A program made the position numbers and the translations under genes. This document shows positions 1-64,000 of a stretch of DNA of 64,000 nucleotides, piece by piece; position 1 is the stretch's first letter, and every line of letters starts with the position of its first letter. Origin of the DNA: Marsupella aquatica (Eukaryota > Plantae > Marchantiophyta); NCBI GenBank assembly GCA_973895155.1, contig OZ316896.1, positions 23,331,722 through 23,395,721 of the forward strand. Reading direction: 5' to 3'. The notes beneath the pieces are model-generated. The model worked only from the letters and a program-made list of their open reading frames with translations. It was not told the DNA's origin and ran no database searches.

Positions 1-1183
1 GAAAACCCCTTTGCTGGAGACAAGGAGAGAATCAGGCCGGAATCCAAGCCAGGTGTTCGAATGTATGTGGGAATCTCAAGCTCCGAATCTGAGGTAGAAT
101 TGCCTGAAGCTCCTACCGACGAAGAGGAGAGGGAGAAGCCGGACGTCCAAGAAGTAGAGGAGGCAGTGGAGGACTGCAGCCATGATAATTCCGGCTATGG
201 GTCGGACCATCACGTTCCAGGAGTAAGGACCTGTGGCCGGTTTGTCCCCACACTCCCAAGGGTAGTGCGAGGGGACCCCAACCAGCAGAGTAGCCCTGAG
301 TCTCCCCCACCAGATGTTGCTCCCCCGAGCTTCGACGGCATAAAACAGACGGTGCAGGAATTTCAGGAGCGAATCAGGCAGGAAGAGGAGGCAGCCCTGG
401 CTAGGGAAAAGGATTTACCAGGAGGAGATTGGCCGGAGGACATCAGGCGGCTAGCCGAAAAAGGAAGCAAACCTCTAGCCACGATTGAAGAGATCCGCAA
501 GACGGCTTGGGACCAGAGGCCGCGATGGGCGATGCCAATCACTTCTACTTACTCCACCTACGCTAAGAATAGAGCCATGGAGTATGGTGAGATGTGTGGG
601 GAACTTGCGCTCGGCATCTTTGGAGAGGAGTTGGAGGTAGGACCCTTTTTCCATAGGGAGCAGTTGGAGAAGCACCAATTAGAAGAAGCGGTGGCTTTAG
701 AGAGAAGCAAGAAGGACGAGGTCATTCGGCGGCTTAGGAGGATGGAAGCCGAGATTGAAGATCTAAGGGCGGCCAAGAAAGCCCAAGATGAACTACGGAT
801 TAAACGACATGAGCTGAACATCATGCAGGGGCAGTTGGACACCGCGCAGGCTGATAATCAGAATATCAAGGATAAACTGACTCAGACGCAGGGAGAGTTG
901 GCCGACACGATCAAAGAGAGGGAGAAGTGGAAGCAAGAGCTGAAGAATACAGAGGAGGCCCACATAACAGCCAACAGCCGGGCCATGGCGGAGACCCAAA
1001 GAAAGGAATGGGCGTTGAAGGGGGAGCTCGAGAAAATCCGCGGAGCCCTTGAGCAGAAGGAGGCCGAGTTAGGGAAATCCTATCAAGGGATTATGGCGCT
1101 GCAGCAGGAGCTTGCGTCCCTGACGGCCAGCTTCAAGGCCGACCTAAGGGAGAAGGACGAGATGCTCGAACAGACTTACGCCA
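1..1183 (+). repeat. Family-1 LTR, partial copy A (internal part of the LTR ORF; begins before the window, truncated at an inversion junction)
   Basis: Near-identical to the ORF inside copies B, D and E up to ...EQTYA; then switches to minus-strand pol over a GCCA overlap at 1180-1183. Confidence 0.92.
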
Positions 1184-2900
1184 TCCAGGCCGCAACTTTC
1201 TCTTGGTCCACCTCAATGCCCCGTTTGGACACACGATGCCCGAGTAACACCCCCTCCTCTACCCCAAAGAAGCATTTGGCGGGATGTAGTTTGAGGTTAA
1301 CATCTTGGCATCGTTGCAACGTTCGTCGTAGGTGTTCGGGGTGCATGGCAACGGTTCCGAAGATGGCAAAGTCATCGATAAATATCTCCAAAAATTCCCG
1401 TAGGAAATCGTGGAAGATATTCATCATAAGGCGCTGAAACATAGCCGGGGCGTTACACAGACCAAAAGGCATCCTCCAAAATGCGAACGTCCCCCACTCC
1501 GTAGTGAAAGTTGTTTTGAGCTGATCCGCGAGACGAATCCAGATTTGGTTATAACCTGAATACCCGTCAAGAAATGTATAGATTTCATTTCGGGCCACCA
1601 TATCTAGAACCATATCCGTGAATGGTAATGGGTAATGGTCTTTTCGGGTTGCGTCATTCAGCTTACGGTAGTCCTGACAGATACGAATCTTAGGTTTTCC
1701 ATCCGTACCTCCCTTCTTTGGTACAATGACAATGGGAGAGACCCAGTCGCTGGCCATTACCGGGTAAATGATATCGGCGGCGAGGAGACGATCAATTTCC
1801 TCCTTCACTAAGATGGAGTACCTCGGATTCATGCGACGTTGTCGCTGTCGTACCGCATGGGCTCCTAGGTTCAGATCGATTGTGTGTTCTCCCAACTCGG
1901 GGGAGACGCTTGTTAAATCATGATGACTCCATGCAAACACATCTTCATATTCCTTGAGCAAAGCTTGGATGGATTTTTCAGCCTTCCCCGTCAGAGCGTG
2001 GCCCAGGTTAAAAGATTTGTCCATCCCAATAGTGTACTTCCGGTAGTGCTCCTTCATGATGACTTCAACCTGGTTTCGCAGACTCGGGTCCAGGCTCGCG
2101 TCAAGCTCAGCTAACCGAACTCCTCCGTACATGGGTGGGACCGGGATTGGTCTCGGGATGGGGTTTACGTCCTCCAATTGCGGAATGGACGGATCCCATG
2201 AGACTCGCTTTTTATGTCTCGGTCTCGAGTTTTCGGCCTCAGGTGGTTGTTGGGCTGGTTCATGGTTATGAGGCTCTGAAATGGAAGGAGTAGCCTCGGC
2301 TCCCTGCTTAGCTGGAGCCGTGTCCTCCGTCTCGATGAGTTGTTCGTGCGTTTCCTCATCCTTGACAGTAGATGTGCTTGGGGTGGACTTAATGGCAGCC
2401 CTCGGGTAATTTAGGAGATGTGTTTCTCGGGTTGCTTCAACTCCGAAGACATCTTCCTCGGATAGGGACGAGATGAGTTCGATCATATTGAGTTCCTCTT
2501 CCTCCGAGGTCTCCGAATCATATTCCTCGGGTCCTTGTGGGGTTTCTCCCTGATAATCGTCCATTGCCCAGGATACCCGTACGGTGGGTTCCCCGAACCG
2601 TAGCTCCTTCTTTCCCCAATCCGTGACTACGCGGCCACCGTACAACCACGGCCTGCCCAGAAGAACCGGATAAGAGGAGGGACGAACCGGCCTCATGACT
2701 AAGAAGTTGAGATAGAACTCTACCCCTCCCACCAGAGTGAGCACTCGTGTGAGCGTGCCTAATGGGAGGACCCTTGCCCCGTTTGCTAATCTGATAGCTC
2801 GGGCCGTGGGTTGATACGTGAGGTATCCTAACTTGACTGACGTTTCTTCAGTCATGATGTTGACTCCCGCTCCTCCGTCTACAAGAACCATCTTGATGGT
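1180..2900 (-). pseudogene. Ty3/Gypsy (Athila/Tat-like) pol fragment: aspartic protease plus most of the reverse transcriptase
   Basis: ORF 1176..2915: VLVDGGAGVNIM and LLGRPWL (protease); DYRKLN, LDGYSGYNQI, MPFGLCNAP, FIDDF, LLGH (RT). Truncated at both ends. Confidence 0.95.
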
Positions 2901-5900
2901 TGTGGTGCGTCCCATGGCTCCCTAAACCCAAGAAACCCCCCCAGCTCATGCCGATTCCCGCGGGTTTCGCGCTTGGCGAGGCCGTTTCCGCGGCTTAGCG
3001 GCATGGGATGCTGCTAACCTTCTACTACTACTATTAACATTTTACACACATATACTGGACAGATCCTTCATCGGGTCATGAGATACGTAGCCGGCCTAAT
3101 CTAGGCCTTCCCCTGTCTTCCCCTCCGTCTTGTTAGGTATGTTTGGATTCCGCCGCCGGAATGATCCCCAATAGGCTTGGTTAAGCCGCTAAGACCTCTC
3201 TCAGCTCGACACATCCAACTCTCACTCCCCTGCTTACTTTCCTTCCTTTTGGTTGATGTGGGCACTCTTCACACAAGTTAATGCGACACACAAATAGCAA
3301 AATGACTCATTCTGACTGAGTCATACCATGCACTTGCCATACAAACAGTACATCTCATACACAAGCTCTGCGAACTAAGCCGTGAGGCCAACTCTATTCA
3401 GCTCTTAGGCATGAGGAAACATGAATATACACAAGGGTCACTGTACGACTAACCGAGAGCTTCTCGTACTACTTGATCCCAGCCCGGCTGGTGCAAACTA
3501 AAAACTTGCTAAAGAAGAGGCCCTTAGCTCCCCGCTGCCCAGGTACTTATCCTGGTAGTGGATCCACCATTCTTTGCATCGTAAGCCTATCTACTTAACA
3601 GTAATCTACTTGCCCGAATCTACCTATGTACAGCAAGGCAGGAGCACAAGTGTTGCTCCTACCAGTGGGACCGCAATCCCACTAAGCTAAGTGTCAGGGC
3701 CGCTCCTGGTCCTGATCCTAATCCTAAACTTGGAGATCCGCGCCCGCCCTGCCCACTCACGCCTCCTCCCTCCACGTCCGCCCTCCCTAAAAGGAACGGC
3801 GCCTTTGCACCGTCACGACACCGGTGGTGGATCCTTAATGGACGCCCCCAACGCTTCCTCCTCAGCCACTGCCGTAGGCTCATTCCCTGACAGATTACCT
3901 GCCCTTGACTGAGTCAACTCTCCATCGGCCTGACTGGGTCCACCATCGGCGTAGGCATCGGCTTGGGAATCGGTTACGGCCTCAGCCTCGGCTACGGTCT
4001 CCCCGGCCTGCTCAAGAGGCGGATCTGGAATACCGGCCTCATTACTGAGTAGTTCGGCTTGGGCCGCACCACCCCCACCTGTGATGATAGCGGGCTCTTT
4101 TGCTGGATTCATGCCGGAGGATGGTGCTGGTTCTACCTCTTTGGTCACCACGGCTTGTGGAGTCGGATTACTCCTTGACCCTGAAGGTTTCCGCTTTTTC
4201 TTCTTTTCTGGTTCGGCCGCTGGTCCCTTCCCCTTCCCACTTACTTCCGGCACTGGTGCAGTTGGCACGGCTTTTTCTTCGGCCAGTACCACTCCTGGTA
4301 ACTTGGTTGCCCCAATTGGAGTTGGGCCTGATGAAGACAAGCACTTAAATACTGCGGCTTGTTTCTTCAGCCGCTCCGTTTGGTTGTCGGCCCGCCGCTG
4401 GAGGTTCTCCATCTTCCTCGTGATTTCCTCCAACTCCTCCTGGGTCTCATCCAGGTCCTTGCGTGCCTCCTCTAGTTCCTTTTGGGCTTCCTCCCGTTCT
4501 TGTTTCAAGGTAGTCCTCTCCTCCCGGGTTGCTCTTAGCTCCTTGTCGAGCTCTGCAATATTGACAGACTCCATCTGGTTCATCTTGGCGTAAGTCTGTT
4601 CGAGCATGTCGTCCTTCTCCCTTAGGTCGGCCTTGAAGCTGGCCGTCAGGGACGCAAGCTCCTGCTGCAACGCCATAATCCCTTGATAGGATTTCCCTAA
4701 CTCGGCCTCCTTCTGCTCAAGGGCTCCGCGGATTTTCTCGAGCTCCCCCTTCAACGCCCATTCCTTTCTTTGGGTCTCCGCCATGGCCCGGCTGTTGGCT
4801 GTTATGTGGGCCTCCTCTGTATTCTTCAGCTCTTGCTTCCACTTCTCCCTCTCTTTGATTGTGTCGGCCAACTCTCCCTGCGTCTGAGTCAGTTTATCCT
4901 TGATATTCTGATTATCAGCCTGCGCGGTGTCCAACTGCCCCTGCATGATGTTCAGCTCATGCCGTTTAATCCGCAGTTCATCTTGGGCTTTCTTGGCCGC
5001 CCTTAGATCTTCAATCTCGGCTTCCATCCTCCTAAGCCGCCGAATGACCTCATCCTTCTTGCTTCTCTCCAAAGCCACCGCTTCTTCTAATTGGTGCTTC
5101 TCCAACTGCTCCCTATGGAAAAAGGGTCCTACCTCCAACTCCTCTCCAAAGATGTTGAGCGCAAGTTCCCCACACATCTCACCATACTCCATGGCTCTAT
5201 TCTTAGCGTAGGTGGAGTAAGTAGAAGTGATCGGCATCGCCCATCGCGGCCTCTGCTCCCAAGCCGTCCTGCGGATCTCTTCAATCGTGGCTAGAGGTTT
5301 GCTTCCTTTTTCGGCTAGCCGCCTGATGTCCTCCGGCCAATCTCCTCCTGGTAAATCCTTTTCCCTAGCCAGGGCTGCCTCCTCTTCCTGCCTGATTCGC
5401 TCCTGAAATTCCTGCACCATCTGTTTTATGCCGTCAAAGCTCGGGGGAGCAACATCTGGTGGGGGAGACTCAGGGCTACTCTGCTGGTTGGGGTCCCCTC
5501 GCACTACCCTTGGAAGTGTGGGGACAAACCGGCCACAGGTCCTTACTCCTGGAACGTGATGGTCCGACCCATAGCCGGAATTATCATGGCTGCAGTCCTC
5601 CACTGCCTCCTCTACCTCTTGGACGTCCGGCTTCTCCCTCTCCTCTTCGTCGGTAGGAGCTTCAGGCAATTCTGCCTCAGATTCGGAGCTTGAGGTTCCC
5701 ACGTACATTCGAACACCTGGCTTGGATTCCGGCCTGATTCTCTCCTTGTCTCCAGCAAAGGGGTTTTCTCTTGTGAGCCGGTGTAGGCCTACCTCTGTAG
5801 TAGTGTCCTGCATTGTTGCCGTTGCCGTTGTTGTTGCCGATGCCGATTTCTTTTCTTTCTCCAGTAGTTTCAGCAGACTCTGCATGCCTGGTTGCTGCAT

Positions 5901-7564
5901 CGGCAAGTCCTCCTTCCTGGGTCTAAACACCTGCTCGATCGTAGGGCTAACAGGTGGTTGAGGCTTCTCAGCCAACGGCCTCGGCGTTGGAGCTTCCTCG
6001 GGTGCCCTTACCTGCAGGGGGAGTACCGGGGCAAAAGTCTGACCTCTGGCATACCGGCACAACAGCGGCATGTGATAGCCAAGCCGCGACACGCTCCCCA
6101 TGCCGATTACCTGCTGCTCCTCCTTTAAGATCTTCTTCAATTGGTTGAGGAGGTACCCGTTGTAGTCCCGGCTTGGGTCTGGCCTTTCTGCCAGATAGAC
6201 CTGTGCCTTGCCGATCTCTGCCCTCGGCAAGTTACAATGCATGGTCACCCGCAAGAAGTCAATCATCTCTCCTATGTGCGGGTTGGTGCAGGTGTTCCGG
6301 AAGAAGCCATTCTTCGTTGATGGCCCAGGGAACGACCGGAACTCCTTGTCAGGCAAGGTCTTCCTGGTATCAACTTTGGTCTTATTGCCTATCGGCAAGC
6401 CAAACACTTCGGCAATTACCTTGGGAGTAAGATAGAAATCCTTCCCATATATCCTCGTGCAATTGGTCTCGGGTTCCCATGACCCCACGAATTCTAATAG
6501 GTCTGACTCCGGTACCTCCGGCTTCAGCCATGGTAATCTTACAAAGGCCTCTAAGCCGGATCCGGCCATGAAGCCTTGGTACTTCTTGGTCTGCATGGCC
6601 GTGAAGCATGCATCCTCCTCCCGTGCAAAATGTAGTTGCACCTCCACCGGTAGGGTTGCCGCCCAGCCCTTCCAGGTGTCATCCCTGGTTGGAATGGCCT
6701 TGATGGGATCGACCTCCTCCTCTTCGGCTTCTCCCTGCCTCCTGCTCTGCTGCTTGGCTGGCTTCTTTGGTGCCGCCGACCTCGTTCTTTTTGCCGGGGT
6801 GGCTTCATCGTTGACGGCTCCCTTCCTCTTCATCCCTGCTGCCGTGGAGGTTTCTCCTAGCACCGTTGCCTGGGTCCACCTTTCCGTGCTTCCCTTTAAT
6901 TCCCAGTGTATGTCGTTGCAGTTCTTGATGGCCTCTCGGATGCCGACGACGCTGTCTTTGCAAAACAGAAGATCGTCGAGTTGATTGGAAGTAGGCGTCC
7001 ACAGGAACTCGTCCTTGATGAGTTCGCCTCCTAAGAAAGCCGTCTTCTGCAGCTCCCACAATCGAGCGAGCTCCTGCCGTTCTCGAGCTGCCCTTTCTGA
7101 TTCCTCGTCCTCGTAAGTCTTGATGTACTTAGTTGCCCGTTCGAACAGGCATCCCCAGAAATGTGCCGCTTGATTGACGTTGCTCATACCCTCCTTAGGT
7201 CGATCATCGATATCTACTCTCTCCCCGAGTGCTTGCCTAAGCAGCTGACAGTAGTTGGCCTCCCGTAGTCGTCTGCCTAGTTCGTGCTCGCAATATGAGC
7301 CACCATCTCCTGCAAGCGCTCCTTACCCCTCTCCTCTGCCGGTCCTTCTTCCCGTTGATCCTTCCTAGCCGCCGACGCTTAACGCGCCCTAACCCTAATC
7401 GAGTTTTCACCCTCAGCGTCCTTACCTCCGGCCTCGGCCCGGGTTCCATGGTTGCCCCTAATGGTTTATATTTTCCTTGTTTTGTCCCTATACTAAGGTG
7501 TTCCTAGGGTGCCTTCCTGGTTTACCCACTTAACTGGCCGAGTGATTCCTGTCTAGGCATCACA
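2901..7564 (-). mobile_element. Family-1 full-length LTR, copy B (4664 bp, no TSD)
   Basis: Minus strand starts TGTGATGCCTAG (7564) and ends GGGACGCACCACA (2901); colinear with 16463-21127 and 59154-63815. Confidence 0.92.
3813..7187 (-). CDS. LTR-encoded 1124-aa protein (PMD/Transposase_32-like domain, acidic region, long coiled coil, basic NLS-like patch)
   Basis: Uninterrupted ORF. LLEFVGSW...IYGKDFYLTPKVIAEVFGLP resembles plant-mobile-domain-like extra ORFs of Gypsy elements; E/K/L/Q heptad-rich C-terminal half; KKKKRKP. The 87-aa N-terminal extension seen in copy E is frameshifted here. Confidence 0.85.
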   Translation of the reverse strand: MSNVNQAAHFWGCLFERATKYIKTYEDEESERAARERQELARLWELQKTAFLGGELIKDEFLWTPTSNQLDDLLFCKDSVVGIREAIKNCNDIHWELKGSTERWTQATVLGETSTAAGMKRKGAVNDEATPAKRTRSAAPKKPAKQQSRRQGEAEEEEVDPIKAIPTRDDTWKGWAATLPVEVQLHFAREEDACFTAMQTKKYQGFMAGSGLEAFVRLPWLKPEVPESDLLEFVGSWEPETNCTRIYGKDFYLTPKVIAEVFGLPIGNKTKVDTRKTLPDKEFRSFPGPSTKNGFFRNTCTNPHIGEMIDFLRVTMHCNLPRAEIGKAQVYLAERPDPSRDYNGYLLNQLKKILKEEQQVIGMGSVSRLGYHMPLLCRYARGQTFAPVLPLQVRAPEEAPTPRPLAEKPQPPVSPTIEQVFRPRKEDLPMQQPGMQSLLKLLEKEKKSASATTTATATMQDTTTEVGLHRLTRENPFAGDKERIRPESKPGVRMYVGTSSSESEAELPEAPTDEEEREKPDVQEVEEAVEDCSHDNSGYGSDHHVPGVRTCGRFVPTLPRVVRGDPNQQSSPESPPPDVAPPSFDGIKQMVQEFQERIRQEEEAALAREKDLPGGDWPEDIRRLAEKGSKPLATIEEIRRTAWEQRPRWAMPITSTYSTYAKNRAMEYGEMCGELALNIFGEELEVGPFFHREQLEKHQLEEAVALERSKKDEVIRRLRRMEAEIEDLRAAKKAQDELRIKRHELNIMQGQLDTAQADNQNIKDKLTQTQGELADTIKEREKWKQELKNTEEAHITANSRAMAETQRKEWALKGELEKIRGALEQKEAELGKSYQGIMALQQELASLTASFKADLREKDDMLEQTYAKMNQMESVNIAELDKELRATREERTTLKQEREEAQKELEEARKDLDETQEELEEITRKMENLQRRADNQTERLKKQAAVFKCLSSSGPTPIGATKLPGVVLAEEKAVPTAPVPEVSGKGKGPAAEPEKKKKRKPSGSRSNPTPQAVVTKEVEPAPSSGMNPAKEPAIITGGGGAAQAELLSNEAGIPDPPLEQAGETVAEAEAVTDSQADAYADGGPSQADGELTQSRAGNLSGNEPTAVAEEEALGASIKDPPPVS

Positions 7565-9783
7565 CCGGTTTATCCCCACGCTTCCAAGAGTAGTTCGAGG
7601 GGACCCCACCCAGCAGAGTAGCCCCGAGTCTCCCCCACCAGATGTCGCTCCCCCAAGCTTTGACGGCATCAAGCAAACGGCACAAGAGTTTCAGAAGCAA
7701 CTTAGGGAGGAAGAGAAGGCAGCCCTGGCTAGGGAAAAAGATTTGCCAGGAGGAGATTGGCCGGAGGACATCAGGCGGCTTGCCGAAAAAAGAAACAACC
7801 CTCTTGCCACCATAGAAGAGATCCGCAAGACGGCTTGGGAATAGAGGCCGCGGTGGTTGATGCCGATGACTTCTACTTACTTCACCTATGCTAAAGATAG
7901 AGCCATGGAGTACGGGGAGATGTGTGGGGAACTTGCGCTCAGCATCTTTGGGGAGGAGTTGGAGCAGGGACCCTTTTTCCAGAGGGAGATGTTGGAGAAG
8001 CACCGATTAGAAGAAGTGGTGGCTTTGGAGAGAAACAAGAAGGACGAGGTCATCCAATGGCTTAGGGAGATGGAAGCCGAGGTGGAAGACCTGAAGATGG
8101 CCAAGAAAGCCCAAGATGAGCTACGGATCAAGCGGCATGAGCTAAACATCATGCAGGGGCAGTTGGATACCGCGTAGTCTGACAATCAGATTATCAAAGA
8201 TAAACTGACTCGGACCCAAGGAGAGTTGGCCGGCGCAGTCAAGGAAAAGGAGAAGTGGAAGCGGGAGCTAAGGGACGCAAAGGAGGCCCACTTAGCAGCC
8301 AACAATCGGGCCATGGCAGAGACCCAGAGAAAGGAGAGGGCATTAAAAGGGGAACTTGAGGATATCTGCGGAGCCCTTGAGCAGAAGGAGGCCGAATTAA
8401 GGAAAGCCTATCAAGGGATCATTGTGCTGCAGCAAGAGCTTGCATCCCTGACGGCCAGCTTCAAGGCCGACCTGCGGGAGAAAGACGACCAGCTCGATCA
8501 GACTTATGCCAAGATGAACAAGATGGAGTCTGAAGTCATGAAGGAGCTCGACAAGGAGCTAAGAGCAACCCAAGAAGAAAGGACTACCTTAGCAGAGGAG
8601 TTGCAAGCAGCCCAGAAGGAGTTGCAGGAGGCCCAAAAGGAGCGGGGGGAGGTATGAAAGGACCTAGACAAAACCCAAGAGGAGTTGGAGGAAATCACAA
8701 GGAAGATGGAGAACTTACAACGGCGGGCCGACAACCAAACAGAGCGGCTGAAGAAACAGGCCGCAGTATTCAAGTGCTTAGCTTCATCTGGTCCAATTGT
8801 GGGAACCCCGTTACCAGGAGTCGTACTGGCCAAAGGACAAGCCGAGACACACGCCCTGGCGCCGGAGGTAAGTGGCAAAGGGAAGGGACTAGCTGCCAAA
8901 ACAGGGAAGAAGAAGAAGCGGAGACCTTCTGGGTCTGGGAATTATACGACTCCTCAAGCCATGGTGACCAAGGAGGTAAACCAGTACCAAACTCCGGCAT
9001 CAACACGACGGTGGATCCACCGGTCCTAGGAAGTGGGGATGGCAAGGCCGAGGCCGGGACAACCAGTAAAGAGGCCAAGGTACCGGATCCTCCACTAGAA
9101 CATGTCGGGGAGGCCATAGCCATATCGGAAGCCGTGGCCAATGCTGAGGCCGAAGCCGAGGGGGGACCCAGTCAGGCCGATGAAGAGTTAACTCGGTCAG
9201 GGGCAGGTAATCTGTCAGAGGACGGACCAACGGCAGTGGTTGCGGAGGAAACGTTGGGGGCGTCCATTGAGGATCCACCACCGGTGTCGTGACGGTGCAA
9301 GGGCGCCGTTCCTTTTAGGGAGGGCGGACGTGGAGGTAGGAGGCATGACTGAGTGGGCAGGGCGGGCGCTGATCTCCAAGTTTAGACTTAGGATCAGGAC
9401 CAGGAGGCGGCCCTGACACTTAGATTAGTGGGATTGCGGATCCTTGGGTAAGGGCGAAACTTGTGCCCCTGCCTCTCTGTACTTAGGTAGATTACAGTTA
9501 GGTAGATTAGGCTTACGATGCAAGGAATTGGGCGGATCCACAGCCAGGATAAGTACCTGGGCTGCGGGGAGTTCACGGCCTCTTCTTTAGCAAGTTTTTA
9601 GTTGCACCAGCAGGGCTGGGATCAAGTAGTTGGAGAAGCTCTCGGTTAGTTATGCAGTGACCCTTGTGTATAATCATGTTTCCTCATGCCTAAGAGCTGA
9701 ATAGAGTTGGCCTCACGGCTTAGTTCGCAGAGCTTGTGTATGAGATGTACTGTTTGTATGGCAAGTGCATGGTATAACTCAGT
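7565..9783 (+). pseudogene. Family-1 LTR partial copy C (diverged subfamily; 3' half of the LTR ORF with stops, plus part of the non-coding LTR)
   Basis: ORF pieces 7857..8177, 8226..8657, 8685..9029 and 8654..9292 are homologous to the LTR protein; homology ends at GGTATAACTCAGT (9783). Confidence 0.9.
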
Positions 9784-9784
9784 T

Positions 9785-10125
9785 TGTCACACCATTCTAG
9801 GTAGTGTTAGAGTGTATCATACTATCTAGATCCGTATGTTTGGTATGTGTGCTATATGAGCCGATAAGGTTCCATCAGGTTTGTATGAGAGGGTACTTCT
9901 CACTTGTGAGGCATTGAAAGGTCATCTTTCAATGTTGAGCCTTGGAGAGAGAGGAGCTTGAGTGGCTATGGTGGCTGTGAGCTCCGCTTGTGTAACGTGG
10001 ATTCCTTGAGTAGTGCAAGGTGCGTTGGCTTGACATACATGTGTGATCGGATCGGTGCGGGATCGATGGGGTATTGTTGACCGGGATTGTTGTGCCGATC
10101 ATATGGAGATTACATTGAAAGATCA
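9785..10125. repeat. Probable terminus of an unrelated LTR (TGTCACACC...), truncated
   Basis: Abrupt break in family-1 homology followed by TGTCACACC (reverse complement GGTGTGACA, a typical Gypsy LTR end); non-coding; single copy in window. Confidence 0.35.
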
Positions 10126-13100
10126 TATGGCATTTAAATTAATTCTCAAGTCGAATGGAACAGGTGCATCTTGAGATGTCGCAGCTGTTTGGACCATCGA
10201 GACTCCCTGTGCTTCAAGGAACTCTACCTCGGCAGGTGATAGGTTGGTCCCTTTCACAACTGGCAAGATATCCGGCACAGGAGGAAGGCGTTCAACACCA
10301 CAACGCGGGCGGCTCTTGTAGCATGTTTTGTTTGGGCAGAACCATATCATTTCTGCAATGGGTGTGCCTCTGAAAATGCGATGTCCGCTGACAACAATGC
10401 CGACAACACCTGTTGCCGAATGGAACCCGACTTTTTTGACACAATTTCGACACTCATCCCTCTCAGAATTTCCATGCAAAGTCCCATTGCACTGAGACCC
10501 TGCCCCATATTTGGCTGTGTGCCGCAAATGCCAGGTCCCTCTAGGAACGTCCATTTCCAAAGGAGTTGACTTTGTCGGCAAACGTTGAAGAACAGTCGGA
10601 GCACTGAGTGGGGGTTGCAATGATGTTGCTGTTCCTCTGACGTCAGGTGTGTTCGCGAGGGAATCACTTCCATTCGTTGAAGTGTCGCTCCCGCCGAGGT
10701 CGACTATGGGATCTGTTACATTTGCGGGAAAGGAAGTGAAGGCAATATTGTTGAGATTCTTCCGTTTGAACCCTCAAGTGTTTGGTGTAGTGATGAGAAT
10801 GGTGTCATGCCGATGGGAGTCTTGTGGCGAGACAATCCTAGTTGCGAGTCCCTTCCTCTTAACCGACTTTGTGACAATATCTCCATTCAGAGGAGAGCTC
10901 CTATCCAAATCCAAATCAGCAGCGTTGGAAAGAATCATGTTGGTTGCTTCTTCAAATAACTTGGGTGAACCAGATTGGTCTGTGGATCGGAATGCTAATT
11001 CCCAGATAGTTGGCCCCTTCCCTCTATTGAGTCCCTTCCGATATGCGCTGTAACCCGCAACTTGTGACAGAGCTCGATTTTGATCAACTTTGCATGCTTC
11101 AAAGAGACCCACCATTTTTTTGTAGCCCATGCTTTCATGGAGGCGTGCCTTGACTCTGACCCGGTACAGTTTGGAATGAGCGCACCTTCTTTTGCGCTTT
11201 TGCTCTGCAATAAAACCCGTCCAGACAAAATTTAGTTCTTTTGTATAAGCAGCGCCAAGCGCTAGCAATGAGTAGGAGATAATAAAAGAAGGTTTATCGG
11301 TACAAGTTTTGTTTTCTGTAATGTTTGAAGGTTTTTGGAGTGAAAATTAAAGTAGCGCCTGGCGCTAGTATAAACACACAGAGGTTTGACTAATAAACGC
11401 ATCAAGAAAACTTACCACACGAATGAAATTCCTCCACTGATGCCATCAAACAACCCACCAAGATATCCAACTTTGCAACATCATCAGCTTTCCTGCGACA
11501 CAGTTTCCCGCTTGCCACCACAACACGATCTCCCTCGAAACTCGATACGCCGCAACGAATGTTGGAGCATTTCGCAGTTTCTCCCATAGTTGCCGATGTT
11601 CTGGTTGCTTACCCTCTAAAACTCCTTCTATAGAATGTCGATGGAAAGACTGGTAAAAGTGAAATGCATCAGAGCATTCACGTTCAGGGTCTGGGTGCCC
11701 TCCGAAAAAGACATTGCGAACGGCGATCCATCCAGCTTGAGCATTGTCAGCCATAAAACCTTGAATGACAACGTCCTGTAACCCATTTTCCTTACAAACC
11801 TCAATCATAATTCTCCACGCTTTCTCAAAGGACTCCGTGTCTTCAGCTTTTAGTTCGCATGTGAAGATTGTACAAAGAGCTCAGAAGTTGTGATCGTAAA
11901 CGTGTGCACTGAAAGTAAACCAATCGGTTGTCACTCGCTTCATCACATCAAAACTCACCCAAGCTCCTTCCAATCTTCCGCGGGATCTTCCGTCAGGTTG
12001 CATATGCCGGAGAAGATCTACACCAGATCCATGACCCTTGACTATCATTTTGAATATATGGGGCCTATCTGCTACACAACCCTGACCCGGCAGGAGGTAC
12101 CTTTGGAGGAAAGAAATGTTATTTGACCTTTGCATCCGAGCTAGGAAATCTAACTCACCACGACTAGCTTGGTCCATTTGAATGCTTCGACAAAGCGATT
12201 CAAATTTCTGGGGGGTAGACAGTACCATGAGAGACTTCCAAATCTCCGTTTCTTCAATATCTACTATGTCGTCAACGTTTTTGCAAAGAGCTTTCACGAG
12301 CGAACCGGTTGCAAAATTTAAAATACCAGTCGGCTTTGCTAGAGGATTGGCTTCATGATTTTTTCTTATCAAATCCTCAGCTATCTTCTCAGCGCTCCTC
12401 GAGAAAACTTTCCTACTCGGATGGTTGTGCTCACCTATATGAACTGCGAGCCGAGACATGTGACTACAGGTCTGTGTATCAAGAAGGACTTGAGGGTACA
12501 TATAAAACAAGTGAGCAGGGCAAGACTTCACACAGAAAGGAATCTGCTCACAATAGTGACAGACTACACCACCCTCTTCAATCAACGAACCCACCACGTG
12601 CTGGCCATTGAGTTTAGGAGCACCATGCCAGGCCTTTGCATTGCATCTCTTCTTTCGCTGAAAGTACTCACAGGACTTGTTCCTGCACTCGATGAACCCG
12701 GTACAGGTAACCTTACCAAATTCCCAATGTTTCTTTGGATGCACGTTCACAGTTGTCGGAAAAATTTGGGTCCAAATGTAACAATCTTTGGCGCGGTCCA
12801 TGTCACAAAGTCTAGATCCCTTGGAGAGCATTCCCTCAATGGGAGGCAGTTCAAATACAACATTTCCATTGTACTTGTCTGGAAAACAAGGAACTTACTC
12901 ATGTCGGAAGTCCCCTGCCGAGATAAATCTTGACAGTTCACTATGTCCTGTGGCCTTGAGTAAGGCGTCCATCGCACTCCTCCAGTAGACTTTATGACCA
13001 ACTCCAGAGGTAGCCACCGGCTCATCCTTAACAAAAGCGGAAACCGGAACTTTGTACTGCAATGGAGGAGTGGGTGCAACATCACCATCTTCACTGTCAG

Positions 13101-13458
13101 ATATGTCAACAACAACAACACGAATGTTCCCAACTACTGGTTCCGGAGCGACACGTCTGACATTAAGCGTGTAACTAAGCCCGGCATTCATGATATGCCA
13201 AAAGCGTACTCCCTCATCTACATCGAATGCCGCAGCCCATTGAAGTTCTCCACTCGTCGATTCCTGCGCAACAATGGACTCAATATCATTCATCCTCCAA
13301 TCAAATCTCTCGCAAAGGTAGGTTTCACTAACTTGCTTGTAAGCATCAGAAACTTGCACGGGGATCTTGACGACGTCTCCAGTACAAGCACGTGTAATTA
13401 CAATTGAGCGAGACATTGTGGAGAAAATAAAGGAATCAACAAAGTGAATTCCTCCCAA
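10123..13458 (-). pseudogene. Mutator-like (MULE) transposase with N-terminal GCM-like zinc domain; frameshifted, one predicted intron
   Basis: GKVTCTGFIECRNKSC...CHYC...C...HIGEHNHP (GCM-like); VSFD, FMADNAQAGWIAVRNVF...CSDAFH (MULE core); after a GT-AG intron (~11414-11206) NCTGSESRHASMK; Cys-rich C-terminus. Split over several ORFs. Confidence 0.7.
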
Positions 13459-14039
13459 ATAGAATGCTTATACTAATGCGTGAAGACGACTGACCGCTAT
13501 AAAAGTTGTTTGAATACGACATAGAATTGTGTCCGTTGAAATCATAAATGTAGAGTTTGTCCTTTTTGCCCTGGTAAGTGCGGGTGTCAGGGATATTTAT
13601 TGTGTCAAAATGAACACATATAGGCCAAGATAATTCACATGATTTCAGCAGCGCCTGGCGCTACCAAAAATTCCAGGATTTATGAGGTTAGAATTGAGTC
13701 ACACACCAGACTAGCGTCGGGCGCTAGCATTACAGTGGACACCAATAAGTCTACTTTTTTGTATCTAAACATGCAATATCATCCAAATTTAAGCACCATT
13801 CAGGGATATATGTACTAGCGCCGGGCGCTAGTATTGGTACACCATATGTAAGGACCAAATGTGAACGAAATTAAACGTCCTACGTCCTAAAGTTCTTCAT
13901 TTTCAAAAAATTTCACATAAACTGGGACCAAAAACATAACCGTGAATAGACCACGGAATGGGTAGCGCCTGGTGCTATCTATTGGACACATTAAACTTTA
14001 TGACCAATGTGGGTACAGTTTGACTGGCGCTCGGCGCTA
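11251..14039. repeat. Seven dispersed palindromes, consensus TAGCGC-NNN-GCGCTA
   Basis: Copies at ~11251, 11353, 13650, 13711, 13813, 13963 and 14025. Confidence 0.85.
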
Positions 14040-14534
14040 GCAATGCATTATCAAGTTTTAGTAGTCTGGTCAACGGTAATATTTAACGGTAACTACGGTT
14101 AGCGTGATCTTCACAAAACAGTTTAGCGGATTTTACATTAATATCTATCACGATTCTTATATTTTCGCTTTGTTTTAACGATAAGTAATACCCAATTTCA
14201 TTGTAATGTCTCTTAAATAGATTACATGGAGGGAGATAGCACTGATCAACCGGGTATAATACTCCATCAACTGTTAATTTGGTACGGAGATTCAGTACTC
14301 GATCGTGAGAATTGTAGTGTACGACCGTTCGTACAACACTCATCTCGGGAGCCGATGGATGCAGTCCCCTTCTTGTCGAGGGGGTATAGTGTTGTTGGGG
14401 ATCATGATCGTGGCTATTGCGAGTCTTTTGAGTCTTCATTTTCAGGTTTGGTGTATACACATCGAGTGACGAGGTCAAGCACATCGCTTGTTCCCATCTC
14501 AAGTAATTTGTTTCCAAAGCCGACGCGAAAAAAG

Positions 14535-14773
14535 ATGGAGAATGTAGACACATTTGCAATCGGAGATGTCTCGTTCTCGGAGACCGACCTTATTTCAAAA
14601 CATGTCATGTTCTTTGGGAAGGATTTCCGAGGGTTTAACAAAGAGCCTCCTAGGATTCCGCTATGTCGGTTGGTGCATATGGAGGTCGTCCGCACTTTGC
14701 AGAAAGATAGCTCCTCCATCGACAAGTTGAAAGACTCTTTCCGTAGTATGGGATACAATTCATCGATAGGTAT
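14535..14773 (+). pseudogene. Truncated ORF, possibly ParB/Srx-like N-terminus, divergent from the MULE transposase
   Basis: RIPLCRLVHMEVVRTLQKDSSSIDKLKDSFRSMGY fits the ParB-type pattern (IPL..L....R......I..L..SF...G); cut by LTR copy C'. Confidence 0.4.
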
Positions 14774-15628
14774 GAGGCGTGAGTGGGCAGGGCGGGCGCT
14801 GATCTCCAAGTTTAGACTTAGGATCAGGACCAGGAGGCGGCCCTGACACTTAGATTAGTGGGATTGCAGATCCTTGGGTAAGGGCGACACTTGTGCTCTT
14901 GCCTCTCTGTACATAGGTAGATTACAATTAGGTAGATTAGGCTTACGCTGCAAGGAATTGGGCGGATCCACAGTCAGGATAAGTACTTGGGCTGCGGGGA
15001 GCAAGGAGCCTCTTCTTTAGCAAGTTTTTAGTTGCACCAGCAGGGCTGGGATCAAGTAGTAAGAGAAGCTCTCAGTTAGTTATGCAGTGACCCTTGTGTA
15101 TCATCATGTTTCCTCATGCCTAAGAGCTGAATAGAGTTGGCCTCACGGCTTAGTTTGCAGAGCTTGTGTGTGAGATGTACTGTTTGTATGGCAAGTGCAT
15201 GGTATAACTCAGTCAGAAGGAGTCATTATGCTATTTGTGTGTCGCATTAACTTGTGTGAAGAGTGCCCACATCAACTAAGATAGGAAGGAAAGTAAGCAA
15301 GGGAGTGAGAGCTGGATGTGTCGAGCTGAGAGAGGTCTTAGCGGCTTAACCAAGCCAATTGGGGATCATTCCGGCGGCGGAATCCAAATATACCTAAAGA
15401 AGACGAGGGGAAGGCAAGGTAAGGCCTAGATTAGGCCGGCTACGTATCTCATGACCCAATGAAGGATCTGTCCAGTATATGTGTGTAAAGTGTTAATAAT
15501 AGCAGTAGAGGATTAGCAGCGTCCCATGCCGCTAAGCCGCGGAAACGGCCTCGCCGAGGATGAAACCTGCGGGAATCGGCTTGTGCAGGGGGGTTTCTTG
15601 GGTTTGGGGAGCCATGGGACGCACCACA
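14768..15628 (+). repeat. Family-1 5' LTR remnant, copy C' (last ~860 bp; same subfamily as copy C)
   Basis: Shares diagnostic variants with copy C (e.g. TTTAGACTTAGG); ends GCACCACA immediately before PBS and gag. Confidence 0.9.
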
Positions 15629-15632
15629 TTTT

Positions 15633-15651
15633 TGGCGCTAGATGGAGGGGG
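15633..15651 (+). promoter_or_regulatory. Primer-binding site of family 1 (TGGCGCTAGATGGAGGGGG)
   Basis: TGG start 4 nt after the LTR-terminal CA and upstream of gag; cognate tRNA not determined. Confidence 0.75.
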
Positions 15652-15889
15652 CATTTCTTAAGCCGTGAGATATGAAGTTAGGAAGGAAGCGTAGGTAATG
15701 ACTGACCCTACGCCGAGGGAGGAAAGAGCGATTCAACGGGAGAGAGCTCGTCTGCAGCAGCTCGCCGGGTGGCATGATACATAACGACTGAGAGGGGCAG
15801 AAAGAGCTAGTAGCTCCGTAACTGAAAGTGGCATCGAAGAAGACATACCAGAAGAAGAGTCGGTAAGGAGAAGTGAGTCTCCAACCGAC

Positions 15890-16462
15890 ATGGGGGAACC
15901 AGAGACACGGCCAAACGAGAGGCCAGGGACCAGACTGAGCCAACGGTCGCGCATTCATTACAAGGCCTTTCATGGGAGAGGAGATGAGGATCCGAACGAA
16001 TGGTTGGATGACTTCGAGGGAACCGCTACAGCAAATGGAGAATCGGCCATCAAGATGCAAATTCTTTCCGGCCTGTTCAAAGGTGAGGCTAGGCCGTGGT
16101 ACAGAGCATTGGACGTGGAAGATCAAGCCATCTGGAATACTTTCAGATCACTATTTGTCAAAGAATTTTGACCCATTGGAACTTCAGAGTTAGCAGTGCT
16201 GAAGTTGGGACGACTTTGGTTCAAGGAGAACAAATCCTTCAAAAAGTTCTTGCAACGCTTCCAAAAGCTGGTAAGACGTACAAAGACCAATGCATCTGAA
16301 GGTATGCAACTTCAATGGTTAGTGAATGCTTTGCCACAAAAGATGAGTTTTGCAATTAGGAAGGAGAACCCAGAGACCTTGGCCGAGGCAATTAAGGATA
16401 TTCAATTATACATTAATGCAGATATCACAAGCCGGAAGAAACAGCTTAAGTCTGAGAGTTCC
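15890..16462 (+). pseudogene. Retrotransposon gag fragment (in-frame stop; truncated by LTR copy D)
   Basis: FHGRGDEDPNEWLDDF, FKGEARPWY, WNTFRSLFVKEF (Retrotrans_gag-like); ORFs 15890..16171 and 16196..16474 are in the same frame. Confidence 0.85.
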
Positions 16463-19400
16463 TGTGATGCCTAGCCAGGAATCACTCGGCCAGTGAAGTG
16501 GGTAAAGCAAGAATGCACCCTGGAAACACCTTAGTATAGGGACAAAACAAGGAAAATATAAACAATTAGGGGCGACTATGGAACCCGGGCCGAGGCCGGA
16601 GGTAAGGGCGCTGGGGGTGAAAACTCGATTAGGGTTAGGGCGCGCTAAGCGTCGGCGGCTAGGAAGGATCAACGGGAGGAAGGACCGGAAGAGGAGAGGG
16701 GTAAGGAGCGCTTGCAAGAGATGGTGGCTCATTTGTGAGCACGAACTAGGCAGACGACTACGGGAGGCCAACTACTGTCAGTTGCTTAGGCAAGCACTCG
16801 GGGAGAGAATAGATACTAACGATCGACCTAAGGAGGGTATGAGCAACGTCAATCAAGCGGCACATTTCTGGGGATGCCTGTTCGAACGGGCAACTGAGTA
16901 CATCAAGACTTACGAGGACGAGGAATCAGAAAGGGCAGCTCGAGAACGGCAGGAGCTCGCTCGATTGTGGGAGCTGCAGAAGACGGCTTTCGTAGGAGGC
17001 GAACTCATCAAGGACGAGTTCTTGTGGACTCCTACTTCCAATCAGCTCGACGATCTTCTGTTTTGCAAAGACAGCGTCGTCAGCATCCGAGAGGTCATCA
17101 AGAACTGCAACGACATACACTGGGAATTGAAGGGTAGCACGGAAAGGTGGACCCAGGCAACGGTGCTAGGAGAAACCTCCACGGCAGCAGAGATGAAGAG
17201 GAAGGGAGCCGTCAACAATGAAGCCACCCCGGCAAAAAGAACGAGGTCGGCGGCACCAAAGAAGCCAGCCGAGTAGCAGAGCAGGAGGCAGGGAGAAGCC
17301 GAAGAGGAAGAGGTTGATCCCATCAAGGCCATTCCAACCAGGGATGACACCTGGAAGGGCTGGGCGGCAACCCTACCAGTGGAGGTGCAACTACATTTTG
17401 CACGGGAGGAGGATGCATGCTTTACGGCCATGCAGACCAAGAAGTACCAAGGCTTCATGGCCGGATCCGGCTTAGAGGCCTTTGTAAGATTACCATGGCT
17501 GAAGCCGGAAGTACCGGATTCAGACCTATTAGAATTCGTGGGGTCATGGGAACCCGAGACCAATTGCACGAGGATATATGGGAAGGATTTCTATCTTACT
17601 CCCAAAGTGATTGCCGAAGTGTTTGGCTTGCCGATAGGCAATAAGACCAAAGTTGATACCAGGAAGACCTTGCCTGACAAGGAGTTCCGGTCGTTCCCCG
17701 GGCCATCAACGAAGAATGGCTTCTTCCGGAACACCTGCACCAACCCGCACATAGGAGAGATGATCGACTTCTTGAGGGTGACCATGCATTGTAACTTGCC
17801 GAGGGCAGAGATCGGCAAGGCACAGGTCTATCTGGCAGAGAGGCCAGACCCAAGCCGGGACTACAACGGGTACCTCCTCAACCAATTGAAGAAGATCTTA
17901 AAGGAGGAGCAGCAGGTAATCGGCATGGGGAGCGTGTCGCGGCTTGGCTATCACATGCCGTTGTTGTGCCGGTATGCCAGAGGTCAGACTTTTGCCCCAG
18001 TACTTCCCCTGCAGGTAAGGGCACCCGAGGAAGCTCCAGCACCGAGGCCGGTAGCAGAGAAGCCTCAACCACCTGTTAGCCCTACGATCGAGCAGGTGTT
18101 TAGACCAAGGAAGGAGGACTTGCCGATGCAGCAACCAGGCATGCAGAGTCTGTTGAAACTACTGGAGAAAGAGAAGAGATCGGCATCGGCAACGGCAATG
18201 GCAACAATGCAGGACACTACTCCATAGGTAGGCTTACACCGGCTTACAAAAGAAAACCCCTTTGCTGGAGACAAGGAGAGAATCAGGCCAGAATCCAAGC
18301 TAGGTGTTCGAATGTATGTGGGAGTCTCAAGCTCTGAATCTGAGGCAGAATTGCCTGAAGCTCCTACCGACGAAGAGGAGAGGGAGAAGCCGGACGTCCA
18401 AGAAGTAGAGGAGGCAGTGGAGGACTGCAGCCATGATAACTCCGGCTATGGGTCGGACCATCATGTTCCAGGAGTAAGGACCTGTGGCCGGTTTGTCCCC
18501 ACACTTCCAAGGGTAGTACGAGGGGACCCCAACCAGCAGAGTAGCCCTGAGTCTCCCCCACCAGATGTTGCTCCCCCGAGCTTTGACGGCATAAAACAGA
18601 CGGCACAGGAATTTCAGGAGCGAATCAGGCAGGAAGAGGAGGCAGCCCTGGCTAGAGAAAAGGATTTTCCAGGAGGAGATTGGCCGGAGGACATCAGGCG
18701 GCTAGCCGAAAAAGGAAGCAAACCTCTAGCCACGATTGAAGAGATCCGCAAGACGGCTTGGGAGCAGAGGCCGCGATGGGCGATGCCGATCACTTCTACT
18801 TACTCCACCTACGCTAAGAATAGAGCCATGGAGTATGGTGAGATGTGTGGGGAACTTGCGCTCGGCATCTTTGGAGAGGAGTTGGAGGTAGGACCCTTTT
18901 TCCATAGGGAGCAGTTGGAGAAGCACCAATTAGAAGAAGCGGTGGCTTTAGAGAGAAGCAAGAAGGATGAGGTCATTCGGCGGCTTAGGAGGATGGAAGC
19001 CAAGATTGAAGATCTAAGGGCGGCCAAGAAAGCCCAAGATGAACTGCAGATTAAACGACATTAGCTGAACATCATGCAGGGGCAGTTGGACACCGCGCAG
19101 GCTGATAATCAGAATATCAAGGATAAACTGACTCAGACGCAGGGAGAGTTGGCCGATACGATCAAAGAGAGGGAGAAATGGAAGCGAGAGCTGAGGAATG
19201 CAGAGGAGGCCCACATAACAGCCAACAGCCGGGCCATGGCGGAAACCCAAAGAAAGGAATGGGCGTTGAAGGGGGAGCTCGAGAAAATCCGCGGAGCCCT
19301 TGAGCAGAAGGAGGCCGAGTTAGGAAAATCCTATCAAGGGATTATGGCGCTGCAGCAGGAGCTTGCGTCCCTAACGGCCAGCTTCAAGGCCGACCTAAGG

Positions 19401-21127
19401 GAGAAGGACGAGATGCTCGATCAGACTTACGCCAAGATGAATCAGATGGAGTCTGTCATCATTGCAGAGCTCGACAAGGAGCTAAGAGCAACCCGGGAGG
19501 AGAGGGCTACCTTGAAGAAAGAACGGGAGGAAGCCCAGAAGGAATTAGAGGAGGCGCGCAAGGACCTGGATGAGACCCAGGAGGAGTTGGAGGAAATCAC
19601 GAGGAAGATGGAGAACCTCCAGCAGCGGGCCGACAACCAAACAGAGCGGCTGAAGAAACAAGCCGCAGTATTTAAGTGCTTGTCTTCATCAGGCCCAACT
19701 CCAATTGGGGCAACCAAGTTACCAGGAGTGGCACTGGCCGAAGAAAAAGCCGCGCCACCTGCACCAGTGCCGGAAGTAAGTGGGAAGGGGAAGGGACCAG
19801 CTGCCGAACCAGAAAAGAAGAAGAAGCGGAAACCTTCAGGGTCAAGGAGTAATACGACTCCACTAGCCGTGGTGACCAAGGAGGTAGACCCAGCACCAAC
19901 CTCCGGCATGAACACAGAAATAGATCCCGCTATCACCAAGGGTGGGGAAGGTGCGGTCCAAGCCGAACTACTCAATCATGAGGCCGGTATCCTAGATCCG
20001 CCTCTTGAGCAAGCCGGGGAAACCGTAGCCGAGGCTGAGGCCGTAGCCGGGAATGATTCCTGAGCCGATGCCGACGCCGATGGTGGACCCAGTCAGGCCG
20101 ATGGAGAGTTGACTCAGTCAAGGGCAGGTAATTTGTCAGAAAACGAACCTACGGCAGTGGCTGAGGAGGAAGCGTTGGGGGCGTCCATTGAGGATCCACC
20201 ACCGGTGTCGTGACGGTGCAAGGGCGTCGTTCCTTTTAGGAAGGGCGGACGTGGAGGGAGGAGGCGTGAGTGGGCAGGGCGGGCGCTGATCTCCAAGTTT
20301 AGGATTAGGATCAGGACCAGGAGCGGCCCTGACACTTAGCTTAGTGGGATTGCGGTTCCACTGGTAGGAGCAACACTTGTGCTCCTGCCTTACTGTACAT
20401 AGGTAGTTTCGGGCAGGTAGATTACTGTTAGGTAGATTAGGCTTACGCTGCAAAGAATTAGGCGGATCCACTACCAGGATAAGTACCTGGGCAGCGGGGA
20501 GCTCAGGGTCTCTTCTTTAGCAAGTTTTTAGTTTGCACCAGCCGGGCTGGGATCAAGTATTAAGAGAAGCTCTCGGTTAGTCATACAGTGACCCTTGTGT
20601 ATATTCATGTTTCCTCATGCCTAAGAGCTGAATAGAGTTGGCCTCACGGCTTAGTTCGCAGAGCTTGTGTATGAGATGTACTGTTTGTATGGCAAGTGCA
20701 TGGTATGACTCAGTCAGAATGAGTCATTTTGCTATTTGTGTGTCGCATTAACTTGTGTGAAGAGTGCCCACATCAACCAGAAGGAAGGAAAGTAAGCAGG
20801 GGAGTGAGAGTTGGATGTGTCGAGCTGAGAGAGGTCTTAGCGGCTTAACCAAGCCTATTGGGGATCATTCCGGCGGCGGAATCCAAACATACCTAACAAG
20901 ACGGAGGGGAAGACGAGGGAAGGCCTAGATTAGGCCGGCTACGTATCTCATGACCCGATGAAGGATCTGTCCAGTATATGTGTGTAAATTGTTAATAGTA
21001 GTAGGAGAAGGTTAGCAGCGTCCCATGCCGCTAAGCCACGGAAACGGCCTCGCCAAGCGCGAAACCTGCGGGAATCGGCTTGAGCTGGGGGGTTTCTTGG
21101 GTTTAGGGAGCCATGGGACGCACCATA
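16463..21127 (+). mobile_element. Family-1 full-length LTR, copy D (4665 bp, no TSD)
   Basis: Starts TGTGATGCCTAG, ends GCACCATA (terminal CA changed to TA); colinear with B and E. Confidence 0.92.
16578..20213 (+). pseudogene. LTR-encoded protein, copy with several premature stops
   Basis: ORFs 16578..17276, 17379..18227, 18312..19064 and 19074..20063 tile the 1211-aa protein of copy E. Confidence 0.9.
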
Positions 21128-22111
21128 GGAGGTGTAGGTGCGGGTACGGGCACGGGTTGGCCGACACTGGTCATTGATGGTAGAGTTGCCATGAAATTCT
21201 GCAAGTGCCAGTGGAGGTTTTCTGACGCAAGTGGAGATGGTCATGTCGACCGGGTAGTGTTGAACTCGCCGGTAATGATAGCCCGGACCCGAGCGGGGAT
21301 GTGGTCGAAGTGGTGCCTCTGTAAATCGATCGTGCCCGGAATATTGAAGACCTCGTCCGGAAGGCGAAGCAGTGCTTCCCAGAAGCCGATGTATTTGCCT
21401 TCGTCAAAAAAGTACCCTGATACCTCCTCGGGTCGGTAAAGCTCGCTCTGGGATGGGTACTCAAAGTTAAGGAGATAGTGGTGGCGGCCTGCTAGGCAGA
21501 TGGCTCTCTCGTATTCGCGTTCGATCTCGTAACGGCGCAGGTTGGCATGTTTCAATGAGTCGGCCAAGTGTCCTCCGATAGACAGGAACTGAGTCCAAAA
21601 TCGTATGGCCGAACTGGAAAGGATCGTGTGCGACATTCAGAGGAGATAGCAGGTGACTAAGGAAAAGCGAGAGAGCTAGGATTAGAGCTGGCGCGTGGAC
21701 TGGAGAGCTTGGTGCACTGCAAAGGATCGGCCCCCTTTTTATACCCTGAGAGCTCGTCGATCGCCCGACGCCTCCTCATCGCTTATAGGTTGAGCCTTTC
21801 ACGCTCGTAGTATACCGGCCCCTGCTCCAGTCCGGGTCAGCTCGTGTTAGTGGCCGCCTCCCGGAGCTCGTTATACGGACCCGAGGGAGGGGGAAAAAGG
21901 GCCCATGACACGCTCGCAACCCGGGCGTGCGAATGGCGATCCGCCGCCAGCCCGAACATGGATTCCCCTTATTGACTAAGGATTTCCTACTCATAATGGC
22001 TACCTAAGTACTATTGTTATGCTAATAATAACGGCCTCAGATACCCCTAACGCACGTGCTAAGCGCGGTTAGACTGAATTACTCAATACCCATCGTACCG
22101 GTGGCGTCACA
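21128..22111 (-). mobile_element. Family-2 LTR-like repeat, copy 1 (5' ~1 kb, interrupted by family-1 LTR D)
   Basis: Minus strand starts TGTGACGCCACCGGTAC; homologous to 58160-59153; contains a TATAAAAAGGGG box and an ORF. Confidence 0.75.
21241..21636 (-). CDS. Family-2 ORF of unknown function (131 aa to a TGA; the frame continues to the insertion point at 21128)
   Basis: MSHTILSSSAIRFWTQF...; conserved with 58637-59153 with many synonymous changes. Confidence 0.6.
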   Translation of the reverse strand: MSHTILSSSAIRFWTQFLSIGGHLADSLKHANLRRYEIEREYERAICLAGRHHYLLNFEYPSQSELYRPEEVSGYFFDEGKYIGFWEALLRLPDEVFNIPGTIDLQRHHFDHIPARVRAIITGEFNTTRST

Positions 22112-22889
22112 CATTCTCTGCCTGTAATGCTCTAGAACTCTGGCTAAGAAGATTACTCCTCTTTGAGGGAGTGTTACTATCGGGAAAGAAGTGAAAGCAA
22201 ATTCAAAGTGGATCAGAGATTGAAAAGAGAAAATTGTGAACCTTTTAGGGTTGGGAACAATGGGAAAGAAGAGAGAGAAGAACAACAATCCTTGTTTCCT
22301 CGGTAAAAGTGGCACGCGATCTTGGTGTTTAGGGACTTTAAATCTGAAGTGGTAAGTGCATTAGGGAAAGAACTATCTTGATTACAGCACGGGGTGTAAC
22401 TGGGAGTAGACAACGAGACGCGGCTTGTTACGAAGGAGAATTTTAGGTGGAGCGATCGAAATGGAAGGGCTCTAGATTTGGTGAGCTCTCATTGTTTCTT
22501 ATTTCTTATGCGCATGGATAAGTCTTAGATAGAGTAAAATAGTGTGATTGCCTCGTGAAACAGCCATTTCGCTTGCTAGTGGATCAGGTTACTGCGCTTG
22601 GCTTCAACTGAGAAGGGTTAGCAAACGTATGTCGCGCTATCGGAACGTTGGCCGCATGGAGGGCCGGGGCAGAGGCTCGGGGCATAGGTACTCGGGTAAC
22701 AAACGGACAGATGCGTAAGGCGGAGCTAATCACTGGTCTTATTCCGGGGTGCGACAAGGAGACAGCATGCGCTCCCAGGGAAATGGTGTTGAGCCACTTG
22801 GCAAAGAAGTGGCTTCCGTGCTTGGTGGACCGAGTCAAGATGTCAGAGCGACGACGAGCTCCAGACATCCCCATTTGCGAGCTGATGGT

Positions 22890-24790
22890 ATGAATCAAGG
22901 CACTGGTAACGCGAAGAGCTGGTATGGACTCAGATCTTCTGGTGTTGAGAGGGACGGTTTCTCAAGATGGGATTCTCAGAGGACACGGGATCATCTTCAA
23001 ATGGATGAACTGGAAGGGCGGAGTACGGGCCTCCCTTTGGAGGACTTTCAAGATGATATCGGAGACCGCGGAGAAATTGAACCCGAGGCTGAGGCGCTTG
23101 CTCATCAGAAGAACGCACCCCCGGGGACTGTCACTGATCAACTGCGCGCTATTAAGGTGGAGCGGGTGGCGGAAATTGAAGCATGCATACCAATTTTGAG
23201 AAGGATTTTGGATCTCTCAATCCAGGTTTGGCCTTCTAAGTTGCATACCACGATAAAGTGGTCCCTGGATGAGGTTGCAAAGACAGTCACTGAACTTTTT
23301 AACTGCACAATGATGTGCTACTTCACTGACAGGGTGCTGATGCTTCCAACCTTCAAATTCTAGGTGAATAAGACCTTTGTAGAGGAGATGAATTGGCCTG
23401 TCACTCAGGTGAAATTTGTGGGAAAAAGCTTTTACATGGTTACGTTCAAAGATCCTGAACACAGGGACATTGCGCTAGCAGGTGCACCTTGGTTCCTTGA
23501 GAGGAAATTTGTTTTCACCTTTCCATGGGATCCATCATTCGATATACGAAGTGAGTCTTACACGATGCTACGTGTTTGGATAGAAATCCCTTTCAGAGCC
23601 TTGATTCTTGAGCCATGCCGAAGGAAGTTGGCTGCCTCCTTGGGAGACATTCTACATTACATTCAGGGCGATGATCTTAGTTCTTACCCTCATGACAGAG
23701 CCTGTGTCCTCTGGGATACTCAGAGAGAAGTGCCGTTAAGTGTTAATTTCCTTATTGGTTGGAGGACCCTTCTAAATTTCTCAATACTTAACGGCACTTA
23801 AGGGCAACCAATAATTTTTTAAAAATACCCTTCCATTGTTTTCATTGTGGAAAGAAGGGCCATCTTGCTCGGGATTGCAGAAATTTTGAAGAGACTAGGG
23901 CTACTGAGGATCCCCAGGCCAAAAATGTGAATGCCATAGAGCCGGCACTGAATGAACAAATGGCTGGGGTGACGAGTACTGCGGAGAATGTGAATGTGGT
24001 GGAAGTGGCTGCTCTCGTTCCCATTGTGGACAATGACATTCGCTCTGAGGACGGACCTGTATTGGTGACGACAATTGGGTCACCCACTCAAGGTGGGCTC
24101 CTGATACCTGGCGAGGAAAATGGAGAGACACCAATTCTTTTCGGTCAAGTACTCACGGGGGTTGCGAATGCACTGCCAGCCTCTAATGATCGTGGATGGG
24201 TAAGGCCGACAGTGGATTGCAGACTTACTGAATCCAGGACTTTGAATCTCCCATACAAGGGCAAGATCCACAAGGTTATACAGGACCTGCAAGTGATTGA
24301 ACTCCCATTTGCTGATTCCAGGGAGATTACTCTACACCCGGAGGTCCCGGCACTAGAAGCGTCGGATTTGAGTAAAGCGTTGATAATAAGAGAACCCATT
24401 CCTACTTCTAAGGAATTTCTACAAATCTCTGCTTCTGATCCTCCTTCTGATATTGAGATGTCCGAATTTGAGGGATACGTCTCGCGAATGGAAATCAAGA
24501 GAGACCGGGTAAGGAAGTTGGCAAGGAGGTCACCGCCTGAGGAAAAGAAGAAAGAGAAGGGGAAAAAGAAAGCTAAGAATCAACGTTCCTTACACTTTGC
24601 CTCGGATGCTGATGGATGGACAACACCTGAGAAGAAGCAGGTTGGAGAACAACGTCGACGCCTAGGTAGTCCTACTGAATTGGTGTCAGAGGTGGCACTG
24701 ATTCCTCGAGAAAAGGAAGATCTTGCTCGGGCTCTTATTTGCAATCCCATACTGGGCCCAAATAGGACTGACCCTGAGCTCAATATGTAA
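22890..24790 (+). pseudogene. L1-type LINE ORF1 (DUF4283-like plus CCHC knuckle), disrupted
   Basis: GAPWFLERKFVFTFPWDPSF...VWIEIP; CFHCGKKGHLARDC near 23836; stop and frameshift. Confidence 0.85.
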
Positions 24791-24865
24791 GCACTCTTAA
24801 ATGGTGATTGGGAATACAGGAGGGCCAACACATGGGGATACATGAATTAAGCTTGTCATCTCGGA

Positions 24866-27800
24866 ATGAAACTTTTTAGTTTTGCATCGTGGAATGTTAG
24901 TGGCCTCTACGATCCGGATCGAAAAACGGTTGTCCAGAAATGGGTAGCTTCTCTTCGTCCCCCTATTGATGCTTTGGCCTTACAGGAGGTTAAGGCTGAC
25001 ACTTTCAGACTTAATAATGCTCTGAGAGTAATTCTACCCTTATTCCAAGTTTTCAACGCGATTCCTGATGAAGGGAAAGGAGGCACTGCAATTTTGGTAC
25101 ATCCGTCCTTTGTGGTGCAGGCATCTGGCACTCTTGATCGAGGAAGAGCAGTTTGGATACAATTACAACACGAAGAAGGAAGTTTTGGGCTGATCAGTAT
25201 CTATGCTCCCAATACAATGACCGAGTGTGTCCTGCTGTGGAATGAGTTACTGAATATTCTACCTCAGGAGAAATGGATCTTTTGTGGTGACTTCAATATG
25301 ATTGAGTTACTGGAAGATTCTAGGGGTCTTCCCCTCGTATTCGAGGATGAGAGCTAGATACTTGGCGTCTCCTTAGGTTGCGGTTTGACTTGCAAAATGC
25401 ACAAGAGATTTTGGGCTAGGTAATTGGATCTAACTTTACCTGGAGAAGAGTACGTAATGGTAGATTGATACAATCCAGATTAGACCGCTTTTACTTGAGT
25501 GAAAAGGGGCAATGGATGGAAGAGATTATAGAGTTACAACATGATGGCTCTAATGGTTTATCAGATCATGATCCTATCATCCTTACGTTCAGGATGACCC
25601 CTCGGAATTCTACAGAATCAAGGGGGCGTAGAGCTACTTACTTTAAGGCAAACCCTGCTATCCTTCGGAAAAGGGAGAATATAGATGCTTTGGAGACTGC
25701 ATGGAAAGTAGAAACTAGAAGTGGAGAGAACCCACACCTTAGATTTGCGGAGGCAGTACAGAGACTCCACCGCTGCTACATTGATCTACAGTTTTCCCCG
25801 GTCCCTTGGGATGAGGAGATGGTGAGACTAAGAGAAAAACTTCATTTGTTGAAAATTGCTATAATGGAGGAATACACTGAGGATACATTACAGGAGTTCA
25901 CTGGTACTGAACAGAGCTTAAGAGAAATGGAATTGGAAGAAGCACATCACAACAGGAGGCTGGCACGAATTAAATGGCTTGGGCAAGGGGATGAACCCTC
26001 TAAGTTTTATTTCTCAATTGTGAAGGCTAAACGGGCGCAAGAACACATTGAATTTCTGATTGGAGAAGCCGGGAATGAGATCAGGGATGAGAACATGGTG
26101 CTTAGGGAAGTGCAACAACACTGTGAGCGACTTTATACACCTCTTGACGTTACTGCGGAGGTTTGTAATGAGAAGCTTGCTGCAAGGAGAAGATTATGCC
26201 AGAACACGCATTTTGCTCTCTCAGCTATCGAAATTCATAGATTGGAGAGGTTGCCTACTCAACAAGAGCTCTATGAAACGCTGCTTCTACTCCCATGTGA
26301 CAAGGCGCCCGGAGTAGATGGAATTACTGCCGAGGTCCTACGAGATGCTAGGAGTTTATGAAAGTACAATTTCATGAGATGGTTTGTGAATTTTGGAGAT
26401 CTGGCAATATGGCTTTTGGGATTAAAGATGGAGTTATTCGGTTTATCCCTAAGAAGACGGATAAACGAAGACTGGGTGACTGGAGAGGGTTAACAATGCT
26501 GACTACCACCTACAAGATTATAGCTAAGCTCTTGGCTATACGTTTGAAGATCTATCTGCCAAAAATGATAAGCCCTCAGCAAACTGGCTTCATCCCTGGC
26601 AGGCATATCTTGGAAAATATTTCTCTCACATGGCTTGCAAGCGACTGGATCAGTATCATGCAAACTCCTACGCTTTTCTTGCTGTTAGATTTTGAGAAAG
26701 CATTTGACATGGTGGATCATTCATACATTTGGGAAACCATGAACCTGTTGGGGATAGGATCCCGCTTCATTTTCCTAGTTAAATCCTTAGTCAGCAACGG
26801 TTGTTCTAAAGCTCTGGTGAACGGCCTGTGGACAGGAGATATTGAGATGAGACGTGGGGTAAGGCAAGGCTGCCCACTCTCCCCTCTACTTTTTGCAATT
26901 TCAACGCAACCTTTCATGGACTTTTGCAATGCAGAGATTGTTGTAGGGAGGCTACAAGGTCTGCGAATCAACTCATCACTCGAGATGTGCTTTCGACTTT
27001 TTGCTGACGACTTAGGACTGTTGATTCCTGCGACAGCTAAAGCGTTCGAACAAGCTAGAAGTGCTATTAACTGCTATGAATGCGCTACCAGTGCTAAACT
27101 CAATCTCAAGAAATCGATCATCATTCCTCTTGCTATGGATGAAATTCCTGATTGGCTTAAAGCTACTGGCTGTACGATTAGCATGAAAGGATCTGTTCAG
27201 CGATACCTTGGCGCTCCATTTGGAGTTGATCTGCTAGAGTCCCAACTGCATAACTTCTGTCTTGACCATATTGGAGCTTGGCTTTCATCTTGGTCAACTC
27301 GATTTCTTTCCTTTACAGGGCGGCTACTTCTGATTAAACATGTCTTACAAGCAATTCCGATATATCATATGATGTTTATACGATCTTCGGGAACACTGGC
27401 CAAGAAGCTGATAAAGCTTAACAGGACTTTCCTATGGGGCAACAATCTGCTTGGAGGACGTAAGATCCCACTGGTGGCGTGGGAGAAGATTGCTAGACCT
27501 AAATTGGATGGAGGATTGGGCATATAAGAGTTCAGAAGTCATTCTGATGCCCTTTTATGTAAATGGTTCTCAGGAGCACTTGATGACCCTCACTCGGAAT
27601 GGGCACATGCAGATGTTGGCAGTCAATCTACAGTTGACTAAATGGAGAAACTACAAGATGGTGCGAAGGAATTGCTACTCATTGATGGATAAATTACTAT
27701 TGAGCAATCCACGCTCCTTTGGTAAATTAACATACACTGGCCAACTCTGGAAGGCATGGGAACTGGCCAGAGCGCACCTGATACTCTACCTTGATACAGG

Positions 27801-28208
27801 CGTCATCCCGGGTAATTGGGGATTTGAAGACCTGGTCAGGAGTTTACAAGGCTTTCACCAATTGCCTGAGGAAAGCATTATGGAGACAATCAGGACCTAT
27901 GGCAGAATGGGACTTTGCAAGGTAAGCGACTTGTGGTCTAACAGGCTGAATGACTGGAAGGATATCTCGGGGAAGCTACGACGTTTAAGGGGCCTAAATG
28001 ACACAGGACGGTCCCTTTGCTTGTCCTTGTATTTGAAGATTTGTGGCATGACAGTGGGAGCAGGGGAGCAAGATGCCGATCCGCGACTGTGGCGATGGAA
28101 CAATACCAAAGGAGTGATGAGACATTTCAGTCTATCAAACATGAGAGTATATGAAATGTTGTGACCCAAAGGCTCGGATTGGGAGCGACTCAACACTATC
28201 TGGCAGAA
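24866..28208 (+). pseudogene. L1-type LINE ORF2 (APE endonuclease plus RT), disrupted, 3'-truncated
   Basis: SWNVSGL, LQEVK, IYAPN, GDFN, SRLDRFY, SDHDP; KAPGVDG, QQTGF, LDFEKAFD, GVRQGCPLSPLLF, FADD, YLG. Confidence 0.93.
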
Positions 28209-31200
28209 GTGGATCTTTGGCGTCCAAGGTTGAGGAGACACAAGAATCATATTGGGCCCGAGGGTGCAGTGAATGTGAAATTGAGATGGAGGGGATTGAG
28301 GGACCAGTCCGTGCATTAATTGACACAGGATCAGAAGTGAACCTGATGTCAAAGAAGTTCTATGAAGATGGGCAATGGGTTGTGGATTGCGACATCCAAT
28401 GGAAGGTGAATTCCGTCAATGCCACCAAAAATGCATTGTGGGGTGCTTGCCCAGATGTGAAGATAAAAGTGGGCAATGTGATCGAACCCATTAATATTTT
28501 TGTCCATGATAGTCTACCATATCCAATCATTTTAGGGCAGCCATTCATCACACAATTAAGAATGGAGACTAAGGTGTTGGATGATGGCACACGTGTGGCA
28601 AAGGTGAAGAGCCGCAATGGTATGAGAATTGTCCAATTTCCAACTGTTTGGCCAGGAAACGAGAGAAATAGGCGGGAGCTTAGGGCTCCAGAGAAGAAAA
28701 ATACTTGGGGTTTCCACTAGGCGTCCCGACAACAAAGGTGGGAGATCGAGGCGCCAAGAGGATAACCCCACCACAAGCTGAAGAAGTCAATATTGAGAAG
28801 TGTTTCACATCCTCATGTGTTGGCATAGGGACAGATAAGGTTGTCTCCTTCTTACACACAAAGGAAGCAACTAGAAAACTACAAAAAAGATTGAGGAGAA
28901 GAGAAGGTATGATGCAAGCAGCAAAGGAAATTGAAGAAGGCGAGACAGTTCTCGGTATACTACAAGAACAAGGAGAAGGCAAGTCTGTGGAGCAAGTGAT
29001 TTTGTCAATTGAGCAAGGCAAATCAGAAATTGAGATTGGAAGAGAACTTCATGAACTAGTATCTCATCTAGTCCATGAAGGAGTGAACGTCAACACAAAG
29101 TACAAAACAGTGGATAGAAAGGTTCGACCAGCCGCGGTTCCATTGCCTTTGGAAGCAGGAGAATTGCTACAAAGAGCACAAGAAGAACCAAGATTGAGAG
29201 ATTCCAAGAGAATAGGCCATGTCTTCACAAATGAGACATATATTGGAGCAGATCAAGATTGGAGGAGATGGCTTGCTTACCATGGTTGAGCAAGATGCCT
29301 TCAAAGAGATGATTGCTAGAAATGGAAAGGCTTTTGCCTTCAATATTGAGGAGATTGGGTGTGCTAATCCACGCGAGATAGCACCAATGGTGATTTTCAC
29401 AGTCCCGCATATACCATGGGACTTGAAACCAATTCCGGTTCCTAAAGCTTTGCTACCGCAACTAGTGGAGCTACTAAAAGAGAAGCTGAAAGCCAAGATT
29501 TTGGAGAGGTCAGAGGCACCATACTCCAATCAGTGGTTTACAATTCGAAAGAAGAATGGGAAGCTAAGGTTCATATAGGATATGCAACCGCCGAATAGAG
29601 TCACCATTCGGAATGTAGGAACTAGTCCAATTGTGGATGAATTTGCGGAGGATTTTGCAGGAAGGGCTGTCTATTCAATTGGAGATCTCTACTCAGGGTA
29701 TGATCAGTTTCAGCTTGCAGAAGGAAGCCGAGACATCACTACAATGAGAACTCCACTTGGGTTATTGAAGATGTGTACCCTTCCACAAGGAGCAACAAAC
29801 TCAGTGGCACATATGCAAAATGCTATGAATCGTATTTTGCAATTATTTATTCCAGAGAAAACTCGCTCATTTCTTGATGACATACCAATCAAGGGATGTG
29901 TGGAAGGTAAAAAAGATGAGACATTGAGGAAGGATGGAATGAGGCAGTTCATTTGGGAGCATATGCAAGATGTGGAAGCCATTCTACATCGATTGATAGA
30001 AGCAGGAGTAACTCTTTTTGGTGAGAAGTCTGCGTTTGGACTTAAAGAGATATTGGTCGTAGGGCATATGTGTGGAACATATGGCCGCAAACCAAACAAC
30101 GATAAGGTGGATGCAATCAACAAGATGAGAGATTGCACCACAGTGCCAGAAGTAAGGAGATTTCTTGGAGGATGTGTCTTCTATCGTATTTGGATTCCGC
30201 ACTTTGCTCATATTGCAGAACCCCTATATCAACTCTTGAGAAAGAGAACCAAGTTTGTATGGACAATAGACCATACAACTGCAATGAGCAGATTAAAGGA
30301 AGCACTACAGAAGTCACCAGTCCTGCATCCGCTAAACTACACCAATGGGCAGCCAATAATCATCACGGTGGATTCAAGTCCTTATGCTACAGGATGGGCG
30401 CTTGGACAAGATGATGAGGAAGGCAACAGATATGCATCAAGATTTGGAGCAAAGATCTTCACCGAGCGGCAAAGAAGGTACCCTCAAGTCAAGCGTGAGT
30501 TGTGGGGTGCAAAAATTGCATTAAAACAAGAGAAAGATAGCTTGATTGGTGCGTATGTAGTTCTTGAGACGGATTGCTTGCCATTATTAGGGATGATTGC
30601 AAATTGTGATACCCTTAATATAGCAATGCTACGATGGATAGCATTCATCAGAATGATTAATCCAGAACTGAAGCATATAGCAGGAAAGAACAATCCAGTA
30701 GCCGATATGCTATCTAGAGCTTGATATGATGAGCATGAAGAATGTAGAGTAGAAGCAAATGAGGTATCAGAGATGCCAACTTTTAGAGAGGAGTTATACT
30801 CTGATGAGCTTCTCACTATAGGAAGGTATCTTCATACATTAGAGAAAGATCCAGAATGGAGCAGAGAAGAATTTGAAAAGATTAGGAAGAAGTCTTATGG
30901 TTTTCTTCTACAAGATGGGTACTTATGGCGCCGAGCCAAGAAGTCAAACCAGATACCGATGAGAGTGGTGGGAGATGAAGACACCAAGATCATGATTCTA
31001 CAAGAATGTCATGATAAGGAGATAGCTGGCCATCGAGGAGTTCAAGCCACATATGACAGGGTCAGAGGATTATATTGGTGGCCCGGAGTCTATATGGATG
31101 TGCGAAGGTATGTAGAGACTTGTGAAATTTGTCAAGTCTACTCCAAAATTCGGCATCGTGATGGGTTAAGACCAACTTGTCCGTTATCACTTCACTTTCA

Positions 31201-32130
31201 ATGGGTGCTTGATCTGGTTCATATGCCATTGGGAGTTCGTGGAGCCAAGTACCTAGTTCTAGCTAGGGAAGACTTGTCGTCATATGTGGAGGGAAGAGCA
31301 CTGACATCAAACACAACTTCACAAGTTTGTTGATTCATCTTGGAGGATATCATTTCTAGACATGGTTGCTTCTACCAAATGCGAGCAGATCGTGGGGAGT
31401 TAGATTCCGATGAGGCAAGAGAGTTCTTCCAAAAATTTCATATTCGCCTCAAGCTAACCACAGCTTACAATCCAGAGGCAAATGGCAAAAGTGAAAGAGG
31501 ACATCCACCTATTGTCAATGCATTAGTGAAAGCGTGTCATGGTAAGCCTTCACTATGGCCTGATTTGCTACCTTTGGCACTCATGGCTGATAGAATCACT
31601 TGTAGTTTGGCCACTGGGTTTCCACCAATCGAGCTAGTTTCAGGGCATCTACCACTCATGCCAATTGAGGAAGATGTCTATAGTTGGCGCACCATAGAAT
31701 GGAGAGATCTGGTCTCCACTGAAGAGCTGATTGCAAGAAGGATCAAGCACTTCAGTCTTAAGCCAGAAATGATAAAGCTTGCAAGGGAGAGGGTGACAGA
31801 GGCGCGCTTGAAGAACAAGATTCGCTTTGACAAAACCCATTGACTCCGACCAATTCCCATCCACGAAGGTGATTGGGTGTTGATTTCAGACAACAGTTTG
31901 GATAATCAACATTCGGCACTTAAGAAGTTTGCAAGGAGGTGGGGAGGACCTTATGTAGTGACTAAGGTTCATGACAATGCGACTTACAGCATTTGAGAGT
32001 TGGATGGAACAGAGCATCGTACACCTTATGCAGGGAAACAAGTCAAGCTTTTCAAACAAAGGAGTAGGTTTGGAGGAAATGAGGCGCTAGTCAACTTGGA
32101 AGAAGATGAGGAAAATGAAGGTTGGTGCAG
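28208..32130 (+). pseudogene. Second Ty3/Gypsy family pol (protease-RT-RNase H-integrase), degenerate, 5' part missing
   Basis: LIDTGSEVN; LYSGYDQ, LPQG, FLDD; VDSS...KRELWG...ETDC; H...GH...C..C; rve core NGKSER; GPY motif near 31945; several stops and frameshifts. Confidence 0.93.
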
Positions 32131-32150
32131 ACCGGAGGCTGCACAGATTC

Positions 32151-32162
32151 AGTGGGGGTGAA
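32151..32162 (+). promoter_or_regulatory. Polypurine tract of the second Gypsy element
   Basis: AGTGGGGGTGAA immediately before TGTCGTAAGGG. Confidence 0.7.
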
Positions 32163-33200
32163 TGTCGTAAGGGAATTAGATTATATGGAGAATAGCTTGG
32201 TTTTGTGTGAAAATATAAAAGTAGAGGTTTTTGTGGTAAAAAGGAGATTTTGGGTTTTACCAAGTAAAATTATAAGTCTTGATAATTTTCAAGATCTACC
32301 ATAGTAAATAGTAACTTCTAGAATTTACCATAGTAAAAAGGTAAATTCCAATAACTTCTAGAATCTACCTTAGTAAATAGTAATTTCTTGTATTTACTAT
32401 AGTAAAAAGGTAAATTCCGGTAAGTTCTAGAATTTACTATGGTAAAAAGTGAGTTCTAGAATTTACCGTGGTAAAAAGTAAGTTCTAGTAAGTTCTAGTT
32501 AATTCTAGTATCTTCTAGGATACTCTTGCAAAGGGACCAGCGTGGTCTGGCTCCAACTATAAATAAGAGGGAGGTTCGCCCTCCCAGGGGAGTCCATTTT
32601 CCAGCATTTCAAGTGTATGAGTGTGAGGATAGAGAGTGCATAGAGCGCATATTGTGTGCATTTGCATTGGAGGAATGCTTGAACATTGGTTCTAGGACTA
32701 ACGGAATGGCTATGCCGCCGGTTTCTATGGTGGAAAGATTCTAAGTTTCTTGATTCTTGGTCATGGAAGGCATTGCCACCACTCGAGTACCTTGAAGATG
32801 GAACTTTGAATCTAGCAAGGTCGGCTATGCCGCCAATACCATAGATATAATGTCCACGAACCTGTGATCAAGTAGGGACGGCTCTGCCGCTGAACCTCTC
32901 TTAGTTAGAAAGCATATAGGAAGTATGAATGTCAATATCGATTTGAATGAGAGTCCGCAGATTTTGAATTTAAATTCTACGGTGAGCATTAAGTTGATAG
33001 TAAAGAGGAAGGTAGATATTAGGCAGGTTCTGACACAGAAGTTTGGGGAAGAAGGATACACTGCGATTATCGCGTCATCGGATCCATTAATACTGTATTG
33101 ATGCACAGATGGGGATGTGAGTGTGTTCATAATAGTGTAATAGAAGAGAGATCATAGCCGAGAGTTGATAGAGGCACGTAAAGAAGATTAGGGGTACACA
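32163..33200 (+). mobile_element. 3' LTR of the second Gypsy element (right end tentative)
   Basis: TG start after the PPT; CTATAAATA near 32557; possible end GGGGTACACA at 33200. Confidence 0.55.
32290..32520. repeat. Degenerate tandem repeats in LTR U3 (TTCTAGAATTTACCATAGTAAA-like)
   Basis: Motif recurs with variation at roughly 25-35 bp spacing. Confidence 0.8.
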
Positions 33201-33660
33201 ATATCATCAGTTATCAGCCACTGATAACTGATATCAGCTACCTCAAAAAAATTTGAATCTCAGCTAAGGAGCTAAGATTGGGACCTTTGTACGTCCGCGC
33301 ATCTCAGCTAGGCAGCTGAGATTGTTCAATCTCGGCTGACCTCGCCGAGATGGGTGTACGGACCGAAAAAAAATCGGAAAAAAAAAAAAAAAAACTTAAA
33401 ATTTTTCGAAAAAAAAAATTTGAAAAAAAAAATTCGGAAATTTTTTCTCTCATCTCGGTACGGACACCACATCTCGGAGAGGTCAGCCGAGATGAGAGAA
33501 AAAATTTGAAAAAAAAAACTTTCTCCTTCAATTTTTGAAAAAAAAATCAAAATTTTTTTGTTCCGTTTTTTTTCTCTAATCGCAACTTGGCGGCCTCTCT
33601 GAGATGAGGTGGCAGCTGATATCAGGTCGACTGATGAAAATGACTGATAACTGATGAGAT
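33201..33660. mobile_element. Foldback/MITE-like element with nested inverted repeats and an A/T-run core
   Basis: Termini ATATCATCAGTTATCAG / CTGATAACTGATGAGAT; inner arms ATCTCGGCTGACCTC...CCGAGATG vs CATCTCGG...GAGGTCAGCCGAGAT. Confidence 0.7.
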
Positions 33661-34270
33661 TACTTATCTCAGAAGATTATCACTCGGAGGAGAGATTTGT
33701 GGAGTGTGGGCCTGGCCCCGACTACTCTGGTGTTATTGCCAATATCTGGAGTAGATCACACATGTCTCTTGGTACCAAAAGTGCTTAGGAGTCCTTGCAG
33801 AAAAGGGTACGCCCTCCCACCCAGCTTATCTGGAGAAAACCGCAAGAGACACAAGGGAACCCAAGGAACTTGAGAAATGGCCAGGAGAGGACAAGGCTCT
33901 CAAGGGAATTGGTTCTAAGCATGAGGTCTCTTACAAGTGATAAGTAACATAATTAGCACATGCAACCAGACACCCGATATGTTCTTGAGAGCTCACTATT
34001 CCCAGGACATCGTCTCCCAGGTGCCATTATGAAAGTTAAGGAAAATCACCACGATCCAAAATTATTGTCAAGCGCTCAATTTGGAAAAGGAAGATTTCCT
34101 TGGAATATTTAATTTTTATAATTTTGAAAGCCACGAAAACCCCGTGGTAGGGGAAAGCCAACAGCACCAGCCAAGGAAACAAAGGAACAACAACCCACAC
34201 CCAGAACCCCGCAGAGCAAGGGGGCTAAAGTGGTCCACAAGTGTCAAAAAGAACTCAGAATCCCCAGATA

Positions 34271-37200
34271 TCAAAGTCGGGGGACCGATGTCACCCATCC
34301 ATCCCTACGGCTAAACCACACCATTCTTTCCAAGCTCATCATTTCACGCGCTCTCCGTAATCTAGCATATCGTCGATTATGGGGCATGCCCAGTCCCACA
34401 GCAGAGACATGATCCGCAGCCTCCGAAAGCAAAAATCTAAAGTCAAATCTACGAGTACCATCTATCTGAAACATATGTTCATTTCTGCCGGTCCACAACT
34501 GCCACAGCATCTGGAAGAGAATAAACATTTTCACTACCTTCCCTGGTTCTCTGCCAATCGTAGAATCTAAAAGCCTAACTAATCCATCAGGGTAGTCAGC
34601 AAACATGCCCCTGAAGCCACCAGCACAGACTGACCAACACTTCCTAGCATGTGTACATTGCATAAAAAGGTGAGGAAGCGATTCGCTTACTCCAGGGCAG
34701 AGCTTGCAGTGCCCGTTACCCTTGCCAATGCGAGCAGCCCTCACTCCTGTAAAGAGTCCAGAGGCCAGCACCCTCCAAATAAAGGTCTTCGCACGAGTGG
34801 ACAAATCCGATCTCCAAATACTTGCCCATCCCTCTCTCCATTCCTCCGCCGACTTGCTAGATGGTCCCCCAGGTTCGATTCAGACTCTCATGATCCTCAG
34901 TAGTTGGATGCAGCAGTTGGTAAGCACGGATGTTAGTGATTCTAAATTCCTTTAAAACTTCCGGTTTATCCGCCCATCTCCAACATACAGGTCCAGGTGC
35001 AAATGCAAACTCACAGGAGTGAATTCCCTATAGTCTCACAGTAAATTCCCTGCACTTATCCCTATGGAGCAGAGAGAATCCTCTGACGTGGTCCCAACAA
35101 TCTGAGGTATCTCTCCATTCACCCAGCCTCTCACTCCATAGATTCTGAATGCACTTGATGCCCAGTCTTCCACATATCTCCATTACTACTCTGAAATCTT
35201 CATTTGACCACGCTTGAAATCCTTTCAAGCAGCGCAAAGTATCCCCCACACTCCATCTTCCAGGAATCCTCCCCCTGGGCACAAATATCAAGTGAGTACG
35301 TAGCTCAGCCCAAGCCCTCCATAGGCCCCCTGTATATGATAATCCATGCAGTGCACGTGGGGTGCACAGTAGCAATTTATCCTGGAAGGTATACTCATTC
35401 CTGCGTATTACTTTGTAGTTCTCCCAACTAATCAAGTTCAAGTTAGCTTCAAACATGCGAGCCCACTCCGATGTCGGACAGTCCAGCGCACGTGTGAACC
35501 ACTTTGAAAGCAAGGCATCCGAATGACTCCTGAACTCCTTGAATCCAATTCCCCCTTCCATTCTAGGCCGTGCCATTCGAGCCCATGATACTAGTGGGAT
35601 CTTCCGTCCCCCTTCCGGGTTATATCCCCAAAGAAAGTCTCGGCAAAGTGCTGTAAGTTTTCTCGCTAACCTGCTGATGCCTTCAGAAACATAGTGTGGT
35701 AAATCGGTATTGCCTGTAAGATGTGTCGTATCAAGAGAGATCTCCCAGTAAATGAAAGTAACTTGTTAGCCCATGAGGAGAGTCTCGTGCCAATCTTATC
35801 TAGGCAAAATCTGTGGAGCTGTTCAGTCTTCAGATCCACTCCTATTGGAGCTCCCAAATACTTTTGCAGCTCTCCCCTAGCACAAATGATGCAGCCAGTA
35901 TCTCGCAACCAGTTCGGTATGTTCTCCATTGCCATCGGAATTACTACCGATTTCTGCGAATTCAATCTTGCCCCAGTAGCAGTTTCGTAGCAATTCAATA
36001 TCACCGTTACTAGTTGGAAACCAATCTCAGTGGCCGGAATAAACATCCCTAGATCATCCGCAAACAGCCAATAGCAAATCGTAAGTACCGCAGAGATCTG
36101 TATCCCCATAAGTCGACCACCTGCCAACTCCGCATCCATATAATCCATTAGAAGCTGAGTGGAAATTACAAATAGTAAGGGTGATAAAGGGCAGCCCTGC
36201 CGGACTCCCCGTCTCAGCCCAATGTCACTCGAAAGCATCCCATTTACATACACCTGCGAAGTAGCATCAGCTAGTAATGCTTGCACCAGTTTAATAAATT
36301 GCCTACTTATTCCGAGCAGATGCATAGTTTCCCATATGTACATATGATTCACCCTGTCAAATGCTTTCTCGAAGTCTAGCTTAAGAAAGAGTGATTCCTG
36401 TCTACGATTCCTAACCCAGTCACTAGTAAGCCAAGCCAAAGAGATGTTCTCTAGAATGTTTCTGCCTGGGATAAAGCCAGTTTGTTGTGGGCTTATCAGT
36501 TTGGGAAGAATCAACTTCAAACGCAAAGCCAAAAGCTTAGCTATCAGTTTGTAGATAGTGTTGAGCATCGTCAATGGACGCCAGTCCTTCAAGAATCTCT
36601 TATCAGGCTTTTTAGGAATAAACTTGATTATTCCATCCTTGATCCTTGCTGCAATGCGTCCTGTCAGCCAAAATTCCTGTACAATGTTGATCAGATCCAC
36701 CTGAATGAAGTCCCAGCAAGCGCGGTACACCTCAGCTGTCAATCCATCTGGGCCTGGGGCCTTATCGTTGGGCAGCATCCATAATACTTCTTTGATTTTT
36801 AAACGAGTCGGCAATCCCTCCAGCCAAGCAAGTTCAGCAACAGATAATGCAACCACAGTATGTGCTAATAGTTTCTTACGAGCTCGTAAGATGTCCACCT
36901 GTTCTGTCCCGGATGCCTCCACCGGAGCATAGAGCTCCTCACAACATTTCCTTGGAAATGTTTTTTCTCAATTTATTAGTGACCACGAAAACCCCGTGGC
37001 AAGGAAAACAGGAAAGTGACCAAAACACACAATCAACCACCCCGCCTGAAGAGCGGAAACAACAACATGCGATGAAAGCCCAGAGACCAGGCTGTCCACC
37101 ACGAAAACAGTGATCCACGCCAGGTTAAAGCAGAGCTCAAGTACTGCATTCCCCATTGGCCAGCATATTTCCTATCTAGATGTAATCCAAGTCTGCCGGC

Positions 37201-38926
37201 TGTTCAGCCACACTAATCTTTCCTGGATAAGGATCTCCTTCACTCGTAGCAATCGTGTGTGTCGTCTGCTCGGGGGTAAGCACAGGCCCACCGCCGATGC
37301 ATGGTCAACAGCCTCTGAGAGAGTAAAGCGAAGATCAAATGTCCTAAAGCCATTGGCCTGAAACATGTGTACATTCCTACTCTGCCATAAAGACCAAAGG
37401 ATCTGATAGAGAATAAATAGTTTGGCTACTGTGTTAGGGTCCTTCGCTGCTGTGAGAATAAGTAGATCTAGTAGTTTATCCGAGTAATCCGTAAAGGTCC
37501 CTGAAAAACAAGTGGCAGCAAGTGACCAACATCTCTTGGCATGAGCGCACTGTGCAAAAAGATGGGGGATAGTTTCTATTTCTCCACTGCACAGTTTACA
37601 GTGCCCTTCTCCTTTATCAATGCGTCTTGCTCGAACACCGGTAAAGAGACCCTAAAGCTCCTCACAACATTTGACCACTTCTATAAGAATTTGTGCAGGG
37701 TCAGTTATCTCCCGGCCATCGGCCACTACCAGTCTGACCATAGCCTCGCGTGTGCGTTTAGCCTTGGTAGTAGCGAAATAGAATTTTGATGGTTCATCTC
37801 CTTCTCCAAGCCATCTCACCCTCGCCAGCCTTCTGCTATAGTGTGCTTCTTCCAATTCTGCCGCATGTAGTGCATCTTCTGCATCCACATAATCACGCAG
37901 GTCCCCTTCAGTGTGTTCCTCAAGTATTGCTATCTTTAGTGTTCGAAGCTCACTACGCAGTGACGCCATTGCTACAGTCCGCTCCATGGGTGAAGCCTGA
38001 AGCTTAATATAGGACTTCCGGAGTGACTCATGTGCTCTTCAAAATGCAAGTAAGGGGTCCGCTTGCCCGTCCGTCCCAGTCCTCCACGCTTGCTCCAGCG
38101 CCCGAATGTTTTCCTTGTTTCTTACCACCTCCGGATTGGCCTTAAAAAGTGACACTCTTTCTCCCAAGTTCTCCCCGTTCTCCGATTCAACCAACCTAAT
38201 AGTCATCACTACCGGATCGTGATCCGACAATGCAGATCCACCATCGTGCCAGAGCTCCCTTACTTCCGTAGTCCAGTCACCTTGCTCACTGAGATAGAAG
38301 CGGTCCAAGCGCGATTGAACCAGGGCACCATTTCTATTTCTGCGCCAAGTGTAACGAGCACCCCTTCTTAGTCCTGCCATCGCAAACGCATCCACCAAGT
38401 TGAATCTCACCTTTAGAAATCTCCAAAATTCTGCTTCCCGTCCCTTAATCAGCGGCGTACTACCAATAGAATCATCTCTCAATTCTGTCATATTAAAGTC
38501 TCCACAAATAATCCAGTTCCCCTGTGGCAACATTAGTTTAAGGTCATGCCAGAGAGTGGTCCGAAGCCTGGAAGAATTCGGGGCATAAATACTCACAATT
38601 CCAAATTGAATCTCTCCCCACCTCACAATCGCCCACACTGCTTTGCCCAGATCCGCCCGCCCCGAATCTATAACCTTCAAGTCCGGGTGGATGAGCAGCG
38701 CCGATCCCCCACGTCCATCATCAGCTTCAGCAGTAACATGCTGATAGGATGGCAGGATAGCTCTCAATGCAATATCCATTCTGAATTTATCCGCCTTGAT
38801 TTCTTGTAGAGCCAATATATCAAGCCGCTCCTTACCCACTGTCACCCAGTTTTTCACCATTGTCTTCCTGTTAGGCTCGCACAGCCCACAGACGTTCCAA
38901 GAAGCAATACGCACATTGTGAGCCAT
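34271..38926 (-). pseudogene. L1-type LINE ORF2 (APE, RT, zf-RVT), disrupted and carrying a nested insertion
   Basis: SWNVCGL/LQEIK/GDFN/SDHDP (38039..38926); RT motifs (35666..36922); CKLC...HLFMQC (34271..34804). Element 3' end near 34098. Confidence 0.93.
36950..37655 (-). mobile_element. 5'-truncated LINE (~706 bp) inserted into the host LINE ORF2, 17-bp TSD
   Basis: AGCTCCTCACAACATTT at 36933-36949 and 37656-37672; the insert encodes an ORF2 C-terminus (FDLRFTLSEAVDHASAVG) plus 3' UTR. Confidence 0.9.
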
Positions 38927-38963
38927 AATCTTACCAGCTCAGCTCCCTCCCCACTCCACCATC

Positions 38964-41013
38964 TTAGATACGCATCCTGCCCCCCGGGGAAAGGCCGCTC
39001 ATCGCACCTCCCACGGTGCCTCCTACACGGTCAGCAGCCAGCCTTATAGGCGTCACCTCCTCTGCCTCTACCATCTGTGTAATAGGAATTCGAATTGCAG
39101 AGGAATGCACCTGTGTTGCACTCACCAAACCCTCCATTGGGACCACGCTTTCGTCTTCTTGGATCTCCACACTATCCTTACCAGCCAGCGTATCTCCCTC
39201 AATCCCTGCAATCACCACAGACTCTTGTGAGAACTGTATAGAGCGTTGTTTTTTGGATTCTTGCACGACTCTATCCTTCTTAGCCACTGGTGGTGTTCTC
39301 TTGTCAATTTTCCTGGCTTGTTCTTTCCCTTTACTAGAGATGTAAGATTCATATTCTGATAATTCCATATCAGTGTCACCGTGGTAGGAGTAGGCGTCAG
39401 GTTCCACACTCCCGGCAGGTGAATCAGAGTACCTGAGCCACGATAACAGCATCCACACCTCCAGGGGCAAAGCTCAGAGCCTCCGCGTTGAGCTGGTTAG
39501 GCAACAGCTGAGCAGGTGCACGAATCAAAGTCTCCTCAGGCCTCGGGCTGCTCACTCGCTCCGATGAGGCCAGTCCGAGCACCGATTCTCCCAGATTTTC
39601 AGCCGCCTCGCCACCTTGCAGCTGGACGTGGATACGATCAGCGCTGTCTCCCAGTTGTTCCTTTAAATTCTCCCTGGCATCAATATCCAAAACCACCCTT
39701 GCATCCTCGGTCATTACAGTCGGGATCACCCCGGTTTGAGCTCTCAAATTAGCTGCATGTTGTGCTCTCAACACCTCCTCCGGATCACCCTCTGCTTTGT
39801 CATCCTTTTCCTCCGGTGGATCCACTCCCTCCCGCCCTTCCCGAGCAACTGAACGGGGAGGATCCAATCCCTCCTGACAATCCCTCGCAAGGTGACCTTT
39901 CTTGTTACATTTAAAGCAATGATAATATTTTTAAAGAGAATCGACTGCCAGATATGAAATACTCTCCGTAATGCACACCTTTGCATTGCAAGGTACTTCT
40001 CTCTCAGTATCCCATAAAATACAGGCCCTGTCAGGGGGGAAGGAGATATATTCATCCCCTTGGATATAATGAAGAACCTTCCCCAGAGACTCAGCAATTT
40101 TAACTCGACACCCTTCGAGCACCAGACCCCTGAAAGGGAGCTCAATCCACACCGGCAATTTAGTATACCTTTCAGAGCGAATATCGAATGAGGGGTCCCA
40201 AGGGAAGGTAAATACAAACTTGCGATCCAGAAACCATGGAGCCGATGTGAGTGCCCAGTCTCTGTGATCCGCATTCTCAAATACTACCAAATAGTAGTTT
40301 TTCCCAACAAATTTTACTTGTGCTACCGGCCAGTTCCTCTCCTCGACCATATATGTAGCCACCCAATCACGAAATGTGGGAAGCATTGGGGTACGATCTG
40401 TAAAGAAACACATCAATCCGCAGTTATAAAGTTGTTTGACATTGCTCGCAGCCTCCTCTAGACTCCATTGCACCTGTGTATACAGTTTGGTGCTCCACTC
40501 CCCCTTTGAATTATCAGCAATTTCCCTGAGAATGCTAATACATTCCGCAGAGACAGCCTCCGGTTCGCTGTCCTCCTGTGCAGCCCTTAGCGTTCCCGTT
40601 GCTCCCCCATGAGGAACACCACTCTGAGTTCTCAATTCCCCTGTCCCTCTTTCTAGACCCACAACCGGGGCCAGTTCAGCCTGTCGCACAATATTCCCCT
40701 GTGCCTGGCTTCTACCCGCACCTGAGCTGTATCTAGAATTCTGGTAATAACGGTGGTTCTCAATTGCAGGGGTTGAAGTCAAATCAAATGGGGGCTGCAT
40801 TACTTGTGGCCGATGGCAAAATGTGGATGCCCCAGGGCCACGGCCACCACCCCGAAAAGGGAAGCTACGGGAGTCTTGTCGACTGAAATTCTCCTGTCCA
40901 GGCAGTCCAGCCGAAGATGGGGATTGCCCCTTATTCCCAAGAGATCCACGGGATCCAATTGCTTCATCCCTGCTGCCCCACTCCGTCTCTCGATTCCATC
41001 CAGTTCCTGCCAT
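38964..41013 (-). pseudogene. L1-type LINE ORF1 (DUF4283-like plus CCHC), frameshifted; homologous to 22890-24790
   Basis: SAPWFLDRKFVFTFPWDPSF...VWIELP; CFKCNKKGHLARDC near 39920. Confidence 0.85.
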
Positions 41014-43349
41014 TTGGTATCCTTAGTTCTCACGGTGGAATTCACAATTCAGTGGGTGTTGTTTCTTACCTTCAGGCCAATTCTCCGCTTTCACTCTCAG
41101 TTGCCAGATGTGCTCACTGAGCGTCAGCAACCATGTGTATAGCTTTGACTTGCCCTCCTCTCTTCAGACTTACCAATCTGCTTCAATGTTGTGGAATACG
41201 TCTGCGACCAAGCCAAAGTTCCCCACCACCTCACTCGCAACACTAACACCCCATTTCCTGGTGGATCACTCCCCGGTCCTCAGTCATTGCTTGAGAGTTC
41301 CAATCCTATCGACAACGGTTCCTTCAGGTCGCCATAATAGAAATCCTCTACTATCCAACCTCTCACGTTCTCCGAGGCCCACCGTCGGTTGATCCCATTT
41401 CAAGAACTCATTAACCTATTAACTCTATCCTGAGTGCTTATCGTCCGCCTAATCCCTCTATACCTCACCTTCTCCTCCTTTCGCTTCCCTATAACCTCAG
41501 TTGTCTGATTAATCTCTCCCTCGTTGCTTCTCCTCCAGTTTCGCTCCGCCGCTATCGAGGATCACCATAACACTTGGTGAACACGATTATCCTAAACCCT
41601 GAACCCTGATTTCGCTGCCTCCAGTTGTTGCTTAAGCCGGTCAATGTCCGCAACCTCTAAAATCAGTCCTTTACCTCGGCCTCGACCATACACATCCTAA
41701 ATAGGGTCGTTGGATAGCGGTGCCTCCCCCCGTCCAGGAGGAAAACACTAAAGCTCGCAGACAACCAGGATCCTAGACCCCCTCACACAACATGAAACTA
41801 GGTCACGTACTATGAGCTCCGCTAGCTCCGTCAGTTCTTCAGCTCCGTCAGTTCTTCCTGTTCAACTCTAAAACTCAGTCAACAACTTGTAACAAAAATG
41901 ACACCAACAACCTAGGAGTCACAAAATATGGAAGGTCTCAAGCGAGTCACTTAAGGCAGGGTCTCAGAATGGCCCGGTTTCTTCTAGTGACAGAGTACTA
42001 AATGATTGTATGCACATTCAGTTGCATAGACGATGATATATGCTTTGACCAGAAGTCAGTCAATCTCCGACCATTCATGAAGTCTCTGCAACCGAATGAT
42101 GACCAAGACAAAGTGCTTTGAACTTTATATTGCATAATCGTTACTTGCATTTTCAGGTGTTGGCATTTTTCTGAGCAGCGTTGACACGAGTGTACTTATA
42201 TTGACACTGGACTTCACGACTGGTTTTCTACAAGTGTTAATACTGAGCGTAGGTCTTGTTTAACATAATATTCCAGGAGACGCTTCTCGAAAGAGTTTGC
42301 ATATAAAATACAACTTAGTTACAGTTCACCTGCTTATGGTTTCGGCTACATCTCAAGCAAGATCACTTCATCTATAAATTCCCAATGTGATAACTATATG
42401 ATCTTTTGTGGAACAAAGATCCACCTCGCAGCAAAATTTCTCCACCCTCCTCCTCGACCTCCCATAGTCTTCTCTATATCCCTCGAGATCAAGACTGGAA
42501 ATACATAGATCGAAGAAATATCAAGGACATGGTCATATCGGAAGTTCGGACCAATCCGTACATGGTTGAGTGCAATGCTTAAGTCGGCTACAATCAGTAT
42601 GGAAGGTATCTGAGTTCTTTGTGTGTGCGACATTTGAGTTCTGATTTGAGACTGCCCATTCAATTCCAGGAGTTAGTCAGAGAGTGCTGGTTAGTCGGGT
42701 GGAGTGTGGCAGTCTGAAAAGTTCCTCACTTGATTTGAGTTTTCAAGCCAAATGGGTACATTTCGGTGGCAAAATCCAAACATACCAGAGTAAGTAAAAA
42801 ATGATTACCCCGAGGATTACTGTAGTTGTTACCACCATATTCATAACCCCCAACCTAGAAACCTTCGAGGTAAATGTAGTAAAAAGTGTGATTCTCGATC
42901 ACTCAGCTCATAGTTAATGACATAGAGCAACCCTATTCCAACTGGAAGAGGCCTGTTCCCGGTGTTTTCCTTTTGACCAAGAAAATTGCACCACAACATA
43001 TGAACTAGATTTTGCTTTAACCATGACATAAGTATCACCCTTGACAAGACTTCCTTTCCCCCGCAAGACTTTTTTTTCCTCTTGGCCTGATGACAATTTT
43101 GTGCCTCTATGCCACACTTGCATTTCTTTGCCTCACCTTTGCATTTTTGTGCCATGCATGAGTATTGTCACACCAATGACACCATAGCTTCAATAATTGC
43201 ATGGTGAGAATAACGTCATACAAAACATCGGCATTGGGTTGTCAAGCACATGGCCTCACATTTGTATTTATTAAACATCTAACGCAATCTACCTTCATTG
43301 ACTTCTATTGTGATATTTTCTGTATACTGAATTTGCACACCCGATAACA

Positions 43350-43600
43350 TCATCGCAATGGACGCATGGCCATAACAACACCATGGTCACAACAACTGCA
43401 TGGATGAGAAAACAACATGGCTGCAATGACTGCATGACCACAATGACCCCATGGCTGCAACAATAACATGACTACAAGAACCACATGGCCAACAACAACA
43501 TAGCCACAACAATAATTGAATGTGCAGGCCCAGGCATTAGAACAACCACTTGGCTGCAATGGCCGCATGACCGTGATGCCAACATGGCACACTGACATAT
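43350..43600. repeat. Degenerate low-complexity tandem repeat (CAATGACCGCATGGC-like units)
   Basis: Recurrent CATGG/CAACAA/CAATGAC motifs. Confidence 0.6.
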
Positions 43601-45541
43601 TAGATGCCTCAATTGCTGTAGCTTTCTGACCCCAAGCAGGGGTCCAATTACTTATTTTCTCCCTTGGTAGCCCTTGTCACCCACTTTGAAACACACCTAT
43701 TAGCTCCTTGCAATCACTTATGGATCTCAGATATGGTCCCTTACAGATCTCAACCATGGGGTTTAAATGGCCAAAAGACAGTTTGAAAGATTAAATACAA
43801 AGATGAAATTTGATTCCCCCAATTCAAACGCCCACCAAAGTTGTCATATTCCAAATGCCACCATGACTTCTCATTCCCCCCATCTCATGGTTATTTATTC
43901 CCCCCTCTCCAGCCACCTGTGATTTGGCAGTTTGGGCCATTCCCACCACTTTTCATATCCCGGCCCCCTCTACCAGACTATCTTTATCTCCTTGAAACCT
44001 CCAAGCCAGTAATTACCTCCCTCCCAAGTAGTTTGGCAATGTCTTGAGCCTATTTTATTATCCTTTTCCTCCACATTAGAGCACATTTTATAAAAATTTG
44101 GTTTAATTTTTTTGTCTGTTATCATGTAAGGATTGTCTAGTAATTTCTAGTCAATCTACCAGTCAAGATCCAGGATAGCTTTTAGAGGATGCAAAATTTA
44201 ATTGATTCAGGATAGGATCCTGACAAGTTTAGAAGACGCAAAATCTATTTGTTTCTTGACATTAAAAAATATGAATATGAGCTGTGGACTAGTACTGGAT
44301 TACATTGCTTGCCATTTTAGAATGAAAGTGGACCAATGTGTTTAGTTTAGAAGTTGAGAAAGATTTCAACTAACAACAAGTAGGAGCTCCAGCATAGGTG
44401 TGCATCTCAGGTACAGGGCATTTCCAACCCTTACTGAAAGGTCTTTACACTAACTGGGTAAGGCTTACCCTAATGACTTATTAGACAAGCAGCAAAACAT
44501 TAAAATTCTCACACAAGCCAATATTTTACACATGAAGTCATGCTACATGATTCTCACAGTGGATCAATGAATATCAATGATTGAGAATGAATCCTTCTCT
44601 TGTTTCATTATCTTAATTGTTATCCAAGTTTGAATCTTGCGCTAAAGACTATGTGTTATCTGAGCATGTTAACAAGGCCCTTTCTTCATAGTCATTTATC
44701 AAGTGCTTTCAGCTGTCTCACGAGTGATATGGCACATTCCACAAATTCTAGCATTGATAAGAAATTCATTAGAAAGATCTGACGGATGTGAATGGGTGAA
44801 GTGAATTTTTTCAGAATTTTCTAGATTTGCAAGAGTCTCTAACTGGACCTAAAGAAGGGCGCTTTTTCACCTGGCTTGGATGGGCCTAACACCAATATAA
44901 TTTGAAATTCTGCACATCTTTCCTGGTACAATAAGAGCTTGATTGTATTTCTGCAAAAGTGGTATTCCACAGGAGTTAGAAGTGCGAATATGATACAATT
45001 ACTCCGTAAATGATATCATCTAAGGAAGCAAATTATTTGCTACCTTTCGATGTTTGAATCTACCTCGGTTACGCGCATCTTTGCCAACTCCTTTGGTGAT
45101 GACCGAGGAGCCCGTCTGCATAAGAATACGAACCTTTGGTATACAACTGGTCTGTTTGGCATAGACTGTAGTATGGAGGATTTTGCGAGCAGACTGGCCA
45201 GGAATTTTAAGGTGGTGAATCGCGGCATGTTTAATTGATCGACTGCGGATCAGGAGGCCTTACACCGCGGTTGCGGGATTTGGGATTGCATTTTGGTAAT
45301 ATAGGGTGTGGTGGATGGTGAGTTTCACGGCCTTGTACCGTAGTTTTCACCCTTGTGGTGCTCTTTCCTCTGTCGCTTCCTCTGTTGCTACGATTTGTGT
45401 CAACCGAAGGTTTCGTTTCTGCTTGTGATTGGACTTTGTGCTTTCTTTGTTATGACTTTGCGTTTGTGGCTGTCTATGCTTGTTTTGATAGCATAGAACT
45501 TAAGGAAGCGAATTGTCTTATTGTTCAGCCTGCAAGATTCA

Positions 45542-47639
45542 ATGGCGGGTTCTCAAGAAGACAGTATTCTGGACCTGCTTCGACCTACCATTCTTGACCA
45601 AGCAGATCTACGATACATTGCTGCGCAACTAGACTTCCACAAGGTCTCAGTACCTGCGTTGCTGATGTTTTCAGAGGACAGACTCGAACGCCTCATTGAT
45701 AAACTGTGTCCAGACGCATCTGAGGGAGCAAAATGTGGAGTCGAGGCGGCAGTTCTGCTTCGAAAGGAAAGCTCTACGCATGGTAATTCCAACAGAATTT
45801 CACAGCAATATATTTCGTCTCAGTGTCTTCTGGTTCTGGTTTGATTTTTCGTTGAGTTTATTCCTCAGAACTCGCCTAATTGGCTGCACCTAATTTGTTT
45901 TCTTTGCCGAAAAGTGATCAAGATATAGGGCATCATCGACAGCAGCTGTCGCTCTTGCTCTGGCATTTGTTTGGAAAGTACTGTTGCAATAACAGGTGTC
46001 CTGTGTCTTCCTGCTTTGCCGAACCGATAAAGCATTTGTGCCGGAATCGTGCCAAATTTGTAGACTCCTTGCTCGAGTGATTATTGGATGACTTTCCTGT
46101 TTTTCTCTTCCTCTTCAACACTTCGTGATTGGTGTGTACGCAGAGGGAGCGCGACTTTCAAAGAAGGCAAAACTTTCAAAGAAGGCAAAAGCTAATATTG
46201 AAGCTAGAGAGCGCTATTTTGGGAAACTGTTGGAACCACCTCCGACGCTCCCACGAAGTGCCCATGAACTCTCGGAGTTTTTGTCCCAGACACCAGTACC
46301 GCTCCCAATTCGCGATCTTGTAATTTTCAAGAAAATATGCTCTTCTGAGCTGGTGGAGCTTGATATTCCCGCAGCGGCGAAAAACTTGGCATCCTTCTGC
46401 GACAGTGTGTTCGGACAGATAATGCGTCGTTGTCCAGGCAATGAGGCCACCAGCTCACATGAATTGGCTAATCTCACTGGAGAGTTCATCTCATTATTAA
46501 ATGAGGAGGCTCCAGCAAACGGAAAATTAAAAGGTTTGGTCTGGTTACTGGATTCACCCAATCCCCCGACTAGTACTGTAGCATCGCGACCACTAAAACC
46601 GCTATTAAGACCAGATTTTCAGCTGTTTGTGAGGGATTGTCTCATTCTCCGATGGGAGAATAACACAGACCCGGCACTTCGGCACGAGGCTGCGGTTGAG
46701 AACACCTCAAAATTAAAGGCATGGAGCCCTTTGTTCTATGCTAAGCTCCCTTATGTGATTGGTGGTGGCTCCGGTGGAAGGCAGTTTCAATGGCTGAAGC
46801 TCTATCCGCGAGGCAAGGAAATTGTTTCTGAAAGTATCTCACAACTCTATGACTTGAATATCTTGAGCGATGTAGCCAAGTTCCTACATAGCACCATTCG
46901 GATGCACTGTCTCCTACAGAAACTACAGGAAGAACTGGATAGTAACATCCCCTTGGCATTATATAAGCCAATAGCAAGAGGTGATGGTGGAGCAGTGACG
47001 ATCTATCCTGACTGCGTGACGAAGGAAATCCCACGATTGAAGAAAGATAAGGTGACCGCGATAAAATGCCTGTATGAAAAAATCGATGGTTCCAGGTACC
47101 TGATCCAACTTATATCCGCCCGACCATCCAGGGCTAAAACAGTATTGCGACTACAACCTGTTGGTGACCCATCTGCAAAGCCTAAGGATTGCAAGGATTT
47201 AGTAAATGCCACGCATGACATGTTATGCGGCCTTGCGGACTTGCACATGAAAGGCTACACCCACAGGGACATAAGGTGGCCCAACGTTATCAAAGTAAAT
47301 GATATGGGTGAATGGAAATGGGTGATCATAGACTTGGAAGCTGCTGGAGACGACAATGAAGTATGGGTTGGTGAGGACTTAACGGGTTGGGATGCGGAAA
47401 CGTTGGAAGAAGACAATGACAAAAGGAAAAGATACACCAAGGGATCGGACATGTACCAACTCGGGAAACTTATAGCTGAATGGCTCGATGACTTTTCTAT
47501 GGGCGGTAAGGAAGAACGTCAATTGATGAGATCCCGGGCAAAACAAATGCAGCAGGAACGTCCAGCAGCAGCGAAGATGCTTGAGGATATCTGCAAGAAA
47601 CGTTGCGAACGATGTCGCGTGTTTGGCACAAAGCTGTAG
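45542..47639 (+). CDS. Crinkler-like protein: small N-terminal helical domain, degenerate REase fold and atypical protein kinase; two exons (45542-45782, 46144-47639; ~578 aa)
   Basis: Phase-1 compatible GT...AG intron with a pyrimidine tract; RPDF...LRWENN, LPYVIG; LQPVG, LHMKGYTHRDIRWPNVI, IIDLE, SDMYQLG. Confidence 0.75.
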
Positions 47640-49010
47640 ACAGGATTCTGATACTCGTAGCAGTAACTCATTGGAAGGTGATCTGCTTTCCCTGAAATTC
47701 GTGTTCTTCCATATTTGTTGAGTTCTGTCAACTCGATTGCTGTTGATTGGCATCAACTGTCTCACCTTGGCAAAGAGGAGACTGCCCTATGTTTTTTCTT
47801 CTCCAAATCTTCATTGACAGACAGATGCAATAACAAAACCCAATTGTAGACTTCCGCAGGTTTCTGAAAGGAAGACCGGGAGTAAACTAAAGAGAGATAT
47901 CGAAGACTTTACCTGGTGAGTTAAGGCAACTCATAGAAGAAGTTTTTCTTTATGGCATATCTGAATTTCAGGACTTGTGAGTCTCAAAATTTATCAGTCC
48001 GGCCCTGTGTTAATGACAAAGGACCGTCCTGAGATTTGCGTTGGTTGCCGAATACTATCCATCGTTTGAAAGTTTGGCAGTTGAATGAGAGGGGGCTTCG
48101 TTTTTGCGTCATATGAACTACGTTTTAAAGGGCAGAATGTACAGAAGAATTTCATGTAGTGTAGTTCCGTATTTGTTTTGACAGCTCGGTCTGATTATTT
48201 CATAGTAGATTGCTGTCAGGTTTTGGAAAGGAAGAAGTGAAGGCACACGCAACCATGCCTCTCAGATCAATCTCTTTGAAGACCATTATTGGGTTTAAAT
48301 TGTCAGATTTCGTACATGATCTCACGACTTGCAGAGTGAGCGCGGCAGATATGTCAAAGATAGTTCAAAAGGATCTCACAATGAAAAAAAGTATCTAATT
48401 GGCAAACGATGTAGGTATGCAGTAGTTCCTATTTGGGGGAAACTCTAGTAGTTGTAGCTTATTCTGCTAACTTCCCACTCAGTTTCCGATGCAAAGGGAG
48501 GATCTCCTGTTCGTTGACGATTGGGCCGGCGTGTGAAATAGCTCAAACCCATACCAAAGAGAGAATAAAGCTACGCTTAACCGATTGATATTTTAAACTC
48601 TCCTGTGCCCTTCTTCGGTCCCGTGTGTCCTCATTCTTGATTGGGTCATTATTTGGCATCTTGTACTCTGTCCTTTCCGTTCCCAAGTGGCGGATTTTAG
48701 ACTTAAAAATCACTCTATTCGACAATAATCAACGGAGAATTTACTTCATCATCCCAAACTACTGAATGTCTTTGGACCTCGTTGCTACTGTAAGTGCAGA
48801 GAAGTATATTAAAGTATGCTTACATGTGGAGCATAGAATAAGCTTGACAACTTCCATATTAGCTCACTGTTTCCCCTTTCGCAGCTTACCCATCTCAAGA
48901 TGGAACTTTAAAAACTGTACCAGGACGTTCGCCTCGATGAGTTTCTACAGGCAGTGGTCCAGTTGACTACACAGATAATCTTGAACCTTTTGAAGGACTC
49001 ATGAAGACAA

Positions 49011-50095
49011 CTACTTCATTGTCCGATGATTGGGAAACGATTCACGGTAAGCTGCATCTTGATCCCTGGCTAGCTGACTAACAGTTGCATCCGTGACACG
49101 CCCATTCAGTAGCCTGCGAGCCAGCCTATCCTTCACCGTTGGTTTCTTTCGCAAGAGAGCGGTCAGCCCACCTCTTGGCTTTTCTGTACGAGAGTCAGCA
49201 TTGCCCCCTTCCCCTTCACCAAAAGCCCCACTAGGAGCCTCACCAAATTCTCCTAATCTAATTTGAGCAGTAGCTGCTTCTCTTAAGCAGGCCTCGTTGT
49301 GCTCTCTAGTTCTTTTCGCTCTATGTCTCCGTGCCAGTGCCTTGGCTTGTTCGTCCATCTTCCTAACGTTCCCTATCGCCTGCTCCGCTAGCTCGACCGG
49401 GTCTAAGCTTTGATGACCTGTAAGGATGCCAGTTTCATCAGATTCGTCACCACCAGTTCCTGTCAACTGTCTCGCATTTTCTGTCTGGGGTCCAATTGCT
49501 GACTGCGCGTGCTTTACTTCTTCAGGAATAATATTTCCTTTCCTCGTCTCGCGCTCTTATAGGCCCATGGAGTGGGCATTTTCGAAGATCTCTCCGTTGG
49601 CACAACCCTCCACTCCTCAAAGGAGCTCGACAAGGGCGAATTTCAACCTTTGGGGCTTTGTAGTACGATGCCCTTACGCTGATTTCCGCAATCTTCTCAG
49701 CAGGGATCATGACATCATAGTCAACCTTCCCCCAATGATTCTCATATTCCATCCCCCGTGAGTTGGCAGGGACGGCACTCTGACTGCCCCAAGTGTCCAG
49801 GAATGAGCCCCATGGCAACACCGGGGCTTCCTCCAGCAGATCTTGCTTGATACCCACTACGTCCATTTTCTCCGAATTGCTTTTGATTTCTTCACTCTCC
49901 ACTGTAGTCGTATAGCCGGAGCTGGGGGCGTCAGCAGACAGGCTGCTTTCAACTGGAGGACTATGTGGAACAACTCCTATGTCGGTCAATAGGTCTCCCT
50001 GTTCCCAAATTTTGACAACAAATTCCTCCCCAGTATCTCCCGCACCACTCCCCTCAATTCTCTGAATGCCCAGCCCCTTGCATTTGGCTCGAACT
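49011..50095 (-). pseudogene. UVSSA: UV-stimulated scaffold protein A C-terminal fragment with a +1 frameshift
   Basis: APVLPWGSFLDTWG, ENHWG, CRAPLRSGGLCQRRDLRKCPLHGPIRARDEE, VKDRLARRLL...FPN; frameshift near 49537; no N-terminal exons recognised. Confidence 0.8.
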
Positions 50096-50770
50096 TGCAG
50101 TTGTCATCCCTGAGTAACACTTTGTCTGCTTGGGTGTGTTATTGGCAGTGTATTTGAGATAATGTTCAGTACTACTTCTAAATGAATCGGGAAACCCTTT
50201 TCACCTGATTGGGAGGTGATGTGGGTCCTACAGAAGACTTTGTCTGCGTAATCTAGAAAGAGAGGATTCCTAACATTTGCAGTGCCGTGACCATTCGATT
50301 GAATGAATCCTTTAATTTCACCTGATGACCAAACTTCTTAAGAGCTATATTCTATGTGAGGCATCTTATGATGCTTTCGATGGGCTTAGAATAGAAGCAA
50401 TGGAGAAAATCTTAAATTCCTCAAAATTGTAAATCAGTCCCTGCTGTGCACGGTTCAATCACATCGTGGGATGACCCTCGTTAGGATCACGTGTGTTCGG
50501 TAGTTTGCCTTTTCCTTCCGACTCCCCCTAAGAACTCATTCGTACTGCTCGCAGATGCCAAGATTTCTACTACTAAAACTAGATTACACACGGGCGTACA
50601 CAATACATCAATCATGACACTCTACATAAATACCTCTTTTGTGCATTGTCATCTTTTGCACAACATCTTTTCCGTAATTGAAATCTTTTACATAACAACA
50701 TCTGTTACTAAACGACATGCTTTGGGCAATGACATCTTTTCACTTAATGACATCTTCTGTGGAATGGGTT

Positions 50771-50885
50771 CCCAACCTGATTGAGGGACATGAACTTGGG
50801 GATTGGTGATTGCTCTAAGCTGGACCTCCCCCAACCTGATTGAGGGACATGAACTTGGGGATTGGTGATTGCTCTAAGCTGGACC
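50771..50885. repeat. Perfect tandem duplication (56-bp unit, 59-bp period)
   Basis: CCCAACCTGATTGAGGG...CTAAGCTGGACC at 50771-50826 and 50830-50885. Confidence 0.95.
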
Positions 50886-52672
50886 GCTTCACCATGGCTT
50901 CAGGCAATCTAAACACTGGCAGCTTGATGTCTTGTAAAGTCGCCCTCAGACAAAACAAATAGTCACCCTTAGACTCAATATCCACCGGACATGTATTTCA
51001 CTCAGAGAACACTTCCAGCCAACCATTTTATTCGGGGCAAATTTGCCAAAATCATACCTAGAATGCAAATTCATATAAATGTGAAAAATTGGGACCATTT
51101 GCAAACACAAATCCATGACCATTCACGATCTTAACTGAAATTTACATCATCGGGAAGATCGGACTGTAGGGATAAAGTCAGTAGTTGCAAAGGTCGGAGC
51201 TCCCATGCAAGGTAGACAGTGGTCACTTAGCCTCCCCTTGAAGCAATACGAAATGGCTGCGCTCAACTGAGGGACCTGACAGGTGTAAGTAAACCTCAAC
51301 GTGACTCATTGGGGGTGTCAACTTTTCGTGTAGATAGGGTAGGTTCCCACCAAAAGTTAGTGATAGTTAGCTTAGTGGGAGTTAACTATTATGAATTATA
51401 GAAAGTTAATTTTACAAATATTAACTATTCCCGACGTGTTCCAACCAGATTTTTGGCCTAACTCGGTTAGATCAATTTTTGTTTTTGTTTTTTACGAAGG
51501 GTGAAAAATGTAACATTACCGTCAATTCTATGGTAATTTACCGTGCTCACTCTCCCGTCTATCCTCCTTTGGTACCCCTTTGATGATAAATCTACGCGTA
51601 TTTTGGATGTGACAAGTCACGAGCACGAGGCTGTATTGTGGCGAGAGAGTTCAGTGGATCATCGGCATTTCTCGTTGCTTTGTATCATTCTATAGCTCTC
51701 TCTCCCTCTGTCTCTCTAGAAAGAGAAATGGAATTGCAGAAAGGCAGGAATCGGATGTGACAAGTCACGAGCACGAGTTTGTATTGCGGCGAAGTAGAGT
51801 CAAGTGGATCCTCGGCGTTTCTCTCGATCGGAGGGAGGGATGGATGGGCGGACGGGCAGATGGGTGGACTGACTGACTGGTAAGCACTTCGTGTTTGGCG
51901 AGAATCATTCTCAGGCAATTCGAAGCAATTCCCCTAAATGTGTTTGTCGGTGTCCCGTTTTTTGCCTTGAAAACCGGAGGACGATCCACGATGGGTGTCC
52001 TGTTTCCATTTTGCAGCTGTATAGAGTCCGTGTATATTTGAAGCTCGCGTGATTGCTTGTTGTTGCTGTGCAGTACTGGTTGTTCGAGCTACCGCCACTC
52101 TCCCGCCTATCCTCCTTTGGTACCCCTTTGATGAGAACAGTGTTGTACTTGAGCAGTGTTGGAGGAGTGGGGTTCTGAGGAATTGGAGTGATCGACGAGT
52201 GCAAGATGCAAAATCTGTGCTGCTTGCCGGAGGGATTTGGTTACTGTTCAAAATCTGCTCTGAGGAAAGTGATTGTCTATGTCTTCGTTAACCAATTGTG
52301 ACATTTCTATTCGACAAGTGACAATTGTTTGAATGACTTGGTTGTTTTTGTGAGAAGTGTCGCAGCTGAAGCTATGGAATCCAATGCTTCAGGAAGATAA
52401 GGCGCAGAGGCTTCAGGCTTCAGAGGAAGCAAAACATGAGAAGAGGGCAATGGAGGAGAAATGAAAAAGCAAGCAATGCACTCCGAGACGAAGAGAAAAA
52501 CTTCAAGTAGAGGAACTGAAGGTGAGAGGTGCCGGGAAGTGCGTACTGCAAACAGCACAGGCCAGGCCAGACCGCTGGTAAGATGCGTTCCAATCTGCTC
52601 GGGGCAGGCACTCTCTCCTTTAGATCAGCAGTTTGAGTCCCGATTGTTTCAAAGGATAAACAGACAGCCGCA

Positions 52673-53361
52673 ATGGTGGCTACCGCTATGCAAAAGAATG
52701 GGCGGCACCCATCTTCCTCATCTTTGTCGTCCAAGTTGCTGTCCATGAATGCAGAGCTTACTAGATTGCCTTCTTGGAATGCAGAGTCTGCCAGGTTGCC
52801 GTCTTTAAATGTTGAGCCAGCTCGGTTGTCATCCTTGAATGTCCAGTGTACTGCTAAAAGTGGTCCTCAAATTTCAACTCATGCTTTTAGCTTGGGTAAT
52901 AGACCTGCTGATGTGCAACAAGGAAGAATTGGTCATAGTGTGCCATGCAATGGAACACCTTGCTCCAGAGCAATTGAAAAGGAAGAAGATTTGGGGTCGA
53001 TGTCTTATGACATTTCTCCTTACAATTAAAGGATCCTCAGATGATGAGTCGGAGGATGAGACAAGGCCTGCAAAACACATTCCTTCCTGGGCCAGGAAAG
53101 AAAATTTGGAGCCTCATCTGCTCAAGCAGTTACACTAGACCCAAACGAGATATTCTCTGGTTGGAAAACCTGCAGCCTAAAAGAAGTCTTTGGAAAACAG
53201 GATCCAAGAAGATTGAGGACTTCGGTAAGCGCAGTGGTAGTGGAGACTGGTTCCGAGATCGAGTGTCTTGGAAGGAGGAGGTCCAGTACAAAATTGAGAT
53301 GGGTTATGTCCAGCACACAAATCCTAGCTTAGTACCATGTCGTCATTGGCTTTCGCTGTGA
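52673..53361 (+). pseudogene. INCENP: INCENP-like C-terminus (IN-box), with stop and frameshifts
   Basis: SYDISPY...SSDDESEDE...KHIPSWARKENLEPHLLKQLH*DPNEIF...LKEVF...KRSGSGDW. Confidence 0.72.
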
Positions 53362-54348
53362 GTAGTTTAACTAATCGACTTACCATAGCGGCAACAATCT
53401 CTAAAGCTTACAAAAAAATTCTGGGCAGTACACATGTGGCATTTACTGTCCAAAAGACTAATGTTGCTCAAATTTACTTTCTGCTGGCCAGGCTCAGCAC
53501 TCATTTTTCCTGTAACATGTGGAGGAAAGGACCCTCTTTAACGCCAAGGTGTCTCACAATTTGACATCTGTGCTATGGGTTCCAGAGAATTTAATTTATT
53601 TTCCATGACTTAGTTGTTGTTCCCAGAGATTATAGTTGTGCACCCTAGTGGCATTGATTTACTCACAACGTGAGAATCGCTTGAAGGAGGGAGGTTGTAA
53701 TTTAGGAACTACCCAAGAAAATTCATGAAGATTCAATTTGTCTCATATCCTGATCTCCATGGCTTTTTCCAAAATTCAGCTCCATGGGATTATGGTGTAT
53801 ATTGCAGAAGTCATTTGATGTGGACATGGACCAAGTCTTTGTATTACAGTCAATGTGCCTTGTCGGCAATCATCTTGAATGTATTGCTGTGCATGCAGCC
53901 TGCCTGGAGGACTGCATGAGGTGAGTTCAAAGAGTCCCCCCAGACCACAATGATGAAAATGGTAGCGAGATGTGAGAAACAGGGGAACTTGAGAGTGAAA
54001 AGTGGGACTGTGGAGTGAAAGCAATTACTGTCCAGAATTTTGTCTATATCCCACATACTTTTGAGAAAGCTAAACTCATTGATCATAAACCAGTGTCATG
54101 GCACGTATCCTCTACTCGTTCTAAGGAAAAGTTGTATTTGCTGTGTGGCTGTGCAGGTTCAATATAATACTGACTTAGAGAAATGAGATGTCCACTGGTC
54201 GAAATCCGTATACTTAAAACAATGCTATAGCTGGGAGGTACTACCTTGAGATCACTCATATATCTCTGCTTTTGTTTAGAGTTCACTATAAATTAATCAT
54301 AGTAAAGGATTCAATTCATGAGAATGTCACTGTTTGTACAGGAGGTAG

Positions 54349-55756
54349 ATGGATCCGGATGACACTTTGGCAGAGGATGAATCAGTGGTCCTTTGCCAGT
54401 TCATGTTGGTTGCACTTCAGACTTTCAATCACTTTCCTCAACTCCTTGGTCTTCCTTCAGGGAACAACAGGGTTTCCAGCTCTTTGTCCACTGGTGTGGA
54501 AGAGGAGGTGGAGGAGGACCTGAATCACTTTCTCATTGCCCGGAACTTATGCCTGCGATGGCTTGTTTATGAATGATGTCTTGGATAACTACAGCGATGG
54601 TCACAAGTGGTGGGTGAAACCAAGAAGCACAGCTTGGTTTTATGAATTTCTTATGGGCTACTATGGAGATGATAGATGGTTGGAGAACATGCGTATGACC
54701 AGGTCTACTTTTGGTGAGCTATGTGAGCTTCTGGGGCCATCAATTGTCAAGCACGACACGAATTACAGGAGAGCTATTCCTGTCTTTGCCGGAGTAGGAG
54801 CTGCCATTTACAAACTCACATCTGGTGATGGTTTTGGAAAAGTTTCTGAGAAGTTTGCAATGGGAAAAACTTCTGTTAGGAGAGTGCTTCATGAGGTTTG
54901 TAGGGCCCTAGGTGAGCACCTAGGCCACTTGATCTCCCTTCCTATAGGGCAGGAGTTGGTGGAGGTAATGACAACCTTCCATCACTAGTGTGGCATTCCC
55001 AACATTGCAGGAGTTGTGGATGTCACACACATCTACATAGTGGCACTAAACACACCCTTTTACAAAGACTACTACAAGTTAAGGAGCTATTCGATTTGTT
55101 TACAAGCAGTGTGTGATGCATCTTGGAGGTTCCGAGACATCTATGTTGGCATGCTAGGGTCAGTGAACGACACTAGAGTTCTCAAGTACTCGTCTCTTTG
55201 GGATCGTGCATGCAGACACCAGATCTTCAACGAGGATCCCATGGCTCTCCCTTGGAGAGTTCCCATTCAGCCTTTCATCCTGGGAGACCTGGGGTACCCA
55301 GTAATGTCATGGCTTATCATTCCTATCCGGCATCTAGATGCGCATGGATATCTCACTAGGGAAGAGGGACGGTTTAACAAACATCACAAACAAGGCAGAC
55401 GTCATGTTGAGCAGACGTTTGGACTTTTGAAGAAAGTTTTTCAAGAGCTGGGCGGGAGGACAGAGCTGAATGTTGTAGACCTTCCTATGGTTGTCAGAGC
55501 ATGCTGCATTCTGCAGAACTTTATGATTGACAAACAAGAGAACGACTTTGTTGCAATTCTAAGAGACTGGGAAGTTGAGGTGGCAGCAAGAGGCGAGGAT
55601 GAGCACGAAGAGGAGGACGTGCCCATTCAAGAGCAGATTGAGGGTAGGATACACAGGAACCTGGTGGATGAGGAGTTGGTTGGGTTGAACTCCACTCAGA
55701 CGCTTGTTGTTTATTTGGACGCCACAAGGAGACGGCAAGCCCAAAGAAACCTTTGA
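54349..55756 (+). pseudogene. PIF/Harbinger DDE transposase (DDE_Tnp_4/HARBI1-like), frameshift plus stop
   Basis: WWVKPRS, RMTRSTF, GVVDVTHI, LQAVCD, GSVND, LGDLGYP, VEQTFGLLK, CCILQN. TIRs and the Myb partner were not identified. Confidence 0.88.
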
Positions 55757-56422
55757 TCATTTGGCAGCGCTGCACTGTCCGCAAATAGTCACCAAGTATA
55801 CCACCTCTTTCAAGACCTGCTTAGCCTATTGAATGGAAGAGGTTGTCATGCTTATCAGGACGCATCCTCATCTAATTTTTTGTCACTGGTTTACTTGCTT
55901 TGTGCTGTGCAGGACACCTATGAATGGAGTAATAGGTTCACTCAGTTGCTCACCTGTTGATTGTGCTCTGGCTCAATTTGCGACTGTTGCTTCATGGCCG
56001 CCGAGAATCTCACTTCGCCATTCCTTCGTAGTCAGTTAATCTTACTTTCACAATCATTTGTAGTCAATCACTACCATAGCCACCGCCTCACAAACTAGAT
56101 TAGACTAGATGAGACTAGACAAGACGAGAGTAGGCTAGACTTGACTAGAAACAAATCTGAAAATGATTTTCCGATTCGTTGGCAGCACTGCTTCACGCCT
56201 AGACTGGAAAGAAATCTCCCTTTCACATTAGTTGTCACCAATGCTTCACTGCACCGACTAGAGTAGAAAGAAATCTAACTTTCATAGTCGTTGTCACATT
56301 TGTTGGACAGTCACTATGCTTGCTTCAAAGCCTAGAATTGGGTTTTTGACATTGGTAGTGAGATTGGAACGACTGTCTCACATGTCAACTAAGTGTTGAT
56401 TATCATAGGTGACATATCGTTT

Positions 56423-56965
56423 TCAAATAACTAGAAATTCTAGGCACTCTACCTCATCCTTAGTCGGTGCATTGATGCGAACATTCAAACTTCTAGAACG
56501 AACAACTTCAATGACTTTTGATGTGCTGTTACAACACAGAATCAGTCTGCAAGCCCAACTATATTTTTCCATTGTCCACCGAAGAGAATGTTGAGCCTCT
56601 TTTGATAGTTTATCAACCTCATTTAGCACGACAACTGCAACCTGACAAATACTTCATGAGCACGGGCTAGTTTCTGAGCCCTCGAAAGGTAGGGGAAAGA
56701 AGAAAAAAGTGAACTGACATTGCTGTACAAATATGCCAAGTCTCTCGACCCAAATCCACCAATGTAGGCCTCTAACAAAGCTAATCGTAAGTGCTCGAAG
56801 CTACTCAATACTAAGCAACCAAAAGTCTGTCCTGGATGACATTGTAAGGTTCTTCGCACAAACTGAGACTAAACAACGTGAATTGCAATCAACATTGGAC
56901 TTTTATAAGACCTTTGAAGCTCTTTATCCCACTGACATCTACGTGCCTATTTTTTGGCATCTCAA
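56423..56965 (-). pseudogene. RFC3: Replication factor C small subunit (human RFC3 / yeast RFC5 type) internal fragment, two exons
   Basis: EMPKNRHVDVSGIKSFK, intron, VVLNEVDKLSKEAQHSLRWTMEKYSWACRLILCCNSTSKVIEVVRSRSLNVRINAPT; conserved residues substituted; rest of the gene not found. Confidence 0.8.
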
Positions 56966-58159
56966 TCAACTTGGGACCCATTGTAATCATCTCAAACATG
57001 ATTTTTGTTGGGGATTCACAATGGGTCCCAAGTTGAACATTTCGAGCATAAGCAGTTGGATGACTATGGGGTTTCTTAACAAGAAGAAAATTGAATGGAG
57101 AGGATTGTCCTGAAGCGCTCCACTGTTTATGGCTCTGCAACTACAATATTTGCAATCGCTTGGATCTGAAGCCTAAATCCTATACACTCTAAAAACAAGG
57201 AAGAATTTTGTTTCCCTGTGTTGTACAAGTCTGTGTAAGCATATGTAAATTGTGAATTGATTGCAAATACCATTGACTGCTGTCAAGTTACTTGGACTCA
57301 ATTGCAATCGATAGGGAGGAGCACTTGCAAATTTACAGTTTCAAGCCTCTCGATTTGAGGGAGTGGAGTGGTCTTGATGTAAATTGACAATGGTAAGGCA
57401 TCGCCCAGTGCTCCACATGGCAAAGCACTAGCTTCTCCTTTGTCAAACCCATCTGCTAGGAACACCTGCAGTGATCGCGATGCAAGTGCAGTTAATGAGT
57501 GGAAACAATATAATACACCAAAACGCATCAAAGTAATGGAATTTGGAGATTGCAAACTGATGGTATAAATGATGCACCTGTGTGACACCTGTTCATTAAT
57601 TGCTTTGCAGGGTTCAATTTTTGACCGGAAGATGTGTTGTTACGAGTTGGGTACGAGAGCACCAAGGATAGAACAAGAAAAGAAAATATCTTACAATTCG
57701 TGTAACTGTCGAGAGTATTTGTCACAGATGGCTGGCCTTTTTTAATGCATTTCCTAGACTTCAAAATAATGCGAACCGTGAAGCCAAAGGTAGGTTGAAG
57801 GAGGGCCAGACAAGTAATGACAATCTCCTTTACCAATCTGCCAAAAATTCCAATTTACATAAGTGGTGAATCAATGGAGCACAAAATATCGAAAGAGAAG
57901 AAAGGGGATTGAACAAAAGCCAGAGAAGTGAGCCAAAAAAAATGGAAAAAATGGAGCAGAGCGTTATGAAGGGGGGAAGATAATTCCCGCGGATGAGAAA
58001 TCCATTAGTTGACAACATTTAGGCTTCTCATGAAGCTTATGAATCTCGTATGAGAACAAGTTTGAAGATGGACATCCATCCACATAATGGACTAAAGCTT
58101 ATTGCTCACCAACAAAAATATTATAGAAGTGACTTATAGTAGAAGTTCCGGACGCTCCC

Positions 58160-59153
58160 TGTGATGCCACCGGTACGGCGGGTAATGAGTGATTCGGTCT
58201 AACTGCGCTTAACACGCGCGTTAGGGGTATCTTAGACCGCTATTATTAGCATAACGACAATATTTAGGTAGCCATTATAAGTAGGAATCATTAGTCAATA
58301 AGGGGATTCATGTTCGGTCTGGTGGCGGGTCGCCATTCCGCACGCCCGGGTTGCGAGCGTGAATGGGCCCCTTTTTCCCCTCCTCCCTCGGGTCCGTATA
58401 ACAAACTTCAGGAGGCGGCCACTGACACGCGCTGACTCGGACCGGCGGAGTGGCCGGTACTCTGCAAGCGTGAAAGGTTCGGCCTATAAGCAACGATGAG
58501 GCGTCGGGCGATCGATGAGCTCTCAGGGTATAAAAGGGGGGTCGATCCTTTGCAGTGCACCAGTTCTTCAGTCCACGCGCTAGCTTCGACCCCAGCTCTC
58601 TCGTTCTTTCTTAGTCGCCACTGCTATCTCCTCTGAATGTCGCACACAATCCTTTCTAATTTGGCCGTTTGATTCTAGACGCAGTTCCTGTCTACCGGAG
58701 GGCACTTGGCCGATTCATTGAAATACGCCAACCCGCGGCAATACGAAATCGAACGCAAATATGAGAGAGCCATCCGCCTAGCAGGCCGCCACCACTATCT
58801 CCTTAACTTTGGATACCCGTCCCAGAGCGAGCTTTACCGACCCGAAGAGATATCAGAGTACTTCTTTGACAGCGGCAAATATATTGGCTTCTGGGAAGCG
58901 TTACTTCGGCTTCTGGACGCGGTCTTCTCTATCCCGGGCACGATTGATTTACAGCGGCACCATTTTGACCACATCCCTGCTTGGGTCCAGGCCATCATTA
59001 ACAGCGAGTTCAGCACTACTCGGGCAACAAGACCGTCTATGTCTACTTTGGAAGACCTCCATCGGCACCTGCAGAACTTCATGGGAACCTGACCATCAAC
59101 CAACGTGGCCAACTCAGCCGTGCCCGAGCCCGTGCCCGTACCCGCACCGACAC
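58160..59153 (+). mobile_element. Family-2 LTR-like repeat, copy 2 (interrupted by family-1 LTR E)
   Basis: Starts TGTGATGCCACCGGTAC; TATAAAAGGGGG at ~58529; homologous to the reverse complement of 21128-22111. Confidence 0.75.
58637..59153 (+). pseudogene. Family-2 ORF copy with premature stops
   Basis: ATG at 58637 (MSHTILS) in frame with ORF 58706..59092; frame continues into PVPVPAPT up to the LTR. Confidence 0.6.
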
Positions 59154-62100
59154 TGTGGTGCGTCCCATGGCTCCCTAAACCCAAGAAACCCCCCAGCTCA
59201 AGCCGATTCCCGCAGGTTTCGCGCTTGGCGAGGCCGTTTCCGCGGCTTAGCGGCATGGGACGCTGCTAACCTCTACTACTACTGTTAACATTTTACACAC
59301 ATATACTGGACAGATCCTTCATCGGGTCATGAGATACGTAGCCGGCCTAATCTAGGCCTTCCCCTGTCTTCCCCTCCGTCTTGTTAGGTATGTTTGGATT
59401 CCGCGGCCGGAATGATCCCCAATAGGCTTGGTTAAGCCGCTAAGACCTCTCTCAGCTCGACACATCCAACTCTCACTCCCCTGCTTACTTTCCTTCCTTC
59501 TGGTTGATGTGGGCACTCTTCACACAAGTTAATGCGACACACAAATAACAAAATGACTCATTCTGACTGAGTCATACCATGCACTTGCCATATAAACAGT
59601 ACATCTCATACACAAGCTCTGCGAACTAAGCCGTGAGGCCAACTCTATTCAGCTCTTAGGCATGAGGAAACATGAATATACACAAGGGTCACTGTATGAC
59701 TAACCGAGAGCTTCTCGTACTACTTGATCCCAGCCCGGCTGGTGCAAACTAAAAACTTGCTAAAGAAGAGGCCCTGAGCTCCCCGCTGCCCAGGTACTTA
59801 TCCTGGTAGTGGATCCGCCATTCTTTGCATCGTAAGCCTAATCTACCTAACAGTAATCTACTTGCCCGAATCTACCTATGTACAGCAAGGCAGGAGCACA
59901 AGTGTTGCTCCTACCAGTGGAACCGCAATCTCACTAAGCTAAGTGTCAGGGCCGCTCCTGGTCCTGATCCTAATCCTAAACTTGGAGATCAGCGCCCGCC
60001 CTGCCCACTCACGCCTCCTCCCTCCACGTCCGCCCTCCCTAAAAGGAACGGCGCCCTTGCACCGTCACGACACCGGTGGAGGATCCTTAATGGACGCCCC
60101 CAACGCTTCCTCCTCAGCCACTGCCGTAGGTTCATTCTCTGACAGATTACCTGCCCTTGACTGAGTCAACTCTCCATCGGCCTGACTGGGTCCACCATCG
60201 GCGTCGGCATCGGCTCGGGAATCGGTTACGGCCTCAGCCTCGGCTACGGTCTCCCCGGCCTGCTCAAGAGGCGGATCTGGAATACCGGCCTCATTACTGA
60301 GTAGTTCGGCTTGGGCCGCACCACCCCCACCTGTGATGATAGCGGGATCTATTGCCGTATTCATGCCGGAGGATGGTGCTGGTTCTACCTCCTTGGTCAC
60401 CACGGCTTGTGGAGTCGGATTACTCCTTGACCCTGAAGGTTTCCGCTTTTTCTTCTTTTCTGGTTCGGCAGCTGGTCCCTTCCCCTTCCCACTTACTTCC
60501 GGCACTGGTGCAGGTGGCGCGGCTTTTTCTTTGGCCAGTACCACTCCTGGTAACTTGGTTGCCCCAATTGGAGTTGGGCCTGATGAAGACAAGCACTTAA
60601 ATACTGCGGCTTGTTTCTTCAACCGCTCCGTTTGGTTGTCGGCCCGCCGCTGGAGGTTCTCCATCTTCCTCGTGATTTCCTCCAACTCCTCCTGGGTCTC
60701 ATCCAGGTCCTTGCGTGCCTCCTCTAGTTCCTTTTGGGCTTCCTCCCGTTCTTGTTTCAAGGTAGTCCTCTCCTCCCGGGTTGCTCTTAGCTCCTTGTCG
60801 AGCTCTGCAATGATGACAGACTCCATCTGGTTCATCTTGGCGTAAGTCTGTTCGAGCATCTCGTCCTTCTCCCTTAGGTCGGCCTTGAAGCTGGCCGTCA
60901 GGGACGCAAGCTCCTGCTGCAGCGCCATAATCCCTTGATAGGATTTCCCTAACTCGGCCTCCTTCTGCTCAAGGGCTCCATGGATTTTCTCGAGCTCCCC
61001 CTTCAACGCCCATTCCTTTCTTTGGGTCTCCGCCATGGCCCGGTTGTTGGCTGTTATGTGGGCCTCCTCTGTATTCTTCAGCTCTTGCTTCCACTTCTCC
61101 CTCTCTTTGATCGTGTCGGCCAACTCTCCCTGCGTCTGAGTCAGTTTATCCTTGATATTCTGATTATCAGCCTGCGCGGTGTCCAACTGCCCCTGCATGA
61201 TGTTCAGCTCATGTCGTTTAATCCGCAGTTCATCTTGGGCTTTCTTGGCCGCCCTTAGATCTTCAATCTCGGCTTCCATCCTCCTAAGCCGTCGAATGAC
61301 CTCGTCCTTCTTGCTTCTCTCTAAAGCCACCGCTTCTTCTAATTGGTGCTTCTCCAACTGCTCCCTATGGAAAAAGGGTCCTACCTCCAACTCCTCTCCA
61401 AAGATGCCGAGCGCAAGTTCCCCACACATCTCACCATACTCCATGGCTCTATTCTTAGCGTAGGTGGAGTAAGTAGAAGTGATCGGCATCGCCCATCGCG
61501 GCCTCTGGTCCCAAGCCGTCTTGCGGATCTCTTCAATCGTGGCTAGAGGTTTGCTTCCTTTTTTGGCTAGCCGCCTGATGTCCTCCGGCCAATCTCCTCT
61601 TGGTAAATCCTTTTCCCTAGCCAGGGCTGCCTCCTCTTCCTGCCTGATTCGCTCCTGAAATTCCTGCACCGTCTGTTTTATGCCGTCGAAGCTCGGGGGA
61701 GCAACATCTGGTGGGGGAGACTCAGGGCTACTTTGCTGGTTGGGGTCCCCTCGCACTACCCTTGGGAGTGTGGGGACAAACCGGCCACAGGTCCTTACTC
61801 CTGGAACGTGATGGTCCGACCCATAGCCGGAATTATCATGGCTGCAGTCCTCCACTGCCTCCTCTACTTCTTGGACGTCCGGCTTCTCCCTCTCTTCTTC
61901 GTCGGTAGGAGCTTCAGGCAATTCTACCTCAGATTCGGAGCTTGAGATTCCCACATACATTCGAACACCTGGCTTGGATTCCGGCCTGATTCTCTCCTTG
62001 TCTCCAGCAAAGGGGTTTTCTCTTGTGAGCCGGTGTAGGCCTACCTCTGTAGTAGTGTCCTGCATTGTTGCCGTTGCCGTTGTTGTTGCCGATGCCGATT

Positions 62101-63815
62101 TCTTTTCTTTCTCCAGTAGTTTCAGCAGACTCTGCATACCTGGTTGCTGCATCGGCAAGTCCTCCTTCTTGGGCCTAAACACCTGCTCGATCGTAGGGCT
62201 AACAGGTGGTTGAGGCTTCTCAGCCAACGGCCTCGGCGTTGGAGCTTCCTCGGGTGCCCTTACCTGCAGGGGAAGTACTGGGGCAAAAGTCTGACCTCTG
62301 GCATACCGGCACAACAGCGGCATGTGATAGCCAAGTCGCGACACGCTCCCCATGCCGATTACCTGCTGCTCCTCCTTTAAGATCTTCTTCAATTGGTTGA
62401 GGAGGTACCCGTTGTAGTCCCGGCTTGGGTCTGGCCTTTCTGCCAGATAGACCTGTGCCTTGCCGATCTCTGCCCTCGGCAAGTTACAATGCATGGTCAC
62501 CTGCAAGAAGTCGATCATCTCTCCTATGTGCGGGTTGGTGCAGGTGTTCCGGAAGAAGCCATTCTTCGTTGATGGCCCGGGGAACGACCGGAACTCCTTG
62601 TCAGGCAAGGTCTTCCTGGTATCAACTTTGGTCTTATTGCCTATCGGCAAGCCAAACACTTCGGCAATTACCTTGGGAGTAAGATAGAAATCCTTCCCAT
62701 ATATCCTCGTGCAATTGGTCTCAGGTTCCCATGACCCCACGAATTCTAATAGGTCTGACTCCGGTACCTCCGGCTTCAGCCATGGTAATCTTACAAAGGC
62801 CTCTAAGCCGGATCCGGCCATGAAGCCTTGGTACTTCTTGGTCTGCATGGCCGTAAAGCATGCATCCTCCTCCCGTGCAAAATGTAGTTGCACCTCCACC
62901 GGTAGGGTTGCCGCCCAGCCCTTCCAGGTGTCATCCCTGGTTGGAATGGCCTTGATGGGATCGACCTCCTCCTCTTCGGCTTCTCCCTGCCTCCTGCTCT
63001 GCTGCTCGGCTGGCTTCTTTGGTGCCGCCGACCTTGTTCTTTTTGCCGGGGTGGCTTCATCGTTGACGGCTCCCTTCCTCTTCATCTCTGCTGCCGTGGA
63101 GGTTTCTCCTAGCACCGTTGCCTGGGTCCACCTTTCCGTGCTACCCTTTAATTCCCAGTGTATGTCGTTGCAGTTCTTGATGGCCTCTCGGATGCCGACG
63201 ACGCTGTCTTTGCAAAACAGAAGATCGTCGAGTTGATTGGAAGTAGGCGTCCACAGGAACTCGTCCTTGATGAGTTTGCCTCCTAAGAAAGCCGTCTTCT
63301 GCAGCTCCCACAATCGAGCGAGCTCCTGCCGTTCTCGAGCTGCCCTTTCTAATTCCTCGTCCTCGTAAGTCTTGATGTACTCAGTTGCCCGTTCGAACAG
63401 GCATCCCCAGAAATGTGCCGCTTGATTGACGTTGCTCATACCCTCCTTAGGTCGATCGTCGGTATCTACTCTCTCCCCGAGTGCTTGCCTAAGCAGCTGA
63501 CAGTAGTTGGCCTCCCGTAGTCGTCTGCCTAGTTTGTGCTCGCAAATGAGCCACCATCTCCTGCAAGCACTCCTTACCCCTCTCCTCTGCCGGTCCTTCT
63601 TCCCGTTGATCCTTCCTAGCCGCCGACGCTTAACGCGCCCTAACCCTAATCGAGTTTTCACCCTCAGCGTCCTTACCTCCGGCCTCGGCCCGGGTTCCAT
63701 GGTTGCCCCTAATGGTTTATATTTTCCTTGTTTTGTCCCTATACTAAGGTGTTCCTAGGGTGCCTTCCTGCTTTACCCACTTAACTGGCCGAGTGATTCC
63801 TGTCTAGGCATCACA
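59154..63815 (-). mobile_element. Family-1 3' LTR, copy E (4662 bp), of an element extending beyond the window
   Basis: Preceded on the minus strand by the integrase C-terminus and PPT; TGTGATGCC...GCACCACA. Confidence 0.93.
60065..63700 (-). CDS. LTR-encoded protein, intact 1211 aa (1124 aa from the MSNV start)
   Basis: Uninterrupted ORF entirely within the LTR; nearly identical to 3813..7187. Confidence 0.88.
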   Translation of the reverse strand: MEPGPRPEVRTLRVKTRLGLGRVKRRRLGRINGKKDRQRRGVRSACRRWWLICEHKLGRRLREANYCQLLRQALGERVDTDDRPKEGMSNVNQAAHFWGCLFERATEYIKTYEDEELERAARERQELARLWELQKTAFLGGKLIKDEFLWTPTSNQLDDLLFCKDSVVGIREAIKNCNDIHWELKGSTERWTQATVLGETSTAAEMKRKGAVNDEATPAKRTRSAAPKKPAEQQSRRQGEAEEEEVDPIKAIPTRDDTWKGWAATLPVEVQLHFAREEDACFTAMQTKKYQGFMAGSGLEAFVRLPWLKPEVPESDLLEFVGSWEPETNCTRIYGKDFYLTPKVIAEVFGLPIGNKTKVDTRKTLPDKEFRSFPGPSTKNGFFRNTCTNPHIGEMIDFLQVTMHCNLPRAEIGKAQVYLAERPDPSRDYNGYLLNQLKKILKEEQQVIGMGSVSRLGYHMPLLCRYARGQTFAPVLPLQVRAPEEAPTPRPLAEKPQPPVSPTIEQVFRPKKEDLPMQQPGMQSLLKLLEKEKKSASATTTATATMQDTTTEVGLHRLTRENPFAGDKERIRPESKPGVRMYVGISSSESEVELPEAPTDEEEREKPDVQEVEEAVEDCSHDNSGYGSDHHVPGVRTCGRFVPTLPRVVRGDPNQQSSPESPPPDVAPPSFDGIKQTVQEFQERIRQEEEAALAREKDLPRGDWPEDIRRLAKKGSKPLATIEEIRKTAWDQRPRWAMPITSTYSTYAKNRAMEYGEMCGELALGIFGEELEVGPFFHREQLEKHQLEEAVALERSKKDEVIRRLRRMEAEIEDLRAAKKAQDELRIKRHELNIMQGQLDTAQADNQNIKDKLTQTQGELADTIKEREKWKQELKNTEEAHITANNRAMAETQRKEWALKGELEKIHGALEQKEAELGKSYQGIMALQQELASLTASFKADLREKDEMLEQTYAKMNQMESVIIAELDKELRATREERTTLKQEREEAQKELEEARKDLDETQEELEEITRKMENLQRRADNQTERLKKQAAVFKCLSSSGPTPIGATKLPGVVLAKEKAAPPAPVPEVSGKGKGPAAEPEKKKKRKPSGSRSNPTPQAVVTKEVEPAPSSGMNTAIDPAIITGGGGAAQAELLSNEAGIPDPPLEQAGETVAEAEAVTDSRADADADGGPSQADGELTQSRAGNLSENEPTAVAEEEALGASIKDPPPVS

Positions 63816-64000
63816 TAGCTCCCCACTTAATTGTGAAGCGTCCTCGCGAACCACTTCATCTTCGTCCATATAGTATTTCTTGAGGCGGTCATAATGGATG
63901 CGAACTGGATATACCTCTCCCGTAATGTTGGCCAATTGTACGAAGCCATTGGGGAACATCATGGTTACTCTAAAGGGTCCTAACCAGCGAGTGTAAAGCT
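63804..64000 (-). CDS. Gypsy integrase C-terminus (GPF/Y motif), partial; stop codon lies inside the LTR
   Basis: Manual translation: LYTRWLGPFRVTMMFPNGFVQLANITGEVYPVRIHYDRLKKYYMDEDEVVREDASQLSGELCDA*; no chromodomain. Confidence 0.88.
   Translation of the reverse strand, partial: LYTRWLGPFRVTMMFPNGFVQLANITGEVYPVRIHYDRLKKYYMDEDEVVREDASQLSGELCDA
63816..63829 (-). promoter_or_regulatory. Polypurine tract of family 1
   Basis: AAGTGGGGAGCTA directly 5' of TGTGATGCC on the minus strand. Confidence 0.8.

Follow-up and report, generated by a model that had tools for sequence, protein, structure and literature searches.

A 4.66 kb repeat of Marsupella aquatica best explained as a Ty3/gypsy long terminal repeat carrying a selected gene

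Can the long terminal repeat (LTR) of a plant retrotransposon itself carry a protein-coding gene? Plant LTRs are treated as non-coding, and surveys place extra open reading frames (ORFs) in the internal region. The question is raised by a 4.66 kb repeat of the liverwort Marsupella aquatica, analysed here in a 64-kb window (the whole stretch of DNA under study). This repeat is best explained as the LTR of a Ty3/gypsy retrotransposon, with a selected LTR-borne gene for a protein of approximately 1,124 amino acids (aa).

Termini, copies, and junctions of the repeat

Self-BLAST of the window identified three full copies of the repeat: E (59154..63815, minus strand; 4,662 bp, TGTGATGCC...GCACCACA), B (2901..7564, minus strand; 4664 bp, 98.2% identical to E), and D (16463..21127, plus strand; 4665 bp, 96.3% identical to E). 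E is a 3' LTR whose element continues beyond the window; B and D are isolated. The 5' terminus TGTGATGCC is common to all three copies. The 3' terminus GCACCACA is found in B and E and carries one substitution in D, leaving a CA end in two of the three. Copy A (1..1183, plus strand) is an ORF fragment that is 99% identical to E, and two further partial copies belong to an older subfamily: C (14768..15628, plus strand; the last 861 bp of the LTR, 90% identical to E, ending in GCACCACA) and F (7565..9783, plus strand; 83% identical to E and spanning the ORF's 3' half and some of the LTR tail). Pieces of this family make up 33% of the window.

A polypurine tract (PPT; 63816..63830, minus strand) lies directly 5' of the LTR in copy E. 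Directly 3' of copy C are a primer-binding site (approximately 15633..15651, plus strand), presumably of the tRNA-Asn type, and a leader with a broken gag (15652..16462, plus strand; weak Pfam matches to Retrotrans_gag at E 0.015 and Ty3_capsid at E 0.024); a 260-letter independent contig spans the LTR end, the primer-binding site, and gag. The six flanks of E, B, and D are mutually unrelated, with the sole exception of the 3' flanks of D and E. B has its 5' end within copy F and its 3' end within a protease gene. The 5' end of D interrupts the gag behind C and, because gag continues beyond this junction in 5 and 15 contigs (two runs), it is an insertion end. In a 376-letter contig of another run, the match covers the initial 270 nt of the LTR and breaks off exactly at the terminal TG, beyond which the contig enters neither PPT/integrase nor gag. 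These observations support the view that the 4.66 kb repeat acts as a single LTR, with a PPT at one end, a primer-binding site at the other, and shared termini at independent junctions. An earlier reading of the sequence alone (the sequence-only reading) had set the ends by the same landmarks in three copies of 4662-4665 bp, in agreement with our self-BLAST and flank comparison.

Of the target-site duplications that this reading had proposed as a check, none of 4-5 bp was found around B or D. Each of these copies may have acquired its two flanks from separate targets, as would follow if two elements had recombined. As there are no direct repeats longer than 32 nt inside the 4.66 kb repeat, its composition as a short LTR-ORF-short LTR unit was ruled out. 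No complete element, with two full-length repeats around one gag-pol, is present within the 64-kb window; nevertheless, the unit is very probably the LTR of intact elements, each of which would then carry two gene copies.

Two LTR-like pieces of a second family lie tail-to-tail with E (58160..59152, plus strand; ~990 bp) and with D (21133..22111, minus strand; ~980 bp). D and E end 1-5 bp from the 3' ends of these pieces, which are 83.5% identical to each other; the adjoining D and E LTR ends are 97% identical.

The frame upstream of E (63804..63998, minus strand) is likely the integrase C-terminus. It remains open across the PPT and terminates at LTR nt 10-12, leaving no spacer between pol and the LTR. 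We take it to be the integrase end from its position and from a GPY/F-type motif; Pfam gave no match for this frame, and it resembles the integrase tail of a different gypsy element within the window weakly (E 0.52). The element seems to be without a chromodomain, given that this frame ends at LTR nt 12. A protease-reverse transcriptase (RT) fragment beside B (1184..2900, minus strand), probably of the same family, has the order protease then RT; the gene pieces are not on one element. No extra archaeal-type RNase H, as carried by the Tat clade (TatI-III, Ogre, Retand), was found between protease and RT (the TatI/II place) or after integrase (the TatIII place), a result that covers these two places, the RNase H-integrase interval lying outside the window.

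The LTR-borne ORF and its predicted protein

The sense-oriented ORF of E encodes 1,211 aa (78% of the repeat) from its first ATG (63700) and 1,124 aa (72% of the repeat) from the second in-frame ATG (60065..63439, minus strand; LTR nt 377-3751). The second is the sole open start in B, where the ORF is open from 7187 to 3813 (1,124 aa). Thus a single sense ORF occupying 72-78% of the repeat is intact in two of the three full copies (B and E), as the sequence-only reading had it, and the ORF is broken by four premature stops in D; F also has stops. The protein of ~1200 aa proposed in that reading is probably too long: the codons 5' of the second ATG, which carry a frameshift in B, give no significant sign of constraint, and translation likely starts at the second ATG.

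The ORF is under purifying selection. Whole-ORF dN/dS values are 0.27 for E-B (p 8e-7), 0.22 for E-D (p 1e-14), and 0.27 for E-F (p 2e-22), and fall to 0.04 and 0.08 in the core domain described below; the neutral evolution posed as a test by the earlier reading does not fit values of 0.22-0.27. At each of three levels of divergence (dS 0.04, 0.09, and 0.45), synonymous substitutions are 4 to 5 times as frequent per site as replacement substitutions; within the core domain the factor is 12 to 25. This excess, together with the retention of the domain in relatives at 22-43% identity, largely refutes the idea that the ORF is unused captured cargo, open merely because the copies are young: this explanation accommodates the stops in D and F, but we regard it as scarcely credible.

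Four regions can be distinguished in the predicted protein. The N-terminal conserved region (63101..63439, minus strand; ~110 aa) is shared with three homologues at 34-41% identity and has no match in Pfam, belonging to no known family. It is followed by a core globular domain (62291..62881, minus strand; ~200 aa), a proline-free, heptad-rich stretch of 246 aa predicted to form a coiled coil (60620..61357, minus strand), and a basic patch, KKKKRK (60440..60457, minus strand), which we take to be a candidate nuclear localisation signal. The heptad score is 0.44 compared to 0.27 +/- 0.03 in shuffles, and was reached by none of 300 shuffles. Residues 106-505 retrieved 21 representatives at E <= 0.001, 20 of which appear to be genuine relatives (best match 41% identity over 225 aa, E 9e-49). 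A heptad-rich stretch also lies behind the domain in P0011 and in the P0015/P0027 cluster; it is absent in four of the seven homologous proteins examined. No membrane helix was found in the LTR-borne protein (best 19-residue Kyte-Doolittle mean of 0.83), which rules against an env-like ORF.

Pfam, including PMD (PF10536), DUF1985 (PF09331), Transposase_32, and Athila ORF-1, gave no match to the ORF at E <= 0.1, and none to the core domain or to 29 proteins that are homologues or cluster members (E <= 1 or 10). The nearest ESM Atlas neighbours of the core domain are PMD and DUF1985 clusters at 0.86-0.88, values that, being below 0.9, serve as a lead only. PMD, DUF1985, and VANC have been connected by fold in published work, and VANC was chosen as a target ahead of the structure search. 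With the better fold model (mean pLDDT 60), the VANC21-DNA structure (9lnk) ranked first of 48,161 chains, with an rmsd of 6.2 and a Z of 3.6, a weak score that ties with many unrelated rows. The alignment covers 174 of 197 residues at 6% identity, the next longest among the 50 rows listed covering 124. The poorer model (pLDDT 49) placed VANC21 18th (Z 2.9, rmsd 6.8, 116 residues aligned). Foldseek found nothing at E <= 0.001. On these model-based leads, it is fairly likely that the core domain has a remote VANC/DUF1985/PMD-type fold. Fold alone implies no function, even if it is common to VANC.

Layout of the LTR and possible capture of its gene

The sequence-only reading had noted a TATAAA about 95 nt into the LTR. 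This motif (63716..63721, minus strand) begins at nt 95 in E, B, and D, where it is the sole TATA(A/T)A of each full copy and is a candidate promoter of the LTR gene; AATAAA is absent from the repeat. Downstream of the ORF is a non-coding LTR tail of 911 bp (59154..60064, minus strand), probably the location of the genomic promoter, R, and U5. The tail contains a small GTAGATT tandem (2-3 copies) and GATTAGG repeats; one 7-mer occurs in 2-3 tandem copies and another in 3-4 copies, a repetition slightly above that of shuffles (p 0.016 for 6-mers and 7-mers; none for 8-mers). It also carries a near-invariant non-coding block in five copies. We consider it likely that U3 contains the gene and that the gene is transcribed from the TATA at nt 95, with genomic RNA starting in the tail, as in the arrangement of mouse mammary tumour virus (MMTV) sag. 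Alternatively, this TATA could be the genomic promoter, with a U3 of ~125 nt, the gene as first cistron (in R/U5), and gag-pol expressed by splicing. The uniqueness of the TATA and the lack of AATAAA would fit such a layout, but it requires a minus-strand strong-stop DNA of 4.5 kb and a poly(A) site left unused in the 5' LTR, demands that follow from general LTR biology (with R, U5, and PPT arranged as in the available part of PMC12789967). The near-invariant block of the tail could moreover be a TATA-less promoter, and we regard transcription of the genome from nt 95 as quite unlikely.

A second PPT-like tract followed by TG (60025..60043, minus strand) lies ~20-40 nt 3' of the ORF stop in E, B, D, and F. 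It is one of 23 such sites in the repeat at a loose threshold, and may mark a former LTR start or act as an additional plus-strand primer. We see an even chance that the gene was captured when plus-strand priming shifted from this tract, 3' of the gene, to the tract in the integrase end; by such a shift, an ordinary 3' extra ORF would become part of U3. The tract thereby offers a concrete, checkable route for LTR growth and gene capture.

The same tract raises the possibility that the true LTR is ~870 bp in length, at least in the older subfamily (C and F), with plus-strand priming at the second tract, the ORF as an internal 3' extra ORF, and C as a genuine 5' LTR. C is the sole LTR directly before a primer-binding site and is without the ORF; on the left it ends 3-10 nt inside the TG that follows the second tract (given 23 sites, a random break would fall that close in ~5% of cases). 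Variants are common to C and F and, as F is cut on both sides, the 5' end of their subfamily is unseen. For the young subfamily this explanation fails: B and D start at the TGTG of E in unrelated DNA, the TGTG of E directly follows its PPT, and the independent 376-letter contig likewise begins there. The junction of C also lacks the predicted TG and shows microhomology (6 of 7 nt) to the interrupted frame of a transposon. The natural continuation of this frame is seen in 6 contigs as a loose end at 14777, suggesting that the left end of C is likely a deletion junction. Taken at face value, C is the short, ORF-less 5' LTR that the sequence-only reading had named as evidence against itself; from the junction features we infer a deletion, and consider a short LTR improbable.

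Proposed role and comparison with known systems

The whole account, of a Ty3/gypsy LTR with a selected gene for a nuclear, DNA-binding protein of VANC/PMD fold that counters the silencing of its own copies, has in our estimate a probability of about 0.45. VANC removes methylation via short motifs in non-coding DNA (published work). By analogy, the protein might oligomerise by its coiled coil, bind short LTR motifs, and oppose DNA methylation or Polycomb silencing in trans, a mechanism that we put forward tentatively. The sequence-only reading had likewise guessed at a PMD-like chromatin or anti-silencing factor: the Atlas and fold leads converge weakly on this, but the Pfam model of PMD is not matched. 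A solo LTR formed by recombination would stay a promoter-plus-gene cassette, and copy B fits this by sequence. That a liverwort gypsy lineage put a VANC-like anti-silencing gene into its LTR via a PPT inside integrase, making solo LTRs autonomous de-silencing cassettes, is doubtful as a combined proposal.

The protein could instead steer integration, with the core domain tethering the integration complex to chosen DNA or chromatin. D lies in gag and B in a protease gene and an older LTR copy, D and E both end beside second-family 3' ends, and the chromodomain is seemingly missing. Nesting by chance is nonetheless expected for a family that occupies a third of the window, the second-family junctions number only two and may reflect an old shared junction with later LTR exchange, and the fold leads are expression regulators rather than integration factors. 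A role in integration is therefore unlikely.

A selected gene of 3.4 kb in an LTR means that a solo LTR is a residual gene cassette and not a residual promoter, and annotation that masks LTRs or limits their length would miss such genes. If the anti-silencing reading is true, host deletion of elements multiplies a counter-defence gene, an LTR retrotransposon bears a sequence-specific anti-silencing factor, and the VANC fold occurs on mobile elements beyond flowering plants. If the VANC/PMD link is true, the locus offers a direct test of the role of PMD-type retrotransposon accessory proteins, and bears on whether the ancestry of VANC lies in MAIN-like genes of the host or in older proteins of mobile elements.

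The closest precedents for the arrangement are retroviral. According to the available part of PMC12789967, the whole MMTV sag ORF lies in U3 and HIV-1 nef lies partly in U3; as in M. aquatica, an LTR protein gene is duplicated at each round of reverse transcription. In contrast, the present element is a plant Ty3/gypsy element, its gene takes up 72% of a 4.66 kb LTR, and its protein is without a membrane helix, whereas Sag is described in the same source as a type II membrane protein. Among plant OTA elements, extra ORFs encode PMD (PF10536) in Ogre, Transposase_28 in Retand, and Athila ORF-1, and some Retand/Ogre proteins have SMC-like coiled coils (PMC6317226, available part). The likeness lies in an accessory gene, borne in M. 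aquatica by what is probably a non-chromovirus gypsy element, whose product has a globular domain that may be PMD-like and a predicted coiled coil. OTA extra ORFs are described as internal, usually located after pol and ahead of the 3' LTR and in many cases antisense, and Ogre LTRs, which reach 5-6.5 kb, are treated as non-coding; in M. aquatica the LTR itself holds the ORF, in sense orientation, no spacer follows pol, and the Pfam models of the OTA ORFs are unmatched.

The core fold is, on the models, likely the same as that of VANC of VANDAL (Mutator-like) DNA transposons and of the host PMD-C proteins MAIN, MAIL1, and MAIL2. VANC21 and Athila proteins are predicted to oligomerise via a coiled coil (PMC13547354, available part), and a comparable stretch is predicted here. 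VANDAL elements have large tandem motif arrays, unlike the M. aquatica LTR, in which 7-mers occur in 2-4 copies. VANC has been called dicot-specific and resides on DNA transposons, whereas the gene described here resides on an LTR retrotransposon of a liverwort.

The 4.66 kb repeat and its termini

The material comprised the 64 kb window, the assembled contigs of four public sequencing runs, protein searches, two fold models and published papers. Self-comparison of the window shows three full copies of the repeat: E (59154-63815, minus strand, 4,662 bp), B (2901-7564, minus strand, 4,664 bp) and D (16463-21127, plus strand, 4,665 bp). This bears out the sequence-only reading, which had described three copies of 4662-4665 bp with common ends. 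Three partial copies are also present: A (1-1183), F (7565-9783; 83%) and C (14768-15628; 90%). Counting the gag, pol and integrase pieces next to these copies, the family occupies 33% of the window. The 5' terminus TGTGATGCC is common to all full copies, while the 3' terminus GCACCACA is found in B and E and has one base different in D.

A purine tract lies directly before copy E. The frame upstream of E runs through this tract and stops at LTR nucleotides (nt) 10-12, so a spacer between pol and the LTR is absent. This frame is likely the end of the integrase, an identity that we assume from its position and a GPY/F-type motif; it has no match in Pfam and matches the integrase tail of another gypsy element in the window weakly (E 0.52). 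At the other end, copy C has the same 3' terminus as the full copies, followed by a primer-binding site (presumably tRNA-Asn-like) and a broken gag. The proposed boundaries, a polypurine tract (PPT) on one side and the primer-binding site with gag on the other, are therefore seen at E and C.

The 5' base of B and D is identical to that of E, and each copy lies in unrelated DNA: B within F, and D within the gag behind C. The natural continuation of the gag interrupted by D is present in 5 contigs of run X1 and 15 of run X2. In run X6, a 376-letter contig matches LTR nt 1-270 and continues into sequence that is neither PPT nor gag, which by its sequence is a further independent 5' junction of the LTR; a 260-letter contig carries the LTR end, primer-binding site and gag in one piece. 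At the 3' end (59154), 33 X2 contigs depart with mixed continuations (agreement 0.39), the majority of them resembling a primer-binding site. In 5 runs of 3 studies, at least half of the words sampled from the repeat are found. Summed contig depth, which is not equivalent to copy number, gives median tail/ORF ratios of 0.95, 1.41, 1.22 and 0.64 in the four runs and ratios of the LTR 5' part to gag of 2.63, 2.51 and 2.18 in three of them (X6 was excluded for patchy gag cover); the pattern fits a long LTR but does not count as evidence for one. No RNA data are listed among the 17 runs, which have no bearing on expression, and an Rfam search of 57800-64000 returned no match.

Shared termini at independent junctions, together with the PPT and primer-binding site, indicate that the 4.66 kb unit is what the integrase treats as the LTR, at least in the young subfamily (B, D and E). 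A unit composed of a short LTR, the ORF and a second short LTR is ruled out, as the internal direct repeats in the 4.66 kb repeat are all 32 nt or less.

The window holds no complete element with two LTRs around gag-pol, and no target-site duplication was found around B or D; the flanks of B and those of D appear to derive from different targets, as recombination between two elements would give. The sole LTR that precedes a primer-binding site in the window is C, which at 861 bp and without the ORF fits the short 5' LTR that had been named as the observation against a coding LTR. C and F carry the same subfamily variants, and neither end of F is intact, leaving room for a short LTR in this older subfamily. 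The left junction of C lies 3-10 nt inside the TG behind a second PPT-like tract (LTR nt 3773-3790), just past the ORF stop; a loose threshold finds 23 tract-plus-TG sites across the repeat, and the coincidence has odds of approximately 5%, calculated post hoc since the tract was spotted while inspecting C. However, this junction lacks the terminal TG and joins an interrupted transposon frame (14217-14774, plus strand) via 6-of-7 nt microhomology, and the transposon's own continuation is seen as a loose end in 6 contigs. Because of these features, the left end of C reads as a deletion junction. Loose-end clusters at LTR nt 3790 were absent from the best 24 of 1,582 rows. We consider a short LTR in the older subfamily unlikely, and the 861 bp of C to be what a deletion left of a long one.

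The LTR-borne gene and its protein

In copy E, the sense frame encodes 1,211 amino acids (aa) from an ATG at LTR nt 116; in B, 1,124 aa from an ATG at nt 377/378. In D, stops fall at E residues 251, 570, 849 and 1180. Three observations make the second ATG the likely start codon: B has a frameshift upstream of it, the 87 codons before it show no significant constraint (dN/dS 0.32, p 0.26; 0.73, p 0.53), and one homologue has its initial Met at nearly the same position. The protein of approximately 1200 aa described earlier thus corresponds to the full frame in E and shortens to 1,124 aa with the likely start. The TATAAA reported about 95 nt into the LTR was located at nt 95; with the usual spacing between TATA box and start, transcription would begin no earlier than nt 116.

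Over residues 106-1229, dN/dS is 0.27 between E and B (31 synonymous and 29 replacement changes, p 8e-7) and 0.22 between E and D (p 1e-14); against F it is 0.27 over 560 shared codons (dS 0.45, p 2e-22). Constraint is strongest in the core domain (residues 280-494; 0.04 and 0.08), followed by the predicted coiled coil (0.17-0.19) and the last 180 residues (0.48-0.62). These low values across copies argue from substitution patterns that the gene is under selection and is used by replicating elements, and the range of 0.22-0.27 excludes the neutral evolution that the sequence-only reading had set out as evidence against its interpretation.

The protein consists, in order, of a conserved N-terminal region, a basic linker, the core domain, a proline-/acid-rich linker, a heptad stretch, a KKKKRK patch and an acidic tail. 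The heptad stretch is 246 aa in length and proline-free, with a windowed score of 0.44 (vs 0.27 +/- 0.03, reached by none of 300 shuffles); a global Fourier test was uninformative. No membrane helix is present in the protein, and an env-like role was rejected on this basis. Pfam returned sub-threshold coiled-coil matches only. A HMMER search of 1.84 billion representatives gave 21 matches at E <= 0.001 (best 41% over 225 aa), one of which, P0010, was dropped as spurious (a bacterial-type repeat protein by Pfam). Ten homologues were looked up: two are named, both from the liverwort Calypogeia fissa, and two more came from other searches, all at approximately 24-26% identity. These names make a liverwort host likely. 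No homologue or cluster member matches PMD or related Pfam families. No match came from a word-index protein search with the full-length range or from metagenome and viral contigs, which were scanned with the protein and with a 26-nt pattern; PDB sequence searches yielded no meaningful match.

The ESM Atlas, a single source, places the core domain nearest to plant clusters of DUF1985 (0.86-0.88) and PMD (0.86-0.87), below the 0.9 mark. A common fold of PMD and the DUF1985 domain of VANC is stated in PMC13547354 and bioRxiv 2024.09.27.615353, so VANC was named as a target ahead of the wide fold search result. Two models were built from one alignment, the better with 20 sequences and a pLDDT of 60 and the poorer with a pLDDT of 49. 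Against 48,161 chains, the better model placed VANC21 on DNA (9lnk) at rank 1 (Z 3.6, rmsd 6.2, 174/197 residues aligned), and 124 residues or fewer were aligned in the other 49 of the best 50 rows. With the poorer model, VANC21 was at rank 18 (Z 2.9, rmsd 6.8), its 116 aligned residues being the longest alignment among the rows listed. Both Z values are low, with unrelated rows at equal scores, and Foldseek found no match at E <= 0.001 in viral and PDB libraries. On balance, a link between the core domain and the VANC/PMD fold is more likely than not. The earlier description of a PMD-like domain gains from the ESM Atlas leads and the first rank of VANC21, and loses from the lack of any Pfam match and the empty Foldseek result.

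Neighbouring elements

A second family is represented by LTR-like pieces of approximately 990 bp at 58160-59153 (plus strand) and 21128-22111 (minus strand). They begin TGTGA(T/C)GCC like the 4.66 kb LTR, with ends much alike too, and both lie tail-to-tail with its 3' end (1 bp from E and 5 bp from D). Identity between the two pieces is 83.5% overall and 76% over the 300 bp at the junction, and that between the adjoining LTR ends is 97%; the junctions may have arisen from two insertions made independently at one site, which would amount to targeted integration. Each piece has a TATA box at nt ~370 and a selected ORF from nt ~477 to its 3' end (21133-21636, minus strand; 58637-59152, plus strand), with a dN/dS of 0.19 over 131 codons (p 7e-9) and no Pfam match. 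This ORF could be another gene carried by an LTR, or else a gag whose start lies within the LTR. Homology of this ORF to the N-terminus of the 4.66 kb LTR protein, plausible by eye, failed by BLASTP (E 3.9) and hhalign (probability 1.9%).

The 3' end of B meets a protease gene at 2900/2901 and the 5' end of D meets gag at 16462/16463, both in the element's orientation. Autointegration circles would give these two types of junction; plain nesting together with recombination would account for them as well. Transposon remains without a Pfam match lie between F and C (9784-14774), including a 337 aa frame (11881-12894, minus strand). Two decayed LINE-type elements in opposite orientation (22719-28164, plus strand; 34271-41022, minus strand) are 65-67% alike over two stretches; their endonuclease and RT frames were recognized by eye only, and frame 39931-41022 of the minus-strand element contains DUF4283. 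Behind the first LINE is an unrelated second gypsy element (28145-31990, plus strand; protease, RT and RNase H by Pfam, integrase by eye). An intronless 515 aa frame (46092-47639, plus strand) contains a protein kinase domain of fungal type (PF17667, E 1.9e-6) and, we presume, resembles Crinkler-associated kinases. The remaining features are a likely host gene piece with DUF2043 (49011-50103, minus strand, E 2e-26) and a broken Harbinger-type DDE transposase (54524-55756, plus strand, PF13359, E 1.7e-23).

Possible role, origin and comparison with known systems

The function that we propose, by analogy with known accessory and host proteins, is tentative: once in the nucleus, the LTR protein would form oligomers, attach to LTR motifs and hold the family's promoters open. 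Host PMD-C proteins counteract Polycomb silencing, according to bioRxiv 2024.09.27.615353, and oligomerisation via coiled coils is predicted for VANC and Athila accessory proteins (PMC13547354). The 911 bp tail of the LTR has 2-3 tandem copies of one 7-mer and 3-4 copies of another, little more than chance would give (p 0.016), as well as a near-invariant block of ~110 nt across five copies. In the simplest layout, the gene would lie in U3 and be read from the nt 95 promoter, with the genomic start in the tail.

The PPT now in use is located within the integrase frame, and the gene is closely followed by a PPT-like tract. This is the pattern expected from an upstream shift of priming: an internal 3' ORF would have become U3 when priming moved upstream. 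A block after the ORF stop that includes this tract (60025-60052) is conserved in every copy and, judging by loose ends, seems preserved in a diverged relative with different flanks; it may function as a second plus-strand primer. Contigs of the relative depart at 60052 (8 and 35 contigs) and, on the other side, at 59994 (18 and 1), bracketing the PPT-like tract in a manner compatible with a conserved cis element, with ends perhaps not on the same molecules.

In plants, Athila, Ogre and Retand commonly carry extra ORFs, and 434 Ogre elements contain PMD (PMC6317226; PMC9289625). Such ORFs are placed in the internal region (PMC7264820; PMC11963269), and Ogre LTRs of 1.9-6.5 kb are given as non-coding (PMC6431247). 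No paper on an ORF inside a plant LTR was found by title or abstract start, with the subscription literature mostly outside the search. The tRNA-Asn type of primer-binding site is listed for Athila, TatII and Retand (PMC6317226), and a liverwort genome with Tat, Phygy, Selgy and Athila elements is described (PMC12885004). Among retroviruses, the whole sag gene of MMTV lies in U3 and nef of HIV-1 does so partially (PMC12789967). A link of the LTR gene to anti-silencing factors is plausible. The element resembles MMTV in the layout of its LTR and differs in that the host element is a plant retrotransposon and the gene is very large; we regard this layout as well supported (probability roughly 0.9).
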